NCBI GenBank assembly: GCA_020632015.1 | Contig: JACKGI010000004.1 | Coordinates: 1 to 59,852, forward strand | Length of the DNA stretch: 59,852 bases | Reading direction: 5' to 3' | DNA from: Candidatus Nomurabacteria bacterium | GTDB taxonomy: Bacteria > Patescibacteriota > Minisyncoccia > Phycocordibacterales > UBA918 | Part shown: piece after piece, positions 1 through 59,852 of the stretch | How the letters are laid out: each line of letters starts with the position of its first letter | Position numbering within the stretch: the first letter of the stretch is position 1 | Notes under the pieces: model-generated | The model's input: only the letters and a program-made list of their open reading frames with translations | Told to the model about the DNA's origin: nothing | Databases searched by the model: none | Made by a program: the position numbers and the translations under genes

Positions 1-808
1 ACCAGTCAGTTCTATACTGGCAAGGTTATTGGTCCAGACGGAGAATACATAGAGAGTAGTAGTCACGAAGCTTTGGTTGACGATGATACGTTCAATCAAG
101 TTCAAGCCCTGCTCGGCAAGAAAAAAGTCAGTGTTCACTACACCGAGAAACTTGACCACCCGATGCGTGGAATGGTTCGTTGTGCTTATTGCCAACGTGT
201 ATATACTCCGTATACAAAGAAAGGCATTTTGTACTTCAATTCTCGTTGCGTAAAAGGGTGCGAAAACACAATGAAGAACTGCAACTTCGATTTCATTTCA
301 GAGAAGGTGCGAGGATTACTGACCAACCTATATTTCACTGACGATGAATTGGCTGAACTTGATGCTCGAACCAGTACGGACATCTCATTGTTGGAAGAAA
401 AGAGAAATAAAGAGTTTGAGCAGATTGAACGCAAGAAGAAACGTGTTCGTGAGCAGTTGGCATATCTACGAACCAACCGACTTTCATTGCTAACTTCTGG
501 TGCATATTCACCTGAAAGTATTGTTGCAGAACAAAATAACCTTGATGCTGAATTGGAAGCATTACAAGATGGCGAGCAAGCATCTGACGTTGCAATGAAG
601 GAATTGATGAAAGATGTAGTGACTCTTTCAGAACTCATAAAAAACACTGTACCCATTTACGATTTTGCAAATCCACACGAAAAAGAGAAAATCGTACGTG
701 TGATTTTTTCAGAACTTTTTATTTCACAAAATACGTTGGAATATAAAGTCAAAAAGGGCTTTGAGCCCTTCATTGACCGCATTTCTGCTATTTGTGATCC
801 TACGGGGA
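1..808 (+). mobile_element. right end of a second, upstream integrative element (tandem to the element at 794..5863)
   Basis: A recombinase paralog terminates at a copy of the same att core that bounds the downstream element. The remainder lies outside the window. Confidence 0.45.
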
Positions 809-831
809 GCGATTTGGAACCGTATTGTTAA
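1..831 (+). CDS. large serine recombinase, C-terminal portion (5' end outside the window)
   Basis: Frame 1 is open from base 1. The product is collinear with the C-terminal half of the complete recombinase at 4352..5887 (FYTGKVIG vs LYAGIVKK, HEALV vs HEPIV, Cys-rich zinc-ribbon CAYCQRVY...C.KGC, coiled-coil, GFEPF vs GFGTA tail). The last codons cross a 15-bp copy of the tRNA-Glu 3' end. Confidence 0.75.
   Translation, partial: TSQFYTGKVIGPDGEYIESSSHEALVDDDTFNQVQALLGKKKVSVHYTEKLDHPMRGMVRCAYCQRVYTPYTKKGILYFNSRCVKGCENTMKNCNFDFISEKVRGLLTNLYFTDDELAELDARTSTDISLLEEKRNKEFEQIERKKKRVREQLAYLRTNRLSLLTSGAYSPESIVAEQNNLDAELEALQDGEQASDVAMKELMKDVVTLSELIKNTVPIYDFANPHEKEKIVRVIFSELFISQNTLEYKVKKGFEPFIDRISAICDPTGSDLEPYC
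794..808. repeat. 15-bp direct repeat GTGATCCTACGGGGA (att core, copy 1)
   Basis: Identical to 5849..5863, which is the acceptor/T-stem 3' strand of tRNA-Glu. Flanking bases are partly similar. Confidence 0.8.
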
Positions 832-876
832 ACAAGTACACACAGTAAATTTTTAATAAGATGGTAGAATCATTAC

Positions 877-1455
877 ATGAATGGTGATGAAGATTTTTTA
901 TATGCAAAACATGATATATCTACTTCAAACGGAGAGTTTGTAGGGGTTCATGACGTCGGATTATTAAAGAGTTCAGATGGCGATAGCTGTACAGTCTTTT
1001 TTATTACTGCCTGGAAGGATATTGTTGTCCCATGTTCATCGGTAGAGATATTTGATGAAACCAAAACAGGAGATGGGTTTTCAAAGAAGATTTGCAATGT
1101 TTGCCACAAGCTTAAAAATACAAGCGATTTTGAACCAAATCAGACTGGTGTTAATAATAGGGTCGTAAGGAGACCCTCATGTTCTTACTGTCGAAAACAT
1201 ATAGACGGAAAGAAGATGGATAAGTCTGATTGGAAAGAGTGGCAAAAAACAAAACCAAACCGAGTTCCTTTCGAATGTCCTATTTGTGGTAAAAGAACCA
1301 TTGCTGGTGTAACCAGTAAGGTCGTTTTAGAACATGATCATAAAAATGGTGAGATTAGAGGTTGGGTTTGTGATAGTTGTAATACAGGTCTGGGTAGATT
1401 TAAGGATGATGTCGGAATCCTTAACAGAGCAATTAGATTTATTAGTGGAAGCTAG
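877..1455 (+). CDS. HNH / endonuclease VII-type (beta-beta-alpha-Me) nuclease, putative type II restriction endonuclease
   Basis: C-terminal EHDHKNGEIRGWVCDSCNTGLG matches the EndoVII/HNH signature (DH..G..RG.LC..CN..LG). Two CxxC pairs (CNVCH, CSYC, CPIC) suggest zinc fingers. Convergent with and abutting a DNA methyltransferase. Confidence 0.7.
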   Translation: MNGDEDFLYAKHDISTSNGEFVGVHDVGLLKSSDGDSCTVFFITAWKDIVVPCSSVEIFDETKTGDGFSKKICNVCHKLKNTSDFEPNQTGVNNRVVRRPSCSYCRKHIDGKKMDKSDWKEWQKTKPNRVPFECPICGKRTIAGVTSKVVLEHDHKNGEIRGWVCDSCNTGLGRFKDDVGILNRAIRFISGS

Positions 1456-2315
1456 TCTTTGTGCTCGTGTAGACGTTTTTTAGCTATTTCAACGTATTCT
1501 TCAGAAATATCACAGCCAATGTAGTTTCTATTGTTCAACATAGCCATCTTACATGTTGTTCCCGATCCACACATTGGGTCAAATACAACATCTCCTTCTT
1601 CCGACCACGAGAGTATATGGTCTTCAGCAAGTTTCTCTGGGAAGATTGCGGGGTGTTCAAAAGCAATTCTATCGCTGGTTGATCCATGTAGTCCAACCGC
1701 ATATTCCCATATATTTGTTAAAGTTTTTTCTGGCTTGAGCTCTTTCTTAATTTTTTTATTTACACCATCTGCTCCTTTGTTATGTGGAAGTGGCTCAATA
1801 CCTTGTCTTACAGTTTTTGTTTTTAATGGATTAAAGGTTTTTGGTGATGACTTTGTGAAAACAAACATGAACTCATAACAATTTGTGTATGCGTTTGATC
1901 GCATAAATGGTGTGTTCTTTTTCTTGTATATCATCACATCATGCACATTGAATCCGACCTGTTGAAAAAGCAGTGCTTGCTTAAAGCTGGTTAAGCTTTT
2001 GTTACCATTTTTAATTTTGTCTCCAACAACCCAAATAACAACCCCACCTTTTTTCATGACTGCGTAAAGGCTTTTTGCCATCCCTTCAAAATCAAAATGA
2101 TAACCCTTGTAATCTCTTAATTCATCGTACGGCGGTGATGTCACAACAAGGTCTATAGATCCTTCAGGGAAACTTTTCATTACCTCTACTGCATTACCAA
2201 CAACAAAATCATTAATTGGTAACTTTTCCTCTTGTCCTATCAATTTTTCTTGCTTTGGTTGGCTTACGACCTTGTTTTTGTTAGTTGTTTGATGCATTGC
2301 CTGTGATTTTATCAT
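1452..2315 (-). CDS. DNA methyltransferase, beta-class N4-cytosine or N6-adenine
   Basis: Motif IV TSPPY lies near the N-terminus and motif I FDPMCGSGTT near the C-terminus (beta-class order). Confidence 0.85.
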   Translation of the reverse strand: MIKSQAMHQTTNKNKVVSQPKQEKLIGQEEKLPINDFVVGNAVEVMKSFPEGSIDLVVTSPPYDELRDYKGYHFDFEGMAKSLYAVMKKGGVVIWVVGDKIKNGNKSLTSFKQALLFQQVGFNVHDVMIYKKKNTPFMRSNAYTNCYEFMFVFTKSSPKTFNPLKTKTVRQGIEPLPHNKGADGVNKKIKKELKPEKTLTNIWEYAVGLHGSTSDRIAFEHPAIFPEKLAEDHILSWSEEGDVVFDPMCGSGTTCKMAMLNNRNYIGCDISEEYVEIAKKRLHEHKD

Positions 2316-2330
2316 ATATACATTTTTTGT

Positions 2331-2436
2331 CGACGCAGCAGTTGCACTTGACTAAAGCCGCCCGCACTAGTCGCGCCCGCCTGCGGAGCTTCGCGCCGCG
2401 AGCTTGTGAGCGGTGTGAAGGGCGGGGTAAGGGCGG
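2331..2436. other. GC-rich structured intergenic segment inside the element
   Basis: A local run of GC-rich sequence in an AT-rich context. AGCCGCCC (about 2364) can pair with GGGCGGCT (about 2426), enclosing GAGCTTCGCG/CGCGAGCTT quasi-palindromes. Confidence 0.4.
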
Positions 2437-3054
2437 CTAAGAAAACCAAAGACCCAATTTGTTCCTGATTCTTGTAACCTCTATGCCAACATCAAAGTGT
2501 GCCTCTCTAGCAATCTTTGCTTGCAAGGCAATTATGTCCTTCGTCAGTTTTTGGCCATTGTCTTCTTTAATATTTTTCATGTCATCTTTGAAGTCACCAA
2601 TCATAAGTAGTTGCATACGTGTAAATGGTTTTAGTGCAACAGACTTTTCAGTTATTTCCTTTAATACTCCTTTGTGGCCCAGATATCTATACCAAGCCTC
2701 TTCACTGACCTTTTCCTTGTTTTCTTCCCATTTCTCCATAAAATTATCCATAGTTGCTTCTTTGCCAATAATTGGCATAGAGGCAATGGGGTTTGTAATT
2801 TCGTTAACACAATTTCTCATGGAAAGCAGCACGCCTAGAATTTCTTTTGCTTCCCTTGATCTAAGTTCATGACCGAACGTTTTAGATGTCCACCAAGCCG
2901 TAAAAATAGTTACTAAAGTTACTGCCATAGCTTGAAAACTACTTAATATAACTTGTGTTTTTTCAGGTGCGAAAAAAATACCTGAGATAATGGCTCCCAG
3001 AAGTAGTCCAATGACAAACATTAGAACATCTGCTTTTGTAATCAACTTTTTCAT
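2437..3054 (-). CDS. hypothetical membrane protein (two N-terminal TM helices plus soluble domain), element cargo
   Basis: 205-aa ORF with hydrophobic segments VLMFVIGLLLGAIISGIFF and AMAVTLVTIFTAWW. No motif recognised. Confidence 0.6.
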   Translation of the reverse strand: MKKLITKADVLMFVIGLLLGAIISGIFFAPEKTQVILSSFQAMAVTLVTIFTAWWTSKTFGHELRSREAKEILGVLLSMRNCVNEITNPIASMPIIGKEATMDNFMEKWEENKEKVSEEAWYRYLGHKGVLKEITEKSVALKPFTRMQLLMIGDFKDDMKNIKEDNGQKLTKDIIALQAKIAREAHFDVGIEVTRIRNKLGLWFS

Positions 3055-3297
3055 TTCCTATTTAAAATACAACATGATTTATAATTTTCTTCTTTACAAC
3101 ATACTTCTTTTCTTTTGTCCCGTAACTTTTTCAGCTAAACAAGAGTTTTAAAGCACAAGCTCTAAAGCAAGCTTAAATATAAAAAAGCTAACTGAGAGCT
3201 AAAAAGGATAAAAGAAGTCTAGAATCCTTAAGCTTTAAAATAGTTTAAGGAGTTTTTTGTGCCCGCATAACAGCGGGCTTTTCTTGTGCTTCAAAAC

Positions 3298-3365
3298 GGG
3301 GTTCCAGTCCCTGCACCAGCGGTTTCGCGGGGCAGGGATGGACCCCGGAGGGGGACTTGATTAAT
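3298..3365 (+). promoter_or_regulatory. candidate double-strand origin (GC-rich imperfect hairpin plus ACTTGATTAAT nick-like motif)
   Basis: GGGGTTCCAGTCCCTGC (3298-3314) pairs imperfectly with GCAGGGATGGACCCC (3332-3346). ACTTGATTAAT at 3355-3365 resembles the CTTGATA nick core of phiX174/pC194-type origins. It lies 33 nt upstream of the Rep start. Confidence 0.5.
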
Positions 3366-3397
3366 CCCTCACTTAACTAATTAACAACTTAAATTAA

Positions 3398-4183
3398 ATG
3401 TCATACATCAAAGTAACTACATACGGCGATTATGTCGAAATAAATGAATACGAACATGATCTTATACGAAACCATGACGGACGCGCAGGCCGGCGGTCGT
3501 CAGCTATTAGCAATGATAATTTGGGAACTAGCAGAGAGGATTCACTTCAGACCGGGGACAGTGAAGAAAAAGTGGGGCGCCGATCCGATAACGCGTGGCG
3601 CGCTAGCATGGCTTTCCGAAGGCTTGTTTCAGCTAACCTCGGGAGAGGATCTGCACCACCTCTACTGGCTACACTTACCTACGGGAGCAATTTCACCGAC
3701 CTTAGTGCGGCGTATAAACACTACTCAGCTTTTGCGCAATCTCTCAGACGCAAGTTCGGGCATGACTTTAAGTACCTATGCGTCCCAGAATTTCAAGAAC
3801 GTGGCGCCGTACATTTCCACGCTTTCCTCTGGGGGTTACCCGAAGAACTTTTTCTTCTGGAGAGGGAAAATCGTACCGTGGCACAAATCTGGAGCCATGG
3901 TTTTGTCGATCTCAAAAGAACAGATGGAGCAGGGGCGTTGGCTGGGTACCTAGCTAAATATCTAACCAAAGCCTATGAAGACCCGCGTCTCAAGAATCAA
4001 AAAGCATACACCGCTTCTCGCAATATCATTCGTCCTGAAGTGTTTACGGGGAACTTCAGTGCCGATCGCATTCTCTTTGAATTAGGGGTTGATTCTGAGC
4101 CTGAAGTCTCACGCGAATACAACACAAAGTGGTTTGGTCGTGCCACCTATCGCAAATACAAGATTAACCATGATGAGCCTTAA
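3398..4183 (+). CDS. rolling-circle replication initiator (HUH endonuclease, two-tyrosine type)
   Basis: Motif 1 LLATLTY, motif 2 VHFHAFLW (HUH), motif 3 YLAKYLTK (Y-x3-Y, compare phiX gpA YVAKYVNK). Confidence 0.8.
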   Translation: MSYIKVTTYGDYVEINEYEHDLIRNHDGRAGRRSSAISNDNLGTSREDSLQTGDSEEKVGRRSDNAWRASMAFRRLVSANLGRGSAPPLLATLTYGSNFTDLSAAYKHYSAFAQSLRRKFGHDFKYLCVPEFQERGAVHFHAFLWGLPEELFLLERENRTVAQIWSHGFVDLKRTDGAGALAGYLAKYLTKAYEDPRLKNQKAYTASRNIIRPEVFTGNFSADRILFELGVDSEPEVSREYNTKWFGRATYRKYKINHDEP

Positions 4184-4349
4184 GCATCTTAGAGAAATAG
4201 AACCTAAACTCGCTAATGCTTCTGATGAAGAAGTGGCTCTTATTCGTGAAAAAATCTATGAAGTGGCGCACCTTGCATACGATTCTTATAAAGAAGACCG
4301 TGATTCCAAATTCGCCGTGGGGTCAGCGGAAGTGGACGATGAAAAATAG
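4170..4349 (+). CDS. small hypothetical protein (59 aa) between Rep and recombinase
   Basis: ATGATG start overlaps the Rep stop, and the ORF ends 2 nt before the recombinase start. Tight operon-like packing; no motif recognised. Confidence 0.4.
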   Translation: MMSLKHLREIEPKLANASDEEVALIREKIYEVAHLAYDSYKEDRDSKFAVGSAEVDDEK

Positions 4350-4351
4350 CT

Positions 4352-5887
4352 ATGTATGATACTGATATGACAGGAAAGCGAGGGATTATCTATTGTCGCG
4401 TGTCTTCGCTCGAACAGGTGGATGGAACTAGTCTTGAATCACAGGAGCGGATTTGTCGTGAATATGCCGAACGTGAAGGTATAGAAGTTGCTGATGTGTT
4501 TGTTGATCGAGGCGAATCTGCTAAAACTGCCGATCGTCCTCAGTTTCTTAAAGCAATTTCATTTTGTGGTCAAAAGAAAAACCAGATTGATTTTTTCATA
4601 GTATATAAATTAGACCGCTTTTCTCGTAGTCAGACCGATCACTTCGCTGTTCAAAACAGTCTTAATAAATATGGTGTCACTATTCGCTCTGCTACTGAAC
4701 CGGTTGATGAATCACCAATCGGAAAATTCTTAATGGGCACATTGTCTGCTTCAGCTGAATTTGATAACAGTATCCGCTCTGAACGTAGCTCGACTGGTAT
4801 GCGAGAACGCCTTAAGCAAGGAATCTGGGTCTGGCCGGCTCCTACAGGTTATCAACGTCTAGAAAAAGGCGGCGTTATGGTGCCTGATAACGACGCTCAG
4901 TATGTCCGCCTCGCTTTCAATGAGTATGTGAAAGGGACTCATACATACAAAACTCTAGCCACTCTCTTATTTGAAAAAGGTCTACGCTCAAAATCTGGCA
5001 AAAAGATTGAGTTTCAAACTATTCAAAAAATGATCCATAACCCTCTGTATGCTGGTATCGTGAAAAAGGATGAATGGGGCATCGAAGTCAAAGGACAACA
5101 TGAACCTATTGTCACTGAGTCACTATTTTATAAATGCCAAGGTGCCGGACGGTCACATAAGGGAACAAAGAAACAAGAAAAGAATCCTAATTTTCCACTT
5201 CGCAGACTGGTTTCTTGCGAGTGGTGTGATGATCCATTAACAGGTAGCTTTTCGACTGGACGTGGTGGCAAGAAGCACGGTTATTATCATCATCACAAAC
5301 AAGGTTGTCCGCACGCTAAATCAATCAAAAAGAAAGACCTTGAAGAATCATTTGTCTCTTTTCTAGAGGAGATAAATCCTACCTTTGAATTTGCCAACGC
5401 TTTCAAAGAGGCGTGTATGGAAATTTATCGAGAAGATAACACCAATGCTGAAAAACAAAACGAGACGGTTAGACAGCAGGTCGCTAGCCTGTATGAGAAA
5501 AAGAAAGCCATCTTTAACAATTTTGAAGAGGGTATCTATACCAAGACTGACTTCTTAGAACGAAAACGAGAAGTGGAACGACAGCTATATGCCGCTCAAA
5601 GTAACTTGATTGAAGTGCGGGGTGGCGAATTAGACTTTGAAGCCGCTCTTGATTACTGCATAAGTTTCATTATTGATACTCCTGATACTTGGAAGCGATT
5701 GGTAAAACAGCCTGAAAAAAGGCTACGGTTCCAAAATTTTATTTTCGAGGGCAGTATTCCTTATACACAAAACAACGGTTTTGGAACCGCTGTTTTGTCG
5801 CCTATTTACTCACTATCTGAGGAGTATAAACGTGATAAATCTTCGTTGGTGATCCTACGGGGAATCGAACCCCGATTTCCAGGATGA
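4352..5887 (+). CDS. large serine recombinase (integrase)
   Basis: N-terminal resolvase catalytic motif IIYCRVSSLEQ, DRFSR, a recombinase domain, zinc-ribbon CEWCDDPL...C, and a coiled-coil tail. The 3' end overlaps tRNA-Glu on the opposite strand. Confidence 0.9.
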   Translation: MYDTDMTGKRGIIYCRVSSLEQVDGTSLESQERICREYAEREGIEVADVFVDRGESAKTADRPQFLKAISFCGQKKNQIDFFIVYKLDRFSRSQTDHFAVQNSLNKYGVTIRSATEPVDESPIGKFLMGTLSASAEFDNSIRSERSSTGMRERLKQGIWVWPAPTGYQRLEKGGVMVPDNDAQYVRLAFNEYVKGTHTYKTLATLLFEKGLRSKSGKKIEFQTIQKMIHNPLYAGIVKKDEWGIEVKGQHEPIVTESLFYKCQGAGRSHKGTKKQEKNPNFPLRRLVSCEWCDDPLTGSFSTGRGGKKHGYYHHHKQGCPHAKSIKKKDLEESFVSFLEEINPTFEFANAFKEACMEIYREDNTNAEKQNETVRQQVASLYEKKKAIFNNFEEGIYTKTDFLERKREVERQLYAAQSNLIEVRGGELDFEAALDYCISFIIDTPDTWKRLVKQPEKRLRFQNFIFEGSIPYTQNNGFGTAVLSPIYSLSEEYKRDKSSLVILRGIEPRFPG

Positions 5888-5921
5888 AAACCTGGCGTCC
5901 TGACCATTAGACGATAGGACC
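5847..5921 (-). tRNA. tRNA-Glu (anticodon UUC), CCA encoded
   Basis: Manual cloverleaf: GGTCCTA/TAGGATC acceptor, anticodon stem CCAGG/CCTGG with loop TTTTCAT, T-arm CGGGG-TTCGATT-CCCCG, ACCA end. Confidence 0.93.
5849..5863. repeat. 15-bp direct repeat GTGATCCTACGGGGA (att core, copy 2, inside tRNA-Glu)
   Basis: Identical to 794..808. Confidence 0.8.
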
Positions 5922-6011
5922 AATATCTGGTCTTACTAAATATGACTAGTAAGTGCGCAACATAATAACAGACTATTTAAAAAAAGCTAGTCTAGATATC
6001 TTTTAATATCT

Positions 6012-6047
6012 AAAATCCCCGTAACTTTTTAAGGTTACAGGGATTTT
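6012..6047. terminator. hairpin terminator downstream of ORF 6096..6539
   Basis: AAAATCCCCGTAAC / GTTACAGGGATTTT stem with one mismatch, flanked by A/T runs. Confidence 0.5.
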
Positions 6048-6095
6048 GGACATTCATCTTCAGTCAGCATAATTTTTGGGCACAATATTATTTTT

Positions 6096-6539
6096 TTAAT
6101 TTACCATTACTCCTGTTGGTACATTATTGTGATTTTGTTTGACATTTTGTTTTGTCGATACACGATGAATTGAATTAGCGGGTATCGAAACTAATGGTGG
6201 AGGAAGGTTGTCCATCTTGTCCTTGTGTAGTTGTGCAGATTGCGGAAAGGCTAGTCCAATTTTAATCGACCCAATCTCCCTCGGCACTAGGGTCAGAGTG
6301 ACTAAACTTTGGTGTCTGAAAGCCTTTACCTCAACGTCTAAGATGCTGACTGCGGTTGGGTCGCAGATTATATTCAATTGCTTACCTTGCTCACTTGTGA
6401 GTGGTGTTTGCAAAAGAAAATTAACTGTCTCTGTTGCTCCACGATGTAGAGTAATATCGTGGAAAAAATTTAATCTCCGTACGTATGGACTTGCTAACAA
6501 GTCATCGTCGGTGATGAATAATGAGTAGAATCTAATCAT
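6096..6539 (-). CDS. hypothetical protein
   Basis: 147-aa ORF with no recognisable motif. DnaA-box-like repeats lie upstream of its start. Confidence 0.5.
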   Translation of the reverse strand: MIRFYSLFITDDDLLASPYVRRLNFFHDITLHRGATETVNFLLQTPLTSEQGKQLNIICDPTAVSILDVEVKAFRHQSLVTLTLVPREIGSIKIGLAFPQSAQLHKDKMDNLPPPLVSIPANSIHRVSTKQNVKQNHNNVPTGVMVN

Positions 6540-6732
6540 ATGCTTTTCGCTTGCGCGTAGTTAGAGCTGATAATTTTGCTCAACGTTGGCTGCGTATGAT
6601 GAAACGTGATGGGCGGGGAGCTACTTCGTTCAGACTATTGACGGTTCGCTAAACAGCTTGTATATGCTAGGTGTATATTCAATGCGCGTCAAGTGGGTTA
6701 TGGGCAGGGTTTTACCCTGTGTTTTACACGAG

Positions 6733-6764
6733 TTATATACAGACTTATGCACAAGTTATACACA
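6733..6764 (+). promoter_or_regulatory. three phased DnaA-box-like 9-mers
   Basis: TTATATACA (6733), TTATGCACA (6745), TTATACACA (6756), compared with the consensus TTATNCACA. All are direct, spaced 12 and 11 bp, and followed by an AT-rich tract. Confidence 0.5.
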
Positions 6765-6983
6765 GAAGCCTATTGAAATAAGGTTTTCTATATTGTATTG
6801 ACATATTTTTACGGTATGTGAACATGTATACAGGTTTGCGCGGTGGTGAAGTATCTAAATACTTACGCTCGAGGCTACGAGCAAAGCGCGCAAGCCGAAG
6901 CTCTACGTTGTACAAAGCGAAAGCGCCCTGGAGGGGGCGCTTTTGCGTTTCTGGATAGATATTATTTATACTATCTAGGTTAA

Positions 6984-7018
6984 TCTAAAGACCGCCAGCT
7001 TTGCTGGCGGTCTTTAGA
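6984..7018. terminator. intrinsic terminator downstream of trxB
   Basis: TCTAAAGACCGCCAGC-TTT-GCTGGCGGTCTTTAGA, 16-bp stem. Confidence 0.7.
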
Positions 7019-7021
7019 TTT

Positions 7022-7945
7022 TTATTTTGTTTTTAGTGCGATGTAGATATCTTCTAGTGCACGCACACCGTCACCGGCTGAGATGTTGTTTTGGTGATAC
7101 TTAACATTCGTACAATCTCCAGCAGCCCAAATATTTTCAGCTGAGGTTTTTTGAGTCCAAGGATCAATTTTAATACGATTGTATTCATCCTTCTCAACTA
7201 TCCCTTCAGCAAAATCAGTGTTAGGAATCATTCCAATTTCTACAAAGATTCCGGTTACTGGAAGTATTTTTTCTTCATTAGTTTCTGTATCTAGATACTT
7301 GAGACCATTCACAAATCCGCCAGCCATCACTTCTTTTGTTTCTGAATTTAGGATTCCAGTCATGTTTTCATGAGATAAAACTTTTTCGACTGTAACTGGG
7401 TCAGCCTTAAATCTATCTCCTCTTTGGAGTAGGGTTACGCTCTTGGCGTAGGCGAGAAGCTGAGCAGCTGTTTCGAAGCCAGCGTTACCACCTCCGATTA
7501 CCGCAACGTCTTGTCCAGCAAAAATAGGTCCGTCACAGCTTGCACAGTATGTTACTCCCTTGTGTTCAAACTCTTCTGCACCAGGGATATCGAGACGACG
7601 TCGTCCAGAACCAGAAGCAATCAAGACTGCTCGTCCTTCATGCGTACTGTCATCACTCAGGGTAACTGAATATCCGCCGTCTATCTTATTTAGTTTTGAA
7701 GCAACCTGTCCTGAGATAATCTCTACATGTTCATTTGCGTAGGCTTCCAGATGACCTTTTAGATCGTCTGCCAGCTTATTACCTGCAATAGATGGGGTGC
7801 CAATCCAGTTTTGAATATCAGTAGATACCGTGCTTTGTCCGCCCCATTCCTTAGTAATAAATAAAGTTTTAAGTTGCTTTCGTGATGCATATACACCAGC
7901 TGATATTCCAGCTGGCCCGCCTCCAATGATGATTAAGTCGTACAT
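7022..7945 (-). CDS. trxB: thioredoxin-disulfide reductase
   Basis: GGGPAG FAD motif, redox-active CASC, GGGNAG NADPH motif, 307 aa. Confidence 0.93.
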   Translation of the reverse strand: MYDLIIIGGGPAGISAGVYASRKQLKTLFITKEWGGQSTVSTDIQNWIGTPSIAGNKLADDLKGHLEAYANEHVEIISGQVASKLNKIDGGYSVTLSDDSTHEGRAVLIASGSGRRRLDIPGAEEFEHKGVTYCASCDGPIFAGQDVAVIGGGNAGFETAAQLLAYAKSVTLLQRGDRFKADPVTVEKVLSHENMTGILNSETKEVMAGGFVNGLKYLDTETNEEKILPVTGIFVEIGMIPNTDFAEGIVEKDEYNRIKIDPWTQKTSAENIWAAGDCTNVKYHQNNISAGDGVRALEDIYIALKTK

Positions 7946-8021
7946 AACAATTAGTTCAATCAGAATTTAAAATTATAGTGTGACTAGAATACCATAACTC
8001 TTTAATCAATCATATTGTAAA

Positions 8022-8056
8022 AATAAAGACCGCCAGCTTCGCTGGCGGTCTTTATT
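8022..8056. terminator. intrinsic terminator downstream of ftsZ
   Basis: AATAAAGACCGCCAGC-TTC-GCTGGCGGTCTTTATT. Shares the same 12-bp stem arm AAGACCGCCAGC (24 of 27 hairpin positions identical) with the trxB terminator. Confidence 0.7.
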
Positions 8057-8067
8057 GAGAAGTTGTC

Positions 8068-9318
8068 TTATTTTAGTTTACTTCGTCTTAGAAACGCTGG
8101 AACTGCGCCCCAGTCATCATCATCGTCTGTGTCGTCGGCTGGGTCTACTGGCTTAGGGTCTCTTTTGGGTGGTTCCACATCTGTGGCTTTGGCTGTAGAG
8201 TTTGCTGTTACTTCAGGAGCTTTTGGCGCTTCGGTCTTTTTAGGTAATGAATTAAATATCTTACCTCGACTTACTACTGGTTCAGAATCAGAGTCTTCTT
8301 TGATTGATTCCTGAACAGATGGTGCTCGTCTGGCTATATTGTAGTTACCTTCATTTTCTGATTCTTCAGGGAACCCAGTAGCAATGACTGTAACCTTAAG
8401 TTCATTCTTTTTAAGCTTTTCGTCCTTGATTGCCCCAAAGATAACTCTAGCTTGAGGGTCGATTGACTCGGTAATAACTCTAGCTGCGTCTTGGATTTCT
8501 AACATTCCTAAGTCTTCTCCTCCAGCGATTGCGAACAATACACCCTTTGCTCCGGTAATAGATACTTCAAGTAGCGGGGAATTGATAGCAGCTCGAGCTG
8601 CTTCTTCTGCTCGTTTCTCTCCAGATGAAATACCGACTCCCATAAGTGCTGAACCTGCGTTTTCCATAACACTACGGATGTCAGCAAAGTCAACGTTGAT
8701 AATACCCGGCATTGTAATCAGGTCAGAGATTCCTTCGACAGCTTGCTTAAGGATGTTGTCACATTGTTCAAAAGCACTCTGAACAGTTGTTTCTTTATCA
8801 ACAATAGCTAGTAGGCGATCGTTTGGAACAATAATTAGAGCGTCAACTTCATTCTTAAGTTCTTCGATTCCAGCCAAAGCTAGTCGCATTCTTTCTTGTC
8901 CTTCGAACAGGAAGGGCTTGGTCACTACTCCAACAGTAAGCGCTCCACTTTCTCGAGCGATTTTTGCTACTACTGGTGCTGATCCTGTTCCGGTTCCTCC
9001 ACCCATACCTCCTGTGATGAAGATCATGTCAGAACCTTTGATAGAGTTTGAGATTTCTTCTCTAGTTTCTTCAGCTGCTCGTCTTCCCATGTCAGGATTT
9101 CCTCCAGCTCCTAGTCCACGTGTAAGATTCTTACCAATGTGAATTTTTTTCTTAGCTAATGAGTGGTGCAAGTCCTGCGCATCACTGTTAATAGCAATAA
9201 ACTCAACACCACGTACTTTAGATGACACCATGTGATTCACGGCGTTCTTTCCTGAACCTCCTACACCAACCACGCGGATTCGTGCGAATGATTCAACATC
9301 TGTTCTTATTTGTTCCAT
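8068..9318 (-). CDS. ftsZ: cell division protein FtsZ
   Basis: [11 protein letters not shown] and the tubulin signature GGGTGTGS, plus the C-terminal peptide VPAFLRR. The ATG at 9318 gives a canonical N-terminus; the ORF is open up to a GTG at 9393. Confidence 0.95.
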
Positions 9319-9459
9319 ACCGAATTTAATTTGTGTCTTTGTTCGCGACCCACCCCTGAGTACGAATTTCTTAATAACTTGTACATCATACACGCGTTAA
9401 AAATATCTGTCACGATATTGACAGATTTGAGAAGTGTATCATTGACAATATTCAAAAAA

Positions 9460-10629
9460 CTATGGAAGAAACTGGCTAAACCACGAAAGTATATTGCGTC
9501 GAGTGTGTTTAACAATACCTAGTGCAGATGTTTCCTCAGCATCACTCGCACCCCACATACAAAGGCCATAAGCGACAGCCCAAGAAGCGTCTCTGATTTT
9601 AATGTTCTTACCAATATCCAAAGTAGCTGTTCGAGCAGGCAGTTCGAGTGTTGATTTTGCAACCTCCACAGTTCCGTTTACGCTAGCTCCACCGCCAGTC
9701 AGAATGACTCCAGCAGGTAATAATCCATCACGCTTAATTTTTTTCAGATGCCCATCGATAAGACCAAAAATCATTTTTAGTCTATCTTGAATAATCTCGT
9801 CCAGCTTCTTCTTTGAGTAGGTGGCGCTGTTCATTGCACCTCGTTTAATCTTCTCAGCATCTTCTAAAGGTACTCGCAGTCCGAGAGCAATGTCGTTGGT
9901 TATATCATTTGAACCAACTGGGAATATTTTTAGAGAGATAGGAGTAGAGTCTTCAAAGACGACAATTGAAGTTGTTTCTGCTCCTATGTTGGTCAGAATG
10001 CAACCGGCACGTTTTTGTGCCTTGGAGAGCATGACAAAACTGGCAGCGAGAGGAGAGGCGATGACGTCTTCAACAAACACCCCAATACCTTCGATTGTTC
10101 TGATTAGGTCGTTGACGTGCTGTTCGTAGGTTGTAATGAAAAGGCTGTCCACCTCTAATTTGGTACCTTTCAGTCCTTGTGGACGCCCTAGAACCTCCGT
10201 ACCGTCAATCAGGTGACGTAGCGGTATGCTGTGCAAAATGCGCCGATTTGGAATATGGTCCATTATTCGCTCTTCGCTATCCGACATGACTTTCTCTAAG
10301 TCTGAGCTGATTATCTCAGAATCAGCTCGTGAAGGTATTATTTCACCATGTGAGTAAACTTCCTCCAAACCGATACTTCCGATGGCGACATGGGCTTTTT
10401 TGATAGAAATTTTAGCGCTTTTTTCTGCTTGGGTAATAGCACTCTTAATGCTTCTGGCTACTTCTGTCTCGTTCATTATGTAGCCACTTTTAAGACCGCG
10501 ACTTTCAGCTAGTCCAGTACCGATTATCTCTGGCTTGGCATTTGTACCAGCATTTTTTGGGATACGAGCAACAGCCACTTTTACGTGGTAAGTTCCTACA
10601 TCGATTCCGGTAATAATATGCACAGACAT
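9460..10629 (-). CDS. ftsA: cell division protein FtsA
   Basis: Actin-like ATPase motifs IITGIDVGT and ILTGGGA. Immediately upstream of ftsZ. Confidence 0.9.
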   Translation of the reverse strand: MSVHIITGIDVGTYHVKVAVARIPKNAGTNAKPEIIGTGLAESRGLKSGYIMNETEVARSIKSAITQAEKSAKISIKKAHVAIGSIGLEEVYSHGEIIPSRADSEIISSDLEKVMSDSEERIMDHIPNRRILHSIPLRHLIDGTEVLGRPQGLKGTKLEVDSLFITTYEQHVNDLIRTIEGIGVFVEDVIASPLAASFVMLSKAQKRAGCILTNIGAETTSIVVFEDSTPISLKIFPVGSNDITNDIALGLRVPLEDAEKIKRGAMNSATYSKKKLDEIIQDRLKMIFGLIDGHLKKIKRDGLLPAGVILTGGGASVNGTVEVAKSTLELPARTATLDIGKNIKIRDASWAVAYGLCMWGASDAEETSALGIVKHTRRNILSWFSQFLP

Positions 10630-10631
10630 GA

Positions 10632-11015
10632 CTATTTAATATTGAAAGCATTAAGATATTTACGTTCCAACTTATCCATTGTATCGCCATGATCATGTCC
10701 TTTCAAATGAAGTAATCCATGAATAAACAAAAAAGCTATGTAGCCATTGTGGGTGAGGTTAAACTTTTTTGCTTCAGCTACAGCTGTATCAGGGCAAATG
10801 ATTATTTCACCCTCTGTATCAGTAAGAGGAAAAGAAAGGACATTGGGGGAGTAGGTCTTGTTTCGTGATTGTTTGTTGATTGTAGCGGCTCTTTTCTTAC
10901 CAACAAATACTAAAGATAGGTTGTAGTTTTTACCAAGCACCTTTTCCTTAATCACCTCATAAGGAAGGCGTTTCGGGTATTTCTTGATTGTGCTGGTTAT
11001 AGTAAAAGTACTCAT
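10632..11015 (-). CDS. ybeY: rRNA maturation endoribonuclease YbeY
   Basis: Zinc motif HGLLHLKGHDH. The longer ORF start (11048) would run into the rpsU terminator hairpin. Confidence 0.85.
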   Translation of the reverse strand: MSTFTITSTIKKYPKRLPYEVIKEKVLGKNYNLSLVFVGKKRAATINKQSRNKTYSPNVLSFPLTDTEGEIIICPDTAVAEAKKFNLTHNGYIAFLFIHGLLHLKGHDHGDTMDKLERKYLNAFNIK

Positions 11016-11047
11016 TAGTAGGTGCATTATACATTGCTTGTAAAGCA

Positions 11048-11077
11048 AAAACAGCCGGTACTGTGTACCGGCTGTTT
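11048..11077 (-). terminator. intrinsic terminator after rpsU
   Basis: AAACAGCCGGTAC-TGT-GTACCGGCTGTTT, followed by a T-run on the minus strand. Confidence 0.6.
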
Positions 11078-11088
11078 AAATTTGTGGA

Positions 11089-11334
11089 TTAACGACGACG
11101 TCCGCGGAATTCTTGAATTTTACCAAGCTTTACTTGCTTTTCGTACACTTCTCGCTTCATAAGCTTTTTGAGCTTTGCTGTGCGTTGTACGTTGTTGCTT
11201 TTAGTGCGTGTGAAATATCTTCCACCTCGTACTTTTGGTACGATTCCAGCACCCTGCATACGCTTAGTAAAACGACGAATTACGTTCGCGCTACTTTCGT
11301 TGTTATTCTTTTCAACTTGAACATTAATTGCCAT
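11089..11334 (-). CDS. rpsU: 30S ribosomal protein S21
   Basis: Small basic protein MAINVQVEKNN...IRRFTKR...RGRRR with S21-like length and composition. Confidence 0.75.
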   Translation of the reverse strand: MAINVQVEKNNNESSANVIRRFTKRMQGAGIVPKVRGGRYFTRTKSNNVQRTAKLKKLMKREVYEKQVKLGKIQEFRGRRR

Positions 11335-11377
11335 ATGTCGGGAGAGCATACCACCTTAGGGCATATGGCGCAAGCGT

Positions 11378-12547
11378 TTAGGCGACTAGTGATGACTTAC
11401 GCTTCAGTCTTCTAATAAGGGTTTCGTGGTCAATGTATTCTTGGTTTCTAACACCCATATCACGAAAGATAACGGTATTCTCGACAAATTCCTTTTGACC
11501 AATGATTAAAGTGTATTTTACACCCTTTGATTCTGCTTCTCTGAGTTGAGTAGAAAGTGAGTCGCTGGCTAGGTTGTGATGTACCGGAATCCCAGCTTGA
11601 CGCAAAGTATCAATAAGCATAAGACTTTTGATTTTTGGACCAAAACCAAGCTGTACCACATAAACTGATGGTTTCTTAATCTTTGACTTAGGTGATCTTG
11701 CAGGAGCTTTACTGTTTTTTAAGACAACCACCGCACCAACAGCTGGAGTACGTGTACGGGTGGTTCGGTAGACAAATTCATCAAAGCGTCCACCTCGTGC
11801 TGATATAGGTGCTGGTTCTTCTCCTTCTTCTTGATTTATATCTAATGAAAAGATAGCGTCTGAGTAGCATTCATGGTGACCGAGCATTTTAGGGTCGATT
11901 TCGTAAGGAGTTTCGCTCATGTCGAGGAATTCAATGATTTCACGGAAATGCTTTCGACTCGGGTCGCTCAGGTATTCTAGTGGGTTAGGGCTACGAAAAG
12001 CCAATTCATGATTTATGTCCACCAAGTGAGTCAAAGCGCTAAGAGAATGCTCTTTCATCAGCTCACGAGCTGCTGGAGGCATTGTATCTAGTCTTTTCTT
12101 AAGGAAATTATTTAGCTCACGACTGTATCGAGTCAATGAGTCTGAGTCGCCCAAGGAGTTGATTCTGACAGTATGATTACTAAAGCCTAGGTCGTTAGCC
12201 AGAGCACGAGTAGCGTGAATAAGTATAGCTTCAGCAATACTTCGTTCAACATTAAAAATATGGAAAGTAACAGCGCTTTCACCAGTGCGCGGTACTTGGT
12301 CCGCTGAATAGAGAAGAACAGGTCGTTCCAAAGCATGAAGCTTCTCGTCACAATAGGTGGCAATGGCAGAGCTTAAAAGGCCAGCGTGATTGTCCAACTT
12401 TTTGTTTGTGCCTGTCACAGTGTGAGGCATTGCTACTTCACACTTTTTACACTCAGGATTTTTCCGTAGCTGGTCGACAGTCTGAAAGCCGAAGTGTTCA
12501 GCTGTGTTGTTTGCGACCTTTAGAAATTCCGTTGGTGAAAGTGACAT
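11378..12547 (-). CDS. hisS: histidyl-tRNA synthetase-like class II aaRS (divergent)
   Basis: Motif-3-like ARGGRFDEF...PAVGAVV, motif-2-like TFHIFNVE, and a C-terminal HGTP-type anticodon-binding domain (VYVVQLG...KYTLIIGQKE). The motif 2 arginines are not obvious. Confidence 0.6.
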   Translation of the reverse strand: MSLSPTEFLKVANNTAEHFGFQTVDQLRKNPECKKCEVAMPHTVTGTNKKLDNHAGLLSSAIATYCDEKLHALERPVLLYSADQVPRTGESAVTFHIFNVERSIAEAILIHATRALANDLGFSNHTVRINSLGDSDSLTRYSRELNNFLKKRLDTMPPAARELMKEHSLSALTHLVDINHELAFRSPNPLEYLSDPSRKHFREIIEFLDMSETPYEIDPKMLGHHECYSDAIFSLDINQEEGEEPAPISARGGRFDEFVYRTTRTRTPAVGAVVVLKNSKAPARSPKSKIKKPSVYVVQLGFGPKIKSLMLIDTLRQAGIPVHHNLASDSLSTQLREAESKGVKYTLIIGQKEFVENTVIFRDMGVRNQEYIDHETLIRRLKRKSSLVA

Positions 12548-12563
12548 AAATATTTTTTAATGA

Positions 12564-13205
12564 CTAATTTGTAACGGTGCTTAGATTTGTTCCATTCGTA
12601 ATATCGATTGCTCCGGGTAAATATGAAATCTCGTCTGGTGGAAATAATCTAATTAATGCTCGCCCGATAATTCTTTCTTCTTGGAGGACCCCCCAACTTC
12701 TTGAGTCAGAGCTTTGATCGCGATTGTCTCCCATGACGAAGTATTCTCGTTCCCCGAGAATTTCACTGAAAGGTGCTGCCGGTTGCATGGACTTGATATA
12801 TGGTTCGTCTAATGCAAAACCGTCTGGATTTTCGGCATTTGTAATGGTCACAGTGCTGTTTTCTATAGTGATGGTGTCTCCCGGTAGGCCAATGACCCTT
12901 TTAATGAAGAATTTAGAAGGGTCTTTAGGGTAACGAAACACAATAACATCACCACGGCTAGGATTCTCAAAGTGGTAGGTTACTTGGTCTACAATTAAGT
13001 ATTCGCCACTATGAAAAGTATCATCCATCGATGCTCCAGATACAATAAATGGCTGAGCGATGAACATTCTAATCGGAATAACGATAAGAATTGCAATGAT
13101 AGAGAAGCGAACTATTTCCGTTAATGGATGTTCAACTTTTTGGTCCTCAAAATTCTCTGTGGATGACGATTCTTTAAGAACTTTATTGTTTGAGAATAGT
13201 GACAT
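12564..13205 (-). CDS. lepB: signal peptidase I
   Basis: SGASM (Ser box), KRVIGLPGD (Lys box), GDNRDQSSDSR, N-terminal TM anchor. Confidence 0.9.
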   Translation of the reverse strand: MSLFSNNKVLKESSSTENFEDQKVEHPLTEIVRFSIIAILIVIPIRMFIAQPFIVSGASMDDTFHSGEYLIVDQVTYHFENPSRGDVIVFRYPKDPSKFFIKRVIGLPGDTITIENSTVTITNAENPDGFALDEPYIKSMQPAAPFSEILGEREYFVMGDNRDQSSDSRSWGVLQEERIIGRALIRLFPPDEISYLPGAIDITNGTNLSTVTN

Positions 13206-13373
13206 AGGACTAATTAATCACTAGTATACGAAATTTTTAAACTAAAAACAAATTTCCCAAAATACGTGTAGGTTTGTGTTTAGTAACTGCAGTTTAGGGT
13301 TTCTTGAAAGAATATGAGTGTTATCAAGTGGTTAGGAGAAGAGCGGTTTCTGTGTAATAAATACTAGCAATTT

Positions 13374-14585
13374 ATGGTTGCTGAACTAGAAAAAAGACTC
13401 AGGTCAAATATTTGGAAGTACACAGTGATGGGAGTCGTAAACAAACGAATCTTCGCTGCTATCATCAGTGTATATTATCTGACTATTCCTGACGTAACCG
13501 TCCAGACGGTCGGACTTATTTTGTTAGTGGGGAATGTAGTCTCTTTTTTTCTAGAAATACCGAGTGGTTATATTTCAGACAAGCTTGGTCATAAGCAGAC
13601 TCTTGTTATGTCTAGTATTCTGATGGTCTGCTCTACGATTTTGTTTTTGTTTGCAAATAGTGTCACTTTTTTAATGTTGGCTTCTACTATTATGTGTGCT
13701 AGTTGGGCATTTAAGAGTGGTACAGGAAGTGCCTTTATGCACGAAACTCTACGAGCTCTAAATATAGAACACGAATACAGCCGGATAATGGGAAAAGTGT
13801 CAGCGATCGGGTTTTCCGTACCGATTATACTCACGGTGTTGGTGCCGTTTTTGGTTAGTATTAGTTACAAAGTACCTTTTCTGATAGCTCTGATTATGGA
13901 CGTAATCGGTTTATTTGTAGTTTTTAGTCTAGTCGTACCACCTGTCACTCCAGAGCACGTTAAAGAAGTTGGGATTACCAATTTTAAGCAAGTTATGAAA
14001 GAAGCTTACCGTCTCAATTTTTTCAGTGTCGTTTTGTTGTCGGCCTTTATTGGGGCTACCGCTACAAGTTTTTCTATGTTTAGGGCTCCGTATCAAGAAT
14101 TTGTTGGAATATCAGTTATTTGGTTCGGGGTACTGTTTGGTTTAGGTCGAGGGCTAGCCTCTCTGATGCTGGCTTATAGTGGAAGAATTAAAAATGTTCT
14201 AACTTTACCTTCTTTTTATCTTTGGCAGATATTCTTGTTTGGGGTTTTGTATTTGATTGCGTGGTCAATAGATAGTTGGTTAGTGGTGGCAGTAGTGTTT
14301 GTTTTGGCAAATGCCATTCAGTGGGGATTTTCTAAAATAGATGAAGGATACCAACTACAGATTATTAGTGGTAGCAAGTTCAAAGCAACTTTATTATCAG
14401 TCTATTCTCAACTTAAGTCTCTTATTTCTGGTGCTATCAGTTTTGTCTTAGGTACTTTGATTTTACATTTTTCATATCAAAAAAGCTTCTTAATTCTGGG
14501 CATATTTTTTATTATAGTTTCATTTTCAATGTACTGGTACATAATAAAGAAACACGAGGCAGGAGACTACGGTAGAGATGTTTAA
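13374..14585 (+). CDS. MFS-type transporter
   Basis: 403 aa with about 12 hydrophobic segments and a GYISDKLGHK loop after TM2. Confidence 0.75.
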   Translation: MVAELEKRLRSNIWKYTVMGVVNKRIFAAIISVYYLTIPDVTVQTVGLILLVGNVVSFFLEIPSGYISDKLGHKQTLVMSSILMVCSTILFLFANSVTFLMLASTIMCASWAFKSGTGSAFMHETLRALNIEHEYSRIMGKVSAIGFSVPIILTVLVPFLVSISYKVPFLIALIMDVIGLFVVFSLVVPPVTPEHVKEVGITNFKQVMKEAYRLNFFSVVLLSAFIGATATSFSMFRAPYQEFVGISVIWFGVLFGLGRGLASLMLAYSGRIKNVLTLPSFYLWQIFLFGVLYLIAWSIDSWLVVAVVFVLANAIQWGFSKIDEGYQLQIISGSKFKATLLSVYSQLKSLISGAISFVLGTLILHFSYQKSFLILGIFFIIVSFSMYWYIIKKHEAGDYGRDV

Positions 14586-14606
14586 CGTGTATTATGGTTT
14601 AATTAG

Positions 14607-15200
14607 TTGAATATGTATTACATCGTAGGCCTTGGAAACCCTGGAGAAAAGTATAGCAACACTAGACATAATGTCGGCTGGCTGGCACTTGACTATTTCC
14701 TAGTGGAAAACCAATTACCAGCTTTTGTAAGCTCAAAGCAATTTTCCGGAAAGGTTACGGAAGGGGTTGTTGCGGAGAGTGAGGTAAAGGTTCTTTATCC
14801 AGATACATATATGAATAACTCAGGGAGTGCAGTGGTAAAGTTTGTCCCAAAGGATGACATCTCAAAACTTATTGTAGTCCATGATGATATTGATCTACCG
14901 TTTGGTGAAGTAAAGATTGGTAAAGGTAGGGGAGCAGGAGGCAATAATGGCGTGCAATCAATTATCGAAAAGCTCGATTCTCGAGATTTTGTGCGGGTAA
15001 GGATAGGTATTGCTCCGAAGAGTTTGTGGAGTGGAGAGATTAAACGGCCCGCCGGAGGCGGGCCGTTAGAGCGATTTGTTCTGAAACCGTTTGGTTTGCT
15101 GGAGAAAAAAGATTTGCCTGAGCTCTATAAAAAGGTTCAGTTAGCCATTGAGCTAATTATTTCCGAAGGGGTGGAGAAGGCCATGAATAAGGTTAATTAA
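14607..15200 (+). CDS. pth: peptidyl-tRNA hydrolase
   Basis: GLGNPGEKYSNTRHNVGW signature. Starts at TTG 14607 or ATG 14613. Confidence 0.92.
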   Translation: MNMYYIVGLGNPGEKYSNTRHNVGWLALDYFLVENQLPAFVSSKQFSGKVTEGVVAESEVKVLYPDTYMNNSGSAVVKFVPKDDISKLIVVHDDIDLPFGEVKIGKGRGAGGNNGVQSIIEKLDSRDFVRVRIGIAPKSLWSGEIKRPAGGGPLERFVLKPFGLLEKKDLPELYKKVQLAIELIISEGVEKAMNKVN

Positions 15201-15224
15201 ATAGCTTTATATATTAAAAATATA

Positions 15225-15251
15225 AGCTCCGTAGCATTGCGCCACGGAGCT
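15225..15251 (+). terminator. intrinsic terminator after pth
   Basis: AGCTCCGT-loop-ACGGAGCT followed by TAGTTTT. Confidence 0.6.
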
Positions 15252-15282
15252 AGTTTTCTATACGTCCCAAGGTGAACCCCTC

Positions 15283-15465
15283 TTAGTTTTTTGAAAGGCG
15301 TTCTTGCCTGCCTTTGAGGGCGGCCAAGAACATCGGTGACAATAAGAGCAGCACTCCGGCCAGAAACAAGAATGATCCCCAAAGTGGCACTGCGTCTATT
15401 ATCAGGCCTGCGTAGAAGCCGATAATCAATGCTACCGAAAGTCTCCAAAACTTATTGTAGTCCAT
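15283..15465 (-). CDS. small membrane protein (60 aa)
   Basis: The ATG at 15465 is preceded by a GGAGGA RBS at 8 nt. Two hydrophobic helices. The longer 100-aa ORF version lacks an RBS. Confidence 0.5.
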   Translation of the reverse strand: MDYNKFWRLSVALIIGFYAGLIIDAVPLWGSFLFLAGVLLLLSPMFLAALKGRQERLSKN

Positions 15466-15550
15466 GACAAATCCTCCAATTTGGTTTTTGTCACTTAATA
15501 TAATAGCACAAAAAAGGTGTTTTGGCAAGTAAGTTGGGGATAATACAAGA

Positions 15551-15578
15551 AAAGAGTCGGCCTTCTGGCCGACTCTTT
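15551..15578 (-). terminator. intrinsic terminator after rpsA
   Basis: AAAGAGTCGGCC-TTCT-GGCCGACTCTTT with a T-run on the minus strand. Confidence 0.6.
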
Positions 15579-15600
15579 CTTTCACTTATTAGTGTCTTAT

Positions 15601-16713
15601 TTAGGCTACGTCTTTAATAGACAAAGTCATCTTTTGTTCATTTGGTTCAAAAAGAGTGATTTTGAACTTGTAAACATTTCCAAGAGACAAAGCAGCTTTT
15701 AGTTTTTCTTCAGTTTCAAATTCTGAAACGTGAACTAGACCAGCTACACCTTCTTCGATAGAAGCTAGAGCTCCGTGCTTGTTGTACTTGATAACAACAC
15801 CGTCAACGATTTGGTCTTTCTTGTACTTCTTTGAAGCAGAAACCCATGGGTTTTCTTTAAGTTGCTTGATAGAAAGTGAAATCTTGTCATCCTTAACTTC
15901 AATCACCTTAACATCAACTGGGTCACCTACTTTGTAAAGTGCCTTTGTGTCTTCAACTAGACCCCAATCTAGTTCAGAGATATGAACAAGACCTTCAAGT
16001 CCTGGTTCAAGTTTTACGAATACACCGAAGTCTACGGCGCCAGTAACCTCACCCTTGATGACGTTACCAACTTCATACTTGTTAACCTTTTCTTCTTTCT
16101 CTTCCTTTTCTTGTAGTCCCTTTTCAGAGAAGATTAGCTTGTGTTCCTTAGGATCAGCTGTAATCATTACTACTGATAGATGTTTACCAACTAGTTCGTT
16201 TAGAGCAGTAAGGATTTTGTCCTTATCTCCATCTGATACTCGTGGGTAGTTCTCAGATGAAAGTTGAGAAGCTGGAAGGAATCCCTGAACTCCTTGCCAG
16301 TCGATGATAAGTCCACCCTTGTTGGCTTCCTTAACTTCAAGGCTAAGAATTGTTCCTTTCTTAACTGCTTCTTCGGCATCAGCCCAAATAAGAGCCTGAC
16401 GAGCTTCCTTAAGAGAAAGTTCGATGTAACCATCTTCGTTTTCTGACATTACTACCTTTGAGGCAATAGTGTCTCCAACGTGAACTTTTCGTAGAATGTC
16501 TCGAGCATTCATGTATTCACGTCCGTAGATAAGACCTGTACCAAATGGTGCGATATCGATATAAACTCGAGCTCGTCCAATAGCTGATACGATTCCTTCT
16601 ACAATATCTCCTTCTTGGGGAGCGGCTGGTGTTTCGGCCAAATACTTGTCCATCACGCCAGTTGCAACAGCGGTGTTTGACTCGCTGTCGTTAGATTTTC
16701 CAAATCCAAACAT
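15601..16713 (-). CDS. rpsA: 30S ribosomal protein S1
   Basis: Four S1 OB-fold repeats, e.g. GEVTGAVDFGVFVKLEPGLEGLVHISE. Confidence 0.9.
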   Translation of the reverse strand: MFGFGKSNDSESNTAVATGVMDKYLAETPAAPQEGDIVEGIVSAIGRARVYIDIAPFGTGLIYGREYMNARDILRKVHVGDTIASKVVMSENEDGYIELSLKEARQALIWADAEEAVKKGTILSLEVKEANKGGLIIDWQGVQGFLPASQLSSENYPRVSDGDKDKILTALNELVGKHLSVVMITADPKEHKLIFSEKGLQEKEEKEEKVNKYEVGNVIKGEVTGAVDFGVFVKLEPGLEGLVHISELDWGLVEDTKALYKVGDPVDVKVIEVKDDKISLSIKQLKENPWVSASKKYKKDQIVDGVVIKYNKHGALASIEEGVAGLVHVSEFETEEKLKAALSLGNVYKFKITLFEPNEQKMTLSIKDVA

Positions 16714-16763
16714 TTTATTATTTTATTATTCCGACGACACGCGTCTCTGTAACCATTTCTCGA

Positions 16764-16795
16764 GGTGGAAAATTTTCTTAAGAAAATTTTCCACC
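16764..16795. repeat. perfect 32-bp palindrome GGTGGAAAATTTTCTTAAGAAAATTTTCCACC
   Basis: Self-complementary over all 32 bp. Lies 51 nt upstream of the rpsA start codon. Confidence 0.7.
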
Positions 16796-16900
16796 GGCCA
16801 TACCCATATACAGAGGGTTAAACGTGTGTCGCTAGAAACTATTAATTACCTTTTAGGTGGCGACAATATAATATATATGTGTACTTTTGTCTATGTAAAA

Positions 16901-17199
16901 TAAAAAGCCCTCGACGACAATGTCGTGAGGGCCGCAACCTAATGTGTTGGATGTCTTAACTTAGGGCCAAGTCATTGGGCGATTCTCCTTATTGTTGAGT
17001 CGCGGTTAGCGTAACACCCCGATGGTGTCAGCCTGGCCGGCGCCGATTCAGTCCAGGTTCGCGAAATAAAAATCTATGGGTGCGAGTTGCACAGGCGGAT
17101 CTTTCATTGGCGGTCTCCTTAGGAGTCACAAGGCAGGTTGATTAAGGTACTTGAACACGCTCGGCGGTGTCGCGAATATTCGTCCGGCGACACGAGCGT
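16901..17199 (-). ncRNA. candidate ~300-nt structured RNA or leader, class unknown
   Basis: GC-rich ORF-free block. Minus-strand promoter TTGACA-16-TAGTAT with TGC upstream, a 5' hairpin (17157-17199), and a 3' intrinsic terminator (hairpin 16907-16932 plus T-run). Contains a 19-codon ORF (17107..17048) with an AAGGAG RBS. Confidence 0.4.
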
Positions 17200-17205
17200 T
17201 TTTGT

Positions 17206-17233
17206 ATACTAGCACAGTTAAAATATTTGTCAA
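17206..17233 (-). promoter_or_regulatory. near-consensus sigma70 promoter (minus strand)
   Basis: -35 TTGACA (17233..17228), 16-nt spacer, TGC-TAGTAT extended -10 (17211..17206). Confidence 0.5.
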
Positions 17234-17380
17234 CCCCTGAAACGTATGGTGAAATTGTAGGCGTGAAGGCCGGAAGCTTTGCCCTAATTTTTAATGAGTG
17301 TAATAAAATGAAGCGACTATAAAAATGGAAATACTCTGGGGGGTGCGCTTCCGGCCTTCATGCCGTATACTATCCTCACT

Positions 17381-18001
17381 ATGGTTATTTCATATCACGG
17401 CGGTCAGTGTTTTAAAGTTTCGTTTGGTGACACTACAATTGCTTTCAATCCAATTTCTAAAAAATCCAAACTAGATTCACCTAAATTTGGTGCCGATGCA
17501 GCTTTTGTTACCTTATGGCATCCAGATTTCAATGGAGTTGAACAAGTCACTCATGGAGCAAAACAACCTTTTGTGGTTGATGGTCCAGGCGAATACGAAA
17601 TTGGGCAAGTGGTTGCTCATGGTTTTGGAGTAAAGACAACTTACGACAAACTTGAAACATATAACACTATTTACCAAGTAAAGCTTGAGGATATTAATAT
17701 GGTTTTCTTGGGTTCTTTAAGTAATCCAGAAATTGATCCGAAAATTTTAGGAGAATTTGGAGATATCGATATTCTTTTTGTACCAATTGGTGGGGGTGAT
17801 GTTTTGGAGGTACCTCAAGCTTCAAAATTAGCGGTTAAGTTAGAAGCTCGTTTGATTATCCCAATGCAGTACGACGCAACCGCACTGAAAGTATTCTTAA
17901 AAGAAGAGGGCGCAGAAGATGTTAAACCAGTTGATAAGCTAACTCTAAAAAAGAAGGATGTTCGAGAGATGTCTGGAGAGGTCGCCGTTCTTAAAGTGTA
18001 A
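17381..18001 (+). CDS. metallo-beta-lactamase-fold hydrolase (UPF0173-like)
   Basis: MVISYHGGQCFKV... N-terminus and length are typical of UPF0173/UlaG-like MBL-fold proteins. The ORF is open from 17360. Confidence 0.75.
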   Translation: MVISYHGGQCFKVSFGDTTIAFNPISKKSKLDSPKFGADAAFVTLWHPDFNGVEQVTHGAKQPFVVDGPGEYEIGQVVAHGFGVKTTYDKLETYNTIYQVKLEDINMVFLGSLSNPEIDPKILGEFGDIDILFVPIGGGDVLEVPQASKLAVKLEARLIIPMQYDATALKVFLKEEGAEDVKPVDKLTLKKKDVREMSGEVAVLKV

Positions 18002-18006
18002 TAGAT

Positions 18007-18513
18007 ATGATTAAACGCTTCCTCAAAAGTGTTCGTCAAAAACCCAAGTCCTATCGAGATAATATTGCCTTTGTCGCTTCTGGTGTAATCACAGCAGTTA
18101 TTTTTGCAGGCTGGCTGTACAATACGCCAACACGATTAGCTGCTATTGAAGAGAGGCATAAGCAACCGGAAGAAAGAGATACGTCTCCCGGTTTCTCAAG
18201 ATTATTTAGCGGAATCAGTAATCAGGTTGCTAACATAAAAGAATCTATCGTCACTAAAGAAGAGGATGAGACGGTTGTAAGTGAGCTAGACGCTATTGAT
18301 TTTGAGGTTGTTGTACCAGACACCAACAGTACAACTAGTGGTTCATTTGCTTCATCTAGTAAGTATTCGTGGAGTACTCCTGATAATGCTGGGGTGACGA
18401 AAGAGTCTGAGGGGGAAACCGAAAGTAATACAACTACAGGTAGAGAAGTTTTGATAACAACTACCGAATCCTCAAGTTCAACAGCCAGCGAACCATCTGC
18501 AACTAGTCAGTAA
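18007..18513 (+). CDS. hypothetical membrane-anchored Ser/Thr-rich protein
   Basis: One TM helix (IAFVASGVITAVIFAGWLY) and a low-complexity S/T/E tail. Confidence 0.55.
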   Translation: MIKRFLKSVRQKPKSYRDNIAFVASGVITAVIFAGWLYNTPTRLAAIEERHKQPEERDTSPGFSRLFSGISNQVANIKESIVTKEEDETVVSELDAIDFEVVVPDTNSTTSGSFASSSKYSWSTPDNAGVTKESEGETESNTTTGREVLITTTESSSSTASEPSATSQ

Positions 18514-18557
18514 TATGCTATACTGCAGTCTAAATTATTGATTTCTGAAACGTTTGT

Positions 18558-21029
18558 ATGCCGAAAAAAACACCAGCTGAAGAGCCAATCATTCCACAAC
18601 ACAACAAAATCATCACTCAGAGTATTACTGGTGAGATGGAAACTGCGTATCTCGACTATGCAATGTCGGTTATTACACAGCGTGCTCTACCAGATGTACG
18701 AGATGGTCTAAAGCCGGTGCACCGCAGAATTCTGTATTCGATGCGTCTAAACGGACTTACTTCTACTGCTAAGTTCCGCAAGTCAGCGACAGTAGTTGGA
18801 GATGTACTTGGTAGCTTCCATCCCCATGGCGATGCTTCTGTGTACGAGGCTATGGTTAAGCTTGCGCAGGACTTTTCCACACGATATCCACTGGTTATTG
18901 GACAAGGTAACTTTGGATCAATCGACGGTGATTCGGCCGCTGCTTATCGATACACTGAAGCAAAAATGTCTAAAGTCGCCGAAGAACTTCTTAGGGATTT
19001 AGAGAAAGACACGGTTGATTGGCGTCCAAACTTCGACGGAACTAAGAAAGAACCTATCGTTCTTCCGGCTGCCGCCCCAAACCTTCTATTGCTTGGTTCT
19101 CTCGGTATTGCAGTTGGAATGGCGACAAATATTCCTCCGCACAATCTACGTGAGGTAGCCGATGCGGTTTCTCACTTGATTGATAATCCAGACGCTTCTA
19201 CGGATGACCTTTTGAAGTTTGTTCAGGGTCCAGACTTCCCAATGGGCGCAATTGCTTTTGATAAGAAAGCGATTGCCCAAGCTTACGCGACTGGTCGCGG
19301 TGGAGTAGTTGTGCGTGGAGAAGCTGAAATTATAGAAGATAAGCGCGGAGCTTTTTCAATTATCATCACTTCAATTCCGTTTAGGGTTAACAAGGCTGAC
19401 TTACAAGAAAAAATTGCCAACCTTGTAAGAGAGAAGAAGATTGAAGGTATTCGAGAAATGCGTGATGAGTCTACTAGTGATATTCGAGTAGTGATTGAAC
19501 TGAAGACCGGAGCTCAACCTCAGACTGTTCTAAACAAGCTCTACAAACACACTCAGCTTGAGGATACTTTCCATTACAATATGGTGGCTTTGGTGGACGG
19601 AGTGCCACAAACACTTTCCTTAAAGGTAATTCTTCAGGAATACATCAAGCACCGAGTGGAAGTGGTTCGTCGTCGAACAGAGTATGATTTAAATAAAGCA
19701 AAAGACCGAGAACATATATTACTTGGTCTTAAAAAGGCGCTCGACCATATAGATAAAATCATAAAGCTTATTCGAGCTTCTAAGGATGTGCCAACAGCCC
19801 ACGCCGCCTTGATGAAAGAGTTTAAGTTTTCACCTATTCAAGCGCAGGCGATTCTTGACATGCGACTCCAGAAACTAGCTGGACTTGAACGAAAGAAGAT
19901 AGAAGATGAACTAGCAGCGGTTCAAAAGCTAATCAAGGAGCTAGAAGCTATTTTGAAGAGTAAAGCTAAGATGCTTAAGATTATCAAAGATGATCTTCTT
20001 GAAGTAGCAGAAAAATTTGGTGATGATCGTCGAACCAAGATCGTGAAAGGGGGAGTAAAACAACTCAATCCTGAGGACTTGGTGCCAGACGATGAAAGTG
20101 TTTTGGTACTTACTAAAGGTGGTTATGTTAAGCGTACAAATCCAGCTGAATACAAAGTCCAAAGAAGAGGTGGGGTTGGAGTTGTTGATTTAAATACCAA
20201 AGAAGAAGATGTGGTAACAAATCTAATTACAACTTCTGCTCACAGTGACTTGTTGTTCTTCACGGATGCTGGAAAAGTGTATCAGTGCAAGATGTACGAA
20301 ATTCCTGAAGGAAGAAGAGCAACTAAAGGAAAGTCGATTATGAACTTCTTGTCTATGAACGCGGAAGAGAGAGTCACTTCTGTACTAGCTGTCAGAAAAG
20401 AAGATTGGGATGGTGACTGGTCGCTAATGATGGTTACCAAGAATGGTATTGCCAAGAAGAGTGATGCGGCTGCCTTTAAAGATGTTAGACGCAGTGGCTT
20501 GATTGCTATCACTCTGAAAGATGATGATTCGCTGATAGACGCATTGTTTGTAGGTAAGAAAGATGAAGTTTCTCTTATTACTGAAAAGGGGCAAGCAATC
20601 CGTTTCAAAGAAAGCGATGTTAGACAAATGGGAAGAACTGCAGCAGGGGTGACGGCTATGAAACTTGGAAAGGGGGATAAGGTTATGTCTGCAGATGTAT
20701 TGAGTGAGAAAGATAAAGACAGAGAGATACTGATTGTGACAGAGCATGGTTACGGAAAGACAACTCCAGCCAAAGAATATAAGGTGCAAAAGCGAGGAGG
20801 TTCAGGTATCAAGACAGCAAAGGTAACTGACAAGACTGGCTCTATCGTAAGAGGAATAGTGTTAACAGGAGAAGAGCGAGAAGATGGAGAGTTAGTGATT
20901 ATGAGTAAGAAGGGGCAGGTGATTAAACTCCCTCTCAAACAAGTGCCAACTCTAGGCAGACAAACTCAAGGTGTCCGAGTAATGAAGATGCGAGCCGGAG
21001 ATTCAATTGCCAGTGTGGTGTTTGTTTAG
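18558..21029 (+). CDS. gyrA: DNA gyrase subunit A
   Basis: [19 protein letters not shown], active-site [11 protein letters not shown]-terminal beta-pinwheel repeats, 823 aa. Confidence 0.97.
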
Positions 21030-21034
21030 AAAAG

Positions 21035-21065
21035 AAAAGGCCGGCCCCGAAGGGGCCGGCCTTTT
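21035..21065. terminator. bidirectional intrinsic terminator after gyrA
   Basis: AAAAGGCCGGCCCC-GAA-GGGGCCGGCCTTTT. Confidence 0.7.
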
Positions 21066-21117
21066 CTTTTCACACCAATGTACGAATCATACTTACTTCA
21101 CGTGTATAATATAAATA

Positions 21118-21666
21118 ATGAATACACCAATTGGCGGGCAGTTTGTTATGCCCGATATAGTAGTTTCACACTTCCATCTACGTGAAGGAGATTTGGTTGC
21201 AGATTTTGGAGCGGGTAGTGGTTTCTTTTTAAAACCTCTGTCGCAAGCTGTCGGTGAGACCGGCAGGGTCTTTGCGTGTGAAATCCAAAAAGTCTTGGTT
21301 GAAAAACTAGGTGACCAAGCAAGGTTACAAGGTTTATCTAACGTACATCCATTATGGTGTGATCTTGAAGAGTCTAACGGCATAAAGATTGGAACAAATG
21401 AACTTGATGTCGCCATTATGGTAAACACTCTTTTCATGATTGAGGACAAAGATACCGCAGTCGCAGAGATGGGACGAACTGTTCGCACAGGTGGAAAGTT
21501 TTTTGTGATTGACTGGACCGAGTCATTCGCAGGTATGGGACCTGCTCCAGATCATGTGGTTAGTGCAGAAGAAGCTACGATACTCTTCGAAAAGAATGGT
21601 TTTGTGTTCGAGCGAGAGTATCCAGCAGGTGGACATCATTATGGTTTAGCATTTCGTAAAGTATGA
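21118..21666 (+). CDS. class I SAM-dependent methyltransferase
   Basis: Motif I VADFGAGSGFF, 182 aa. Confidence 0.8.
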   Translation: MNTPIGGQFVMPDIVVSHFHLREGDLVADFGAGSGFFLKPLSQAVGETGRVFACEIQKVLVEKLGDQARLQGLSNVHPLWCDLEESNGIKIGTNELDVAIMVNTLFMIEDKDTAVAEMGRTVRTGGKFFVIDWTESFAGMGPAPDHVVSAEEATILFEKNGFVFEREYPAGGHHYGLAFRKV

Positions 21667-22973
21667 AACTCCGACCCTTTGAATTAGCCTTAGTTATAGT
21701 TTTTATCGGTCTAGCTCTTTTGGCATTAGTGATGCTGGCAACCGCTGATCCAAAAAAATCCAAATCTGATGACGGACAGACAGTTGTCGGCTATGTAACT
21801 ATCTGGGGTACGTTACCAGCTGAATCTATAAACAGCATTCTGTCTGAAATATCTAAGGAAAACGAAGCCTACAAAGATGTCATCTACAAATACTACAATC
21901 CAGACGACTTCGACAACGTACTAGTTAATGCGCTAGCAGACGGAACTGGTCCCGATTTGGTGCTGATTTCCCATGAGAAATTAGTAGAAACCCGTAAACG
22001 AATACAACCCGTTTCTTATGAATCTTTCCCGATTAGAAATATCCGAGATTCATATTTAGACGGAGCACAAATCTTTGCTCTTGATGACGGCCTGTATGGT
22101 TATCCTATCGCTGTGGATCCAATAATGATGTACTGGAACAGAGATATCTTTGCGAACAAGGATTTGTTGTCTGCTCCTGCTACTTGGGAAGATTTAGTAA
22201 ACTCAGTATTTCCAAAGTTAATTGAGCGGGATTCTGACAGAACGATTAGACAAAGTGTGGTGGCGATGGGTGAGTATGACAACGTCCGTAATGCTTTTGG
22301 AATACTATCGACTCTTTTAATTCAGGGGGGTTCAGAGAGGGTGACGATCGATAAGGTCGGGCGATACCAAGTAAAGCTACAGATGTCAGAAACAGGAAAG
22401 GGTGACCCCTTGCGTGCCGCAGCAGATTTCTACACTCGCTTCAGTAAACCTAGCAACGCCCTATATTCATGGAATCGTTCATTTAAGGACGACAGACTAG
22501 AATTCGTATCAGAGAATTTGGCTATTTACTTTGGTTACGGAAGTGAAGGTAGACAGTTAGAAAAAATAAATCCAAACTTCAATTTCGATATAGCAGAAGT
22601 TCCGCAGGGGGCAGAAGCAACAGTGAGAAGAACCTACGGTAAGTTCTACGCCCTGTCGCTCCTTAAGACATCAGATAACAAGGTCGGCGCCAGCGCAGCT
22701 ATGACCAAGTTGGCTGGCGCCACAGTGGCTACCGAAATCGCCATACGAAATAACCTAGTTCCAGCTTATCGTAACGCTGTTTTACAAGGTAGTAACGATA
22801 CTTTTGGTCGACTAAATTATAAATCAGCGGCAGTGGCGCTAGGGTGGCTTAATCCTGATTTGTCCGCTTCTAACCAAATATTCTCAACAATGACACAAGA
22901 CATTAATGAAAACAGACGAGACTTAGACAGCGCTGTCTTAGATGCTTCAAAGAGATTGGGTAATGAATATTAA
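21663..22973 (+). CDS. extracellular solute-binding protein (ABC family 1-like), membrane anchored
   Basis: N-terminal TM anchor and SBP-like blocks GTGPDLVLISHEKL and YGYPIAVDPIMMYWNRDIF. Confidence 0.7.
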   Translation: MKLRPFELALVIVFIGLALLALVMLATADPKKSKSDDGQTVVGYVTIWGTLPAESINSILSEISKENEAYKDVIYKYYNPDDFDNVLVNALADGTGPDLVLISHEKLVETRKRIQPVSYESFPIRNIRDSYLDGAQIFALDDGLYGYPIAVDPIMMYWNRDIFANKDLLSAPATWEDLVNSVFPKLIERDSDRTIRQSVVAMGEYDNVRNAFGILSTLLIQGGSERVTIDKVGRYQVKLQMSETGKGDPLRAAADFYTRFSKPSNALYSWNRSFKDDRLEFVSENLAIYFGYGSEGRQLEKINPNFNFDIAEVPQGAEATVRRTYGKFYALSLLKTSDNKVGASAAMTKLAGATVATEIAIRNNLVPAYRNAVLQGSNDTFGRLNYKSAAVALGWLNPDLSASNQIFSTMTQDINENRRDLDSAVLDASKRLGNEY

Positions 22974-22977
22974 TGTT

Positions 22978-23610
22978 ATGAAAAAAATACTACTTTATAC
23001 TTTTGGTTTCCTAACTATCGCTCTGGCACAAGCATATCCATCGACGGCGCTAGCTGAACCATGTGGTACTGGTTCAACTGATCCCCAGTGTGAGTGCACT
23101 TCTCCAAGGGTACCCATGCAATCCACTGTGACAGGGATTTATACTTGCCAACTTCCTGGTATAGCAGAGACTAATAATTGTACAGGATCACAATCAATAA
23201 ATAGTTGTTCGTGTGGTGCAGGGTACACTAAAGCGTGTGACGCTTTAGGTAACAACTGCACTTGTAATGGTAATCCTTCTAACTCCCAAAGTCCATTTGA
23301 GGCTGGAGAAGGAGCGGGACTAAAGGAAAATCCGGGGATAACTTTTAAGCTTACTAGTCCGATTAACGTCACTACTTTCGAAGGCTTACTGTCATCTCTC
23401 CTAAACATTTTCTTGGTTATTGCGACACCAATAATTGTGTTGTTTATAATCTACGCTGGTTTCCTATATGTAACAGCTCGAGGCAATGCAGAACAAACCA
23501 AGCAGGCTACAAAAGCCCTGACTTACGCTATCATCGGCGGAGTCATTTTGCTTGGTTCAGTGGCGATTGCCGAAATTGTTAAAAACGTAGTTGAGGCTTT
23601 TAGAGCCTAA
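22978..23610 (+). CDS. VirB2/TrbC-like pilin-family membrane protein, paralog 1 (Cys-rich N-terminal extension)
   Basis: Signal peptide MKKILLYTFGFLTIALAQA, a Cys-rich region, then the family core IATPIIVLFIIYAGFLYVTARGNAEQTKQATKALTYAIIGGVILLGSVAI. Confidence 0.7.
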   Translation: MKKILLYTFGFLTIALAQAYPSTALAEPCGTGSTDPQCECTSPRVPMQSTVTGIYTCQLPGIAETNNCTGSQSINSCSCGAGYTKACDALGNNCTCNGNPSNSQSPFEAGEGAGLKENPGITFKLTSPINVTTFEGLLSSLLNIFLVIATPIIVLFIIYAGFLYVTARGNAEQTKQATKALTYAIIGGVILLGSVAIAEIVKNVVEAFRA

Positions 23611-23616
23611 ATCTCT

Positions 23617-23880
23617 ATGGAAAATTTTGATAACCCACTAACTTTTCCAAGCATTTCGGACCTCTTAGTTGCGGTCCTAAATGTAATGATTGTCATTGCT
23701 ACACCGATTGTGGTTTTCTTCATTATTTATGCTGGGTTTATGTATGTCACAGCCAAAGGTAAGGCAGAGCAGATTCAACAAGCTTCACGCGCTCTTACAT
23801 ATGGAGTTATCGGTGGAGTTATCATTATTGGTTCAATCGCGATTACTCAGATTGTTCAGAACGTAGTAAATTCCTTTTAA
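23617..23880 (+). CDS. VirB2/TrbC-like pilin-family membrane protein, paralog 2
   Basis: Core IATPIVVFFIIYAGFMYVTAKGKAEQIQQASRALTYGVIGGVIIIGSIAI, near-identical in pattern to paralog 1. Confidence 0.7.
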   Translation: MENFDNPLTFPSISDLLVAVLNVMIVIATPIVVFFIIYAGFMYVTAKGKAEQIQQASRALTYGVIGGVIIIGSIAITQIVQNVVNSF

Positions 23881-23890
23881 GTTTTAAATT

Positions 23891-24148
23891 ATGCCATCAA
23901 CACCAACCACCTACGAAGAACTAGTTCTCTTCTTTGTTGATTTAATAAATGTAATCATCCCGACTATTTTTGGTTGTTTGTTTGTTTATTTTGTTTGGAA
24001 GATGATTGACGCATGGGTCCTTCATGCAGGAGACGAGAAGAGTCGAGAAGAAGGGAAGAGGTACGCCGTGACAGCAGTGATTGTGTTTGTGGTTATGGTA
24101 AGCGCATGGGGAATTGTGGCCATGATTAAGCAGTCAATCTTTGGCTAA
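23891..24148 (+). CDS. VirB2/TrbC-like pilin-family membrane protein, paralog 3 (divergent)
   Basis: Same helix - polar loop (AGDEKSREEGKR) - helix architecture, 85 aa. Confidence 0.55.
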   Translation: MPSTPTTYEELVLFFVDLINVIIPTIFGCLFVYFVWKMIDAWVLHAGDEKSREEGKRYAVTAVIVFVVMVSAWGIVAMIKQSIFG

Positions 24149-24223
24149 TTATAAGCTCGCACCCTTTACATTTAGAATTATTTAGGTACAGTTTATATCA
24201 ACAACGTAATATATATTAATAAT

Positions 24224-24601
24224 ATGAAAAAGATTTTATCATCTCTACTTCTGATTCCAGCAGTATTTCTACCACTTGTCTCATCAGCCCAAATTGCAAA
24301 TTCTTCTGATGCTGGCCCGTTTCAAGCATTGCTAGTCAATATCGTTACTTTTATTAATGATATTTTAATTCCGTTTATTATCGCAATCGGATTCCTATTC
24401 TTTGTTTGGGGGATGTTCCTTTACTTTATTTTAGGTGGAGCGGATGATGAAAAGAAGCTAAAAGGAAGGAGTTTAATGATTCACGCTACAATTGGTTTTG
24501 TAGTAATCATCATTTTCTTCGGAGTTGTAAACTTACTTACTTCTAGTACAGGGCTAGAAGGAGAGGCGCTCAGGAATATTCCGGCAGTAGAGATTCCGTA
24601 G
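24224..24601 (+). CDS. VirB2/TrbC-like pilin-family membrane protein, paralog 4
   Basis: Signal peptide, then LIPFIIAIGFLFFVWGMFLYFILGGADDEKKLKGRSLMIHATIGFVVIIIFFGVVN. Confidence 0.65.
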   Translation: MKKILSSLLLIPAVFLPLVSSAQIANSSDAGPFQALLVNIVTFINDILIPFIIAIGFLFFVWGMFLYFILGGADDEKKLKGRSLMIHATIGFVVIIIFFGVVNLLTSSTGLEGEALRNIPAVEIP

Positions 24602-24693
24602 TAAACAGTGAATAACTAATTTGTCTACAGTAATCTATGGCCTATAATTATAGGTAAACGTTATAACGTTATAAATTTAAATAGAAAATACGT

Positions 24694-25089
24694 ATGAAAA
24701 GAATTGGGTACATGATTGGAGGCTCAAGTTCAATCGCTCTTGCAGCACCATTGTTGGCTTTTGCACAGATTGCAGATCAAGCAAACGCAGGTGGTTTTGA
24801 GCAACTTTTGAGAAACATCCTTGAGTTTACAAATGGAGTTTTGATTCCATTTATTATCGGTATCGGTTTCCTTGTTTTTGTATGGGGAATGTTCCGATAC
24901 TTCATCGCTGGTGGAGCAAATGACGAAGCAAAGGCAAGCGGAAAGAGTTTAATGATCTACGCAACTCTAGGGTTCGTATTGATTATTGTGTTCTGGGGAA
25001 TCATCAACCTTATCAGCGGCAGTCTATTTTCAGACAGCGACACTCTAGATCAAAACCTAGTACCAAAGGTAGACAACCTGCTCCCATAG
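24694..25089 (+). CDS. VirB2/TrbC-like pilin-family membrane protein, paralog 5
   Basis: LIPFIIGIGFLVFVWGMFRYFIAGGANDEAKASGKSLMIYATLGFVLIIVFWGIIN, close to paralog 4. Confidence 0.65.
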   Translation: MKRIGYMIGGSSSIALAAPLLAFAQIADQANAGGFEQLLRNILEFTNGVLIPFIIGIGFLVFVWGMFRYFIAGGANDEAKASGKSLMIYATLGFVLIIVFWGIINLISGSLFSDSDTLDQNLVPKVDNLLP

Positions 25090-25113
25090 TATTTTCAGAT
25101 ACTCATTGAAACA

Positions 25114-25136
25114 AAAACCACCTTCGGGTGGTTTTT
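25114..25136 (+). terminator. intrinsic terminator after paralog 5
   Basis: AAAAACCACC-TTCG-GGTGGTTTTT. Confidence 0.6.
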
Positions 25137-25184
25137 GTTTGGATAAATAATTAAGTGAAGTTTTATTTGTGATAAGATTTCAGT

Positions 25185-25610
25185 ATGGATCCACAACAGC
25201 AAGCAGCTAAAGAAGCAGCAGATTTCGTCACCAAGTTTAATGACATAATTCTTTTTCCCACCATCACACTACTTAGTGCAGTAGCTTTTTTAGTTTTTGT
25301 TTGGGGTTGTGTTGAGTACTTTATTGGTGCTGCTAATGAATCTAAGAGACAAGAGGGTGTTAAGCATATCACCTATGGGATTATCGGCTTGGTGGTAATG
25401 GTTTCAGCCTACGCTATTCTCGCCATCGCTACAGCAACCTTTGCGCTAGATGACGAACTAGAATGCGCCAACAACCCAACTGCTGCTCAGTGTACAAATG
25501 TGTTTAAGATACCTGATGGCGGAGGTGGCCCAGTTGTTCCAAATAGCGGCGGCGGAGGAGGCCCTGTTGTGCCAGGCGGAGGCGGCGGAGGTGGCCCAGT
25601 TGTTCCGTAA
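25185..25610 (+). CDS. VirB2/TrbC-like pilin-family membrane protein, paralog 6, with Gly/Pro repeat tail
   Basis: Core LLSAVAFLVFVWGCVEYFIGAANESKRQEGVKHITYGIIGLVVMVSAYAI. C-terminus carries three GGGGPVVP repeats. Confidence 0.65.
   Translation: MDPQQQAAKEAADFVTKFNDIILFPTITLLSAVAFLVFVWGCVEYFIGAANESKRQEGVKHITYGIIGLVVMVSAYAILAIATATFALDDELECANNPTAAQCTNVFKIPDGGGGPVVPNSGGGGGPVVPGGGGGGGPVVP
25518..25607 (+). repeat. three imperfect tandem repeats encoding (G)nPVVP
   Basis: GGCGGAGGTGGCCCAGTTGTTCC recurs three times with variable Gly-codon runs. Confidence 0.7.
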
Positions 25611-25624
25611 TATCTATTTATAAA

Positions 25625-25650
25625 AAAGCCCTTGCGAACGCAAGGGCTTT
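25625..25650. terminator. bidirectional terminator between convergent genes
   Basis: AAAGCCCTTGCG-AA-CGCAAGGGCTTT. Confidence 0.6.
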
Positions 25651-25679
25651 GAGTTAAAGAGCGAAGGAGATAACACCTG

Positions 25680-26600
25680 TTAAGAACCGCAGGTGTACCC
25701 AAGCATAGTTTGTCCTCTGCTTAGGCTGTAAAAATGAACCACAGTATCTCTCCCAGGATACTTACTGCTGTAGCGATGCGTAAACCCGTCCTCAATGGGT
25801 TTTATGTTTAATGCACCCTTACGATCGTAGCCCGGACAGTGCCCACTAAGTGCACGGTAATCATAGGTGCCTCCGTTGCGGAAAGTCACCTTCACACAGT
25901 TATTGACTGATGCGAATGCAGGTCCGCACGCTGATTCAATTGCTTCCGGCTTCGAGATCTCGGCGGTCCGACTTTTTTGAGGCGGGCTGGATACTTCCTC
26001 GACGACAACTTTGTCATCGTCTAGGTAGTCTGCATTGAGATACATAAGGATTGTGTCCCAAGTAATCAGTACTGCAACCAGACCAGCGATTAGGATTACT
26101 GGGTAGGCAACAATCTTCCAGGTTTTGGTCTTCATGCTCTTGTCGAAATGATATGCAATCACTCCGATAAGCGCTGCAAAGGGGAGCCACCAAAACAATT
26201 CGGGGTGGTTTTCGAAGGTGAAGGTCGTCAGTAGAAAGGCTGTGAATCCATACACCATCAAGACAGTTATTAGTAGCCTGAAAAGCAACTTCACACCATC
26301 TTTAATCCCCTCAAAGGCCTTTTGGTCTCCGAAGAAACTAAACACTAGTCCCAGAACAGAGAACCCAGCCAAGAGCTTGGTCTTTGTCCCAATCATTGCG
26401 ATAAGGACGATTCCGACGAGTGCCGGAAGGAGGTTTAAGTTACGGTGTCCTGTGATGTTGAGCCACCACATAACACCAGCGGAGGCCAGGTACACTGTGG
26501 AAGACCACAGTAATACTGACCATAATTGGATGCGAAGATTTTCGTAGTCTGAGCTAACAATAGCCCAGACATCCTTCGCTGTGCGTGTTGGTATCGACAT
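25680..26600 (-). CDS. hypothetical multi-pass membrane protein with Cys-containing C-terminal domain
   Basis: 306 aa with about 6 hydrophobic segments. GC looks higher than its neighbours. Confidence 0.6.
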   Translation of the reverse strand: MSIPTRTAKDVWAIVSSDYENLRIQLWSVLLWSSTVYLASAGVMWWLNITGHRNLNLLPALVGIVLIAMIGTKTKLLAGFSVLGLVFSFFGDQKAFEGIKDGVKLLFRLLITVLMVYGFTAFLLTTFTFENHPELFWWLPFAALIGVIAYHFDKSMKTKTWKIVAYPVILIAGLVAVLITWDTILMYLNADYLDDDKVVVEEVSSPPQKSRTAEISKPEAIESACGPAFASVNNCVKVTFRNGGTYDYRALSGHCPGYDRKGALNIKPIEDGFTHRYSSKYPGRDTVVHFYSLSRGQTMLGYTCGS

Positions 26601-26618
26601 TCTTACTCTCCTTTTGTT

Positions 26619-27449
26619 CTAGACGGCAAGCCAATGAAAGAAGCGAACAAAAATATTTTTCCTCTTCCTCTCAGCTTTTTCCTTGCGTTTCTGTATGGCT
26701 ACTGCACGTATACGTGCCCTAACCGGTCGGGTTTTGGTCGTAGTCCAATCAGCTGTAGCTTCAAGGTCTATATTATTAATCCATCCTTGAACCTTTTCGG
26801 GGCTCAGATTAGCATCAATCCAATCTAAAGTCTCCCTTTTTGGCATCATCGGAATGTTGAGTGAACGTAAGTAGTCGACGGCTTTTTTGTAGCCATCTTC
26901 TCTCTCTTGTTCAGACTCAATGATTTCGACCAACTGATTGATCAGCTTTTTGGTGTTTTTTACACCTCCAGCATAGATCTCTTTTTTTTCAGTTACAGTT
27001 TTAGTATTCTGATTCGGAACTTTTGTTTCATTTCCTCCTTTATCCGAACCAGTTTTGTTTGGAGTGGCTTTAACGGTAACAATATCCCGAGTCCCAACCT
27101 TACGGCTAGGGGTATCGAGTTCTGTGACCATTGTGCGCCACTTGTTGTACTGGACGAATGAGATTGCTGCCACCAGAAAATTTTTGGGATTATTTAAATC
27201 GCCAAAATGATACTCCAGCAGACCGTACAAAATTTCCCTTTTTTCTTTGGGTAAATCTATAGTCGCATTAATCCAGTTGATCTCATCACCACTTCTGAAG
27301 ATTCCACCTTTCGGCTTTTCTTCAGGGGGTAAATCCTCATCTGGGTTTTTCTTTGAAACTACACCTTTGACGTTTTTTGCTACGTCAAGGAAGGTGTAGA
27401 TTTCTCCCCAGTGTTTACTGAGGAATCTCATGAATGATTCGAGGTTCAT
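26619..27449 (-). CDS. hypothetical protein
   Basis: The ATG at 27449 has a GGAGA RBS at 7 nt; the ORF is open to 27551. Lys-rich C-terminus; no motif recognised. Confidence 0.55.
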   Translation of the reverse strand: MNLESFMRFLSKHWGEIYTFLDVAKNVKGVVSKKNPDEDLPPEEKPKGGIFRSGDEINWINATIDLPKEKREILYGLLEYHFGDLNNPKNFLVAAISFVQYNKWRTMVTELDTPSRKVGTRDIVTVKATPNKTGSDKGGNETKVPNQNTKTVTEKKEIYAGGVKNTKKLINQLVEIIESEQEREDGYKKAVDYLRSLNIPMMPKRETLDWIDANLSPEKVQGWINNIDLEATADWTTTKTRPVRARIRAVAIQKRKEKAERKRKNIFVRFFHWLAV

Positions 27450-27649
27450 TTTATGTCTCCAATTGTCAAAGCGACTAAATGTCGCGAAACTTATAGAGGG
27501 GAATCCCTCATACCTATCTTTAATAATAGCATGGATTCTACTAAAAGTCAAGCTAAACTTATTAAAATAAGCCTTATTTAATAGTCTTATTAAGCAATTA
27601 AGAGTTTAAAGGTTGCTTGTAAACCATCTCTTGTGTATGATTTTGACCT

Positions 27650-28687
27650 ATGACTCTAGCTGAGAGAACAGACCCGACTAGTCGCGCGGAAAGACGCCGG
27701 CAAGTAGCAATGGATAAAAGGCCTCGTACGACTGTGTCTTTTTATCGATATGTGCAGATTGCAGACCCAGAAGCCTTTCGGCGCAGGCTACTAGACAAAT
27801 GGTCTGAGTTGGACTGTTTAGGTAGGATTTACGTGGCTCATGAGGGTATTAATGCACAAATGAATGTACCTGACATGTACTGGGATCAGTTTGATGCTTG
27901 GGTACAAAACCAGCCAGAACTAGCTGGTGTGCCATACAAAAAGGCAGTAGAGGAAGCTGATTTTTCCTCTTTCTACAAATTAACGATTAAGATTCGTCCA
28001 AAGATAGTTGCGGATGGTCTAGACGATAAGTCTTTTGATGTAACCAACACAGGAGCTTATTTGACAGCAGAGGAGATGAATCAGTACGTAGAAGACCCTG
28101 ATGCGGTTATTGTCGATATGAGAAATAACTACGAATCTGAAGTCGGTCACTTTGAAAAGGCCATTACTCCAAACGTAGTAACATTTCGAGATGAGCTCAA
28201 GAAAACTCCAGAAATGCTCGGAGAGTACAAAGATAAGAAAGTTGCTCTGTATTGTACTGGCGGGATTCGTTGCGAGAAAGCAAGTGCGTGGCTAAAACAT
28301 AATGGGTTTAAGGACGTTAGACATCTTAAGGGCGGAATCATTGATTACGCTCATCAGGTACAACAAAAAGGCTTGGAGAATAAATTCAAAGGCAAGAACT
28401 TTGTTTTTGATGAAAGATTGGGCGAAAGGATTGGCGATGAGATTATTTCTAATTGCCATCTTTGTAAGAAAGTAAAATGTGATACTCATCACCATTGTAA
28501 AAATCAGATTTGTCACACATTGTTTATTGGCTGTGACGATTGTATAAAGAAAAAGCAGGGTTATTGTTCATTGGTGTGTAGGCAAGTAGACAAGCTTCCG
28601 ACTCACACAAAGAAGACTCTAGCTAAGTACTATAATTTATATATTAGGAAGAGAAAGCCGTTTGAGAAGACGAGATTAGTTGCATAA
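27650..28687 (+). CDS. trhO: rhodanese-domain tRNA uridine(34) hydroxylase (UPF0176/YceA family)
   Basis: TTVSFYRYV N-terminus, rhodanese active-site loop CTGGIRCEKA, Cys-rich C-terminus. Confidence 0.85.
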   Translation: MTLAERTDPTSRAERRRQVAMDKRPRTTVSFYRYVQIADPEAFRRRLLDKWSELDCLGRIYVAHEGINAQMNVPDMYWDQFDAWVQNQPELAGVPYKKAVEEADFSSFYKLTIKIRPKIVADGLDDKSFDVTNTGAYLTAEEMNQYVEDPDAVIVDMRNNYESEVGHFEKAITPNVVTFRDELKKTPEMLGEYKDKKVALYCTGGIRCEKASAWLKHNGFKDVRHLKGGIIDYAHQVQQKGLENKFKGKNFVFDERLGERIGDEIISNCHLCKKVKCDTHHHCKNQICHTLFIGCDDCIKKKQGYCSLVCRQVDKLPTHTKKTLAKYYNLYIRKRKPFEKTRLVA

Positions 28688-28688
28688 C

Positions 28689-28712
28689 AAAAACCGGCTA
28701 TGCCGGTTTTTT
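28689..28712. terminator. bidirectional terminator after trhO
   Basis: AAAAACCGGC-TAT-GCCGGTTTTTT. Confidence 0.7.
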
Positions 28713-28719
28713 GTTATTT

Positions 28720-28850
28720 GTGCGCAGGAGAGGACTTGAACTCTACGAGTTCAGTACAGGTTGTCGTTATTTTGTTCACAAGCTCCAAAATAACTGGCAA
28801 CCTTTTCAAACCCTCACACAAAGTCTTCCAGACTTTGCTTCCTGAGCACA
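28720..28850 (-). repeat. tRNA-3'-end-linked hairpin module, copy 1 (downstream of tRNA-Leu-UAG)
   Basis: 28720..28741 is a perfect 22-nt copy of the tRNA 3' end (28879..28900). 28805..28815 is an inverted T-loop/T-stem copy. Long hairpin at 28759..28802. The interior is homologous to the module at 38595..38706. Confidence 0.6.
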
Positions 28851-28879
28851 CAAAAACCCACCAAAGTGGGTTTTCTTAG

Positions 28880-28961
28880 TGCGCAGGAGAGGACTTGAAC
28901 CTCCACGGATTGCTCCACTAGTGCCTAAAACTAGCGCGTATACCAATTTCGCCACCTGCGC
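28880..28961 (-). tRNA. tRNA-Leu (anticodon UAG)
   Basis: GCGCAGG acceptor, anticodon stem CTAGT/ACTAG with loop TTTAGGC, long variable arm, T-arm GGAGG-TTCAAGT-CCTCT. No CCA encoded. Confidence 0.93.
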
Positions 28962-29052
28962 ATATTTAATTGTGACCGTGAGTATAGCAGGAACTATTAC
29001 TCAAGGCTAGGAATCATACTAAGAGACGTAGTATTTCAGTATGATTCCATTG

Positions 29053-29125
29053 TGCGCCTTCTAGGGCTCGAACCTAGGACCGTCTGCTTAAGAGGCAGCT
29101 GCTCTACCGACTGAGCTAAAGGCGC
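29053..29125 (-). tRNA. tRNA-Lys (anticodon CUU)
   Basis: GCGCCTT acceptor, D-arm GCTC-AGTCGGTA-GAGC, anticodon loop CTCTTAA, T-arm CTAGG-TTCGAGC-CCTAG. Confidence 0.93.
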
Positions 29126-29322
29126 ATGTTTTGTGGGATGAGTTTACAATAATTTGTTACATAATACAAGGTTAATCTTGAGTCAAGTGGTTATATAAAA
29201 AAACCTGACAAACCTCTTGATTCAGTTAATGAACTCTTGAATATAAAATATAAATACATCTGTGGTGCAGTTCTATCGATCAAAAGTAAAAGCCGGAATT
29301 TATTTCCGGCTTTTACTTTTTG

Positions 29323-29408
29323 TGCCCGGGGCGGGAATTGAACCCGCACGCCGTTTAAAAGGCAAGGGATTTTAAGTCCCTCGTGTCTACCGATTCCACC
29401 ACCCGGGC
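29323..29408 (-). tRNA. tRNA-Leu (anticodon UAA)
   Basis: GCCCGGG acceptor, anticodon stem AGGGA/TCCCT with loop CTTAAAA, long variable arm, T-arm GCGGG-TTCAATT-CCCGC. Confidence 0.93.
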
Positions 29409-29482
29409 GGAAGTGTAAATACTAAAATAGTATTTGGTAGCACTCACGAATTAAAAGCTACGGATGTAGTTTTTAATTCGTG

Positions 29483-29555
29483 AGTCCTGGGTGGGAGTCG
29501 AACCCACGTATGGCGGTTTTGCAAACCGCAGCGTTAACCACTTCGCCACCAGGAC
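29483..29555 (-). tRNA. tRNA-Cys (anticodon GCA)
   Basis: GTCCTGG acceptor, anticodon stem GCGGT/ACCGC with loop TTGCAAA, T-arm GTGGG-TTCGACT-CCCAC, U73 discriminator. Confidence 0.93.
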
Positions 29556-29649
29556 ATTTCATTTGTACGCAGTACTGTAGCATTATTCTAGGCTCTGTTC
29601 AAAGGTTTTTACAGGATACCTTCATAAATAAAGGTGGGCATTTTGCCCA

Positions 29650-29991
29650 CTATTTACTTCCTTCAATCTCTCTCACCAGCTCATCCATGTGTTGTCTATG
29701 TCGTTCGCCTGCATCAACCATGAATTCTAAATGAGGAATATTTTTTATCCGAGCATTTTTCTTTAGGTAATTTCGTAAGTTTGTAGCATTACGCTTCAGG
29801 AAGATGAGAGCATCTTGTTCTCTGCCGTCCGGAATAGTCGTAACAAAAAGTAAAGCGCGTTTGCCGTCCGGAGAAAGGTCAATGTTGGTCAGAGTAATCA
29901 TTGGATTACTATTTGCTTCATGTCGAATAAAGGTAGCAATTAGCTCCTTTAGGATTCCGGATAGACGAATGTTTCTGTCTGGGTTGGCCAT
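29650..29991 (-). CDS. rbfA: ribosome-binding factor A
   Basis: 113 aa with RLSGILKELIATFIR...LTNIDLSPDGKRALLFV, directly downstream of infB. Confidence 0.85.
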   Translation of the reverse strand: MANPDRNIRLSGILKELIATFIRHEANSNPMITLTNIDLSPDGKRALLFVTTIPDGREQDALIFLKRNATNLRNYLKKNARIKNIPHLEFMVDAGERHRQHMDELVREIEGSK

Positions 29992-29997
29992 AAAATT

Positions 29998-31524
29998 CTA
30001 TGATACGACTGTATCAAAAGGCTTCAAGTAGTCTCCCGGAGCGATTTCGGCCCTTGTTTCAAGTTGCATTCCGAATTCTCCTTCGTCTACTTGCTGAACA
30101 TCTGATTTCATTTGTTGCAGGTTCTTGATTACGCCTTTACCAATTTCAATATCCCTTCGAAGGATTTTTACCTTTTGGTTCATCTTCATTACTCCCTCAT
30201 CTACACGACCTCCGAGTACGTGAATGTTCTTCTGGGCACTGAAGTGCTTAAGGATTTTTACAGTACCAGTGACAACTTCTTCTTCTAGTTTAGGAGTACG
30301 ATTCTTTAGAGCAGTGTTTAGCCACTCAGATAGTTCGTAGATGATGCTGAAAGTATCAATCTCAACATCTAGTCTGTCGGCCAAGTCTTGAGCCGGTCTC
30401 TCAACCTTTACATTAAAACCAACAATGATCGCTTCCTTTGTGGCGCTAACGTTTTGTACATCGCTAACCGAAATATCTCCTACGCCAGTATCTATTACAC
30501 GCACAGTAATTCTGTCTGATTCAAATTTATCTAATTCATGCTGAATAGCATCGATAGTACCAAGCACGTCAGCCTTAATAAGAATTGGAATAACCGGCAA
30601 ACTCGTATTTTGTTTTTTGGTTACTACTGGAGTCTCATCTGATTTAGCTTTTAGTATTTCTGCCTCGGCTTCTTTTTTGTTGGCTACCGTCGTGAACTCA
30701 ATTCCTACTTCAGGAATGTCTGTGAAGCCGACGATTCTAACCGGAGTCGATAGCCCAGCTTCCTTGACTGGCTTACCTTGAAAATCCTCCATGATTCTAA
30801 CTGGAGAGTAGGTGTGTCCTGCAATAACACATTGTCCACTCTTGAGTGTTCCGTTTGTTATAAGCAGGGTGGCAGTGTTTCCACGCTTTGGATCCATTTT
30901 ACCCTCAATTACTTTTCCTGTAGCCATGGCGTTTGCGTCTCCGGTTAACTCTGCAAGGTCTGCGGCAAGGATTACTAAGTCTAGGAGGTCATCGATACCT
31001 TCACCGCTCTTAGCTGAGATTGGTGCAAAAGGAATATCTCCACCCATTCCTTCGATATAGATTTCATTTTCAATAAGCGAATTTTTTGTTCGTTGTATGT
31101 CAGCTCCGGGCTTGTCGATTTTGTTGATGGCAACAACATAGGGGATATTTGCTGTTTTGATAGACTCTAGTGCTTCCAGAGTTTGTGGCTTTACACCATC
31201 TTCAGCTGAGACCATAAGAATGGCAACGTCAGCAACGTCGGCTCCTCGTAGACGCATCTTTTGGAAAGCGGCATGGCCGGGAGTGTCTAGGAAAGTGATT
31301 TTCTCTTCGGCACCATCTTTTGTTTTGTGGGGCACTACATAAGCAGATAGGTGTTGAGTGATTCCGCCCGCTTCACCATCAACAATATTGCTCTTTCGAA
31401 TAGTGTCTAGGAGAGTAGATTTTCCGTGGTCAATATGACCCATAACCACCACGACTGGTGGTCTTTTGATTACATTTGGAGTTGTTGTTTTTTGTTTCTT
31501 TGCCATATATTTTTGCCAAGCCAT
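29998..31524 (-). CDS. infB: translation initiation factor IF-2 (short N-terminus)
   Basis: G-domain [25 protein letters not shown], followed by the IF-2 C-terminal domains. Confidence 0.93.
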
Positions 31525-31693
31525 AAAACGCCTAAATAGGCGTACTGATAATATAGATGACTGCGAGTATAGCAGAGTTCGGCCATTTTATCCAGAAAAA
31601 TCAACCCCGAAAATCGTTTATTAATTGACAAGAATCGAATTAAGAAGTAGAAATTATATTGGTTAAGTACATAAGCTAAAAGGGGGAAATCTT

Positions 31694-32086
31694 ATGGAGA
31701 TTAAGGAAGACTCGCGCTTATTAGGAGATACTCTAAGTGATTTTGAAATTAGCTTAATTTTATCGGACGACTTACCCAGAGGTTTCTCTTTGGGGAAATG
31801 GGATAGTAAATTTCAAAAGTACGGTTTTTTGGTAGCAACAAGGGAAATCGTTGTTGACTGTGAGGATAGTATCTTTCAAGTTGGGCTTATTCATGAAGTG
31901 TGTGGTGAGAAGACATATAATGCATTATTTACAACAGACTTGATAGGTGGTTTAAGATACAAGGACTATATAGTTGAGTGTAATGACGCGTTAGTATTTA
32001 GGTCTCGTCAATTATTTGAGGTGACAGTCATTAACCCTGATCCTGAAGTAAGAAGAAATATTTTTTTGTTTAGATATAATAGGTAA
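31694..32086 (+). CDS. hypothetical protein
   Basis: 130-aa ORF with a GGGGGA RBS upstream. No motif recognised. Confidence 0.5.
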   Translation: MEIKEDSRLLGDTLSDFEISLILSDDLPRGFSLGKWDSKFQKYGFLVATREIVVDCEDSIFQVGLIHEVCGEKTYNALFTTDLIGGLRYKDYIVECNDALVFRSRQLFEVTVINPDPEVRRNIFLFRYNR

Positions 32087-32181
32087 AACTACTCTAAACT
32101 AGTCCAAAGTACTTGACCGCTCTACTCTAATAGGGCGGTTTTTTTGTTGCACTTTTGCATCCTTGTGTCATTATTTGATGA

Positions 32182-33390
32182 ATGAAATTTTGGGATAGGG
32201 AAAATAAGAGAGTGTACTTGGATTGGGCAGCCGCGACGCCACTTTTGCCAGAGGCAAAAGTGGCAATGTTGCCATTTTTGGAAAATGATTTTGGTAATCC
32301 GGGGGCTATTCATCAAGAGGGTGTGATTGCGAAGCGGGCGGTTGAGGGAGCGCGCGACGAAGTCGCGCGCTCCCTTCAGGTACGTCCTGAATTCGTCACG
32401 TTCACTAGTGGTGGTACAGAAGCAAATAATCTTGCGATTATAGGTACGGTTATGAATTTACGGGCAAAAAAGCACGAGTTTCATGATATGGAGGTAATTA
32501 CGACTCATATAGAGCACCCGTCTGTACTAAGAACTATGGATGAATTAGTGAGACGAGGCGTCACTGTTAAGTATGTGCCAGTAGATGAAAAAGGAAGAAT
32601 AATCATCTCAGACCTTAGAGAATTAGTTTCGTCAAAGACCATTCTCGTGACTTGTTCTTATGCTAACAGTGAAATTGGAATAATACAGCCACTCCACGCT
32701 ATTAGAAAAGTATTAAAGCAAGCAGAGGAAAAATTTTCGACAAAAATTTATTTTCATGTTGATGCAGCTCAAGCACCGCTGTGGCTTAACTGTCAGTTTT
32801 CATCAATCGGAGCCGATTATGTTTCACTAGATTCTGCCAAGTGCTGTGGTCCAAAGGGGGTCGGGCTTTTGGTGCGAAGTAATCGTGCAGAGTTAAAATC
32901 AGTTGAATTTGGAGGTGGTCAAGAAAGTGGGTTAAGACCCGGAACAGAAAATGTCTCAGGGATTGTCGGTGCGGGTAAAGCTATTTTGTGGGCCCAAGAA
33001 GATTGGAAAGATCGGTCAGAAAATGTCTCAAAAATACGAGATGAAGGAATTGAGTATATTTTAAAAACCATTCCCACCGCTGTTTTAAATGGAGAAGAAG
33101 GTGACGATAGGATTGCAAACAATATAAATATTTCAATAGCAGGTATTGATACAGAGTTTGCTACTGTAGTACTCGATAAAAATGGATTTGCGGTTAGTAC
33201 CAAGTCAGCGTGTGCGGGCGCGGGCGGGGGAGAGAGTACGGTAGTGAAAGCGATTTCTGGTGATCCCGCCCGCGCCCTATCCACCCTCCGCTTTACTCTA
33301 GGTCCCGACACGACTTTTGAACAAATCAAAAAGATGACAGATGTTCTTAAAGAGCATTGCGACAAAATACAAAAATACCCAGTTAAGTAG
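32182..33390 (+). CDS. cysteine desulfurase (class V aminotransferase, NifS/IscS-like)
   Basis: FTSGGTEANN, HVDAAQA, PLP-lysine region LDSAKCCGPKGVG, catalytic-Cys loop STKSACAG. Confidence 0.88.
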   Translation: MKFWDRENKRVYLDWAAATPLLPEAKVAMLPFLENDFGNPGAIHQEGVIAKRAVEGARDEVARSLQVRPEFVTFTSGGTEANNLAIIGTVMNLRAKKHEFHDMEVITTHIEHPSVLRTMDELVRRGVTVKYVPVDEKGRIIISDLRELVSSKTILVTCSYANSEIGIIQPLHAIRKVLKQAEEKFSTKIYFHVDAAQAPLWLNCQFSSIGADYVSLDSAKCCGPKGVGLLVRSNRAELKSVEFGGGQESGLRPGTENVSGIVGAGKAILWAQEDWKDRSENVSKIRDEGIEYILKTIPTAVLNGEEGDDRIANNINISIAGIDTEFATVVLDKNGFAVSTKSACAGAGGGESTVVKAISGDPARALSTLRFTLGPDTTFEQIKKMTDVLKEHCDKIQKYPVK

Positions 33391-33472
33391 TTTACAAATT
33401 TTTAATTAGTGGTATAGTCTTCCTCGGTTCATGCAAGGGCATGAAAAACAAGGAAAAAACAAGGAGTACTTG

Positions 33473-33901
33473 ATGAGTAATAAAAGTGTTGTTTTAGCAC
33501 TGGGGACAGCTTGTTCAAGCTGTGAAGGAAACGGAAACACCTGCAAGGACTGTTACGGGGTCGGTATCGAGGGTGTTAAGACGCTTGGTATCTTTCACTA
33601 TCTAAACAGAGAGTCGGGTTCTGAGCACTGGTCAGTCTTTGCGTCCTTTCTGTCTGAGGGTCAACCTCAAACAGTCCATCTGGACCCTGTTGCAGAAGAG
33701 TGGGTTCTCGGAACGGGAAGTGAAGTGCCGGAGCGGTGCAGAATCTATTTCCCGCAAGAAGCCAGAATGGCCAAAACAGACCTTTTGGTCAGGCTGGGGC
33801 TGAGGGAAAGAGTGAAGAACTCCGGTACCAGTACCGAAGACCTCTCGTTGCCACATCTTTACGACAACGTCTCTCCCGCGTTCAAACCCGCCTATACCTA
33901 A
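33473..33901 (+). CDS. small protein with two DnaJ-type CxxCxGxG zinc-finger motifs
   Basis: The ATG at 33473 follows an AAGGAG RBS. CSSCEGNG and CKDCYGVG are adjacent. GC is higher than the flanks. Confidence 0.5.
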   Translation: MSNKSVVLALGTACSSCEGNGNTCKDCYGVGIEGVKTLGIFHYLNRESGSEHWSVFASFLSEGQPQTVHLDPVAEEWVLGTGSEVPERCRIYFPQEARMAKTDLLVRLGLRERVKNSGTSTEDLSLPHLYDNVSPAFKPAYT

Positions 33902-34083
33902 TCACTGGTAGGCGTTACCAAGCCGCCGTTGCGCAAGCAACGAGCGGCTTTTTATTGACTCGATAGTAATTTCATTGCAATATATCAAGTAAGGGTACGT
34001 AATACTCTATATCGGGACGACTGCATATCTGACCTGACCGAATTCTGCCGATAACGTATAATGGATATTGAATACTTTGAACT

Positions 34084-36798
34084 ATGCCTAATTTTCACAA
34101 CTTTACGACCAAAGCAAAAGAAGCAATCAGAAAGGCACATGAACTAGCAATAGAAAGGGGACAAAACCACGTTAGTCCGGTTCATCTTTTGACGGCTCTT
34201 TCAATGCAAGATGAAAGTGCTGTAATTGCGATTTTAGACAGACTAGATATCGACATCATCGCTTTTACGGACTTACTTTTAGAAGCTCTTGAGATGCCTG
34301 AGGTGCAAAATACTATCTCACAATCTTATCAGCTATACCTTACACCTGAGCTAGCTAAGGCTCTTGAGTTTTCTGGTACTTACGCCGAACAGCTAGGTGA
34401 TTCTTATGTTGGTGTTGAGCATCTTTTTGTAGCAGCTCTTGAAAATCCAGGTCCAGCTATCGAAATCATGCAACGGACAAGTGTCGACAAGACAAGAGTT
34501 ATGGAAGCAATTAAGGAGATGAGAGAAAGCAATGTCTCTGATGCTCAAGCTCCAAAGAAATTTAGAACTCTGGCCAAGTACACTCGAAACTTAACCAAGC
34601 TGGCACAAGAAAACAAAGTCGACCCAGTGATTGGTCGTGATGTCGAGATTCAACGAGTAATCCAGATTCTCTCGCGTAGAACAAAAAATAATCCAGTATT
34701 GATTGGTGAAGCTGGAGTAGGAAAGACCGCTATTGCAGAAGGTCTAGCTCAACAGATTGTTTTGGGTCAAGTGCCAGAGTCAGTCAAGGAAAAAGAAATT
34801 CTCTCACTAGACCTAGGTCTTTTGGTGGCAGGAACAAAATTCCGTGGGGAGTTTGAGGAAAGACTAAAGGCTGTGATGAAGGAGGTTGAGCAGGCAGCTG
34901 GTAGAGTGATTCTTTTTATTGATGAGCTTCACACTATTGTTGGTGCTGGTCAGGCTGATGGTTCTATGGATGCTTCAAACATGCTTAAGCCGGCGTTGGC
35001 TAGGGGAGAAATAAGAGTGATTGGCGCAACGACTCTTAAGGAATACCAAAAGCATATCGAGCGTGACCCTGCTCTGACTCGACGCTTCCAGCCAGTGTAT
35101 GTAAACGAACCAAATCAAGAAGATGCGGTCGCTATTCTCCGTGGATTGGCTGAGAAATATGAATTATTCCATGGTGTAAGAATTACAGATGATGCGATTT
35201 TGGCAGCCGTTAATCTTTCTTCCCGATACATTACTGATAGGTTTTTGCCAGACAAGGCAGTTGATTTGGTTGATGAAGCCGCATCTGCACTAAAGATTTC
35301 ACTAGAAAATAAACCTGATGAACTAGTGGCAACGGACCGAAAAATCCGCCGTCTAGAAATCGAGCGAGAAGCCTTGCGTAAGGAAGTAGAGATTTCTGAG
35401 AATAAGAAAAAGGTGAAAGCAAGAATTAAAGAAATTGAAAAAGAGATTGGTGAGTATAAAGAAACTACTTCAAATCTTGAAACTAAATGGAGTAATGAGA
35501 AAGAAGCACTTGGAGAAATCAGTAAGCTTAAGAAAGAGTTAGAGGAGGTGAGAGTTGAGGCTGATAACTCAGAAGCAATGGCAGATCTTACACGAGCGGC
35601 TGAGATTCGTTATGACATAATTCCTTCAATTCAAAAAGACTTAGATGTGAAGCTGAAGAGATTAAAGAAACTGCAAAGAAGTCGCAGGTTACTCAAGGAA
35701 GAAGTGACTGAAGAAGATATTGCTATGGTGGTTTCTCGCTGGACAGGTATTCCGGTGTCACGAATGCTTGAAGCAGAAGTGGCCAAATTGGCTCGTATGG
35801 AAGAAGTTCTTCACGAGAAGGTGGTTGGTCAAGATCATGCTGTTAAATTGGTCTCAGACGCTATTAAGCGCGCGAGAGCAGGTATCGCAGATCCTAACAG
35901 ACCGATTGGTTCATTCTTATTCCTTGGTCCTACAGGAGTCGGTAAGACTGAGCTCTCGCGCGCGCTTTCCGAATTCATGTTCAGCGACCCAGACGCACTA
36001 CTTCGAATCGACATGTCAGAATTCATGGAGAAGCATTCAGTTTCAAAAATCATCGGTTCTCCTCCAGGGTATGTTGGTCACGATGAGGGTGGCTCAGTAA
36101 CAGAAAAAATTCGACATCGACCATATTCAGTTATCCTGCTCGATGAGGTTGAAAAAGCTCATCCAGAAGTATTCAATATACTTCTTCAAGTTCTTGATTC
36201 TGGACACCTCACTGATGCTAAGGGTCGAAAGGTAAATTTCAAAAATACCGTCATAATCATGACTTCAAACATTGGTGCTGAACACATCAGTCAAATGTCT
36301 AACTTTGGCTTTGCTTTAGACCACGGAGAAGAAGCTCAGTTTGTACAAGCTAAAGATAAAGTAATCGACACGCTGAAGAATTACTTCCGACCGGAATTCC
36401 TAAACCGACTAGATGAAATAATTGTCTTTGACCTGCTTTCACCAGAAGCAATTGCTGAGATAGTCGACATTCAAGTTGAGGATGTTATTAAGCGTTTGGC
36501 AAAGAAGGAAATAACCCTAAAACTAAGCAAGGAGGTGCGCGCTTATTTGGCCAAAGAAGGATACGATCCTAAGTTTGGTGCTCGACCGCTCAAGAGACTA
36601 ATTCAAAGTAAAATCCTTACACCGGTAGCAAATATGATGGTTGGCGAAGGAATGCTACAAGGGGGAACAGTCAATGTGACTATGAAGAAAGGAGAGTTAG
36701 ACTTCGAAGCGAAAAAAGTTGCAAGACGAAAAACCTCAATGAAGAAAACAACAGCAGAGTCACCAAAGAAGAAAAAAAGAGAAGCGGTAACTGCTTAA
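34084..36798 (+). CDS. clpB: ATP-dependent chaperone ClpB
   Basis: Clp_N repeats, two AAA+ modules ([18 protein letters not shown]), a long coiled-coil middle domain, 904 aa. Confidence 0.96.
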
Positions 36799-36814
36799 AG
36801 TGTAATTAAGATTT

Positions 36815-36843
36815 AAAAGTCGCGCCCTTCGGGCGCGACTTTT
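36815..36843 (+). terminator. intrinsic terminator after clpB
   Basis: AAAAGTCGCGCCC-TTCG-GGCGCGACTTTT. Confidence 0.7.
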
Positions 36844-36895
36844 ATAAATAAAAAGGCCACGAAAGTATCGTTGGCCTAAGTTGGGGTACAGAGAA

Positions 36896-37255
36896 CTAAA
36901 TTCCATGAGCGGGTTCTTCGAGGACAACTGGATAAACCAGATGATCGTCATCACCGATTAGGTTGTTAAGAAATGTTAACAAATCTTTTTGAAACTGTGA
37001 TTTCAAACCATAGTCCCACTTATTAACTCGGTGTGAAAATATTTTCATGCAGACTCGTTTATCTTCGACATCGCCATATACAATTTTAAATTCTAACCAG
37101 GGTGGTTTGGTATTTACGGCGTTGAGACCTGCGGTGGAGTAACGATTGTTGGCTACGCTTTGTTGCGTTGTTTCTACCAACTCATGTATACGCTTGCGTA
37201 TTTTTTCTTTGTTTGTGTCTGAAAGAACTTGAGTCGTTAGAACTACAACTAACAT
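36896..37255 (-). CDS. hypothetical protein
   Basis: 119-aa ORF, no motif recognised. Confidence 0.5.
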   Translation of the reverse strand: MLVVVLTTQVLSDTNKEKIRKRIHELVETTQQSVANNRYSTAGLNAVNTKPPWLEFKIVYGDVEDKRVCMKIFSHRVNKWDYGLKSQFQKDLLTFLNNLIGDDDHLVYPVVLEEPAHGI

Positions 37256-37386
37256 TGCAATCTCCTTAAAGTGAAATTTTGGTTAACCTAAAATAGAATG
37301 CAATAATTAACTTTGGTTTGCAAGTGTTTTTCATTAATGATTAGGGCTACGATGTTTTTTGGTGTTTGTTCTATGAGGATGAAGTG

Positions 37387-38061
37387 ATGAGCGACAAAAT
37401 CCAAACATATTCAACTATTATTCCAGAAAATATTTTTTCAGAAGTAAACGAGGATAATAAGTTTCCAGTACTCGATGAAACAGGCTTCATTGTTACCCAG
37501 AAGGAATCCGAAGACATTGATGTGCCGCAAGGACCCTGGCTTCTGCTGGTGGATGATGCTTGGCGCCGCACAAAATGGCCGATGAATGAAATGATCAGGA
37601 ACTACATTTCATTCATTTTAAGTCGTTACTCATTGCAGGTCGACTTATATGAAAAATTAGTGGCCTTCAATTACATTCAATATTTTGTACTTGGCAAAAA
37701 AATTGGCTATGACATGATGCAGGAAATTGCTGATATTTGTTTCCAGTATGTTTCCTTTGTGCCTAGGCGTAGCCTGAGTCGTAGAGAGTTTCGTTCTTTG
37801 AAATACAGTACAGAACTGGGGCAGTCTTTATATGACCAGTTAGTGGAAAACCACGAAGGAGAAAATAATTTTTTCAGCAGTGCCCATAGGGAAATGTCAG
37901 AAAACTATGACATGGCCGTCTCGATTATGCGTAAATTGGACTTACCCATGCAGGATATACAAATAAAAGTTGGTCCATTAAATATTCCTGATGATTTAGA
38001 CGGCGATAATCTAGAGCAGTTGTTTAAAATTTACACTGAGCCTTGTTCTGGAAGTTCTTAA
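37387..38061 (+). CDS. hypothetical protein
   Basis: The ATG at 37387 follows a GAGGA RBS; the ORF is open from TTG 37366. No motif recognised. Confidence 0.5.
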   Translation: MSDKIQTYSTIIPENIFSEVNEDNKFPVLDETGFIVTQKESEDIDVPQGPWLLLVDDAWRRTKWPMNEMIRNYISFILSRYSLQVDLYEKLVAFNYIQYFVLGKKIGYDMMQEIADICFQYVSFVPRRSLSRREFRSLKYSTELGQSLYDQLVENHEGENNFFSSAHREMSENYDMAVSIMRKLDLPMQDIQIKVGPLNIPDDLDGDNLEQLFKIYTEPCSGSS

Positions 38062-38249
38062 CCAAAACAATACCCGCATTCTGCGGGTATTTTTTAGTGC
38101 GCTGGAATGACTGAGTTTAGAACCAGTATCATAGTGTCAGAATACTGTTTCTTGCCAAGTTTTATAAAGATGGAGGAAGTTTTTGCACAAAAAGAAAACA
38201 GCCCCAGCATGGAAACTAGAGCGTTTCCTTTACTAGGACTGATTAGGTA

Positions 38250-38510
38250 TTACTGCTTTACAAAAACATGGAAGATCAGAGTCCCGCCATGCATTTGGTA
38301 TGTATTTAGATAGACACCGGCTTCTCTGATAGGGTGTCCTGTGCCGTATGTTTGTATGACACACGGCTTCGTCTCGGCACTTGGGTCAACGAGTGCCCAT
38401 AGATACGGTGTTTCCCCTTGTGCCTGAACCGACAGCAGTTGAGCACCATCAGGTATTTGCACGGTCTGCTCGTTAGTTACTTCAAGTGGGAACTTCCAAA
38501 TGGTTTTCAT
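38250..38510 (-). CDS. hypothetical small protein (86 aa), GC-richer than the flanks
   Basis: MKTIWKFPLEVTNEQTVQIPDGAQLL...GTGHP...HVF pattern. I recall similar small proteins in phage or mobile contexts, but this is unverified. Confidence 0.55.
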   Translation of the reverse strand: MKTIWKFPLEVTNEQTVQIPDGAQLLSVQAQGETPYLWALVDPSAETKPCVIQTYGTGHPIREAGVYLNTYQMHGGTLIFHVFVKQ

Positions 38511-38594
38511 GTGTACCTCCTCAGGTAACGTAAGTGAAAGGGCGAAAATAAACTGAGTACAACTATACTCTATAAATGAATGTTGTCAAGGTTT

Positions 38595-38706
38595 GTGCGC
38601 CGGGCAGGAATTTTGGTCATTACATGACCGGTACAGGTTGTCAGTATTTTTGTTCCTCTGTCACAAAATACTAGGCAACCTCTTCAAATCCAGTGACCAC
38701 TGTCAA
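38595..38706 (-). repeat. tRNA-3'-end-linked hairpin module, copy 2 (downstream of tRNA-Tyr)
   Basis: 38595..38609 is a 15-nt copy of the tRNA-Tyr 3' end (38746..38760). 38683..38691 is an inverted T-loop copy (TTCAAATCC). Long hairpin at 38636..38680, homologous to copy 1. Confidence 0.6.
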
Positions 38707-38746
38707 AACAAAAAACCAGACACAAGGTCTGGAATTTGTTTCGAAG

Positions 38747-38829
38747 TGCGCCGGGCAGGATTTGAACCTGCGTAGGATAAATCCGTCAGATTTACAGTCT
38801 GATGCAATTGACCACTCTGCCACCGACGC
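38747..38829 (-). tRNA. tRNA-Tyr (anticodon GUA)
   Basis: GCGTCGG acceptor, anticodon stem TCAGA/TCTGA with loop CTGTAAA, long variable arm, T-arm GCAGG-TTCAAAT-CCTGC. Confidence 0.92.
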
Positions 38830-38999
38830 GTGTATATTTAATTGTATTTTGGAGTGTTGTAATATTTACCTCGTAGGGAATATACGTGGTCAATTACATT
38901 GTCCTCCTATCGCCTCGTAAACAAAGGCGATTCTGTCGCAAGCGACAGACCAGAGAAAATATAAAGCAGTTTATATTTTCTCCACTCTGCCACCGACGC
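38830..38999 (-). repeat. tRNA-5'-end-linked module upstream of tRNA-Tyr
   Basis: 38982..38999 is an 18-nt copy of tRNA-Tyr positions 1-18 (38812..38829). 38886..38899 is an inverted D-loop copy. Three hairpins at 38909-38931, 38933-38948 and 38953-38982. Confidence 0.5.
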
Positions 39000-39167
39000 A
39001 TATGTTCTTGTGTCTACTCAAAGAGATTCAATGAGTGGGAACAAAATAACACATTCGTATCATTTTTCAAAGCTCCATTGAGCATAAGTATCCAGAATTA
39101 CGCAAAAATAGTGTTTTTATTCTAAATACTTCTGCTAAAATTAGACTATTATAAAAACTATTACTTT

Positions 39168-40217
39168 ATGAAATATCTCCATCTTTTTGTTTTTTTATTT
39201 TTAGGCCTTTTAGTTTACATTTCTCCGGTAGAGGTTTTTGCTCAAGACCCAACAGGCTTGGTGCCTTGTGACGGCACAACAGAAAATCCATGTAATTCAT
39301 GCCAGTTAGTGGTGTTGGGAGAAAATATTTTGCAGTGGCTTATTGGTGTCATGCTGGTTATTTTTGCAATAATGGTTGCAATCTCTGGCTTTAACTTAGT
39401 TACTTCTGGAGGTAATCCACAAGCAAAAACAGAAGCAAAGAAGAAGCTAACCAATTCATTCGTTGCGATTGTTATTGTCTTGGCTGCTTGGTTGATTGTG
39501 GATACTCTGATGCGTTCGCTTCTGCTTGGCGGAGAAGGGCAGATTAATGGTCGTCCTTGGTCTACTTTAGAGTGTATTAATGCTACTGAGACAACTATGC
39601 CAAACAAAAATGAATTAAGTCCCACACTACAACAAGTTGAGGATCTGAAAGCGATGGGATGTCAGTTTAAGAATGGCAGAGAGGGGTGGTATTGTCCAAA
39701 TACTTCTTGCCGATATAGGGAGACTGAGGGTTGGTACAATTGTGCAGAAGGAGAAGTTCCTCCAGCTCCTCCTGAGCCAATAGCGGCTGCTGGTTTAGAA
39801 AATGCTTGTGGCGGTGGACCGTGTGTTCCTTTGGCTACAGTAGGCGTGCCATGTAAAGATCCAAACAGTTGTGCATTGGCACCTTCAACTCAGGAGAAGG
39901 TCGCCGCTTTCCATGCAGCTGCTGGTGTATCTGGAGCCAGAGTGACCGAAGCTATGCCTCCAACTCGAACACACAGTAACCCTTGTCATACAAATGGAAC
40001 TTGTATCGATTATGGTAAGGCTGGTGGTATGACTAATCAGGAGATAAAAGATGTTATTCAAGCTGCCGTAAACGCTGGTCTGTCTCCTAAGTACGAAGTC
40101 GGTACACAAGCTGAAGTTGATGTTTTGTTAGAAGCTGGTATTCCAGCTCAATATATCGAAAAGCCTTTAGGTAGCCATATAACGGCTCCACATTTTTCTA
40201 TTTATGATAATGGTTAA
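39168..40217 (+). CDS. VirB2/TrbC-like pilin-family N-terminal domain fused to a Cys-rich C-terminal domain (possible LAS/M15-like metallopeptidase)
   Basis: Signal peptide, then PCDGTTENPCNSCQLVVL...VMLVIFAIMVAISGFNLVTSGGNPQAKTEAKKKLTNSFVAIVIVLAAWLIV. The C-terminal HTNGTCID fits H-x2-G-x3-D (H-x6-D) of VanX/M15-type zinc sites, a weak match. Confidence 0.65.
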   Translation: MKYLHLFVFLFLGLLVYISPVEVFAQDPTGLVPCDGTTENPCNSCQLVVLGENILQWLIGVMLVIFAIMVAISGFNLVTSGGNPQAKTEAKKKLTNSFVAIVIVLAAWLIVDTLMRSLLLGGEGQINGRPWSTLECINATETTMPNKNELSPTLQQVEDLKAMGCQFKNGREGWYCPNTSCRYRETEGWYNCAEGEVPPAPPEPIAAAGLENACGGGPCVPLATVGVPCKDPNSCALAPSTQEKVAAFHAAAGVSGARVTEAMPPTRTHSNPCHTNGTCIDYGKAGGMTNQEIKDVIQAAVNAGLSPKYEVGTQAEVDVLLEAGIPAQYIEKPLGSHITAPHFSIYDNG

Positions 40218-40259
40218 ATAAACAAAGACTGGCGGTATGCCAGTCTTTGTTTATTTATG

Positions 40260-40330
40260 CGGGTCCACGAGGACTCGAACCTCGGCCGACGGTTTTGGAG
40301 ACCGTTGTTCTACCACTAAACTATAGACCC
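40260..40330 (-). tRNA. tRNA-Trp (anticodon CCA)
   Basis: GGGTCTA acceptor, anticodon stem ACGGT/ACCGT with loop CTCCAAA, T-arm CGAGG-TTCGAGT-CCTCG. Confidence 0.92.
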
Positions 40331-40375
40331 GTATGTTTGCTGTGGCAGTTATAGTATGGGAAAGACCGAGCTAGG

Positions 40376-41281
40376 TCAACTGTTTTCATTGTGTAGAAAT
40401 TCTTCAATTCTTTTGAAGATAGCTTCGGTGTTTGTGGGTTCAAACCATTCTATCTCCTCGTCTCTTTTTAGCCATGTCATCTGACGCTTTGCATACTGAC
40501 GGATTTTAATCTCAAGTTTCTTCAGCATCTCATCGTAAGTGAGTTCTTGTTGAAGATACATCGCTATATATCGGTACTCAAGTCCGAGATCATGCATGCG
40601 TTCATAGCTTAGGCCATTTTTGTGTAGTTCGCATACCTCATCTACCATGCCGGCTTTAAATCTCTCCAGTAGTCGCTTGTGGATGTTTTGATGAAGTCTT
40701 AGTTTGGTTATGTTTACTCCGATTATCAACCAGTCATATGCAGATTCGCGACTGGTAAGTAAAGGTACATGACCTAGTGAGTCGATTATTTCTAGGGCTC
40801 TTACTAAGCGTGGACGATTATTAGGGTCAATTGTTTCTGCTCTCTTAGGGTCGGCTTCCTTAAGTTTTTCAAATAGTTCAGGAGTAGAAAATCCCATTAG
40901 ACTTAATCGAAAGTCTTGATCTGGCGGAACAGAAGCGACCTGTTGCCTACCTCTTAGCATGTCCAAGTAGAAAAAGGTTCCGCCAGCAATGATTGGTAGT
41001 CTTCCACGACACTGAATATCAAGTAAGGCTGCTGATGCGTCTAGTTCGAATTCAGCAGCATTGTAACTTGTGGTCGGATCGGCAATGTCTAGTAAGTGGT
41101 GTGGAACTCCATCCATTTCATCGCTGGTTACTTTTCCTGTCCCTAAGTCCAAACCCTTGTAGACTTGTCTAGAGTCAGCAGAAATAACTTCACCATCAAA
41201 TTTTTTGGCGATTTCTATGGACAGGGAGGTCTTGCCTGACGAGGTGGGACCAACCACTGCTATTGCCTTTGGTTTGGTCAT
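40376..41281 (-). CDS. miaA: tRNA dimethylallyltransferase
   Basis: P-loop VVGPTSSGKTS, ISADSRQVYKGLDLGT, 301 aa. Confidence 0.92.
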   Translation of the reverse strand: MTKPKAIAVVGPTSSGKTSLSIEIAKKFDGEVISADSRQVYKGLDLGTGKVTSDEMDGVPHHLLDIADPTTSYNAAEFELDASAALLDIQCRGRLPIIAGGTFFYLDMLRGRQQVASVPPDQDFRLSLMGFSTPELFEKLKEADPKRAETIDPNNRPRLVRALEIIDSLGHVPLLTSRESAYDWLIIGVNITKLRLHQNIHKRLLERFKAGMVDEVCELHKNGLSYERMHDLGLEYRYIAMYLQQELTYDEMLKKLEIKIRQYAKRQMTWLKRDEEIEWFEPTNTEAIFKRIEEFLHNENS

Positions 41282-41351
41282 TGTTTTAAGTCTACCAGAA
41301 GTCAGAAGAGTCTGCAGTAAAATTCTAATATGTTACTATGTCGCCAAAATT

Positions 41352-41978
41352 ATGAGTATAAATATAAAAGCAGATATGGGGCACGAATGTTGTGAAGGAG
41401 CTATATTAGCACCGCTAACAATTGGGGATACGGTACCGGAAGAAGTTAGTTTCCCAATTTATCAAGAGGGTGAATTTTCAGAGTTAGATTTTAAAACACT
41501 AAGAGGTAAATGGGTGGTACTACTTTTCTATCCCAAGGATTTCACATTTGTTTGCCCGACTGAATTGGGTGAAATGGCTACTTTGTATGAGCAGTTCACA
41601 AATGAAGGGGCTGAAGTAATATCGGTTTCGACTGACACAGTCGAGGTGCACAAAGCTTGGCACGACACTTCTCCGACTATCAAAACGATTAAGTACCCAA
41701 TGGCCGCAGACCCGACTCATTATTTATCTGAACTCTTCGGGGTATTGGTTGAAGATGAAGGGGTTGCTAATAGAGGTACGTTTATTATTTCTCCAGAAGG
41801 GGTCATCAAGACACTGGAGATAAGTTGTGATGCTGTTGGACGAAGCGGAAAAGAAACTCTGCGAAAGTTTAAAGCAGCAAAATTTGTTGGAGAAAATCCA
41901 GCAAACGTTTGTCCTGCGAGTTGGGATGAGGGTGGAGATGTGCTTACTCCGGGTGCTGATTTGGTTGGGAAGATATAG
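41352..41978 (+). CDS. ahpC: typical 2-Cys peroxiredoxin (AhpC/Tsa family)
   Basis: FYPKDFTFVCPTEL peroxidatic Cys and a resolving Cys in NVCPASW. The ATG at 41352 avoids overlap with miaA. Confidence 0.9.
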   Translation: MSINIKADMGHECCEGAILAPLTIGDTVPEEVSFPIYQEGEFSELDFKTLRGKWVVLLFYPKDFTFVCPTELGEMATLYEQFTNEGAEVISVSTDTVEVHKAWHDTSPTIKTIKYPMAADPTHYLSELFGVLVEDEGVANRGTFIISPEGVIKTLEISCDAVGRSGKETLRKFKAAKFVGENPANVCPASWDEGGDVLTPGADLVGKI

Positions 41979-42016
41979 GTGATGTAAGAAGCCGGCCCTG
42001 AAGGGGCCGGCTTTTT

Positions 42017-42120
42017 GGTGCCTCGAGAGGGAGTCGAAACTTACAGTTTCAGTACCCGTTTTGGATGGATTACTTCGTTCCTTATAATCCATCTCAAAAC
42101 AGCTTCGACTCCCTCAACCA
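42017..42120 (-). repeat. tRNA-3'-end-linked hairpin module, copy 3 (downstream of tRNA-Leu-CAA)
   Basis: 42017..42038 is a perfect 22-nt copy of the tRNA 3' end (42158..42179). 42104..42115 is a perfect 12-nt inverted copy of the T-loop/T-stem. Long hairpin at 42058..42100. Confidence 0.6.
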
Positions 42121-42159
42121 AAACAAAAACCAGACGCAAGGTCTGATTTCTTATTTCGG

Positions 42160-42241
42160 TGCCTCGAGAGGGAGTCGAACCCTCAAGCCTTGCGGCATAC
42201 GATTTTGAGTCGTACGTGTATACCAATTCCACCATCGAGGC
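42160..42241 (-). tRNA. tRNA-Leu (anticodon CAA)
   Basis: GCCTCGA acceptor, anticodon stem TACGA/TCGTA with loop CTCAAAA, long variable arm, T-arm GAGGG-TTCGACT-CCCTC. Confidence 0.92.
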
Positions 42242-42389
42242 ATTTAAGTGGTGAAAAAGAGTGTATCAGAAAAAAGCGAATAAGAAAACGATAATAGTCA
42301 GGTTTGTTTATCTGTGTATAACTCTAGTGTGTTAGAATTCAGGGATAGAGCTGACGTAGAGCTCGGAGGTAATATTACGGTTTTTAACT

Positions 42390-43607
42390 ATGGCATTTCA
42401 GGGGGATTCAATATATTGGGTGGAGGTAGAGAAAGTGGTTCCAAACCCCTTTCAACCTCGACGAGAGTTTGATCAAAATAAACTGCAAGAACTAGCAGAT
42501 TCTATTCGTATGTACGGGGTGATGCAGCCTCTAACAGTTACTCGGGCAGAAGTACAACGTGAAGATGGTACTTTTTATACAGAGTATGAATTAATCGCTG
42601 GAGAGAGGCGTCTACGAGCTAGTAAGCTAGCTGGTATTGCTCAGGTCCCGGTGATTATTCGCGAAGGACATCAGAGTGAACAAGAAAAGTTAGAATTAGC
42701 GATTATTGAGAATCTCCAAAGAGAAGATTTGAATGCTGTAGATAGAGCAATTGCTTTCAAACAATTGGCTGAATCTTTTGGTTTGTCTCATACTCAAGTT
42801 GCTCAGAAAGTTGGACGAAGTAGAGAATATGTATCTAACTCAATTCGTTTACTTGGACTACCTGACCACATGCTCGAATCACTGAAACATAGTGACATGA
42901 TGGAAGGGCATGCCAGAACTCTTTTAATGCTTACTGATAGACCAGAAGAGCAAGAAGTGGTCTACAAAGAAATCCTCCTGAAGAAACTTTCAGTTAGAGA
43001 GGTGGAAAGGATTGTTAGGAAGATTGCGACAGATAAGGTTCGCAAAAAGAACCCAGGAGAATTTGATGCTCATTTGATTGAGTTAGAGAAGCAGTTCACA
43101 GAAAGTCTTGGAACCCGTGTGCAGATTCAAAAAACAGATTTCGGTGGCAAGCTAACAATCGACTATTTCTCAGATGATGATCTTGAGGTTATATTACGTC
43201 GCATCAAGGAAGAGGCCGAAGCACCAAATCAAGACCAACAAGAGACAGTCGAGAAGCTTTCTGAACATACTCCACTCGCAGTTAATATCGCTCCAGCTTC
43301 AGTTGCTTCAGAGGATAATATTATTCCAACTCCACCAACTCCAACACATTCGGTACCTGAAGAGGATGGGCACGAAATCAACCATGGCTTCGATGATTAT
43401 GACGAGATTTATTCTGTACTCGATAACGAATCACCAGCTAATCCTGAAACTCACTCCAACGAATATGTCGAGCCTCAAAGTAATATTCCACAAACAGAAC
43501 AGTCAAGTTACTCTCCTACTCAAGTAATAGACAAAAATAGGGAGGAGGAAAAACAAAAAGACGAAGACGACAGTAGTCTTTATTCAATCAACAGTTTTAC
43601 AGTTTAG
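42390..43607 (+). CDS. parB: chromosome partitioning protein ParB with long low-complexity C-terminal extension
   Basis: ParB box IAGERRLRA, an HTH region and a dimerisation domain, then about 120 aa of acidic/Pro-rich tail. Confidence 0.88.
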   Translation: MAFQGDSIYWVEVEKVVPNPFQPRREFDQNKLQELADSIRMYGVMQPLTVTRAEVQREDGTFYTEYELIAGERRLRASKLAGIAQVPVIIREGHQSEQEKLELAIIENLQREDLNAVDRAIAFKQLAESFGLSHTQVAQKVGRSREYVSNSIRLLGLPDHMLESLKHSDMMEGHARTLLMLTDRPEEQEVVYKEILLKKLSVREVERIVRKIATDKVRKKNPGEFDAHLIELEKQFTESLGTRVQIQKTDFGGKLTIDYFSDDDLEVILRRIKEEAEAPNQDQQETVEKLSEHTPLAVNIAPASVASEDNIIPTPPTPTHSVPEEDGHEINHGFDDYDEIYSVLDNESPANPETHSNEYVEPQSNIPQTEQSSYSPTQVIDKNREEEKQKDEDDSSLYSINSFTV

Positions 43608-45147
43608 GTTCGTTGTCGAGAGCTATCTTGATACGCTTTCTGGCAAGGGAAGTTTTAGTGAAGTGAAGCCATTTTGGGCTTGGCTTTGCTGATTTTCGAG
43701 TCTCTATTTCTACTATGTCACCATTCCTTAGCTCAGTATCTAGCTGGACAAGTTTTCGGTTTACCTTTGCTCCTGAAGTATGATCTCCGACTTCAGAGTG
43801 GATTGCGTAAGCAAAGTCTATTGGGGTGGCTCCAACCGGCAAGTCAACCACGTCACCAATTGGAGTAAAGACAAAAATTCGGTTTGAAAAGAAATCAGAC
43901 TCTGCGTCTTCCAAAAACTCGCTGGTAGGGTGTTCTGATTCAGTATTATAAGTTTGGCCAATTTGGGAAATCCAGCGGGGAATTTTTTTATAGTGAGGAG
44001 TCTTAGCTGTTTCTTCTAGGTTCTCTTCCAATTCAGTCTTCCTCCTAGAGAAAGGTTTAAAAAGACCGGGAACCAGACTAGAAAAACGAGAAGGCTCTTT
44101 TTGTTTATCGCTAACTACTGGTTGTTTATAGAAAACGTGTGAAGCTACACCAAACTCAGCTTCTCTGTGCATTTGTTGGGTACGGATTTGTATTTCAAGA
44201 ATCACTCCGTTGTGCGTGGTAACTGTGGTGTGAAGGGACTGATAACCATTGGGTTTAGGAAAAGCGATATAGTCTTTTACTCGTTTAGGTAGTGGTCTCC
44301 AGAGTTCGTGAATAATACCGAGAGTTCTATAGCAATCGTCAACACTATTGACTACGATTCGCATCGCTAGTAGGTCATAGATGACGTCGATATCCCATTC
44401 CTTGCGAGTAAGTTTGTTGTATAAACTATACATCCCTTTGACCCGATAAGAAGTTTGAAAATTAATTAACCCAACATCAGCAAGTCTTTTTTGAAGAACT
44501 TTACGTTCTCTTTCCAGCATCTCCTTGGCGTTACCAAAGCGACGAGAAAGTGATTCAGAAACGCGTAGTGCTTCTTCTGGATAGACATATGGGAAGGCTA
44601 GGTCTTCAAGTTCTTTGCGAAGCTTACCCATCCCGAGTCTGTGAGCGACCGGTACATATATCTCTAGAGTCTCACGAGCAATTCGGAGTTGTTTTTCTGC
44701 TGGTACGTGGTTTAGGGTTTCTAGGTTGTGTAGCCTGTCGACTAGCTTGATGATTAGAACCCTGATGTCTTGGCTCGTGGCAACAAAAAGCTTACGAAGA
44801 CTCTCGTTGTGTCTGTCGGTCCCGTAATAACGTACCGAACTTAGTTTGGTTACACCTTCAACTAGGAATAAGATTTCCTCACCAAATTCTCTTTTAATAT
44901 CCTCAGATGTCACGGGCGTATCTTCTATCGTGTCATGTAGGAGTCCGGCGCTAATGGTCCTTGGTCCCATACTCATGGCGGCCAGTTTGTAACCAACTGC
45001 CGCTGTGTGAATCATGTACGGGTCACCAGAATAACGCTTATGATCTTTGTGTGCTTCGGCAGCGTAATCATAAGCTTTTTTAACCAACTTCCGATCTTCA
45101 TCGGTTGGGTTATTTAGTAGAGCAATAATTTCATCAGCTGTATGCAT
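43597..45147 (-). CDS. rel: bifunctional (p)ppGpp synthetase/hydrolase (RelA/SpoT homolog)
   Basis: HD hydrolase domain (HDTIEDT), RelA_SpoT synthetase domain (YQSLHTTV), and a TGS domain at the C-terminus. Confidence 0.9.
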   Translation of the reverse strand: MHTADEIIALLNNPTDEDRKLVKKAYDYAAEAHKDHKRYSGDPYMIHTAAVGYKLAAMSMGPRTISAGLLHDTIEDTPVTSEDIKREFGEEILFLVEGVTKLSSVRYYGTDRHNESLRKLFVATSQDIRVLIIKLVDRLHNLETLNHVPAEKQLRIARETLEIYVPVAHRLGMGKLRKELEDLAFPYVYPEEALRVSESLSRRFGNAKEMLERERKVLQKRLADVGLINFQTSYRVKGMYSLYNKLTRKEWDIDVIYDLLAMRIVVNSVDDCYRTLGIIHELWRPLPKRVKDYIAFPKPNGYQSLHTTVTTHNGVILEIQIRTQQMHREAEFGVASHVFYKQPVVSDKQKEPSRFSSLVPGLFKPFSRRKTELEENLEETAKTPHYKKIPRWISQIGQTYNTESEHPTSEFLEDAESDFFSNRIFVFTPIGDVVDLPVGATPIDFAYAIHSEVGDHTSGAKVNRKLVQLDTELRNGDIVEIETRKSAKPSPKWLHFTKTSLARKRIKIALDNEPKL

Positions 45148-45203
45148 TCTTGTATTCTAGAGACAGAATTGAATATTGACAAGTAACAGCTTTAATTCTG
45201 GAT

Positions 45204-47567
45204 TTATTTTTGTTTTAAGAGATCGATAGCGTCTTCTAGGGTTAGTTTTTCTGTAGTGATGCTGTCAGGGATGCCAATCCTCTTAAAACCTTTTTTTAGA
45301 TAACGTCCTGATTTTGACTCAAATACATTAATGAGTTTTCTGGTCTTCGGGTTAACGCCTAGTTCCTTGATGAGTTTCTCACCTTTCCGCAGAGTTTTTG
45401 GTTCAGCTAGAATTTCCATTGCCCTAGCAAAAGTTATTTCGTATGGATTATCTTTTGGGTCCTTAAGGGAACGGAAGTCACCGGCATGCGCGATGTATGG
45501 ACCGAATTGTCCTGAATTAGCCATGACCGGTTCACCGGTTTTAGGGTGTGAGCCAAGTTCACGGGGAAGTAGTAGGTATTTAACTGCATCCTCTAAGGTC
45601 ACATCCTCAGGTTTAACATCAGCTGGCAGAGTGGCTCTTCTTGGTTTTTCAGCTTTCTTACCTTTAACTTTTTCCGGAGTTTCTCCGAGTTGAACATATG
45701 GTCCAAAACGACCGTTCATTACAAAAATAGGTTCGCCAGTTTCTGGATGGTTTCCAATTGGTTCGTCAGGTTTTACTTCAGCACCATCGATAAGTCGAGC
45801 TCCATCACAATCTGGGAATTTTGAGCAAGAGAGAAACGTTCCGTTTCTTCCTAGTTTTTTTACCATGCCAGCTCCGCATACAGGGCAGGGGAATTCTTTC
45901 GGACCGTCTCCCAAAGTGGTTAATTTTTCTATATCTTCTTTTGCGTCGACCGCCTTCTTGAATGGTGTGTATAGGTCAGTCAAGGTCTTCTTGTAGGTTC
46001 GCTCACCGGTTGCTATTTCGTCAAGTTCATTTTCCATCTCACTAGTGAAGTCGTCACCAATATATTCAGCGAAGTGTTTCTCAAGGAATGAAGAAACCAC
46101 ATCCCCAGTGTCAGTCGGAATTAGGGTTCTTCCTTCTTTTGCTACATAACCACGCTGAACAATAGTATTCATAATCGACGCGTAGGTAGAAGGTCGGCCG
46201 ATCCCTCTTTTTTCGAGTTCCTTGATTAGTCCCGCTTCCGTATATCGGTTTGGTGGTTGAGTTTGTTTTGCTTCTACCTCAACTTCCTTGCACTTGAGAA
46301 TGTTTCCTTCAGATAGTTTTGGTACCTCGGTATCCTCTCCACGGGCTCTGAAGTCAACCTTTAACCAGCCATCAAAAATAACTCTAGAACCATTAACACT
46401 AAAGTCGGGAATCTCTTCTTTTGCGTTTGTTACGTTGGTCAATAACTTCGTACGTTTCAAAGTCGCGTCTGCCATTTGTGAGGCGACCGCGCGCTCCCAA
46501 ATTAATTCATATAATGCTTTTTGGTCGGCTGTTGTACCAGCACTAAGTTTTGTGAATGTAGTTGGTCTAACTGCTTCGTGAGCTTCCTGAGCTGACTTAC
46601 TTTTTGATTTAAAGGTTCTTGGTGAAACGTAATTTTTTCCGTGCTCCTTTGTAATGTAGGCAAGGATTTGTTTTTGAGCTTGGGAACTTAGGGTCGGACT
46701 ATCTGTACGCATGTAGGTAATGTGTCCTGCTTCGTACAGTTTTTGCGCCGCGCCCATGGTGCGAGAGGGTGTAAAGCCTAGTCGAGTTGAAGCAGTCTGT
46801 TGGAGAGTAGAGGTTGTGAAGGGAGGGCGCGGCGCTCGCTTCGCTTCGCTTTCTTTAATTGATTTGATTTCCCAATCATGGCTTTCTCCGATTTCTTTAA
46901 TTCGATTAGCCTCTTTTTCATTGTCAGGTTCAGTCGTGCAGACAAAAGGCAAAACATCCTTACTTTCCTTGAGTTGAGCAGTTAAGACAAAATAATCATC
47001 AGGAACGAAGGCTCGAATTTCTCTTTCTCTTTCCATAACAATCCTTAATGCCGGAGACTGAACTCGACCAGCCGAAAGACCGTAGCGAACTTTTTTCCAA
47101 ATTAATCCTGAGAGTTCGTAACCAACTAAACGGTCAAGCACTCGGCGAGCCTCTTGAGCTTCCTTGAGGTTAATATCAATATCTCTTGGATGTTCAATTG
47201 CTTCAAGAATCGCATCCTTAGTAATTTCGTTGAAGGCTACTCGCTTAAGGTTTTTATTTTGCTTTTTAATCATCTCGGCGACGTGCCAAGCAATAGCTTC
47301 TCCTTCACGGTCGGGGTCAGCTGCAAGGATTACCTCGTCAGATTTTTTTGCAGCTGATTGTAATCCTTCTATGACTTTTTCTTTTCCAGGGGAGATTATG
47401 TAACGAGGAATAAAGCCACCTTCGATATCGACAGCGTCTTTGTTTGTCTTAGGTAAGTCACGAATATGTCCAATTGAAGACATAACCTTATAACCTTTAC
47501 CTAAATATTTTTCGATGGTTTTTGCCTTGGCTGGCGACTCCACGATGACGAGGGTTTGTTTTGACAT
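45204..47567 (-). CDS. topA: DNA topoisomerase I
   Basis: TOPRIM LVIVESPAKAKTI, active-site region ITYMRTDS, C-terminal zinc ribbons (CPVCGAGM...C..C). The ATG at 47567 gives a canonical N-terminus. Confidence 0.95.
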   Translation of the reverse strand: MSKQTLVIVESPAKAKTIEKYLGKGYKVMSSIGHIRDLPKTNKDAVDIEGGFIPRYIISPGKEKVIEGLQSAAKKSDEVILAADPDREGEAIAWHVAEMIKKQNKNLKRVAFNEITKDAILEAIEHPRDIDINLKEAQEARRVLDRLVGYELSGLIWKKVRYGLSAGRVQSPALRIVMEREREIRAFVPDDYFVLTAQLKESKDVLPFVCTTEPDNEKEANRIKEIGESHDWEIKSIKESEAKRAPRPPFTTSTLQQTASTRLGFTPSRTMGAAQKLYEAGHITYMRTDSPTLSSQAQKQILAYITKEHGKNYVSPRTFKSKSKSAQEAHEAVRPTTFTKLSAGTTADQKALYELIWERAVASQMADATLKRTKLLTNVTNAKEEIPDFSVNGSRVIFDGWLKVDFRARGEDTEVPKLSEGNILKCKEVEVEAKQTQPPNRYTEAGLIKELEKRGIGRPSTYASIMNTIVQRGYVAKEGRTLIPTDTGDVVSSFLEKHFAEYIGDDFTSEMENELDEIATGERTYKKTLTDLYTPFKKAVDAKEDIEKLTTLGDGPKEFPCPVCGAGMVKKLGRNGTFLSCSKFPDCDGARLIDGAEVKPDEPIGNHPETGEPIFVMNGRFGPYVQLGETPEKVKGKKAEKPRRATLPADVKPEDVTLEDAVKYLLLPRELGSHPKTGEPVMANSGQFGPYIAHAGDFRSLKDPKDNPYEITFARAMEILAEPKTLRKGEKLIKELGVNPKTRKLINVFESKSGRYLKKGFKRIGIPDSITTEKLTLEDAIDLLKQK

Positions 47568-47629
47568 AATATTATGTGAGTAACAAATACTAGGGTTCAG
47601 TAAATCTGTCAAATACTAATTTTTATAAC

Positions 47630-48493
47630 TTATAGAGAATTTCGGTATACATTTTGGTTCGATGAGATAAGTCCGTTGATTTCCATTAGCATAAGAAGTT
47701 GAGTACTTTCGTGAACAGGTAAGTCTATTTTGCGAATTAATTCATCTCGATGTGTCGGCTCATGTAACAAATTAATTACCAGTTGCTCAGCTGGGGATAA
47801 GGTTAGTTTTTGTTGAGTTGGGGCAGTGTCGTTTTCTTCAATTCCAAGTGCATCCAGAATGTCTTTACTTGAAGTAACTGGCGTTGCTCCAAGTTTTAAA
47901 AATTGATGGACTCCTTTGCTGTTTGAGGAAAAAATACTCCCTGGTACAACCAGGAGGTCTCGATTGTAGTCAGTTGCCATTCTGGCTGTGATAAGGGTTC
48001 CAGATTTCTCGGCTGCTTCTATGAGTAAGGTGGCTTGGCTAATTCCAGCAACCAGTCTGTTTCTTTGTGGAAATGACCAGTTGGTTGCTTGAAAATCTGG
48101 GTCGAATTCTGAGAGAAGTCCACCCCCAGCTTCTAGAATCCGATAAGCAAGTTTTTTGTGAGTGGCAGGGTATAATCGCTGATCGCTGAGTCCACCTCCA
48201 GGTATGGCCAACGTGTATAGATTGTTTTTTAAAGCTGATTCATGAGCTAGTGAATCTACACCAAGTGCCATACCAGATACGATTCCAATCGGGTAGTTTT
48301 TGAGCCCACCAACTAATTCTTCAATGACTTGCTTACCGTATGAAGTGTATTTTCGTGAACCAACAATAGATAAAAGTTTAAGTTCAGGAGAAGGAAGGTG
48401 CCCTCTGTAATTCAGAGATTTTGGAGACTGGGGGATTTCCCGTAAGCCTACGGGAAATCCCCCAGCCGGCAGAACTTCAATCGGAAAGTGCAT
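47630..48493 (-). CDS. dprA: DNA processing protein DprA
   Basis: SMF/DprA Rossmann core (IVSGMALGVDSLAHE, GSGTLITAR) and a C-terminal winged-helix-like tail. Confidence 0.88.
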   Translation of the reverse strand: MHFPIEVLPAGGFPVGLREIPQSPKSLNYRGHLPSPELKLLSIVGSRKYTSYGKQVIEELVGGLKNYPIGIVSGMALGVDSLAHESALKNNLYTLAIPGGGLSDQRLYPATHKKLAYRILEAGGGLLSEFDPDFQATNWSFPQRNRLVAGISQATLLIEAAEKSGTLITARMATDYNRDLLVVPGSIFSSNSKGVHQFLKLGATPVTSSKDILDALGIEENDTAPTQQKLTLSPAEQLVINLLHEPTHRDELIRKIDLPVHESTQLLMLMEINGLISSNQNVYRNSL

Positions 48494-48526
48494 ATAAGCA
48501 AAATTCTAACACGCTACGAAAATAGC

Positions 48527-48554
48527 TTGACAAAATACTTAATACATGTATAAT
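48527..48554 (+). promoter_or_regulatory. consensus sigma70 promoter
   Basis: TTGACA (48527-48532), 16-nt spacer ending in TG, TATAAT (48549-48554). Confidence 0.55.
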
Positions 48555-48560
48555 ATTAAA

Positions 48561-48959
48561 TAAACCTAGAGACTGAAGAGAAGCGCTGGGTTACTTCTTC
48601 GCTACACAATAACGTAGCGATACAGTCCTCTCCATGAGGAAATAGGCTGTGACTATTTGCCAGCCAAATGTCGAGAGATATGACTAGGAGACCGTTAACC
48701 CTAAATGACGCATCCGTGATTATCTTCGATTCCAAAACGAGCGTAGCCTTCCTGATTAAGTAAATTATTATTTAAAAAGGACTGAAGCGGAATGACTTAC
48801 AAAAGTCGCCATCCTCTGCGCACTCGGTGGCCGTTATTTCCAAGTTAGATACTTTTTATCTCCCGTTGGTTTGGCGGGTTACATCCAAACAAGACGACCC
48901 TCCCATCGAGTTGAGGGTTGCACCAAGGTCCGGTGAGAATTATTCTCCCGGCCTTTTTT
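48561..48959 (+). ncRNA. candidate ~400-nt structured RNA or 5' leader, class unknown
   Basis: ORF-poor interval between a consensus promoter and an intrinsic terminator (hairpin 48927-48953 plus T6). Several local hairpins. GACTGAAG box repeated at about 48571 and about 48780. Confidence 0.4.
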
Positions 48960-49029
48960 ATTTACATCAACAGACAGACTCCAAGTTTCCTTGTCGCGTG
49001 CTAATATTATTGAATAAAGATACTTTTCT

Positions 49030-51645
49030 ATGCAGGGAAACTTAAACTCAAATACAGAGAACTACTTAACAAAGAATTCTATTGGTGTACCAGAATACAA
49101 ACCCAAGGATGAATTTTTTAAAGAAAAGGATTTTAGTGACAAAAAGCCATCTGGCTACAAGCGAGAAAAAGTCAGTGTGAATGATGCGCTTGAGGAATTG
49201 GAAGATGAGTCACCTCTTGAATTAAATGATTTCGATGACGGTTTGACCGATGAGGAGTTTAAGTTTTCTTTGGAGCGTGAGCTTGAGAAACAATTATCGG
49301 AAAATGATTCCTCTAGCGAAATGCCAAACGGACACTTTCAAGATGCGCTTAAAAATGCTCTGGAGAAAGAAAAAGTCGAGAATGAACCAAAGGAGAAAGA
49401 AACTCCAGAAGACAATACTGACGAGAACGAGAACGAGAACGAGAACGTGAACGAAGTTCTTGGTGGGGCTACAAATGACGAGACCGAGGTTGTGCCAGTA
49501 GAGGGGACCTTGGAAGGAGAGCTTGTATCTGCTGATATTGAATCACTGTCTGAACAAAGTCCTCAAAGTCCTGAGCGAGAAGAATACTTGCGTTTGAAAC
49601 AGGAGTTTAAACAAACTCAAAAAAAATACTTGGATGCCGTCGCTGAAGATTACACTACTCGTGATCATGTGAGTAAGCTTCTTGGTATCGGTCGTCATAA
49701 TATGAGTGACTCGACAAAAGAGGCTCACGATAGGTATTTGTCTGCTAATCGTGCTTTCTATGAATATTCACGTGACAGTGAAAGTTTTAGAGTAATAGCT
49801 GAAAGGGCTGAGCGCATGAATAGAGTAAACCATCATGATGCTGAGAGCTTTTCAATTGAACCTTCTTTGGTTGGCCGACATATACTTAATACGGCAGAGA
49901 AGCGTCTTAAACTACAGACCTCAAGGCTGATGCCAGAAAGATTGTCTCAGACACTAGGTCGTGTTTCTGGACTTATAAAAAATCATCCAAGAATTGCGAT
50001 TACTGCAGGAGTCGTGGCACTGGGAGTAGGCGGTGCCGTAGCAGGAGCAGGAGCTGTTGGCCTGTATGCAGGTAAGGTCGGACTAGGTTTTGCTACTAGA
50101 TATGGTGGTAGCATGATAGCCAACAAAACTTTGTTGCAAAATAAAGAAAGTAAACTGAAAGAAATAACTGACCAAGCTATAGGTGTTTTAGGTCAGATGG
50201 ACGAAGAAACTTTAGAGAGATATGAAGAGGAAATTTTACGTGCAAGTAATACTGTTCAAAAAACTAAAACCGGTATTAAAATAGCTTCTCGAATGGCTGG
50301 TATCGGTGTTGCTGGTGCGGCATTTTCTCCAGAAATTAATGATTTCCTTACAGACGCTCCAGACAATCTACCAACAGGAGACGGTGGGGCCGGATTAGGT
50401 TTGGTCCCTCCTGAAGCGCCCGTTAATCCGACCGACGTGATTCCGGAATCACCAGTTGTCCCAGAAGGGCAAAGTACAGAGTTGCCAGTACAGGAAAAAG
50501 CTCCACTTTCAGAAGTAGCAAAAGGTTGGGTTGAAAGTGAATCAATGCAAACTCCGTCATCAGTTGAGATGGAAATACTCCATGACGTAAAAGAGGGCGA
50601 TACTTTGTCAAAAGTTGTTTTTGATGAAGTCGAAAAAAGACTTACCGCGGGTTCTGCAAGCTTGCCAGATCGGGCAATGGGAAACGGTGGGCTAATGAGT
50701 TTCATGTTGGAAAAGTTTCCCGAATTTAGTAATGGGACCGATATTTCTCCAACCTTAAGTCCAGAACAATGGCAAAGACTGGGTGTTAGTAGCGGTAATC
50801 CGCACATGATTTTTTATGACAATGATGTGGTAAATGTTGATGCAATAATAAAAATCATGGAGGGACAGCCGGTCAAAGAAGTGCTTGATAGTTTGCCTGA
50901 ATTAGAAAACGCAAGTCAGATAAGTGAGTCTACTAGTATGTTCTCTGGCAATGAAAATAATTTGACTTTAGAAGAAGCGGAAGAATTTGCTCCTAAATAT
51001 GCTTCTGATCAAATAATTGATGCTCCAAAGAGTTTTGAGGTTAGTTCGGAGCCAGAGCCTGTAATTCCTCTAGAAGCATCTCCTGAGCCAGAAGCTGTTC
51101 CTTCTGTTGAGTCTCCAGTCTCTAACGAAGTGATTCATGACTTGCCTACTTCGCAGGAATCTATTAATGAAAGCTCTGAGTATGGTCCGTACGAAACCAA
51201 TGATGTAGATAACGCATCTGTAGAATCTGCTTTTGAGGATTTTGATAATGCTGGATATTTTGTCGGAGAATACTATCAAGGCATGACTCATACCTTTGAC
51301 GGAGAGACAGGTTTACTGACTTTACTTAGTGATACGATTAAGGAGGGTCTGTATCAGAGAGGAGATCTGGCACCCCCGATGAGATTGGTTAGTGGTGACA
51401 ATGACTTCCTCGGAGATATAGATGGATATCTGTATCAAGGATTGCTCGAACTATCAGGAGGTGTAGCGAGTAGCGATTATGTGTTTTTCCCAGAAGGAAC
51501 GGTTTTGAATCCTGAAGACTGGGAGGTTTTTGGTATTACCAGCGATAACCCAATGAAGCCAAACGCTGGTGATGAGTTCGAGGTAGGAAAATTTTTAGAG
51601 TTTATGCTAGGTGGTAATAACGAAGTTTTGTTAAATAACGAGTAA
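49030..51645 (+). CDS. large acidic hypothetical protein with central Gly/Ala-rich TM segments
   Basis: 871 aa. NENENENV repeat, hydrophobic block ITAGVVALGVGGAVAGAGAVGLYAGKVGLGF, Pro/Glu-rich spacers. Confidence 0.6.
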   Translation: MQGNLNSNTENYLTKNSIGVPEYKPKDEFFKEKDFSDKKPSGYKREKVSVNDALEELEDESPLELNDFDDGLTDEEFKFSLERELEKQLSENDSSSEMPNGHFQDALKNALEKEKVENEPKEKETPEDNTDENENENENVNEVLGGATNDETEVVPVEGTLEGELVSADIESLSEQSPQSPEREEYLRLKQEFKQTQKKYLDAVAEDYTTRDHVSKLLGIGRHNMSDSTKEAHDRYLSANRAFYEYSRDSESFRVIAERAERMNRVNHHDAESFSIEPSLVGRHILNTAEKRLKLQTSRLMPERLSQTLGRVSGLIKNHPRIAITAGVVALGVGGAVAGAGAVGLYAGKVGLGFATRYGGSMIANKTLLQNKESKLKEITDQAIGVLGQMDEETLERYEEEILRASNTVQKTKTGIKIASRMAGIGVAGAAFSPEINDFLTDAPDNLPTGDGGAGLGLVPPEAPVNPTDVIPESPVVPEGQSTELPVQEKAPLSEVAKGWVESESMQTPSSVEMEILHDVKEGDTLSKVVFDEVEKRLTAGSASLPDRAMGNGGLMSFMLEKFPEFSNGTDISPTLSPEQWQRLGVSSGNPHMIFYDNDVVNVDAIIKIMEGQPVKEVLDSLPELENASQISESTSMFSGNENNLTLEEAEEFAPKYASDQIIDAPKSFEVSSEPEPVIPLEASPEPEAVPSVESPVSNEVIHDLPTSQESINESSEYGPYETNDVDNASVESAFEDFDNAGYFVGEYYQGMTHTFDGETGLLTLLSDTIKEGLYQRGDLAPPMRLVSGDNDFLGDIDGYLYQGLLELSGGVASSDYVFFPEGTVLNPEDWEVFGITSDNPMKPNAGDEFEVGKFLEFMLGGNNEVLLNNE

Positions 51646-51650
51646 GTATT

Positions 51651-51953
51651 ATGTCTGAAGATACTAGTGAAATAACTTTGGGAGATTTACTTGGTGTTGA
51701 AAAAATACCAGAAGATCAAAGAGACGCTTTTTTGGCAAGGGTCGGGAATCTTCTTATTGATTCTTCAGTTGCAAGACTACTCGTTTCACTCGATGATGGT
51801 CAGGTGAATAAGCTTGAAATGTATCTTGAGAATGTCTCTCCAGAAGATGATGTTTTTGCTTATCTTTTACGTACTTATCCAGACTTTCAACCAATTGTAG
51901 AAAAAGAAATAGCCGCCTTGCACTTTGAGGCTTCTGAAATATTTGGAAGTTAA
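51651..51953 (+). CDS. hypothetical small acidic protein
   Basis: 100-aa ORF starting 5 nt after the upstream gene. No motif recognised. Confidence 0.5.
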   Translation: MSEDTSEITLGDLLGVEKIPEDQRDAFLARVGNLLIDSSVARLLVSLDDGQVNKLEMYLENVSPEDDVFAYLLRTYPDFQPIVEKEIAALHFEASEIFGS

Positions 51954-52006
51954 TTGCCTAATTCTAACTGTAAGCTTGGGTAGTTTCGTGTATAATCAAA
52001 CCCATT

Positions 52007-53269
52007 ATGTTGGATATTAAATTCATTCGGGAAAATTTAGACGTTGTAAAAATGGCTGTCGCCAAGAAAAAGATGACAGTCGATTTGGATAAATTAATAA
52101 AAGTTGACGATTCTCGTCGAGAAGTAATGTCGCGACTGGAGACTAAAAGAGCGGAGCAAAACAAAGTCTCTGATGGTATCCCATCGGCGACAGACCAAAT
52201 GACACGAGAGAATTTGATTGCTGAAATGCAGACTTTAAAAGCTGAAATTCAGAAGGATGAAGAAGCCTTGCGTTCTATAATGGAAGAGTGGCAAGCTCTA
52301 ATGTTGCAGGTGCCAAACATCCCCGACATGTCAGTTCCGGATGGAAATAGCGATGCAGACAATGAAGAGATTAAAACTTGGGGAGAAAAAAATCATTTTA
52401 ATTTTGAACCAAAAGACCACGTTGAGTTGATGAATAAGCATGGAATGGTTGATTTTGAACGTGGTTCAAAGGTGCATGGTTTTCGAGGTTATTATCTTTT
52501 AGGTGATGGCGCCAGACTGTCTTGGGCGATTTGGAATTATGCTAATGACTTCTTCCAAGATAAAGGTTTTGTTCCGGTTCTTCCTCCTTCGATAGTTAGA
52601 AAAGCAAATCTATACGGAACAGGACACTTGCCGAATGAGGCCGATGATGTGTACAAGACTCAAGACGAAGATTATTTGATTGGAACTAGTGAAGTTTCAG
52701 TGATGGGTTATTACTCAGATGAAATTATCGACAAGAGTTTATTTCCGGTAAAGTTTTTGGGATTTTCTCCATGCTACAGACGTGAAGCTGGTAGTCACGG
52801 GAAGGATACACGTGGACTTATTAGAGTGCATGAGTTCTACAAGTTAGAGCAAGTAATGCTTTGTGAAGCTTCTCATCAGGTAAGCGTAGAGTTTCATGAA
52901 TGGCTCAATAGAAACACAGAAGAATTTATTGAATCACTCGGAATTCCATATCGAACAGTTTTGAATTGTGGCGGAGACTTAGGTCAGGGGCAAGTGAAGA
53001 AATATGATATTGAACTCTGGGTTCCAGGAGAAAAGACTTATCGAGAGATTAGCTCGGCATCGTATTTCCATGACTTTCAAACTAGGCGATTTAATATTCG
53101 CTATCGAGAAGAAGATGGAAAAATAAGGTATGCGCACTCATTAAACTGTACCGCTATTCCAACTCCGCGTATTCTCGTCTCCCTAATGGAAAACTTCCAG
53201 CAGGCAGATGGCACTATTAAGATTCCGGAAGTGCTCCAAAAGTACTTCGGCAAGGAACAAATTGGGTAG
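52007..53269 (+). CDS. serS: seryl-tRNA synthetase
   Basis: N-terminal coiled-coil MLDIKFIRENLD and class II motifs (FSPCYRREAGSHG, SLNCTAIPTPRILV). Confidence 0.95.
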   Translation: MLDIKFIRENLDVVKMAVAKKKMTVDLDKLIKVDDSRREVMSRLETKRAEQNKVSDGIPSATDQMTRENLIAEMQTLKAEIQKDEEALRSIMEEWQALMLQVPNIPDMSVPDGNSDADNEEIKTWGEKNHFNFEPKDHVELMNKHGMVDFERGSKVHGFRGYYLLGDGARLSWAIWNYANDFFQDKGFVPVLPPSIVRKANLYGTGHLPNEADDVYKTQDEDYLIGTSEVSVMGYYSDEIIDKSLFPVKFLGFSPCYRREAGSHGKDTRGLIRVHEFYKLEQVMLCEASHQVSVEFHEWLNRNTEEFIESLGIPYRTVLNCGGDLGQGQVKKYDIELWVPGEKTYREISSASYFHDFQTRRFNIRYREEDGKIRYAHSLNCTAIPTPRILVSLMENFQQADGTIKIPEVLQKYFGKEQIG

Positions 53270-53323
53270 GAGGATAATGAGCGCCGGCCGAAGGCCGGCG
53301 CTCATTTATGCTACGATACAAGC

Positions 53324-54196
53324 ATGAAAAATAGACGTAGACTGATTGATGCAGATACATTGGTTTTGCTTAAGCAAATCGGTATTGGTTTGTTAGTGAT
53401 TGGAGTTGTGGCTCTTGTTTTTAGTGCTATTTGGTATGGTACTCGTTTGTCTGTTCTTACGATTTCTTCAGTGCATATTGAAGGAGGCGAAACAGTTAGA
53501 CATGACATAGTAAGAGAAAAGGTGGAAGGAAGGTTGGAGGGTACATATTTGGGTTTAATCCCCAAACGGTTTGCTTGGTTGTATCCCAAAGAAGAAATTA
53601 CTGAGACAGTAAACAGCATAGAGAGGCTTCACAACGTAAAGGTGGTTAGGAAAAGGAGGACTGAGATATTTGTCACTTTTGATGAATATAGACCTCGGGC
53701 CCTTTGGTGTAAGAGTGTCGAAGGAGAAGAGTGCTTATTTGTTGATACGACCGGCTATGCTTTTGGAAGTGCTCCAAAACTTTCTGGCGGTAGTTTTTTG
53801 CGTTTTGTAAAAAACGGAGAAGAAGCCGAGGTAGGTAATCAGCTGGCTAGTCAGGCCGAGTTTGATTCTTTGTTGATGCTGGCAGATTTGTTGGCTGGGC
53901 ATGACTGGTACGTATCTCACATTGAACTTGATCAGGTTGGAGATGTGTTTATAAAAATAGTAGGTGGAGGAGAGTTGAAGGTGGTGGCTTCAGAATCGCC
54001 AGAGAAAATTCTAGAAAACCTACTGACTGTTTTAGCCTCTGAGGATTTTTCTCATATTAAACCCGGTAACTTTCAGTATATTGACTTACGTTTTGGAAAT
54101 AAGGTCTTTGTAAATGAAGAAATCGCCGTTCCCGAAGAGGAAACGGCGATCGAAAGCGCTAGTTCAACTATTGAAGATATCACCTCCGATAATTAA
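53324..54196 (+). CDS. ftsQ: FtsQ/DivIB-like cell division protein (TM anchor plus POTRA)
   Basis: An N-terminal TM helix followed by a POTRA-like ISSVHIEGGETVRHDIV segment. Confidence 0.6.
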   Translation: MKNRRRLIDADTLVLLKQIGIGLLVIGVVALVFSAIWYGTRLSVLTISSVHIEGGETVRHDIVREKVEGRLEGTYLGLIPKRFAWLYPKEEITETVNSIERLHNVKVVRKRRTEIFVTFDEYRPRALWCKSVEGEECLFVDTTGYAFGSAPKLSGGSFLRFVKNGEEAEVGNQLASQAEFDSLLMLADLLAGHDWYVSHIELDQVGDVFIKIVGGGELKVVASESPEKILENLLTVLASEDFSHIKPGNFQYIDLRFGNKVFVNEEIAVPEEETAIESASSTIEDITSDN

Positions 54197-54516
54197 AAGA
54201 ACCTTTCGCAGTAATGGCAGACAATATCATACAGTTTGTCAACGCTATGTCTAAGAATCGAAAATGTGTTTTTGGCAAGAAAATTCATACACGAGACAAG
54301 GAACATTAAGCCGAAAACTATTGCCAAGCTGATTCCAACAAACATAGAAATGTTTGCGAGGAAGGTTGGTATAGACTCACGGTGGAGTATAGTGGTTGAA
54401 ATAATTGCTATCGGTATAACGCTAAGAAAAAGACTGGCTCCAGCCACGGAAAGACACTTAACCAACCAATGAACTTCATCATTTTGCACGGTACTTCTCC
54501 TTGCAATTGTGAACAC
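54193..54516 (-). CDS. hypothetical membrane protein
   Basis: 107 aa with three hydrophobic segments. Confidence 0.45.
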   Translation of the reverse strand: MFTIARRSTVQNDEVHWLVKCLSVAGASLFLSVIPIAIISTTILHRESIPTFLANISMFVGISLAIVFGLMFLVSCMNFLAKNTFSILRHSVDKLYDIVCHYCERFF

Positions 54517-54537
54517 CTCTTGTAAAGTACAACGAAT

Positions 54538-55551
54538 ATGAATTTTTGGAAAGACTTACCCAAACCAATATTTACCCTTGCTCCAATGGCGGATGTTACT
54601 GACGCGCCTTTTCGTCGGATGATAGCAAAGTATAGTGCGCACGAACGCAAAGACGGCACTATCGGCGGACCAGACGTAATGTGGACTGAGTTTGTGGCAG
54701 GAGATGGGCTAGTGCGAGCTACTCCAGAAGGAAAGAAACTCCTAATGGCTGATTTGATGTATTCCGAGGAAGAGCGTCCAGTTGTGGCTCAGCTTTTTAC
54801 TAGTAATCCTGAACACATGGAAAAGGCAGCGCGTCTGTGTCTTGAACTTGGTTTTGATGGGGTGGATATAAATATGGGTTGTCCAGATCGCTCAATCGAA
54901 AAACAAGGTTGTGGTTCGGCCATGATAAAAAACCCGGAGAATGCAAGGGAAATTATACGAGCTGCCAAACGTGGAACGAAGATGAATGAAGAGGGAGGTA
55001 TTCCGGTTTCTGTTAAGACTAGAATAGGCTACAATCACGATCAATTAGATGAGTGGTTGCCGGCGATTCTTTCAGAATCGCCAGCCGTGGTCACAGTCCA
55101 CGCTCGCACCAGAAAAGAAATGAGTAAAGTTCCAGCAGATTGGAGTCGAGTAAAAAGGGCTGTCGAGATAAGAAATAAACTTGGTTCAGAAACATTAATT
55201 TTGGGTAACGGAGACGCTTTGTCACTAGATGACGCTAAGGCTAAGGTAGAAGCAACAGGAGCAGACGGGGTAATGCTTGGTCGAGCAATTTTCGGAAATC
55301 CTTGGCTCTTTCATCCGACTAAAGATATCTCAAACATTCCTTTAGAAGAAAGGCTTCGAGTGATGGTAGAACACACAAAACTTTTTGTTGAGCTTTTACC
55401 TTTTAAGAATTTTGCAGTCATGAAAAAGCACTACAAGGCTTATGTAAACTCCTTTGCTGGCGCTAGCGAATTAAGAGCTTTGTTGATGGAAAAGAATTCT
55501 CCAGAAGAAATAGAAAAGGAAGTGGAGATGTTTTTGTCTAAGCAAGGTTAG
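54538..55551 (+). CDS. dus: tRNA-dihydrouridine synthase
   Basis: LAPMADVTDAPFRRM, DINMGCP (catalytic Cys), TVHARTR. Confidence 0.9.
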   Translation: MNFWKDLPKPIFTLAPMADVTDAPFRRMIAKYSAHERKDGTIGGPDVMWTEFVAGDGLVRATPEGKKLLMADLMYSEEERPVVAQLFTSNPEHMEKAARLCLELGFDGVDINMGCPDRSIEKQGCGSAMIKNPENAREIIRAAKRGTKMNEEGGIPVSVKTRIGYNHDQLDEWLPAILSESPAVVTVHARTRKEMSKVPADWSRVKRAVEIRNKLGSETLILGNGDALSLDDAKAKVEATGADGVMLGRAIFGNPWLFHPTKDISNIPLEERLRVMVEHTKLFVELLPFKNFAVMKKHYKAYVNSFAGASELRALLMEKNSPEEIEKEVEMFLSKQG

Positions 55552-55610
55552 GGATACTACTGTGTATAGAAGCGGTACCAAATTAATCAGTCGCTGATAC
55601 ACTAGAAGTA

Positions 55611-55898
55611 ATGAGTGAGATTTTACACGCCAATATATTTTTTGTAATTGCAAGTATCGCAACAATAGTATTTTGCATTTTAACCTGCATAATCCTATTT
55701 CACGTCCTGAAGATTGTAAAAAGTCTACGGACAATAATTGAAAGAATTGAAGCTGGTAGTGAGGTTATTGCAAACGATGTGGCAAACGTAAGAGAGTTGA
55801 TAGCAAACGGTGGGATGCTTTCTAGATTTTTTCAGTTTATAATGGGAGCAACTCGCACTAAGAAACGTTCAAGCAAGCGAGCTTCTTCAAAAGTTTAA
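55611..55898 (+). CDS. hypothetical membrane-anchored protein
   Basis: 95 aa with an N-terminal TM helix and a basic tail. Confidence 0.45.
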   Translation: MSEILHANIFFVIASIATIVFCILTCIILFHVLKIVKSLRTIIERIEAGSEVIANDVANVRELIANGGMLSRFFQFIMGATRTKKRSSKRASSKV

Positions 55899-55908
55899 TT
55901 TATATTTT

Positions 55909-56358
55909 ATGGCACAAAAAAAGAAAAAGGCAGAAATGTCATCAACACAAAAGATTGGGATAGGAGTTGGTCTGACTGCAGCAGCAGTTGCCGCCGCTGG
56001 AACATATTTTTTGTATGGAAGCAAAAGCGCAGCTAAGAATCGAAAGGCGGTGAAGAGCTGGGCTCTAAAGGCAAAAGCAGAAGTACTTGAGAAGCTTGAG
56101 GATGCAAAGGAGATGACTCAAGAAGAGTATGAAGAAGTAATCAATGCTGTAGCTGGAGCATATGCAGGACTAAAAACTGCTTCAAAAGTAGACATTAAGG
56201 CTTTCAAGGATGAAATGAAGGATCATTGGAAGGCTATTGAAAAATCTGCCGCACCGATGAAAAAAACAGCTAAAAAGACAGTAAAGAAAGCAGTAAAAAA
56301 GGCAACAGTAGCAAAGAAGACAGTAAAAAAAGCTGCAAAAAAGACAACAAAGAAGTAA
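55909..56358 (+). CDS. YtxH-like protein with Lys/Ala-rich histone-H1-like tail
   Basis: Gly/Ala zipper helix GIGVGLTAAAVAAAGTYFLYGS followed by KKTAKKTVKKAVKK repeats. Confidence 0.5.
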   Translation: MAQKKKKAEMSSTQKIGIGVGLTAAAVAAAGTYFLYGSKSAAKNRKAVKSWALKAKAEVLEKLEDAKEMTQEEYEEVINAVAGAYAGLKTASKVDIKAFKDEMKDHWKAIEKSAAPMKKTAKKTVKKAVKKATVAKKTVKKAAKKTTKK

Positions 56359-56424
56359 TTTCGTTATACACGGAAATCAATAAAGCGCGCCAATGAGGCG
56401 CGCTTTATTCTGTATCATATAAGT

Positions 56425-57228
56425 ATGAAGACTCTTTTTCTGTCTGCTTTTATATTAGTGTCAATTTTTTCGTTAGTGAATTTTTCTAATTCAACTGTGT
56501 CTGCAGAGTCTGAGACTAATAGTTTGGAACTTAGAGTTTTGACTCAACCATCAATTCAAATCGATGTTGATTCTTACGTGGTGTTTGATATTGAAACTGG
56601 AGAAATTATTTTAAGTCAGAATCCTGATAAAGAATTACCAATCGCTTCCATAACCAAACTCTTTACAGCCAAAAAACTTCTTGAGACAGATTTTAACCAA
56701 AAGATAACCATCACCAGAGAAGATGTGGAGACAGAGGGTCGAGCAGGAAAGTTGTCTGCTGGAGAGGAGTACGAAGCTAAAGAGTTAATATTCCCTCTAC
56801 TTTTAGAATCATCGAATGACGCAGCGACAGCAATAGAAAGAAATATCGGGAAAATTACTCTAGCGGATAAGACTTTATTTGATGGATCTGGATTATCATC
56901 AAGAAATAAATCTACCGCCAAAGAACTTTCTAGTGAGGTTAGAGATATTTATAAAAATCTCCCATATATTTTCGATGTTACTACACTTAAGCAATATGTT
57001 TCAGACAAAAATGGTTGGGTCAATAATTCTCCAGTCCGAGACTTGGAAGGTTACAAGGGTGGTAAACATGGCTTTACCTATGAAGCTAATCGAACTCTAG
57101 TAGCGGTCTTTTCAGAGAAAAAGCTGGATAATAGAGAGTTGGGATACGTACTTCTTGGAAGCGACGACTTACGTTCTGATGTTATAAAATTACGCTCTTT
57201 GGTGGAAGATTCGGTCCGCTTAGAATAA
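56425..57228 (+). CDS. D-alanyl-D-alanine carboxypeptidase (serine peptidase S11-like)
   Basis: Signal peptide, SITK (SxxK), SSN (SxN), KGG (KTG-like). Confidence 0.8.
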   Translation: MKTLFLSAFILVSIFSLVNFSNSTVSAESETNSLELRVLTQPSIQIDVDSYVVFDIETGEIILSQNPDKELPIASITKLFTAKKLLETDFNQKITITREDVETEGRAGKLSAGEEYEAKELIFPLLLESSNDAATAIERNIGKITLADKTLFDGSGLSSRNKSTAKELSSEVRDIYKNLPYIFDVTTLKQYVSDKNGWVNNSPVRDLEGYKGGKHGFTYEANRTLVAVFSEKKLDNRELGYVLLGSDDLRSDVIKLRSLVEDSVRLE

Positions 57229-57246
57229 TTTGCTATACTACTGACC

Positions 57247-58278
57247 ATGTCTATTACTGGAGCTCTGTATCGCAAATATCGACCAAAAGATTTTTCTGAT
57301 GTTAAAGACCAAGCACATATTGTTACTGTTCTAGAGGGTGCTATTAAAAAAGGAGAGATTCCTCACGCATTGCTTTTTTCAGGAACGAGAGGAACAGGTA
57401 AGACTACTTTGGCTCGGATTTTCGCCAAAGCAATTGGTACATCTGATTTAGATATGTATGAAATCGATGCTGCGTCTAATCGTGGTATTGATGATGTGCG
57501 CGAGCTCAAGGAAGCTGTTCATACGCTTCCGTATGAATCAAAACAAAAGGTTTATATTATTGATGAGGTTCACATGCTCACTAAGGAAGCATTCAACGCG
57601 CTTTTAAAGACCTTAGAAGAACCGCCAGAGCACGTAGTTTTTATTCTTGCTACAACTGAAGAAGAAAAGCTTTTAGATACAATTTTATCTCGTTGTCAGG
57701 TATTCAGAATGCATTCTCCGTCACGAGCTGTTTTGGCTGAAACTGTAACTGAAGTAGCAAAGAAAGAAGGTTTCAAGTTGAGTCCAGACGCAGCAGATTT
57801 GATTGCGATTGCTGCTGACGGTTCGTTTCGTGATGCTCTTGGCGTAACTCAAAAGGTCATAATGGCCTCTGGCGATAAGATAGGCGATGCCGATGAGGTT
57901 GCTGCAATTATCGGTGCTCCTAAGGTGGCAATTATCCATAAGCTACTTGAAGGTCTCCATACAAAGAACCGCGAGAAGGCGCTCGAAGCTGTAGCTGAAG
58001 CCGTAGAAGCTGGAGTAAATATGAAGTTGTTTGCGAGGGTTCTTCTTGAACATGTTCGTGCTGTCATGTTGTTGCGTAATCTGCCATCTAAAAAAGAAGT
58101 TATCTTAGGAGCCTTTGGTACTGAGACGCAAGCCAAAATTGAATCTTACGCTGGAGAGGTTTCACCCTTGAATTCGCATCTCTTACTCAACTTGATAAAA
58201 GCAACTGAGTTAGTGTCACGTTCTCCTATACCACAGGCACCGTTAGAAATTGCCATTATTGAAATAACTGAAGAATAG
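57247..58278 (+). CDS. dnaX: DNA polymerase III subunit gamma/tau (short form)
   Basis: LFSGTRGTGKTT P-loop, IIDEVHML, SRC motif LSRCQ. Confidence 0.9.
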   Translation: MSITGALYRKYRPKDFSDVKDQAHIVTVLEGAIKKGEIPHALLFSGTRGTGKTTLARIFAKAIGTSDLDMYEIDAASNRGIDDVRELKEAVHTLPYESKQKVYIIDEVHMLTKEAFNALLKTLEEPPEHVVFILATTEEEKLLDTILSRCQVFRMHSPSRAVLAETVTEVAKKEGFKLSPDAADLIAIAADGSFRDALGVTQKVIMASGDKIGDADEVAAIIGAPKVAIIHKLLEGLHTKNREKALEAVAEAVEAGVNMKLFARVLLEHVRAVMLLRNLPSKKEVILGAFGTETQAKIESYAGEVSPLNSHLLLNLIKATELVSRSPIPQAPLEIAIIEITEE

Positions 58279-58281
58279 TCC

Positions 58282-58896
58282 ATGGAAATTTATTTGGTCA
58301 GACATGGTGAAACTGGTGGTAATGTTGCGAAAAGGCATCAGGCTGAACATACTTCTATTACCAAACTTGGAAGAGAGCAGGCTAAACAGGCAGCGCTGAA
58401 GATTAAAGAAATCAACCCGACTCACTTATTAACCAGCAATCTTGTTAGGGCGGTAGAGACAGCGGGTATTATTGGTGAGGTTTGCGGTATGGTGCCGGAA
58501 ACAACTGGAAACTTCATCGAGCTAGCAAGACCTAATCACATCTATGGACGACATCATCACAGTATTCAATCCCTTTGGTACTACGCCTTGTGGTACTTCG
58601 GGAGAGATACTGGAGAAAGTGACGGGGGAGAGTCGTATCTTTCCTTGAGACGAAGAATCCGGTTGGCCCAGAAAGAGATAGAGTCTTATCCATCTGATGC
58701 TAGGTTGGTTATAGTTTCACACTCAGTCTTCATAAATATGTTTGTTGCCCATCTTTGTAGCGGTAGACACCTGACACCTTGGCGAGCCATGAAGATATTT
58801 TCTGGAATGCTCAAAATGCCAAATGGTCACATAACAAAAATTTCTTTTAATCCAGAGGCTAGTAAAAAAACATGTGCTTGGGAGAAAGCTGAATAG
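58282..58896 (+). CDS. histidine phosphatase family protein
   Basis: LVRHGETGGN (RHG motif) and IVSHSVF (second catalytic His). Confidence 0.85.
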   Translation: MEIYLVRHGETGGNVAKRHQAEHTSITKLGREQAKQAALKIKEINPTHLLTSNLVRAVETAGIIGEVCGMVPETTGNFIELARPNHIYGRHHHSIQSLWYYALWYFGRDTGESDGGESYLSLRRRIRLAQKEIESYPSDARLVIVSHSVFINMFVAHLCSGRHLTPWRAMKIFSGMLKMPNGHITKISFNPEASKKTCAWEKAE

Positions 58897-58991
58897 GGAG
58901 CTTGAATCTTTGCTAGATTCTGGCAGTATAGTGCGACCAGGGAAGTGACGATTGGGGCGGAAGCAAAGCTTCCGCCCCAAAAAAGATTCTT

Positions 58992-59062
58992 TGCCGGATC
59001 GTCTAATGGTAGGACTGCGGTTTCTGGTACCGTCTATCGGGGTTCGAGTCCCTGTCCGGCAG
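58992..59062 (+). tRNA. tRNA-Gln (anticodon CUG)
   Basis: U1:A72 acceptor TGCCGGA/TCCGGCA, anticodon stem GCGGT/ACCGT with loop TTCTGGT, T-arm CGGGG-TTCGAGT-CCCTG. Confidence 0.9.
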
Positions 59063-59117
59063 CATAATTTAGTTTGACCCCAATGCGCATGCATTGGGGT
59101 CTTACTAAATTACCTGA

Positions 59118-59265
59118 CTACAGGGACTCGAACCGAGACGGCGCGAAGCCCGACGAAATGAAATGGAGTCGGAGCCGTCGAGTGGGGGTCGAGGGAGTGA
59201 GATATTTTGAGTTCAAAGAACGAAAAAAATATCCACGAGAGTGACCGATTCCCTGTCCGGCAGCA
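59118..59265 (+). repeat. tRNA-3'-end-linked hairpin module, copy 4 (downstream of tRNA-Gln)
   Basis: 59120..59134 is a perfect 15-nt inverted copy of the tRNA T-arm (59041..59055). Hairpin at 59137..59179. 59250..59265 is a 16-nt direct copy of the tRNA 3' end (59049..59064). Confidence 0.55.
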
Positions 59266-59451
59266 AGCATGTGAGACAGACCGAGGTCTCCAAAATAGCA
59301 TTATATAGCAACGTACATTTAGAACCCTTCATGAGCACGAACATTCGTGATTTTCAGTGAAAATAGGATAAGTTTATTTCAAGCCATATTATCGGTTCGT
59401 GTTCTTGTTCGGTCAAATTACATGATTCAATAATTTGTTATACTTACACAT

Positions 59452-59852
59452 ATGAAATTACTAGCAGAAATTAGTGAAGGTTCTCTTGGGTTAACTCAAG
59501 AATATGAACAGTTGGGGTCTCAGTACCAACTTCGTAAGAGTGCACGAGTTGTTTTGTTGAACAAAGAAGGTAACATGGCAACACAGTATTTGAATACATA
59601 TACATATCACAAATTACCGGGAGGTGGAGTTGATGCTGGAGAATCAATAGAGGAAGCACTAAAGCGTGAAGTGCGAGAAGAAGTCGGATGCGATTGTGAG
59701 ATTGTCCGACCGGTTGGTATAACTATCGAGTACCGAAACAAATACCAACTACTTCATATCTCATACTGCTATGTTGCAAATGTGGTTGGTGAAATCGGAC
59801 AGTCAGCTCTAGAAGAAGCAGAGATAGAGGAGGGGCAAGAGACATTATGGCT
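59452..59852 (+). CDS. NUDIX hydrolase (3' end outside the window)
   Basis: Nudix box GGGVDAGESIEEALKREVREEVG. The ORF is open to the window end. Confidence 0.8.
   Translation, partial: MKLLAEISEGSLGLTQEYEQLGSQYQLRKSARVVLLNKEGNMATQYLNTYTYHKLPGGGVDAGESIEEALKREVREEVGCDCEIVRPVGITIEYRNKYQLLHISYCYVANVVGEIGQSALEEAEIEEGQETLW

Follow-up and report, generated by a model that had tools for sequence, protein, structure and literature searches.

A family of structured elements in partial duplicates of stable-RNA genes of Patescibacteria, with a copy behind tRNA-Leu(CAA) of a Candidatus Nomurabacteria bacterium

Genomic islands are detected through displaced tRNA 3' fragments, and the attL/attR scars of P4-type elements resemble the module considered here in that the repeated tRNA 3' end begins in the T-loop, the insert completes the tRNA and several insertions can pile up at one site. 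The module differs from such scars by a unit of only 140-200 bp that holds neither integrase nor cargo and encloses a covarying, strand-specific three-way junction, while its family also includes mirror forms, which duplicate the 5' part of the gene, and insertions into 5S rRNA. MITEs, REP/REPIN sequences (RAYT) and IS200/IS605-derived PATEs are likewise small, non-coding and multi-copy, with hairpins, subfamilies and degenerate copies, and REPINs are long-lived and vertically inherited. Unlike these, the module has no family-wide, fixed terminal inverted repeats and no fixed-length target-site duplication, for which a MITE/REPIN type was rejected; no HUH or other transposase was found, the module always lies in sense orientation in a stable-RNA gene fragment, and two of its helices (P1 and P3, below) are partly host-gene sequence. 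The rRNA genes of CPR bacteria carry group I and II introns and RNase III intervening sequences, in a report without mention of tRNA (PMC11270868), and archaea provide non-canonical tRNA introns, split tRNAs and a tRNA gene disruption model (PMC3293823). These systems share with the module either the lineage or the entry of mobile sequences into stable-RNA loops, as well as sites outside the anticodon loop and partial gene copies beside intact ones. In contrast, the core of the module spans about 100 nt and fits no intron or ribozyme model, and its interrupted copies are pseudo-copies beside intact genes, so that splicing is not needed. The T-arm and acceptor half is also reused within larger RNAs in the tRNA-like domain of tmRNA, the bacterial Y RNA YrlA, viral 3' tRNA-like structures and tRNA-derived SINEs, whereas in the module the T-loop is replaced by a junction, the mimic is a copy identical to the neighbouring tRNA of any identity, and neither a tmRNA (ARAGORN) nor a curated tRNA-like Rfam family is matched. 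Finally, the folded attP of CTX phage resembles the module in its inverted repeat mimicking a double-stranded target, in the inverted copy, spacer and target copy that stay behind at one end, and in its tandem arrays, but the module has no phage genome and its target is the tRNA T-arm, not dif.

The locus lies within a window of 59,852 nucleotides, the whole stretch of DNA that was analysed, which is bacterial chromosome (ClpB, MiaA, ParB, RelA/SpoT, TopA, GyrA, FtsZ). A phage or plasmid origin was rejected, as megablast of positions 38000-43000 against phage records gave nothing. The following parts were delimited behind tRNA-Leu(CAA), in plus-strand numbering, the element reading on the minus strand:

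42158..42241, minus strand: intact tRNA-Leu(CAA), placed at 42158-42241 by ARAGORN and at 42160-42241 by the Rfam tRNA model (58.2 bits)
42158-42179, minus strand: last 22 nt of this tRNA, T54 to C75, the upstream copy of the direct repeat
42116..42157, minus strand: left arm of the module, a 12-nt trailer and then an intrinsic terminator (stem-loop 42125-42151, followed by a T-run)
42104..42115, minus strand: 5' strand of P1, GAGGGAGUCGAA, exactly complementary to UUCGACUCCCUC, which is the T-loop plus the 3' strand of the T-stem
42056..42102, minus strand: long hairpin P2, CUGUUUUG-A-GAUGGAUUA / UAAUCCAUC-CAAAACGG, with a 12-nt apical loop at 42073-42084
42051..42055, minus strand: junction J2/3, GUACU, holding the GUAC box that is near-invariant in the family alignments
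42036..42050, minus strand: hairpin P3, GAAAC-UGUAA-GUUUC, with the invariant GUA in its loop
42017..42038, minus strand: downstream copy of the tRNA 3' end, T54 to C75, 22/22 identical
41986..42016, minus strand: hairpin GCCGGCCC-cuuca-GGGCCGGC past the downstream copy, probably the original terminator of tRNA-Leu(CAA), shared with the convergent peroxiredoxin gene (ORF end at 41978)

All sequence elements reported in a preliminary description of this DNA were recovered. Both tRNA callers agree on the tRNA; the direct repeat GGTGCCTCGAGAGGGAGTCGAA (42158-42179 and 42017-42038) is perfect over 22 nt with a spacing of 141 nt, the 12-nt inverted repeat (42104-42115 / 42168-42179) is likewise perfect, and the interrupted hairpin is present with arms at 42059-42072 and 42085-42098, its fold extending to 42056-42102. 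The arm at 42101-42115 also pairs with the downstream copy (42027-42041; 15 nt, 93%). In the predicted fold, the 3' strand of P1 is 42027-42038, the 3' strand of P3 ends with T54-T55-C56 of the duplicated tRNA end, and the acceptor 3' strand (42016-42026, ending in ACCA) is single-stranded. The sense strand of the module folds with -44.2 kcal/mol (z = -6.2 versus shuffles), and the 141 bp between the repeats contain no ORF, the neighbours being MiaA, peroxiredoxin and ParB. The left-arm terminator, described earlier as nearly identical to that of tRNA-Tyr, indeed shares 88% with it over 26 nt, and its portion CAGACCTTGCGTCTGGTTTTT (42125-42145) recurs in near-identical form at just one other place in the window, 38711-38731 after tRNA-Tyr, with 0 expected by chance; this terminator common to two different tRNAs was seen in the source genome only. 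Because a strong terminator precedes the module and no promoter-like site was found ahead of it, abundant expression of the Leu-CAA copy is doubtful.

A covariance model, R1, was built from 51 relatives, the Leu-CAA copy being left out of the seed; about half of the 119 genome matches to the search pattern were chance matches in coding DNA of GC-rich bacteria and were discarded. R1 matched the Leu-CAA copy over its full length (42016-42117, minus strand, model positions 1-103) with 58.7 bits and E = 2.4e-18, and it found about 100 copies (96 further copies; 104 matches) in 59 Patescibacteria loci. The flanks of the Leu-CAA copy agree as well, with 22/22 nt in the tRNA repeat and 12/12 in P1. 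The module is a member of a widespread family of structured elements of about 100 bases in Patescibacteria, and this family is previously undescribed, with no match in Rfam or in the literature searched, full texts included. Rfam 15, run over the whole window at gathering threshold, returned only the nine tRNAs; at E up to 10, nothing plausible overlapped the module in 41950-42260 or 28650-28980, and 15 related loci matched only tRNA, 5S and 23S families. A group I or group II intron or a known self-cleaving ribozyme was rejected on the same ground, together with the small size of the core.

The fold shared by the family is a three-way junction made of P1, the long hairpin P2 and the short hairpin P3 with its GUA loop, which replaces the simple extended T-arm hairpin first proposed. 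P1 forms between the T-loop and 3' strand of the T-stem in the duplicated tRNA end and a complement located upstream, which covaries with whichever tRNA is duplicated; the inverted T-arm copy is a real pairing partner, as had been suspected. The stretch GGGTACTGAAACTGTAAG, which had been taken for a linker, is the conserved junction GUAC plus the conserved hairpin P3. Double-sided changes were found in 25/25 pairs, and paired cells reached 92% versus 71% in shuffles and 40-50% in slid controls. This is illustrated by the base of P2, which covaries between subfamilies (GGUUG/CAACC in the main one, CCUUG/CAAGG, CUUUUG/CAAAAG, and CUGUUUUG/CAAAACGG in the Leu-CAA copy). Conservation also extends to the junctions GAARA and GUAC and to other unpaired positions, namely the GUA loop and a GCC/GA internal loop, and some P2 apical loops are GNRA-like. 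Since G:U pairs far outnumber A:C pairs (16 vs 1 in P2, 38 vs 12 in P1), it is the tRNA-sense strand that folds, a bias which alone cannot tell RNA from folded single-stranded DNA. A tertiary contact between a GGG loop in the hairpin H1, which precedes some cores, and a CC bulge in P2 was rejected, the presence of the two being uncorrelated.

Linkage to stable-RNA genes is pronounced. Among 99 copies, 58 (59%) lie at most 130 nt downstream of a same-strand tRNA, versus 1.5% by chance, and 26 isoacceptors are represented; in 55 of the 99, 12 nt or more of the tRNA 3' end are repeated, at a spacing whose median is 154 nt. The repeat is 15 to >60 nt long and always starts at T54, and the inverted repeat changes with each tRNA. 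Longer partial tRNA copies join the core at nt 53/54 (loci L102, L016) or ahead of the T-stem (L113), second copies beginning at about nt 22, 38, 47 or 49 (L102, L016, L113 and the canonical type). Mirror loci have their intact tRNA 18-35 nt downstream (L025, L037, L067, L091, L093, L052), and it is the 5' part of the tRNA that is duplicated in a 3'-truncated copy. The core also interrupts a collinear, 5'-truncated pseudo-copy of 5S rRNA (starting at nt 25) beside an intact 5S gene, and one locus contains a cluster of such interrupted pseudo-copies. Some repeats run through the terminator (L111, L103), and the core is always in sense orientation. An intact, uninterrupted tRNA adjoins the interrupted fragment in every tRNA-linked copy whose flanks were read; a sole functional gene was thus never seen interrupted, and a spliced tRNA intron was rejected. 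The element accompanies 58/109 tRNA genes in loci chosen for having a copy, and 3/9 in the unselected window, where one related module is added.

Within this window, four of the nine tRNAs are followed, 141-201 nt downstream, by a 15-22-nt copy of their own 3' end, which excludes chance. The three further modules are:

28718..28837, minus strand: sister copy behind tRNA-Leu(TAG), R1 95.8 bits; hairpin H1 (28819-28837) precedes P1-P2-P3, after which 22 nt of the tRNA 3' end are repeated (28720-28741)
38595..38731, minus strand: sister copy behind tRNA-Tyr, R1 87.6 bits; the twin terminator (38711-38731) precedes P1-P2-P3, after which the tRNA 3' end is repeated with 15/18 nt (38595-38612)
59064..59264, plus strand: related "family B" module behind tRNA-Gln, R1 only 11.2 bits

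R1 thus places the Leu-TAG, Tyr and Leu-CAA copies in one family, in line with the earlier view of the latter as the third copy of a recurrent module. All 11 pairs of P1 are kept in the Leu(TAG) copy through two G:U wobbles. Family B has the same topology (inverted T-arm copy 59120-59134, 15-nt 3'-end copy 59250-59264), and its inner helices, GAGUGAGAUAU...AUAUCCACGAGAGUGACC, differ from those of the R1 family. A decayed module was sought in the 196-nt gap after tRNA-Leu(TAA), and none is there. The tRNA-Trp site is empty in the window and occupied in the syntenic locus L083; the empty site reads gca|taaa, as does the downstream copy in L083. Besides these modules, the window contains, right next to tRNA-Glu, a genuine integrated element that has a large serine recombinase.

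The preliminary description had also pointed out that the tRNA gene continues as ACCG and the copy as ACCA, which is correct for this locus. However, the CCA end does not hold as a trait of the module, as an encoded NCCA is not conserved across the family: of about 52 copies on each side, 6 downstream and 2 upstream ones are followed by CCA, as are 6/51 module-less tRNA genes. The complete CCA is a peculiarity of the Leu-CAA copy, and the idea of a substrate or decoy for the CCA-adding enzyme loses its main sequence argument.

We tentatively assign the module to a non-autonomous, intron-like insertion element that is present in many copies and resides in partial duplicates of stable-RNA genes, and give this reading a probability of roughly 45%. 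Its core comprises some 90-100 nt, made up of P2 and P3 with the GUAC junction, and either P1 closes it or H1 stands ahead of it. In sense orientation, this core lies within a partial second copy of the gene, in tRNAs at the boundary between T-stem and T-loop (nt 53/54). The 5' strands of P1 and P3 pair with the bases that open the gene fragment downstream, in the manner of exon-binding sequences. The disrupted copy lies beside an intact one, so that the essential tRNA is unharmed. In the Leu-CAA copy, the intact tRNA is the upstream one and would end in sequence supplied by the element, which includes a separate terminator; the original 3' end would have been displaced to the far side of the core together with the native terminator. 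Such loci may originate and spread by homologous recombination between an element-interrupted gene copy, either circular or acquired through transformation, and the resident gene: a crossover in the 3' homology would give the type seen in the window, and one in the 5' homology the mirror type. If so, the conserved fold would reflect the needs of the element's RNA, or of its folded single strand, in propagation.

Turnover of the kind expected of an element is visible in the shared terminator, in degenerate copies (many score 20-50 bits), in locus variation and in tandem arrays behind one tRNA, in which as many as three or four copies from different subfamilies follow one another (L013, L019, L044, L101, L113). 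For instance, the orthologous Leu-CAA locus carries one module in the window, one with a decayed tail in L083 and three of different subfamilies in L113, and presence at a given tRNA varies between related genomes. Together, the mirror arrangements, the tandem arrays and the core in a 5S pseudo-copy argue for an insertion element rather than a dedicated tRNA decoy. Against an insertion element stands, first, that no integrase, transposase or reverse transcriptase is linked to any of the approximately 100 copies (60-kb window and 8-kb loci). A recurrent helper protein was also sought by clustering 406 ORFs from 59 loci, which gave only housekeeping and syntenic families, the genes next to the copies being housekeeping genes. 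Second, the Tyr and Leu-CAA copies keep their fold with different stem sequences in distant orthologues (window versus L083, about 65% MiaA identity), which locus-level purifying selection for a host function predicts more simply. Third, copies from different genomes group according to the type of their tRNA (Gln, Arg-TCT and Tyr groups), which fits vertical descent. The downstream tRNA copy follows the tRNA sequence of its own genome, which calls for either recurrent recombination or functional constraint. Close relatives were searched for an empty-versus-filled comparison: identical MiaA occurred only on contigs of about 1.7 kb, a metagenome scan with peroxiredoxin reached at best 58% identity with no synteny and no close relative, and no empty/filled site pair from near-identical strains was found.

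Selection for a host function would be explained if the modules encoded a family of small RNAs on a tRNA- or 5S-derived scaffold, with the three-way junction as the active part; we regard this as the main rival reading, possible yet doubtful. The duplicated T-arm and acceptor 3' strand, in some copies joined by the 5' strand, would confer tRNA-like stability and processing by RNase P, RNase Z or the CCA-adding enzyme; expression would come from read-through of the tRNA promoter, and the role would lie in tRNA metabolism or in protein binding. The conserved unpaired nucleotides, GNRA-like loops and strong covariation speak for such an RNA, as do the persistence of the fold across deep divergence and that of P1 in copies whose acceptor tail has decayed (L098, L022, L083). 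The invariable sense orientation is also in its favour, and mirror-type and terminator-less copies must be co-transcribed with the tRNA. In about 10-15% of copies (L031, L020, L064, L083), H1 is also preceded by a complement of the acceptor 3' strand, so that the outline resembles a cloverleaf. However, this complement is missing in most copies (mean 5.5 pairs vs 5.0 in a shuffled control), and a conserved full mini-tRNA was rejected accordingly. The tail is not enriched for CCA, and all three R1 copies in the window lie behind a strong terminator with no promoter-like site. Arrays of different subfamilies behind one tRNA, the many degenerate copies, the cluster of interrupted 5S pseudo-copies and the variable presence between related genomes also count against a host RNA.

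A bolder reading, which we consider unlikely, makes the core a new class of small element that is itself mobile at the RNA level, as an intron- or ribozyme-like three-way junction. With the 5' strands of P1 and P3 as guides, it would enter exposed loops of the most stable RNAs of the cell (the tRNA T-loop, 5S rRNA) and become fixed in DNA as 5'-truncated chimeras next to the parent gene, comparable in bacteria to SINEs linked to tRNAs or to introns that were retro-copied. Such an element may occupy about 1% of streamlined Patescibacteria genomes.

Simple decay of att sites that belonged to a known integrase family, the alternative named in the preliminary description, now seems quite improbable. 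The modules would then be attL/attR remnants, reduced to attP arms, of integrase-driven elements that had used the block from T-loop to tRNA 3' end and lost their cargo, or else miniature integrase-dependent elements mobilised in trans. The repeat geometry is textbook for tRNA-targeting integrases (P4-type sites): a direct repeat of the tRNA 3' block, from T-loop to tRNA end, flanks the insertion, element-type sequence and a terminator come after the upstream copy, which completes the tRNA, and the flank after the downstream copy looks native, as the comparison of the empty tRNA-Trp site with L083 illustrates; the integrated element at tRNA-Glu also belongs on this side. This reading is nevertheless already weakened, as none of the about 100 copies has an integrase inside or beside it and no recombinase recurs in their neighbourhood, the spacing is tight and the size uniform instead of showing random deletion end points, and covarying hairpins with a G:U bias are unexpected for double-stranded arm-type sites. 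Mirror 5' duplications and the core in a 5S pseudo-copy misfit a T-loop-specific integrase. A phage attP was rejected too: the 11 exact-pattern matches in a viral contig collection are no modules, the family model and a tRNA scan finding nothing there.

Least credible is a SINE-like, retro-copied chimera, in which the core would enter stable RNAs by a reversible cleavage-ligation or splicing-type reaction and the chimeric RNA would be reverse-transcribed from its 3' end and recombined beside the parent gene: 3'-complete second copies with variable 5' truncation, hosts that are the most abundant stable RNAs, constant sense orientation and the pairing of P1 and P3 with the downstream "exon" suit it, but no reverse transcriptase lies in the window or near copies, the copied 3' ends show no enrichment of the CCA that mature tRNAs carry, copies of the mirror type are truncated at the 3' side, none of the known ribozyme models fits, and some repeats pass through the terminator, so that the source was a primary transcript or DNA, not mature tRNA.

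Patescibacteria genomes are among the smallest and most streamlined in bacteria. If it is selfish, it would represent a new route for a parasite into essential genes, by duplicating the part that it disrupts, and would add a new collection of conserved structures in RNA or single-strand DNA. If it is instead a host RNA, a large non-coding RNA family connected with the biology of tRNA would have been overlooked in a major bacterial lineage. In both cases, the finding bears on the annotation of tRNAs and of genomic islands, since displaced tRNA 3' fragments serve to call islands. It accounts for "extra" tRNA fragments in Patescibacteria genomes and ties to the long-standing question of why the stable-RNA genes of CPR bacteria are so rich in insertions.

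Four of the nine tRNA genes in the window (Leu-TAG, Tyr, Leu-CAA and Gln) are followed, 141-201 nt downstream, by a 15-22 nt copy of their own 3' end, hence the pattern is not confined to tRNA-Leu(CAA). All the repeats noted behind the latter in the preliminary description are exact at their coordinates, and this module is organized as follows.

Anatomy of the Leu-CAA module, in minus-strand order
42241-42158, minus: tRNA-Leu(CAA) gene
directly 3' of the tRNA, minus: trailer of 12 nt
42151-42116, minus: intrinsic terminator CAGACC-uugcgu-CUGG, then a T-run
42115-42104, minus: GAGGGAGUCGAA, exact complement of the tRNA T-loop and T-stem 3' strand
42102-42056, minus: hairpin of 47 nt
between the 47-nt and the small hairpin, minus: GUACU
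42050-42036, minus: small hairpin GAAAC-UGUAA-GUUUC
42038-42017, minus: perfect 22-nt copy of tRNA T54 to C75, overlapping the small hairpin, then ACCA
42016-41986, minus: second terminator hairpin, common to the convergent peroxiredoxin gene

The sense strand of the module folds at -44.2 kcal/mol (z = -6.2). Within the window, only the Tyr and Leu-CAA modules have this left-arm terminator; despite it, their P2 helices belong to different subfamilies.

The Leu-TAG and Tyr modules have in common the motif GGTTGCC-hairpin-GACAACCTGTAC. An exact-pattern search with this motif through 185,579 species genomes found the full architecture at about 55 loci, all in Patescibacteria records (Kaiserbacteria, Paceibacteria, Nomurabacteria, Minisyncoccia and assemblies labelled "Saccharibacteria"). 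The remaining matches were rejected as chance occurrences in unrelated coding DNA. The fold supported by aligning 51 copies has three helices that meet at a junction.

Elements of the family fold
P1: upstream strand, pairing with the duplicated T-arm from G57 to C62/65
J1/2: GAARA
P2: long hairpin with an internal loop
J2/3: (U)GUAC(U)
P3: five or six base pairs, invariant GUA loop, 3' strand ending in T54-T55-C56

In this seed alignment, 93.5% of the cells were paired; shuffles gave 79% and slid controls 33-50%. Double changes were carried by 171 cells, for 45 expected. The covariance model derived from it gave 104 matches in 59 loci. It recovered at full length (58.7 bits, E = 2.4e-18) the Leu-CAA module, which was outside the seed and lacks the search motif. 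The earlier idea of a recurrent module was right. In the larger, model-found set, compensatory changes affected 25 of 25 pairs, including the base of P2, where whole-helix covariation separates the subfamilies GGUUG/CAACC, CCUUG/CAAGG and CUUUUG/CAAAAG; the Leu-CAA module has CUGUUUUG/CAAAACGG there. G:U pairs far exceeded A:C mismatches (16 versus 1 in P2, 38 versus 12 in P1), and the window Leu-TAG copy keeps P1 intact (11 of 11 pairs) by means of two wobbles. It is therefore the tRNA-sense strand that takes up the structure, in RNA or possibly in single-stranded DNA that folds. The module has no match in Rfam, even at permissive thresholds.

A same-strand tRNA lies at most 130 nt upstream of 58 of the 99 copies (1.5% expected), linked copies concern 26 isoacceptors, and 55 of the 99 repeat at least 12 nt of the 3' end of their tRNA. 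The repeat always starts at G53/T54, with a median spacing of 154 nt, and extends past the tRNA terminator in a few copies (loci L111 and L103). As CCA is not conserved among the copies, the proposed role as a decoy or CCA-enzyme substrate is not supported as a family property. Among the 109 tRNA genes of the window and the 59 loci, only about 7% encode CCA, and most read C-A-N after the discriminator base.

The core, i.e., P2, the GUAC junction and P3, recurs in other arrangements. L102, L016 and L113 have a longer tRNA copy, truncated at its 5' end, which leads directly into H1 (the hairpin preceding P2), then P2-P3, then T54 onward; the position of the core is like that of an insertion at nt 53/54 or, in L113, before the T-stem. 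The mirrored arrangement (L025, L037, L067, L091, L093, L052) reads tRNA nt 1 to about 53, core, a local hairpin (T-loop sequence with its complement), a spacer of 18-35 nt and the intact tRNA. Tandem arrays of two to four modules after one tRNA are common (L013, L019, L044, L101, L113). In L112, an intact 5S rRNA precedes a collinear, 5'-truncated 5S pseudo-copy (matching 5S nt 25-50, 54-88 and 90-108 at 94-100%) with two insertions, one being the core. From these arrangements, the core is an insertion-like unit that always lies in sense orientation in an incomplete duplicate of a stable-RNA gene, next to the intact one.

Several of these loci have further features. In L112, interrupted 5S rRNA pseudo-copies cluster downstream of 23S-5S (640-2300); they lie on both strands and include at least five core units, and a small HTH-like ORF (about 2176-2267) is overlapped at its 3' end by one of these units. 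The L112 record carries the label Acidimicrobiales and L057 the label Patiriisocius; in each case a Patescibacteria contig was probably mis-binned. One tRNA-like 3' end (GTTCAAGTCCCATCGCTCGCGCAA) terminates each of the four tandem modules of L013 (2046-2612), two of which have the same model score; their parent tRNA may be unusual or interrupted, since ARAGORN made no call for it. Terminator-less copies (L055, L064, L083, L115, L120) have a conserved leader, GAACGAAGUGAG, between the intact tRNA, which it closely follows, and the acceptor-5'-like strand with H1. A second family, B (GAGUGAGAUAU...AUAUCCACGAGAGUGACCGAUUCC), of the same topology, occurs behind tRNA-Gln in the window (59064-59264) and behind tRNA-Ala in two other genomes (L019, L118), in L118 immediately after an H1-P2-GUAC-P3 unit. 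Inserts of family V (50-85 nt, ...GUA..CCACU(U)CUCUCGCUCACUC...) occupy the D-loop of tRNA-Gln pseudo-copies and nt 50/54 of a 5S pseudo-copy (L091, 261-340; L102, about 50 nt after tRNA-Gln; L112, 1200-1269), and V and core occur in the same pseudo-copies.

We tentatively consider the module (probability about 0.45) as a non-autonomous, intron-like insertion element, which survives because the gene copy it interrupts adjoins an intact one. At the DNA level, homologous recombination would take place between an element-interrupted copy and the resident gene. If the crossover falls in the 3' homology, the outcome would be the window type (intact tRNA followed by the element's left arm, the core and the displaced 3' end); if it falls in the 5' homology, the mirror type. 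This single scheme would cover both arrangements, as well as the variable repeat length, the tandem accretion and the tracking by each downstream copy of its own tRNA. Spread by transformation, with conserved tRNAs as homology arms, is conceivable since DprA is encoded in the window.

Decayed integrase scars at tRNA genes would account for the repeat geometry, but leave unexplained the uniform size, the covarying strand-specific fold and the mirror and 5S forms; moreover, no integrase turned up around the roughly 100 copies or among viral contigs. A dedicated functional small RNA could also explain why the junction nucleotides are conserved and the fold is so deeply retained. This reading fits poorly with tandem copies from different subfamilies, the many degenerate copies, the interrupted 5S pseudo-copies clustered in L112, the non-conserved acceptor stem and CCA, and the presence of strong terminators, and of no promoter, in front of all three window copies. 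Direct entry of the core into stable RNAs followed by retro-copying would fit 3'-complete, 5'-truncated copies, but is unlikely, with neither reverse transcriptase nor CCA signature.

Elsewhere in the window, tRNA-Glu(TTC) (5847-5921, minus strand) encodes CCA, has no module and adjoins an integrated mobile element (877-5921).

Genes of the element adjoining tRNA-Glu(TTC)
877-1455: His-Me/EndoVII nuclease
1452-2315: DNA methylase
3398-4183: rolling-circle Rep, ORF2/G2P-RepSA type
4352-5887: large serine recombinase, its end overlapping the tRNA-Glu(TTC) 3' end

tRNA-Tyr is also duplicated on its 5' side: an 18-nt copy of nt 1-18 (38982-38999), 170 nt before the gene start, is followed by hairpins and an inverted D-arm complement (38886-38899), within 38830-38999. 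The pattern resembles insertion of a different element, of mirror or D-loop type. Several small proteins with the type IV secretion pilin-like domain PF18895 are encoded at 22942-25610 and 39168-40217, one between tRNA-Trp and tRNA-Tyr, and a DUF7352 protein (38250-38510) comes after the Tyr module.

The window is bacterial chromosome (about 42% G+C, housekeeping genes); in the genome collection, its nearest relatives by synteny are L083 and L113, metagenome-assembled genomes of Paceibacterota and Nomurabacteria. L083 has the same gene order (Leu-CAA, peroxiredoxin, MiaA, Trp, Tyr), and its MiaA is, by eye, about 65% identical to that of the window. Behind Leu-CAA and Tyr it has modules of the window's local type, and an unusual replacement of P3/T-loop, GGUCAUGUAAUGACCAAAAUU, is common to the Tyr copies; the fold is kept with different stem sequences, left arms and tails. 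tRNA-Trp has a 99.8-bit module in L083 and only a terminator in the window. L113, whose ParB N-terminus is nearly identical to the window's by eye, has three different modules in tandem after Leu-CAA. Copies from different genomes tend to cluster according to the type of their tRNA (Gln, Arg-TCT and Tyr groups). Overall, long retention goes together with gain, loss and decay of copies and with mosaic exchange among them.

No description of the element was found in Rfam 15 or in the full-text literature searched, and a systematic study of CPR rRNA insertions does not mention tRNA (PMC11270868). The architecture is a three-way junction with one helix borrowed from the duplicated T-arm of whichever tRNA adjoins, and is also present in 5S copies. 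Because it is unlike integrase att sites, MITE/REPIN elements, known introns and ribozymes, or tRNA-like RNAs, we rate the module as a new kind of element.

Follow-up and report, generated by a model that had tools for sequence, protein, structure and literature searches.

Small structured modules at the 3′ ends of tRNA genes apparently form an undescribed superfamily across Patescibacteria

Integration of mobile DNA into tRNA genes is reportedly marked by a direct repeat that starts in the T loop or T stem and reaches the 3′ end of the tRNA. The insertion sequence IS608 is said to read its target by base pairing with a short internal guide that lies beside a hairpin, and changing this guide reportedly retargets the element. 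Nucleic-acid-guided insertion has proved useful as a tool in other systems. Patescibacteria (CPR) have tiny genomes with little non-coding DNA. Here we analyzed a stretch of 59,852 nt from Candidatus Nomurabacteria (GenBank assembly GCA_020632015.1, contig JACKGI010000004.1, positions 1 to 59,852 of the forward strand), referred to below as the window, in which four of the nine tRNA genes carry a module of 140–200 bp. Cassettes of this kind at tRNA 3′ ends across Patescibacteria apparently constitute an undescribed superfamily: a full-text literature search found no description of the modules, and a large survey of MITEs is silent on tRNA-linked or CPR elements.

The module behind tRNA-Gln, named copy 4, consists of the following parts.

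58992–59062, plus strand: intact tRNA-Gln(CTG), target or host of the module (ARAGORN; Rfam RF00005, 52.6 bits)
59049–59064, plus strand: DR1, first copy of the 16-nt repeat TCCCTGTCCGGCAGCA (sequence; empty sites hold one copy)
59065–59265, plus strand: whole 201-nt insertion, a type B module (absent from GCA_020632115.1 and ERZ28655789)
59065–59112, plus strand: left-arm palindromic hairpin with 22-nt arms and loop GCAT, without a U-tract (inverted-repeat scan)
59113–59134, plus strand: internal complement ("anti") (sequence)
59137–59179, plus strand: GC-rich two-tier hairpin with internal motif GCGAAGCC (sequence; covariation)
59180–59200, plus strand: conserved junction GAGTGGGGGTCGAGGGAGTGA (nearly invariant in type B alignment A4)
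59201–59233, plus strand: AU-rich hairpin GATATTTT..AAAATATC with apical GAG..CGAA loop (covaries, helix 4)
59233–59252, plus strand: conserved right box CCACGAGAGTGACCGATTCC (exact 20-mer in 37 metagenome loci and in L013)
59250–59265, plus strand: DR2, second copy of TCCCTGTCCGGCAGCA, followed by native flank (sequence; empty-site alignment)

The original prediction, made from the letters of the window, had placed a tRNA-Gln at 58992–59062, and both ARAGORN and Rfam recovered it there. The two repeats described in that prediction are exact: ACAGGGACTCGAACC at 59120–59134 is the perfect 15-nt reverse complement of the T arm at 59041–59055, and 59250–59265 copies the tRNA 3′ end (59049–59064) over 16 nt, or over 20 nt with one mismatch. 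DR1 covers the last base of the T loop, the 3′ strands of the T stem and the acceptor stem, the discriminator and two further nucleotides, while the stretch preceding the perfect complement (59113–59119) has degenerate complementarity to the acceptor 3′ strand. The predicted two-tier hairpin at 59137–59179 is also present, with an inner stem CCGAC..GTCGG and an outer stem GACGGC..GCCGTC (helix 2), which covaries, five of its six pairs being changed on both sides among 21 relatives. The module had been estimated at about 185 nt, whereas the insertion measures 201 nt, its frame of 59065–59265 being arbitrary within the 16-nt repeat. The hairpin 3′ of the tRNA, read at first as a terminator, is real and larger than had been described (59065–59112; arms 59065–59086 and 59091–59112, 91% complementary), but it lacks a U-tract and is therefore not called by the terminator scan around copy 4. 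In the sequence, the 3′ part of the tRNA combines with the palindrome and the complement into a single long, imperfect inverted repeat, and the 201 nt of the insertion contain no ORF.

The frequency of such repeats by chance was assessed with 4000 random 72-mers of the window, for which the 300 nt that follow were searched for repeats of the last 30 nt. Nine of these segments had a direct repeat of at least 14 nt and three had an inverted repeat of at least 15 nt, while a direct repeat of at least 14 nt together with an inverted repeat of at least 9 nt occurred in four of the 4000. Three of the nine window tRNAs have both, and a fourth (Leu-tag) does so if G-T wobble pairs are allowed. The repeat pattern of copy 4 is far beyond chance, and the expectation that random segments would show the combination much more rarely than tRNA genes was borne out.

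Comparison with closely related strains revealed a precise 201-bp presence/absence polymorphism at tRNA-Gln, the site being empty in two independent assemblies of near-identical strains (GCA_020632115.1, contig JACKGD010000002.1, L001/L131; and ENA metagenome contig ERZ28655789, L002). The empty allele retains one copy of the 16-nt repeat between near-identical flanks, and its tRNA-Gln is intact and identical in sequence; the protein encoded just upstream, His_Phos_1 (58282–58896), recurs unchanged on other public contigs. Over 18.8 kb, 20 substitutions and no gaps separate the window from GCA_020632115.1 (99.9% identity), and across the roughly 20 kb that were compared, indels are confined to the tRNA-Gln module and a reciprocal 303-bp insertion, which consists of two tandem modules behind tRNA-Trp in GCA_020632115.1. 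The tRNA-Trp of the window (40259–40330) has no module, and the occupied allele was independently confirmed in a third assembly. Immediately downstream of the tRNA-Gln module, the divergence between the window and its sister rises from 0.1% to 2%, which looks as if the flank had moved together with the module. These observations also bear on the suspicion that the tRNA-Gln repeats are a chance coincidence or an assembly artefact. The repeats are indeed short, and nothing else speaks for that explanation, which is scarcely credible in view of the random-segment counts, of occupied and empty alleles that are each found in independent assemblies, and of the recurrence of the modules, both families taken together, in over 100 loci.

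The other modules of the window, and the tandem pair of the sister genome, are as follows.

28720–28878, minus strand: copy 1, type A, behind tRNA-Leu(TAG), 22-nt direct repeat (119.9 bits)
38595–38745, minus strand: copy 2, type A, behind tRNA-Tyr, 15–16-nt direct repeat (95.7 bits)
42017–42157, minus strand: copy 3, type A′, behind tRNA-Leu(CAA), 22-nt direct repeat (62.2 bits)
L131 922–1250, minus strand: tandem pair behind tRNA-Trp, type A with CCTATAC, then type A′ (sister-genome comparison)

The sister genome has copy 1 as well. A covariance model was built from 62 type A units, with copies 1 and 2 in the training alignment and copy 3 outside it. Its E-values were 3e-34 for copy 1, 7e-27 for copy 2 and 1e-16 for copy 3, so copies 1–3 are statistically homologous. 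The same model did not detect copy 4, in which it gave only a 33-nt partial match (E = 2.9). Since the model finds copy 3, on which it was not trained, and misses copy 4, the latter is not detectably homologous to copies 1–3, and what links it to them is architecture. The claim that the interior of copy 4 is different thus holds for the module as seen by the model and fails for the AU-rich two-tier hairpin with its apical GAG...CGAA loop, which alone in copy 4 is reached by the type A model and is the one piece common to copy 4 and types A/A′.

The plan of copies 1–3 begins with a terminator, continues with a complement of the T loop and the T-stem 3′ strand and with a two-tier hairpin, P2, and ends with GTAC, a 6–7-bp hairpin with a GTA loop, P3, and a copy of the tRNA, which extends from T54 to one or two nucleotides past the discriminator. 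Scanning 185,579 species genomes for the pattern GGTTGCC-N28-38-GACAACCTGTAC returned at least 118 loci. Among the matches listed, at least about 70 have the full architecture, nearly all of them labelled Patescibacteria, with two in MAGs that carry no taxonomic label; the remaining matches listed are chance occurrences in coding DNA of other phyla. The lineages with type A include Saccharibacteria, Kaiserbacteria, Paceibacteria/Parcubacteria, Nomurabacteria and Minisyncoccia. In at least 44 modules a same-strand tRNA ends 49–112 nt upstream of the P2 core, and these 44, among the matches listed, cover at least 18 anticodons. The modal exact repeat is 21–22 nt long, from T54 to C74, starting at G|TTCGA of the T loop, while a second class of about 15 nt comprises the 3′ strands of the T stem and the acceptor stem. 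A mirror arrangement upstream of the tRNA was seen in a minority of loci (L018, L025, L034, L057, L059, L086 and L116), where a duplicated, decaying tRNA 5′ fragment ends exactly at G53. After it come the HP1-P2-P3 core, a short copy of the T loop that pairs with its own complement, a TATAAT-like box and a complete tRNA (Arg-TCT/CCT or Gln).

The relatives of copy 4 were collected by searching metagenomes with the conserved 20-mer CCACGAGAGTGACCGATTCC, which returned 37 loci; the 20-mer also occurs in L013. In nearly all of these loci with enough upstream sequence, the plan of copy 4 is found directly 3′ of a tRNA: the tRNA end is followed by a palindromic hairpin, a contiguous complement ending in ..TCGAACC, a GC hairpin with the conserved motif CGAAGYC, then GAGTGGGGGTCGAG.GAGTGAG, an AU hairpin, CCACGAGAGTGACCGATTCC and the copy of the tRNA 3′ end. 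Copy 4 carries every one of these defining elements. The idea that copy 4 is a further instance of one architecture, and that the architecture rather than a particular sequence is what recurs, is therefore upheld by the type B plan in the 37 metagenome loci. The host tRNAs of type B include Ala(GGC), Arg, Gly, Glu, Lys and Gln(TTG). Wherever a type B locus has its tRNA in view, a similar palindromic hairpin lies at the left-arm position, and the anti element (..GGGGAATCGAACC) tracks each tRNA. The closest case described here, L169 from another metagenome, lies behind tRNA-Gln(TTG), is 80% identical to copy 4 over the entire unit and retains the left hairpin with compensatory changes. A further type, "C", was noticed after type B units (L161 4150–4290; L166 3995–4130), and its complement and end copy match each other and not the local tRNA-Ala.

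Modules also differ in number and kind between relatives. The close relative HK-STAS-PATE-28 (L081, 655–1080) has three perfectly identical tandem 142-nt type A units at tRNA-Leu(TAA), a triplet that we read as a recent amplification, while tRNA-Leu(TAA) of the window (29322–29408) has no module and is followed directly by a terminator. Tandem arrays are common and occur as A′-A, B-A, A-B, B-B and A-A, and, depending on the lineage, the orthologous tRNA-Gln locus beside dnaX is empty or contains a unit of type A, of the mirror type or of type B. Units behind tRNA-Tyr, Leu-CAA, Leu-TAA and Arg-TCT have a common left arm, GAAATAA..CAGACCTTGYGTCTGG..TTTTGG, and each has its own matched complement and end copy; arm and core thus recur behind different tRNAs with only the end-specific segments exchanged. 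In the hybrid unit L148, the complement fits the local tRNA and the end copy belongs to another tRNA. Apart from the modules, an additional segment of about 790 bp lies just 5′ of the tRNA-Cys/Leu cluster in the sister genome GCA_020428855.1 (L124 4577–5239) and encodes a 220-aa ORF of no known family.

Covariation supports the predicted folds of both families. In type A, 90.9% of cells form standard pairs, compared with 76.8% after shuffling and at most 50% when the partners are slid, and double-sided changes number 249 against 81 in shuffled alignments. The corresponding values for type B are 87.9% against 74.4% for paired cells and 93 against 32 for double-sided changes, and the helix formed by anti and DR2 (helix 1) covaries among the type B relatives. 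The outer P2 stem (GGTTGCC..GACAACCTGTAC) and the 20-mer are invariant because the loci were selected on them. The ratio of G-U to A-C is 22:7 in the inner stem of P2 and 8:2 in P3, and this excess of about three to four to one identifies the tRNA-sense strand as the one that folds. At its apex, P2 reads UGA-[C-GNRA-G or GCGAAGC]-GAA, a motif typical of RNA, yet also stable in ssDNA.

These structural data raise the question of whether the modules are primarily functional structured RNAs, made within or just after the tRNA transcript and acting in processing or quality control, as a decoy or as a regulator. The internal complement would then pair with the T arm and acceptor 3′ strand of the tRNA, the duplicated tRNA end would provide the closing strand, and the differences between strains would reflect secondary gain and loss. 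Sense-strand covariation with its G-U excess, the apical loops and the invariant junction nucleotides agree with such a role, as does the complement itself, which matches the real tRNA in 41 of the 44 type A modules, also when the copy downstream is a decayed one. In addition, many type A units have only a 14–18-nt linker (ACGAACGAAGTGAG) after the tRNA and no terminator before the module, and are therefore transcribed with the tRNA. In type B and in many type A units, however, a strong hairpin or a canonical terminator stands between the tRNA and the core, and a promoter scan around copy 4 found none for the module. The same tRNA-Gln works without a module in the sister strains, different types occupy its orthologous locus across lineages, and neither an identical tandem triplication nor heterologous arrays would be expected of a dosage-sensitive RNA. 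Alternatively, templated correction within the long palindrome may maintain the persistent match between complement and tRNA in the absence of selection. We therefore regard a primary function as RNA as possible, if somewhat doubtful; if it were correct, the modules would be a large new class of RNA tied to tRNA biology in a poorly understood lineage.

The reading that we prefer, and to which we give about an even chance, is that the modules are small, non-coding, non-autonomous mobile cassettes specialized for the 3′ ends of tRNA genes. The observed facts fit cassettes that can be gained, lost and multiplied at these sites. In favour are the precise empty sites, the indels between sister genomes, the more divergent flank, the identical triplet at tRNA-Leu(TAA), the recurrence of both plans beside tRNAs, the sense-strand covariation, the tracking of the real tRNA by the complement, the common left arm with re-matched ends and the hybrid unit L148. 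A unit would comprise a left hairpin or terminator, a complement of the tRNA 3′ end, a conserved multi-hairpin core and a copy of the tRNA 3′ end, and would be joined immediately 3′ of the tRNA, 1–3 nt after the discriminator, so that the tRNA stays intact and gains a new hairpin or terminator. As a single strand, whether ssDNA or a read-through transcript, the complement would pair with the tRNA 3′ segment or with the downstream copy, and the latter pairing would close the conserved core. The folded, target-matched structure might be the substrate recognized by a putative trans-acting recombinase or transposase, with the internal complement as the specificity determinant. The units are bounded by two direct copies of the last 16–21 nt of the tRNA, and recombination or strand transfer at these identical ends would excise the unit seamlessly, which would leave an empty site such as that of the sister genome; insertion would be possible behind any existing copy, and tandem arrays would result. 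Against mobility, loss alone, by slippage between the direct repeats, could yield the presence/absence pattern, and the proposal does not account for the matching of complement and end copy to a new tRNA. Moreover, the conserved unpaired nucleotides, the GNRA-like loops and the tandem G.A motifs resemble a functional RNA more than a DNA site bound by protein, and the many type A units without an intervening terminator are necessarily transcribed along with the tRNA.

A stronger form of the mobile-cassette proposal is a new programmable mobile element, in which the 10–24-nt complement would be a guide, cleavage or joining would occur at the end copy, recognized through that guide, and catalysis would come from a CPR enzyme or from a reverse-splicing-like ribozyme core. 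A change of guide would retarget such an element, which would explain how one core serves at least 18 tRNA identities. We consider this form unlikely. No ORF was found in any module, and it counts against the mobile-cassette reading itself that no recombinase, transposase or reverse transcriptase was found in or adjoining any of them. All-against-all clustering of 587 ORFs from 70 module loci, undertaken for a linked enzyme, returned only syntenic housekeeping genes, among them IF-2, ClpB, DnaX, MiaA and ParB. ORF annotation of the window yielded no transposase except the serine recombinase of a separate 5-kb element, and exact-match record look-ups for ClpB and the serine recombinase found none. 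There was likewise no sign of phages as carriers: in blastn searches of phage records only tRNA-Gln itself was matched, and the ten matches of the type A pattern in IMG/VR viral contigs were all coincidences within coding sequence.

That 5-kb element is relevant to a further explanation, in which the modules are neither units of mobility nor of function and are instead the decayed remnants, attL/attR scars plus arms, of larger integrase-borne elements. A direct repeat from the T loop or T stem to the tRNA 3′ end is the classical signature of integration into tRNA genes, and the serine-recombinase element at tRNA-Glu of the window has such a repeat. A scar, though, does not explain the internal complement, no module contains a remnant coding sequence, and perfectly identical tandem copies exist. 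A complete, bounded architecture with covarying helices is seen in 37 loci of type B and in at least about 70 units of type A from many genomes, and independent decay would not converge on one plan. We judge decayed remnants to be distinctly improbable. For the mobile-cassette reading, the 5-kb element counts in favour, as active integration in the genome of the window.

The element itself occupies about 5 kb at tRNA-Glu(TTC) (793–5921), between TCCCCGTAGGATCAC(C/A) at 5848–5863 and at 793–808, a 15–16-nt repeat of the same kind as those of the modules. It encodes a large serine recombinase (4352–5887), with the 3′ end overlapping tRNA-Glu in antisense, a rolling-circle replication initiator of the RepSA/G2P type (3398–4183), an N6/N4 DNA methylase (1452–2315) and a His-Me/EndoVII nuclease (877–1455). 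Two sister genomes have different DNA 3′ of the orthologous tRNA-Glu.

Several other features of the window and its relatives were recorded. Small insertions or hairpins of the form (G)AAGCAAAGCTT(C) recur in L057 and L025 (D loop of the tRNA 5′ fragment), in L116 (P3 loop) and at 58958–58982 of the window, and these hairpins, in tRNA fragments and beside tRNA-Gln, may be a further small repeat family. In L009 (about 4940–5330, module-oriented, reverse-complemented), just upstream of a module array, a tRNA-like gene is apparently interrupted by an insert of several hundred nucleotides, possibly a group I intron. An 871-aa ORF (49030–51645) without a Pfam match is exactly conserved in several assemblies. 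T4SS-pilin domains (PF18895) occur in several ORFs, near a repeat of small ORFs with a period of 476 nt (22942–23610 and 39168–40217; 24338–25008).

Some candidate identities were rejected. A retro-copy of a mature tRNA was dismissed on the grounds that copies and complements lack CCA. A tRNA-like substrate of RNase P/Z was rejected as the general case on several units, L021 and L063 among them, whose complement extends its pairing to the discriminator and position 74, so that a free 3′ tail is lacking. Box C/D-like guides, hammerhead and HDV-like ribozymes, T-boxes, retrons and group I/II introns did not fit when their consensus features were compared by eye, and had no support from Rfam.

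If the modules are mobile, they would be a major unrecognized source of strain variation and of assembly breaks at tRNA loci in CPR. Despite sparse non-coding DNA, almost half of the window tRNAs carry them, and they turn over between strains that are 99.9% identical. The re-matching of one core to many tRNAs could reveal nucleic-acid-guided insertion as a new principle of target recognition.

As for known systems, an Rfam 15 search of the whole window at gathering thresholds returned only the nine tRNAs, and an E-value search (E up to 10) with copies 4 and 1 gave only sub-threshold chance matches. Membership in any known analogue class is not established. Each class has a defining enzyme that is missing here, and the modules depart from the sequence criteria of MITEs and attC. 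Like a MITE or another non-autonomous element, the modules are small, non-coding, multi-copy and polymorphic between close strains. Their ends, TAATTTAG... and ...GACCGAT/DR, are nevertheless not mutually inverted, and in place of a duplication of fixed length there is a repeat of 15–26 nt that follows the tRNA, with the inverted partner being internal.

Integrative elements of tRNA genes and CIMEs have much in common with the modules, namely flanking direct repeats of the tRNA 3′ end with the tRNA left functional, strain-variable presence, and tandem "accretion" arrays that share att copies. At copy 4, the repeats at 59049–59064 and 59250–59265 likewise flank the insert beside an intact tRNA. 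The modules differ in having no integrase, neither within the 201 nt of copy 4 nor recurrently in the 70 loci, in measuring only 140–200 bp, in their covarying multi-hairpin core, in the internal reverse complement of att, and in the use of at least 18 tRNA identities by one family.

The guide-RNA insertion systems, comprising the IS110 bridge RNA, the IS1111 seekRNA, the IS605 omega RNA and the EBS/IBS pairing of group II introns, resemble the modules in being structured, non-coding and equipped with segments that match the flanking target. Bridge, seek and omega RNAs adjoin a gene for a recombinase, a nuclease or a reverse transcriptase, whereas the modules have no such gene; specifically, no DEDD recombinase gene as in IS110/IS1111 lies adjacent in the window or in the 70 loci. 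Unlike these systems, the modules carry both a sense and an antisense copy of one target segment and have no Rfam match.

The integron attC site and the CTX-phi attP site share with the modules the pairing of inverted segments of one strand, which rebuilds a duplex target site, as well as a structure conserved more than its sequence and the organization into cassette-like units and arrays. The target of the modules, in contrast, is the end of a tRNA gene, and the R-box consensus of attC is absent: compared by eye with R″/R′ boxes RYYYAAC / GTTRRRY, the T-loop sequence G|TTCGAGT and the complementary ACTCGAAC depart from the consensus in the first R/Y position.

Small derivatives of IS200/IS605, PATEs, and REP/REPIN sequences with RAYT are, like the modules, non-autonomous, free of ORFs, rich in hairpins and dependent on action on one strand, and the IS200/IS605 type also shares seamless excision and insertion 3′ of a recognized sequence. 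No Y1 HUH transposase was seen in the annotation of the roughly 60-kb window. Guides of the IS608 type are 4–5 nt long, compared with 10–24 nt for the complement of the modules, and the left and right cleavage sequences of IS608 differ, whereas both ends of a module share one sequence, which accounts for the direct repeat. By analogy, the closest mechanistic parallels to the modules would be the guide of IS608-type elements, folded ssDNA sites such as attC and CTX attP, and the accretion of CIMEs.
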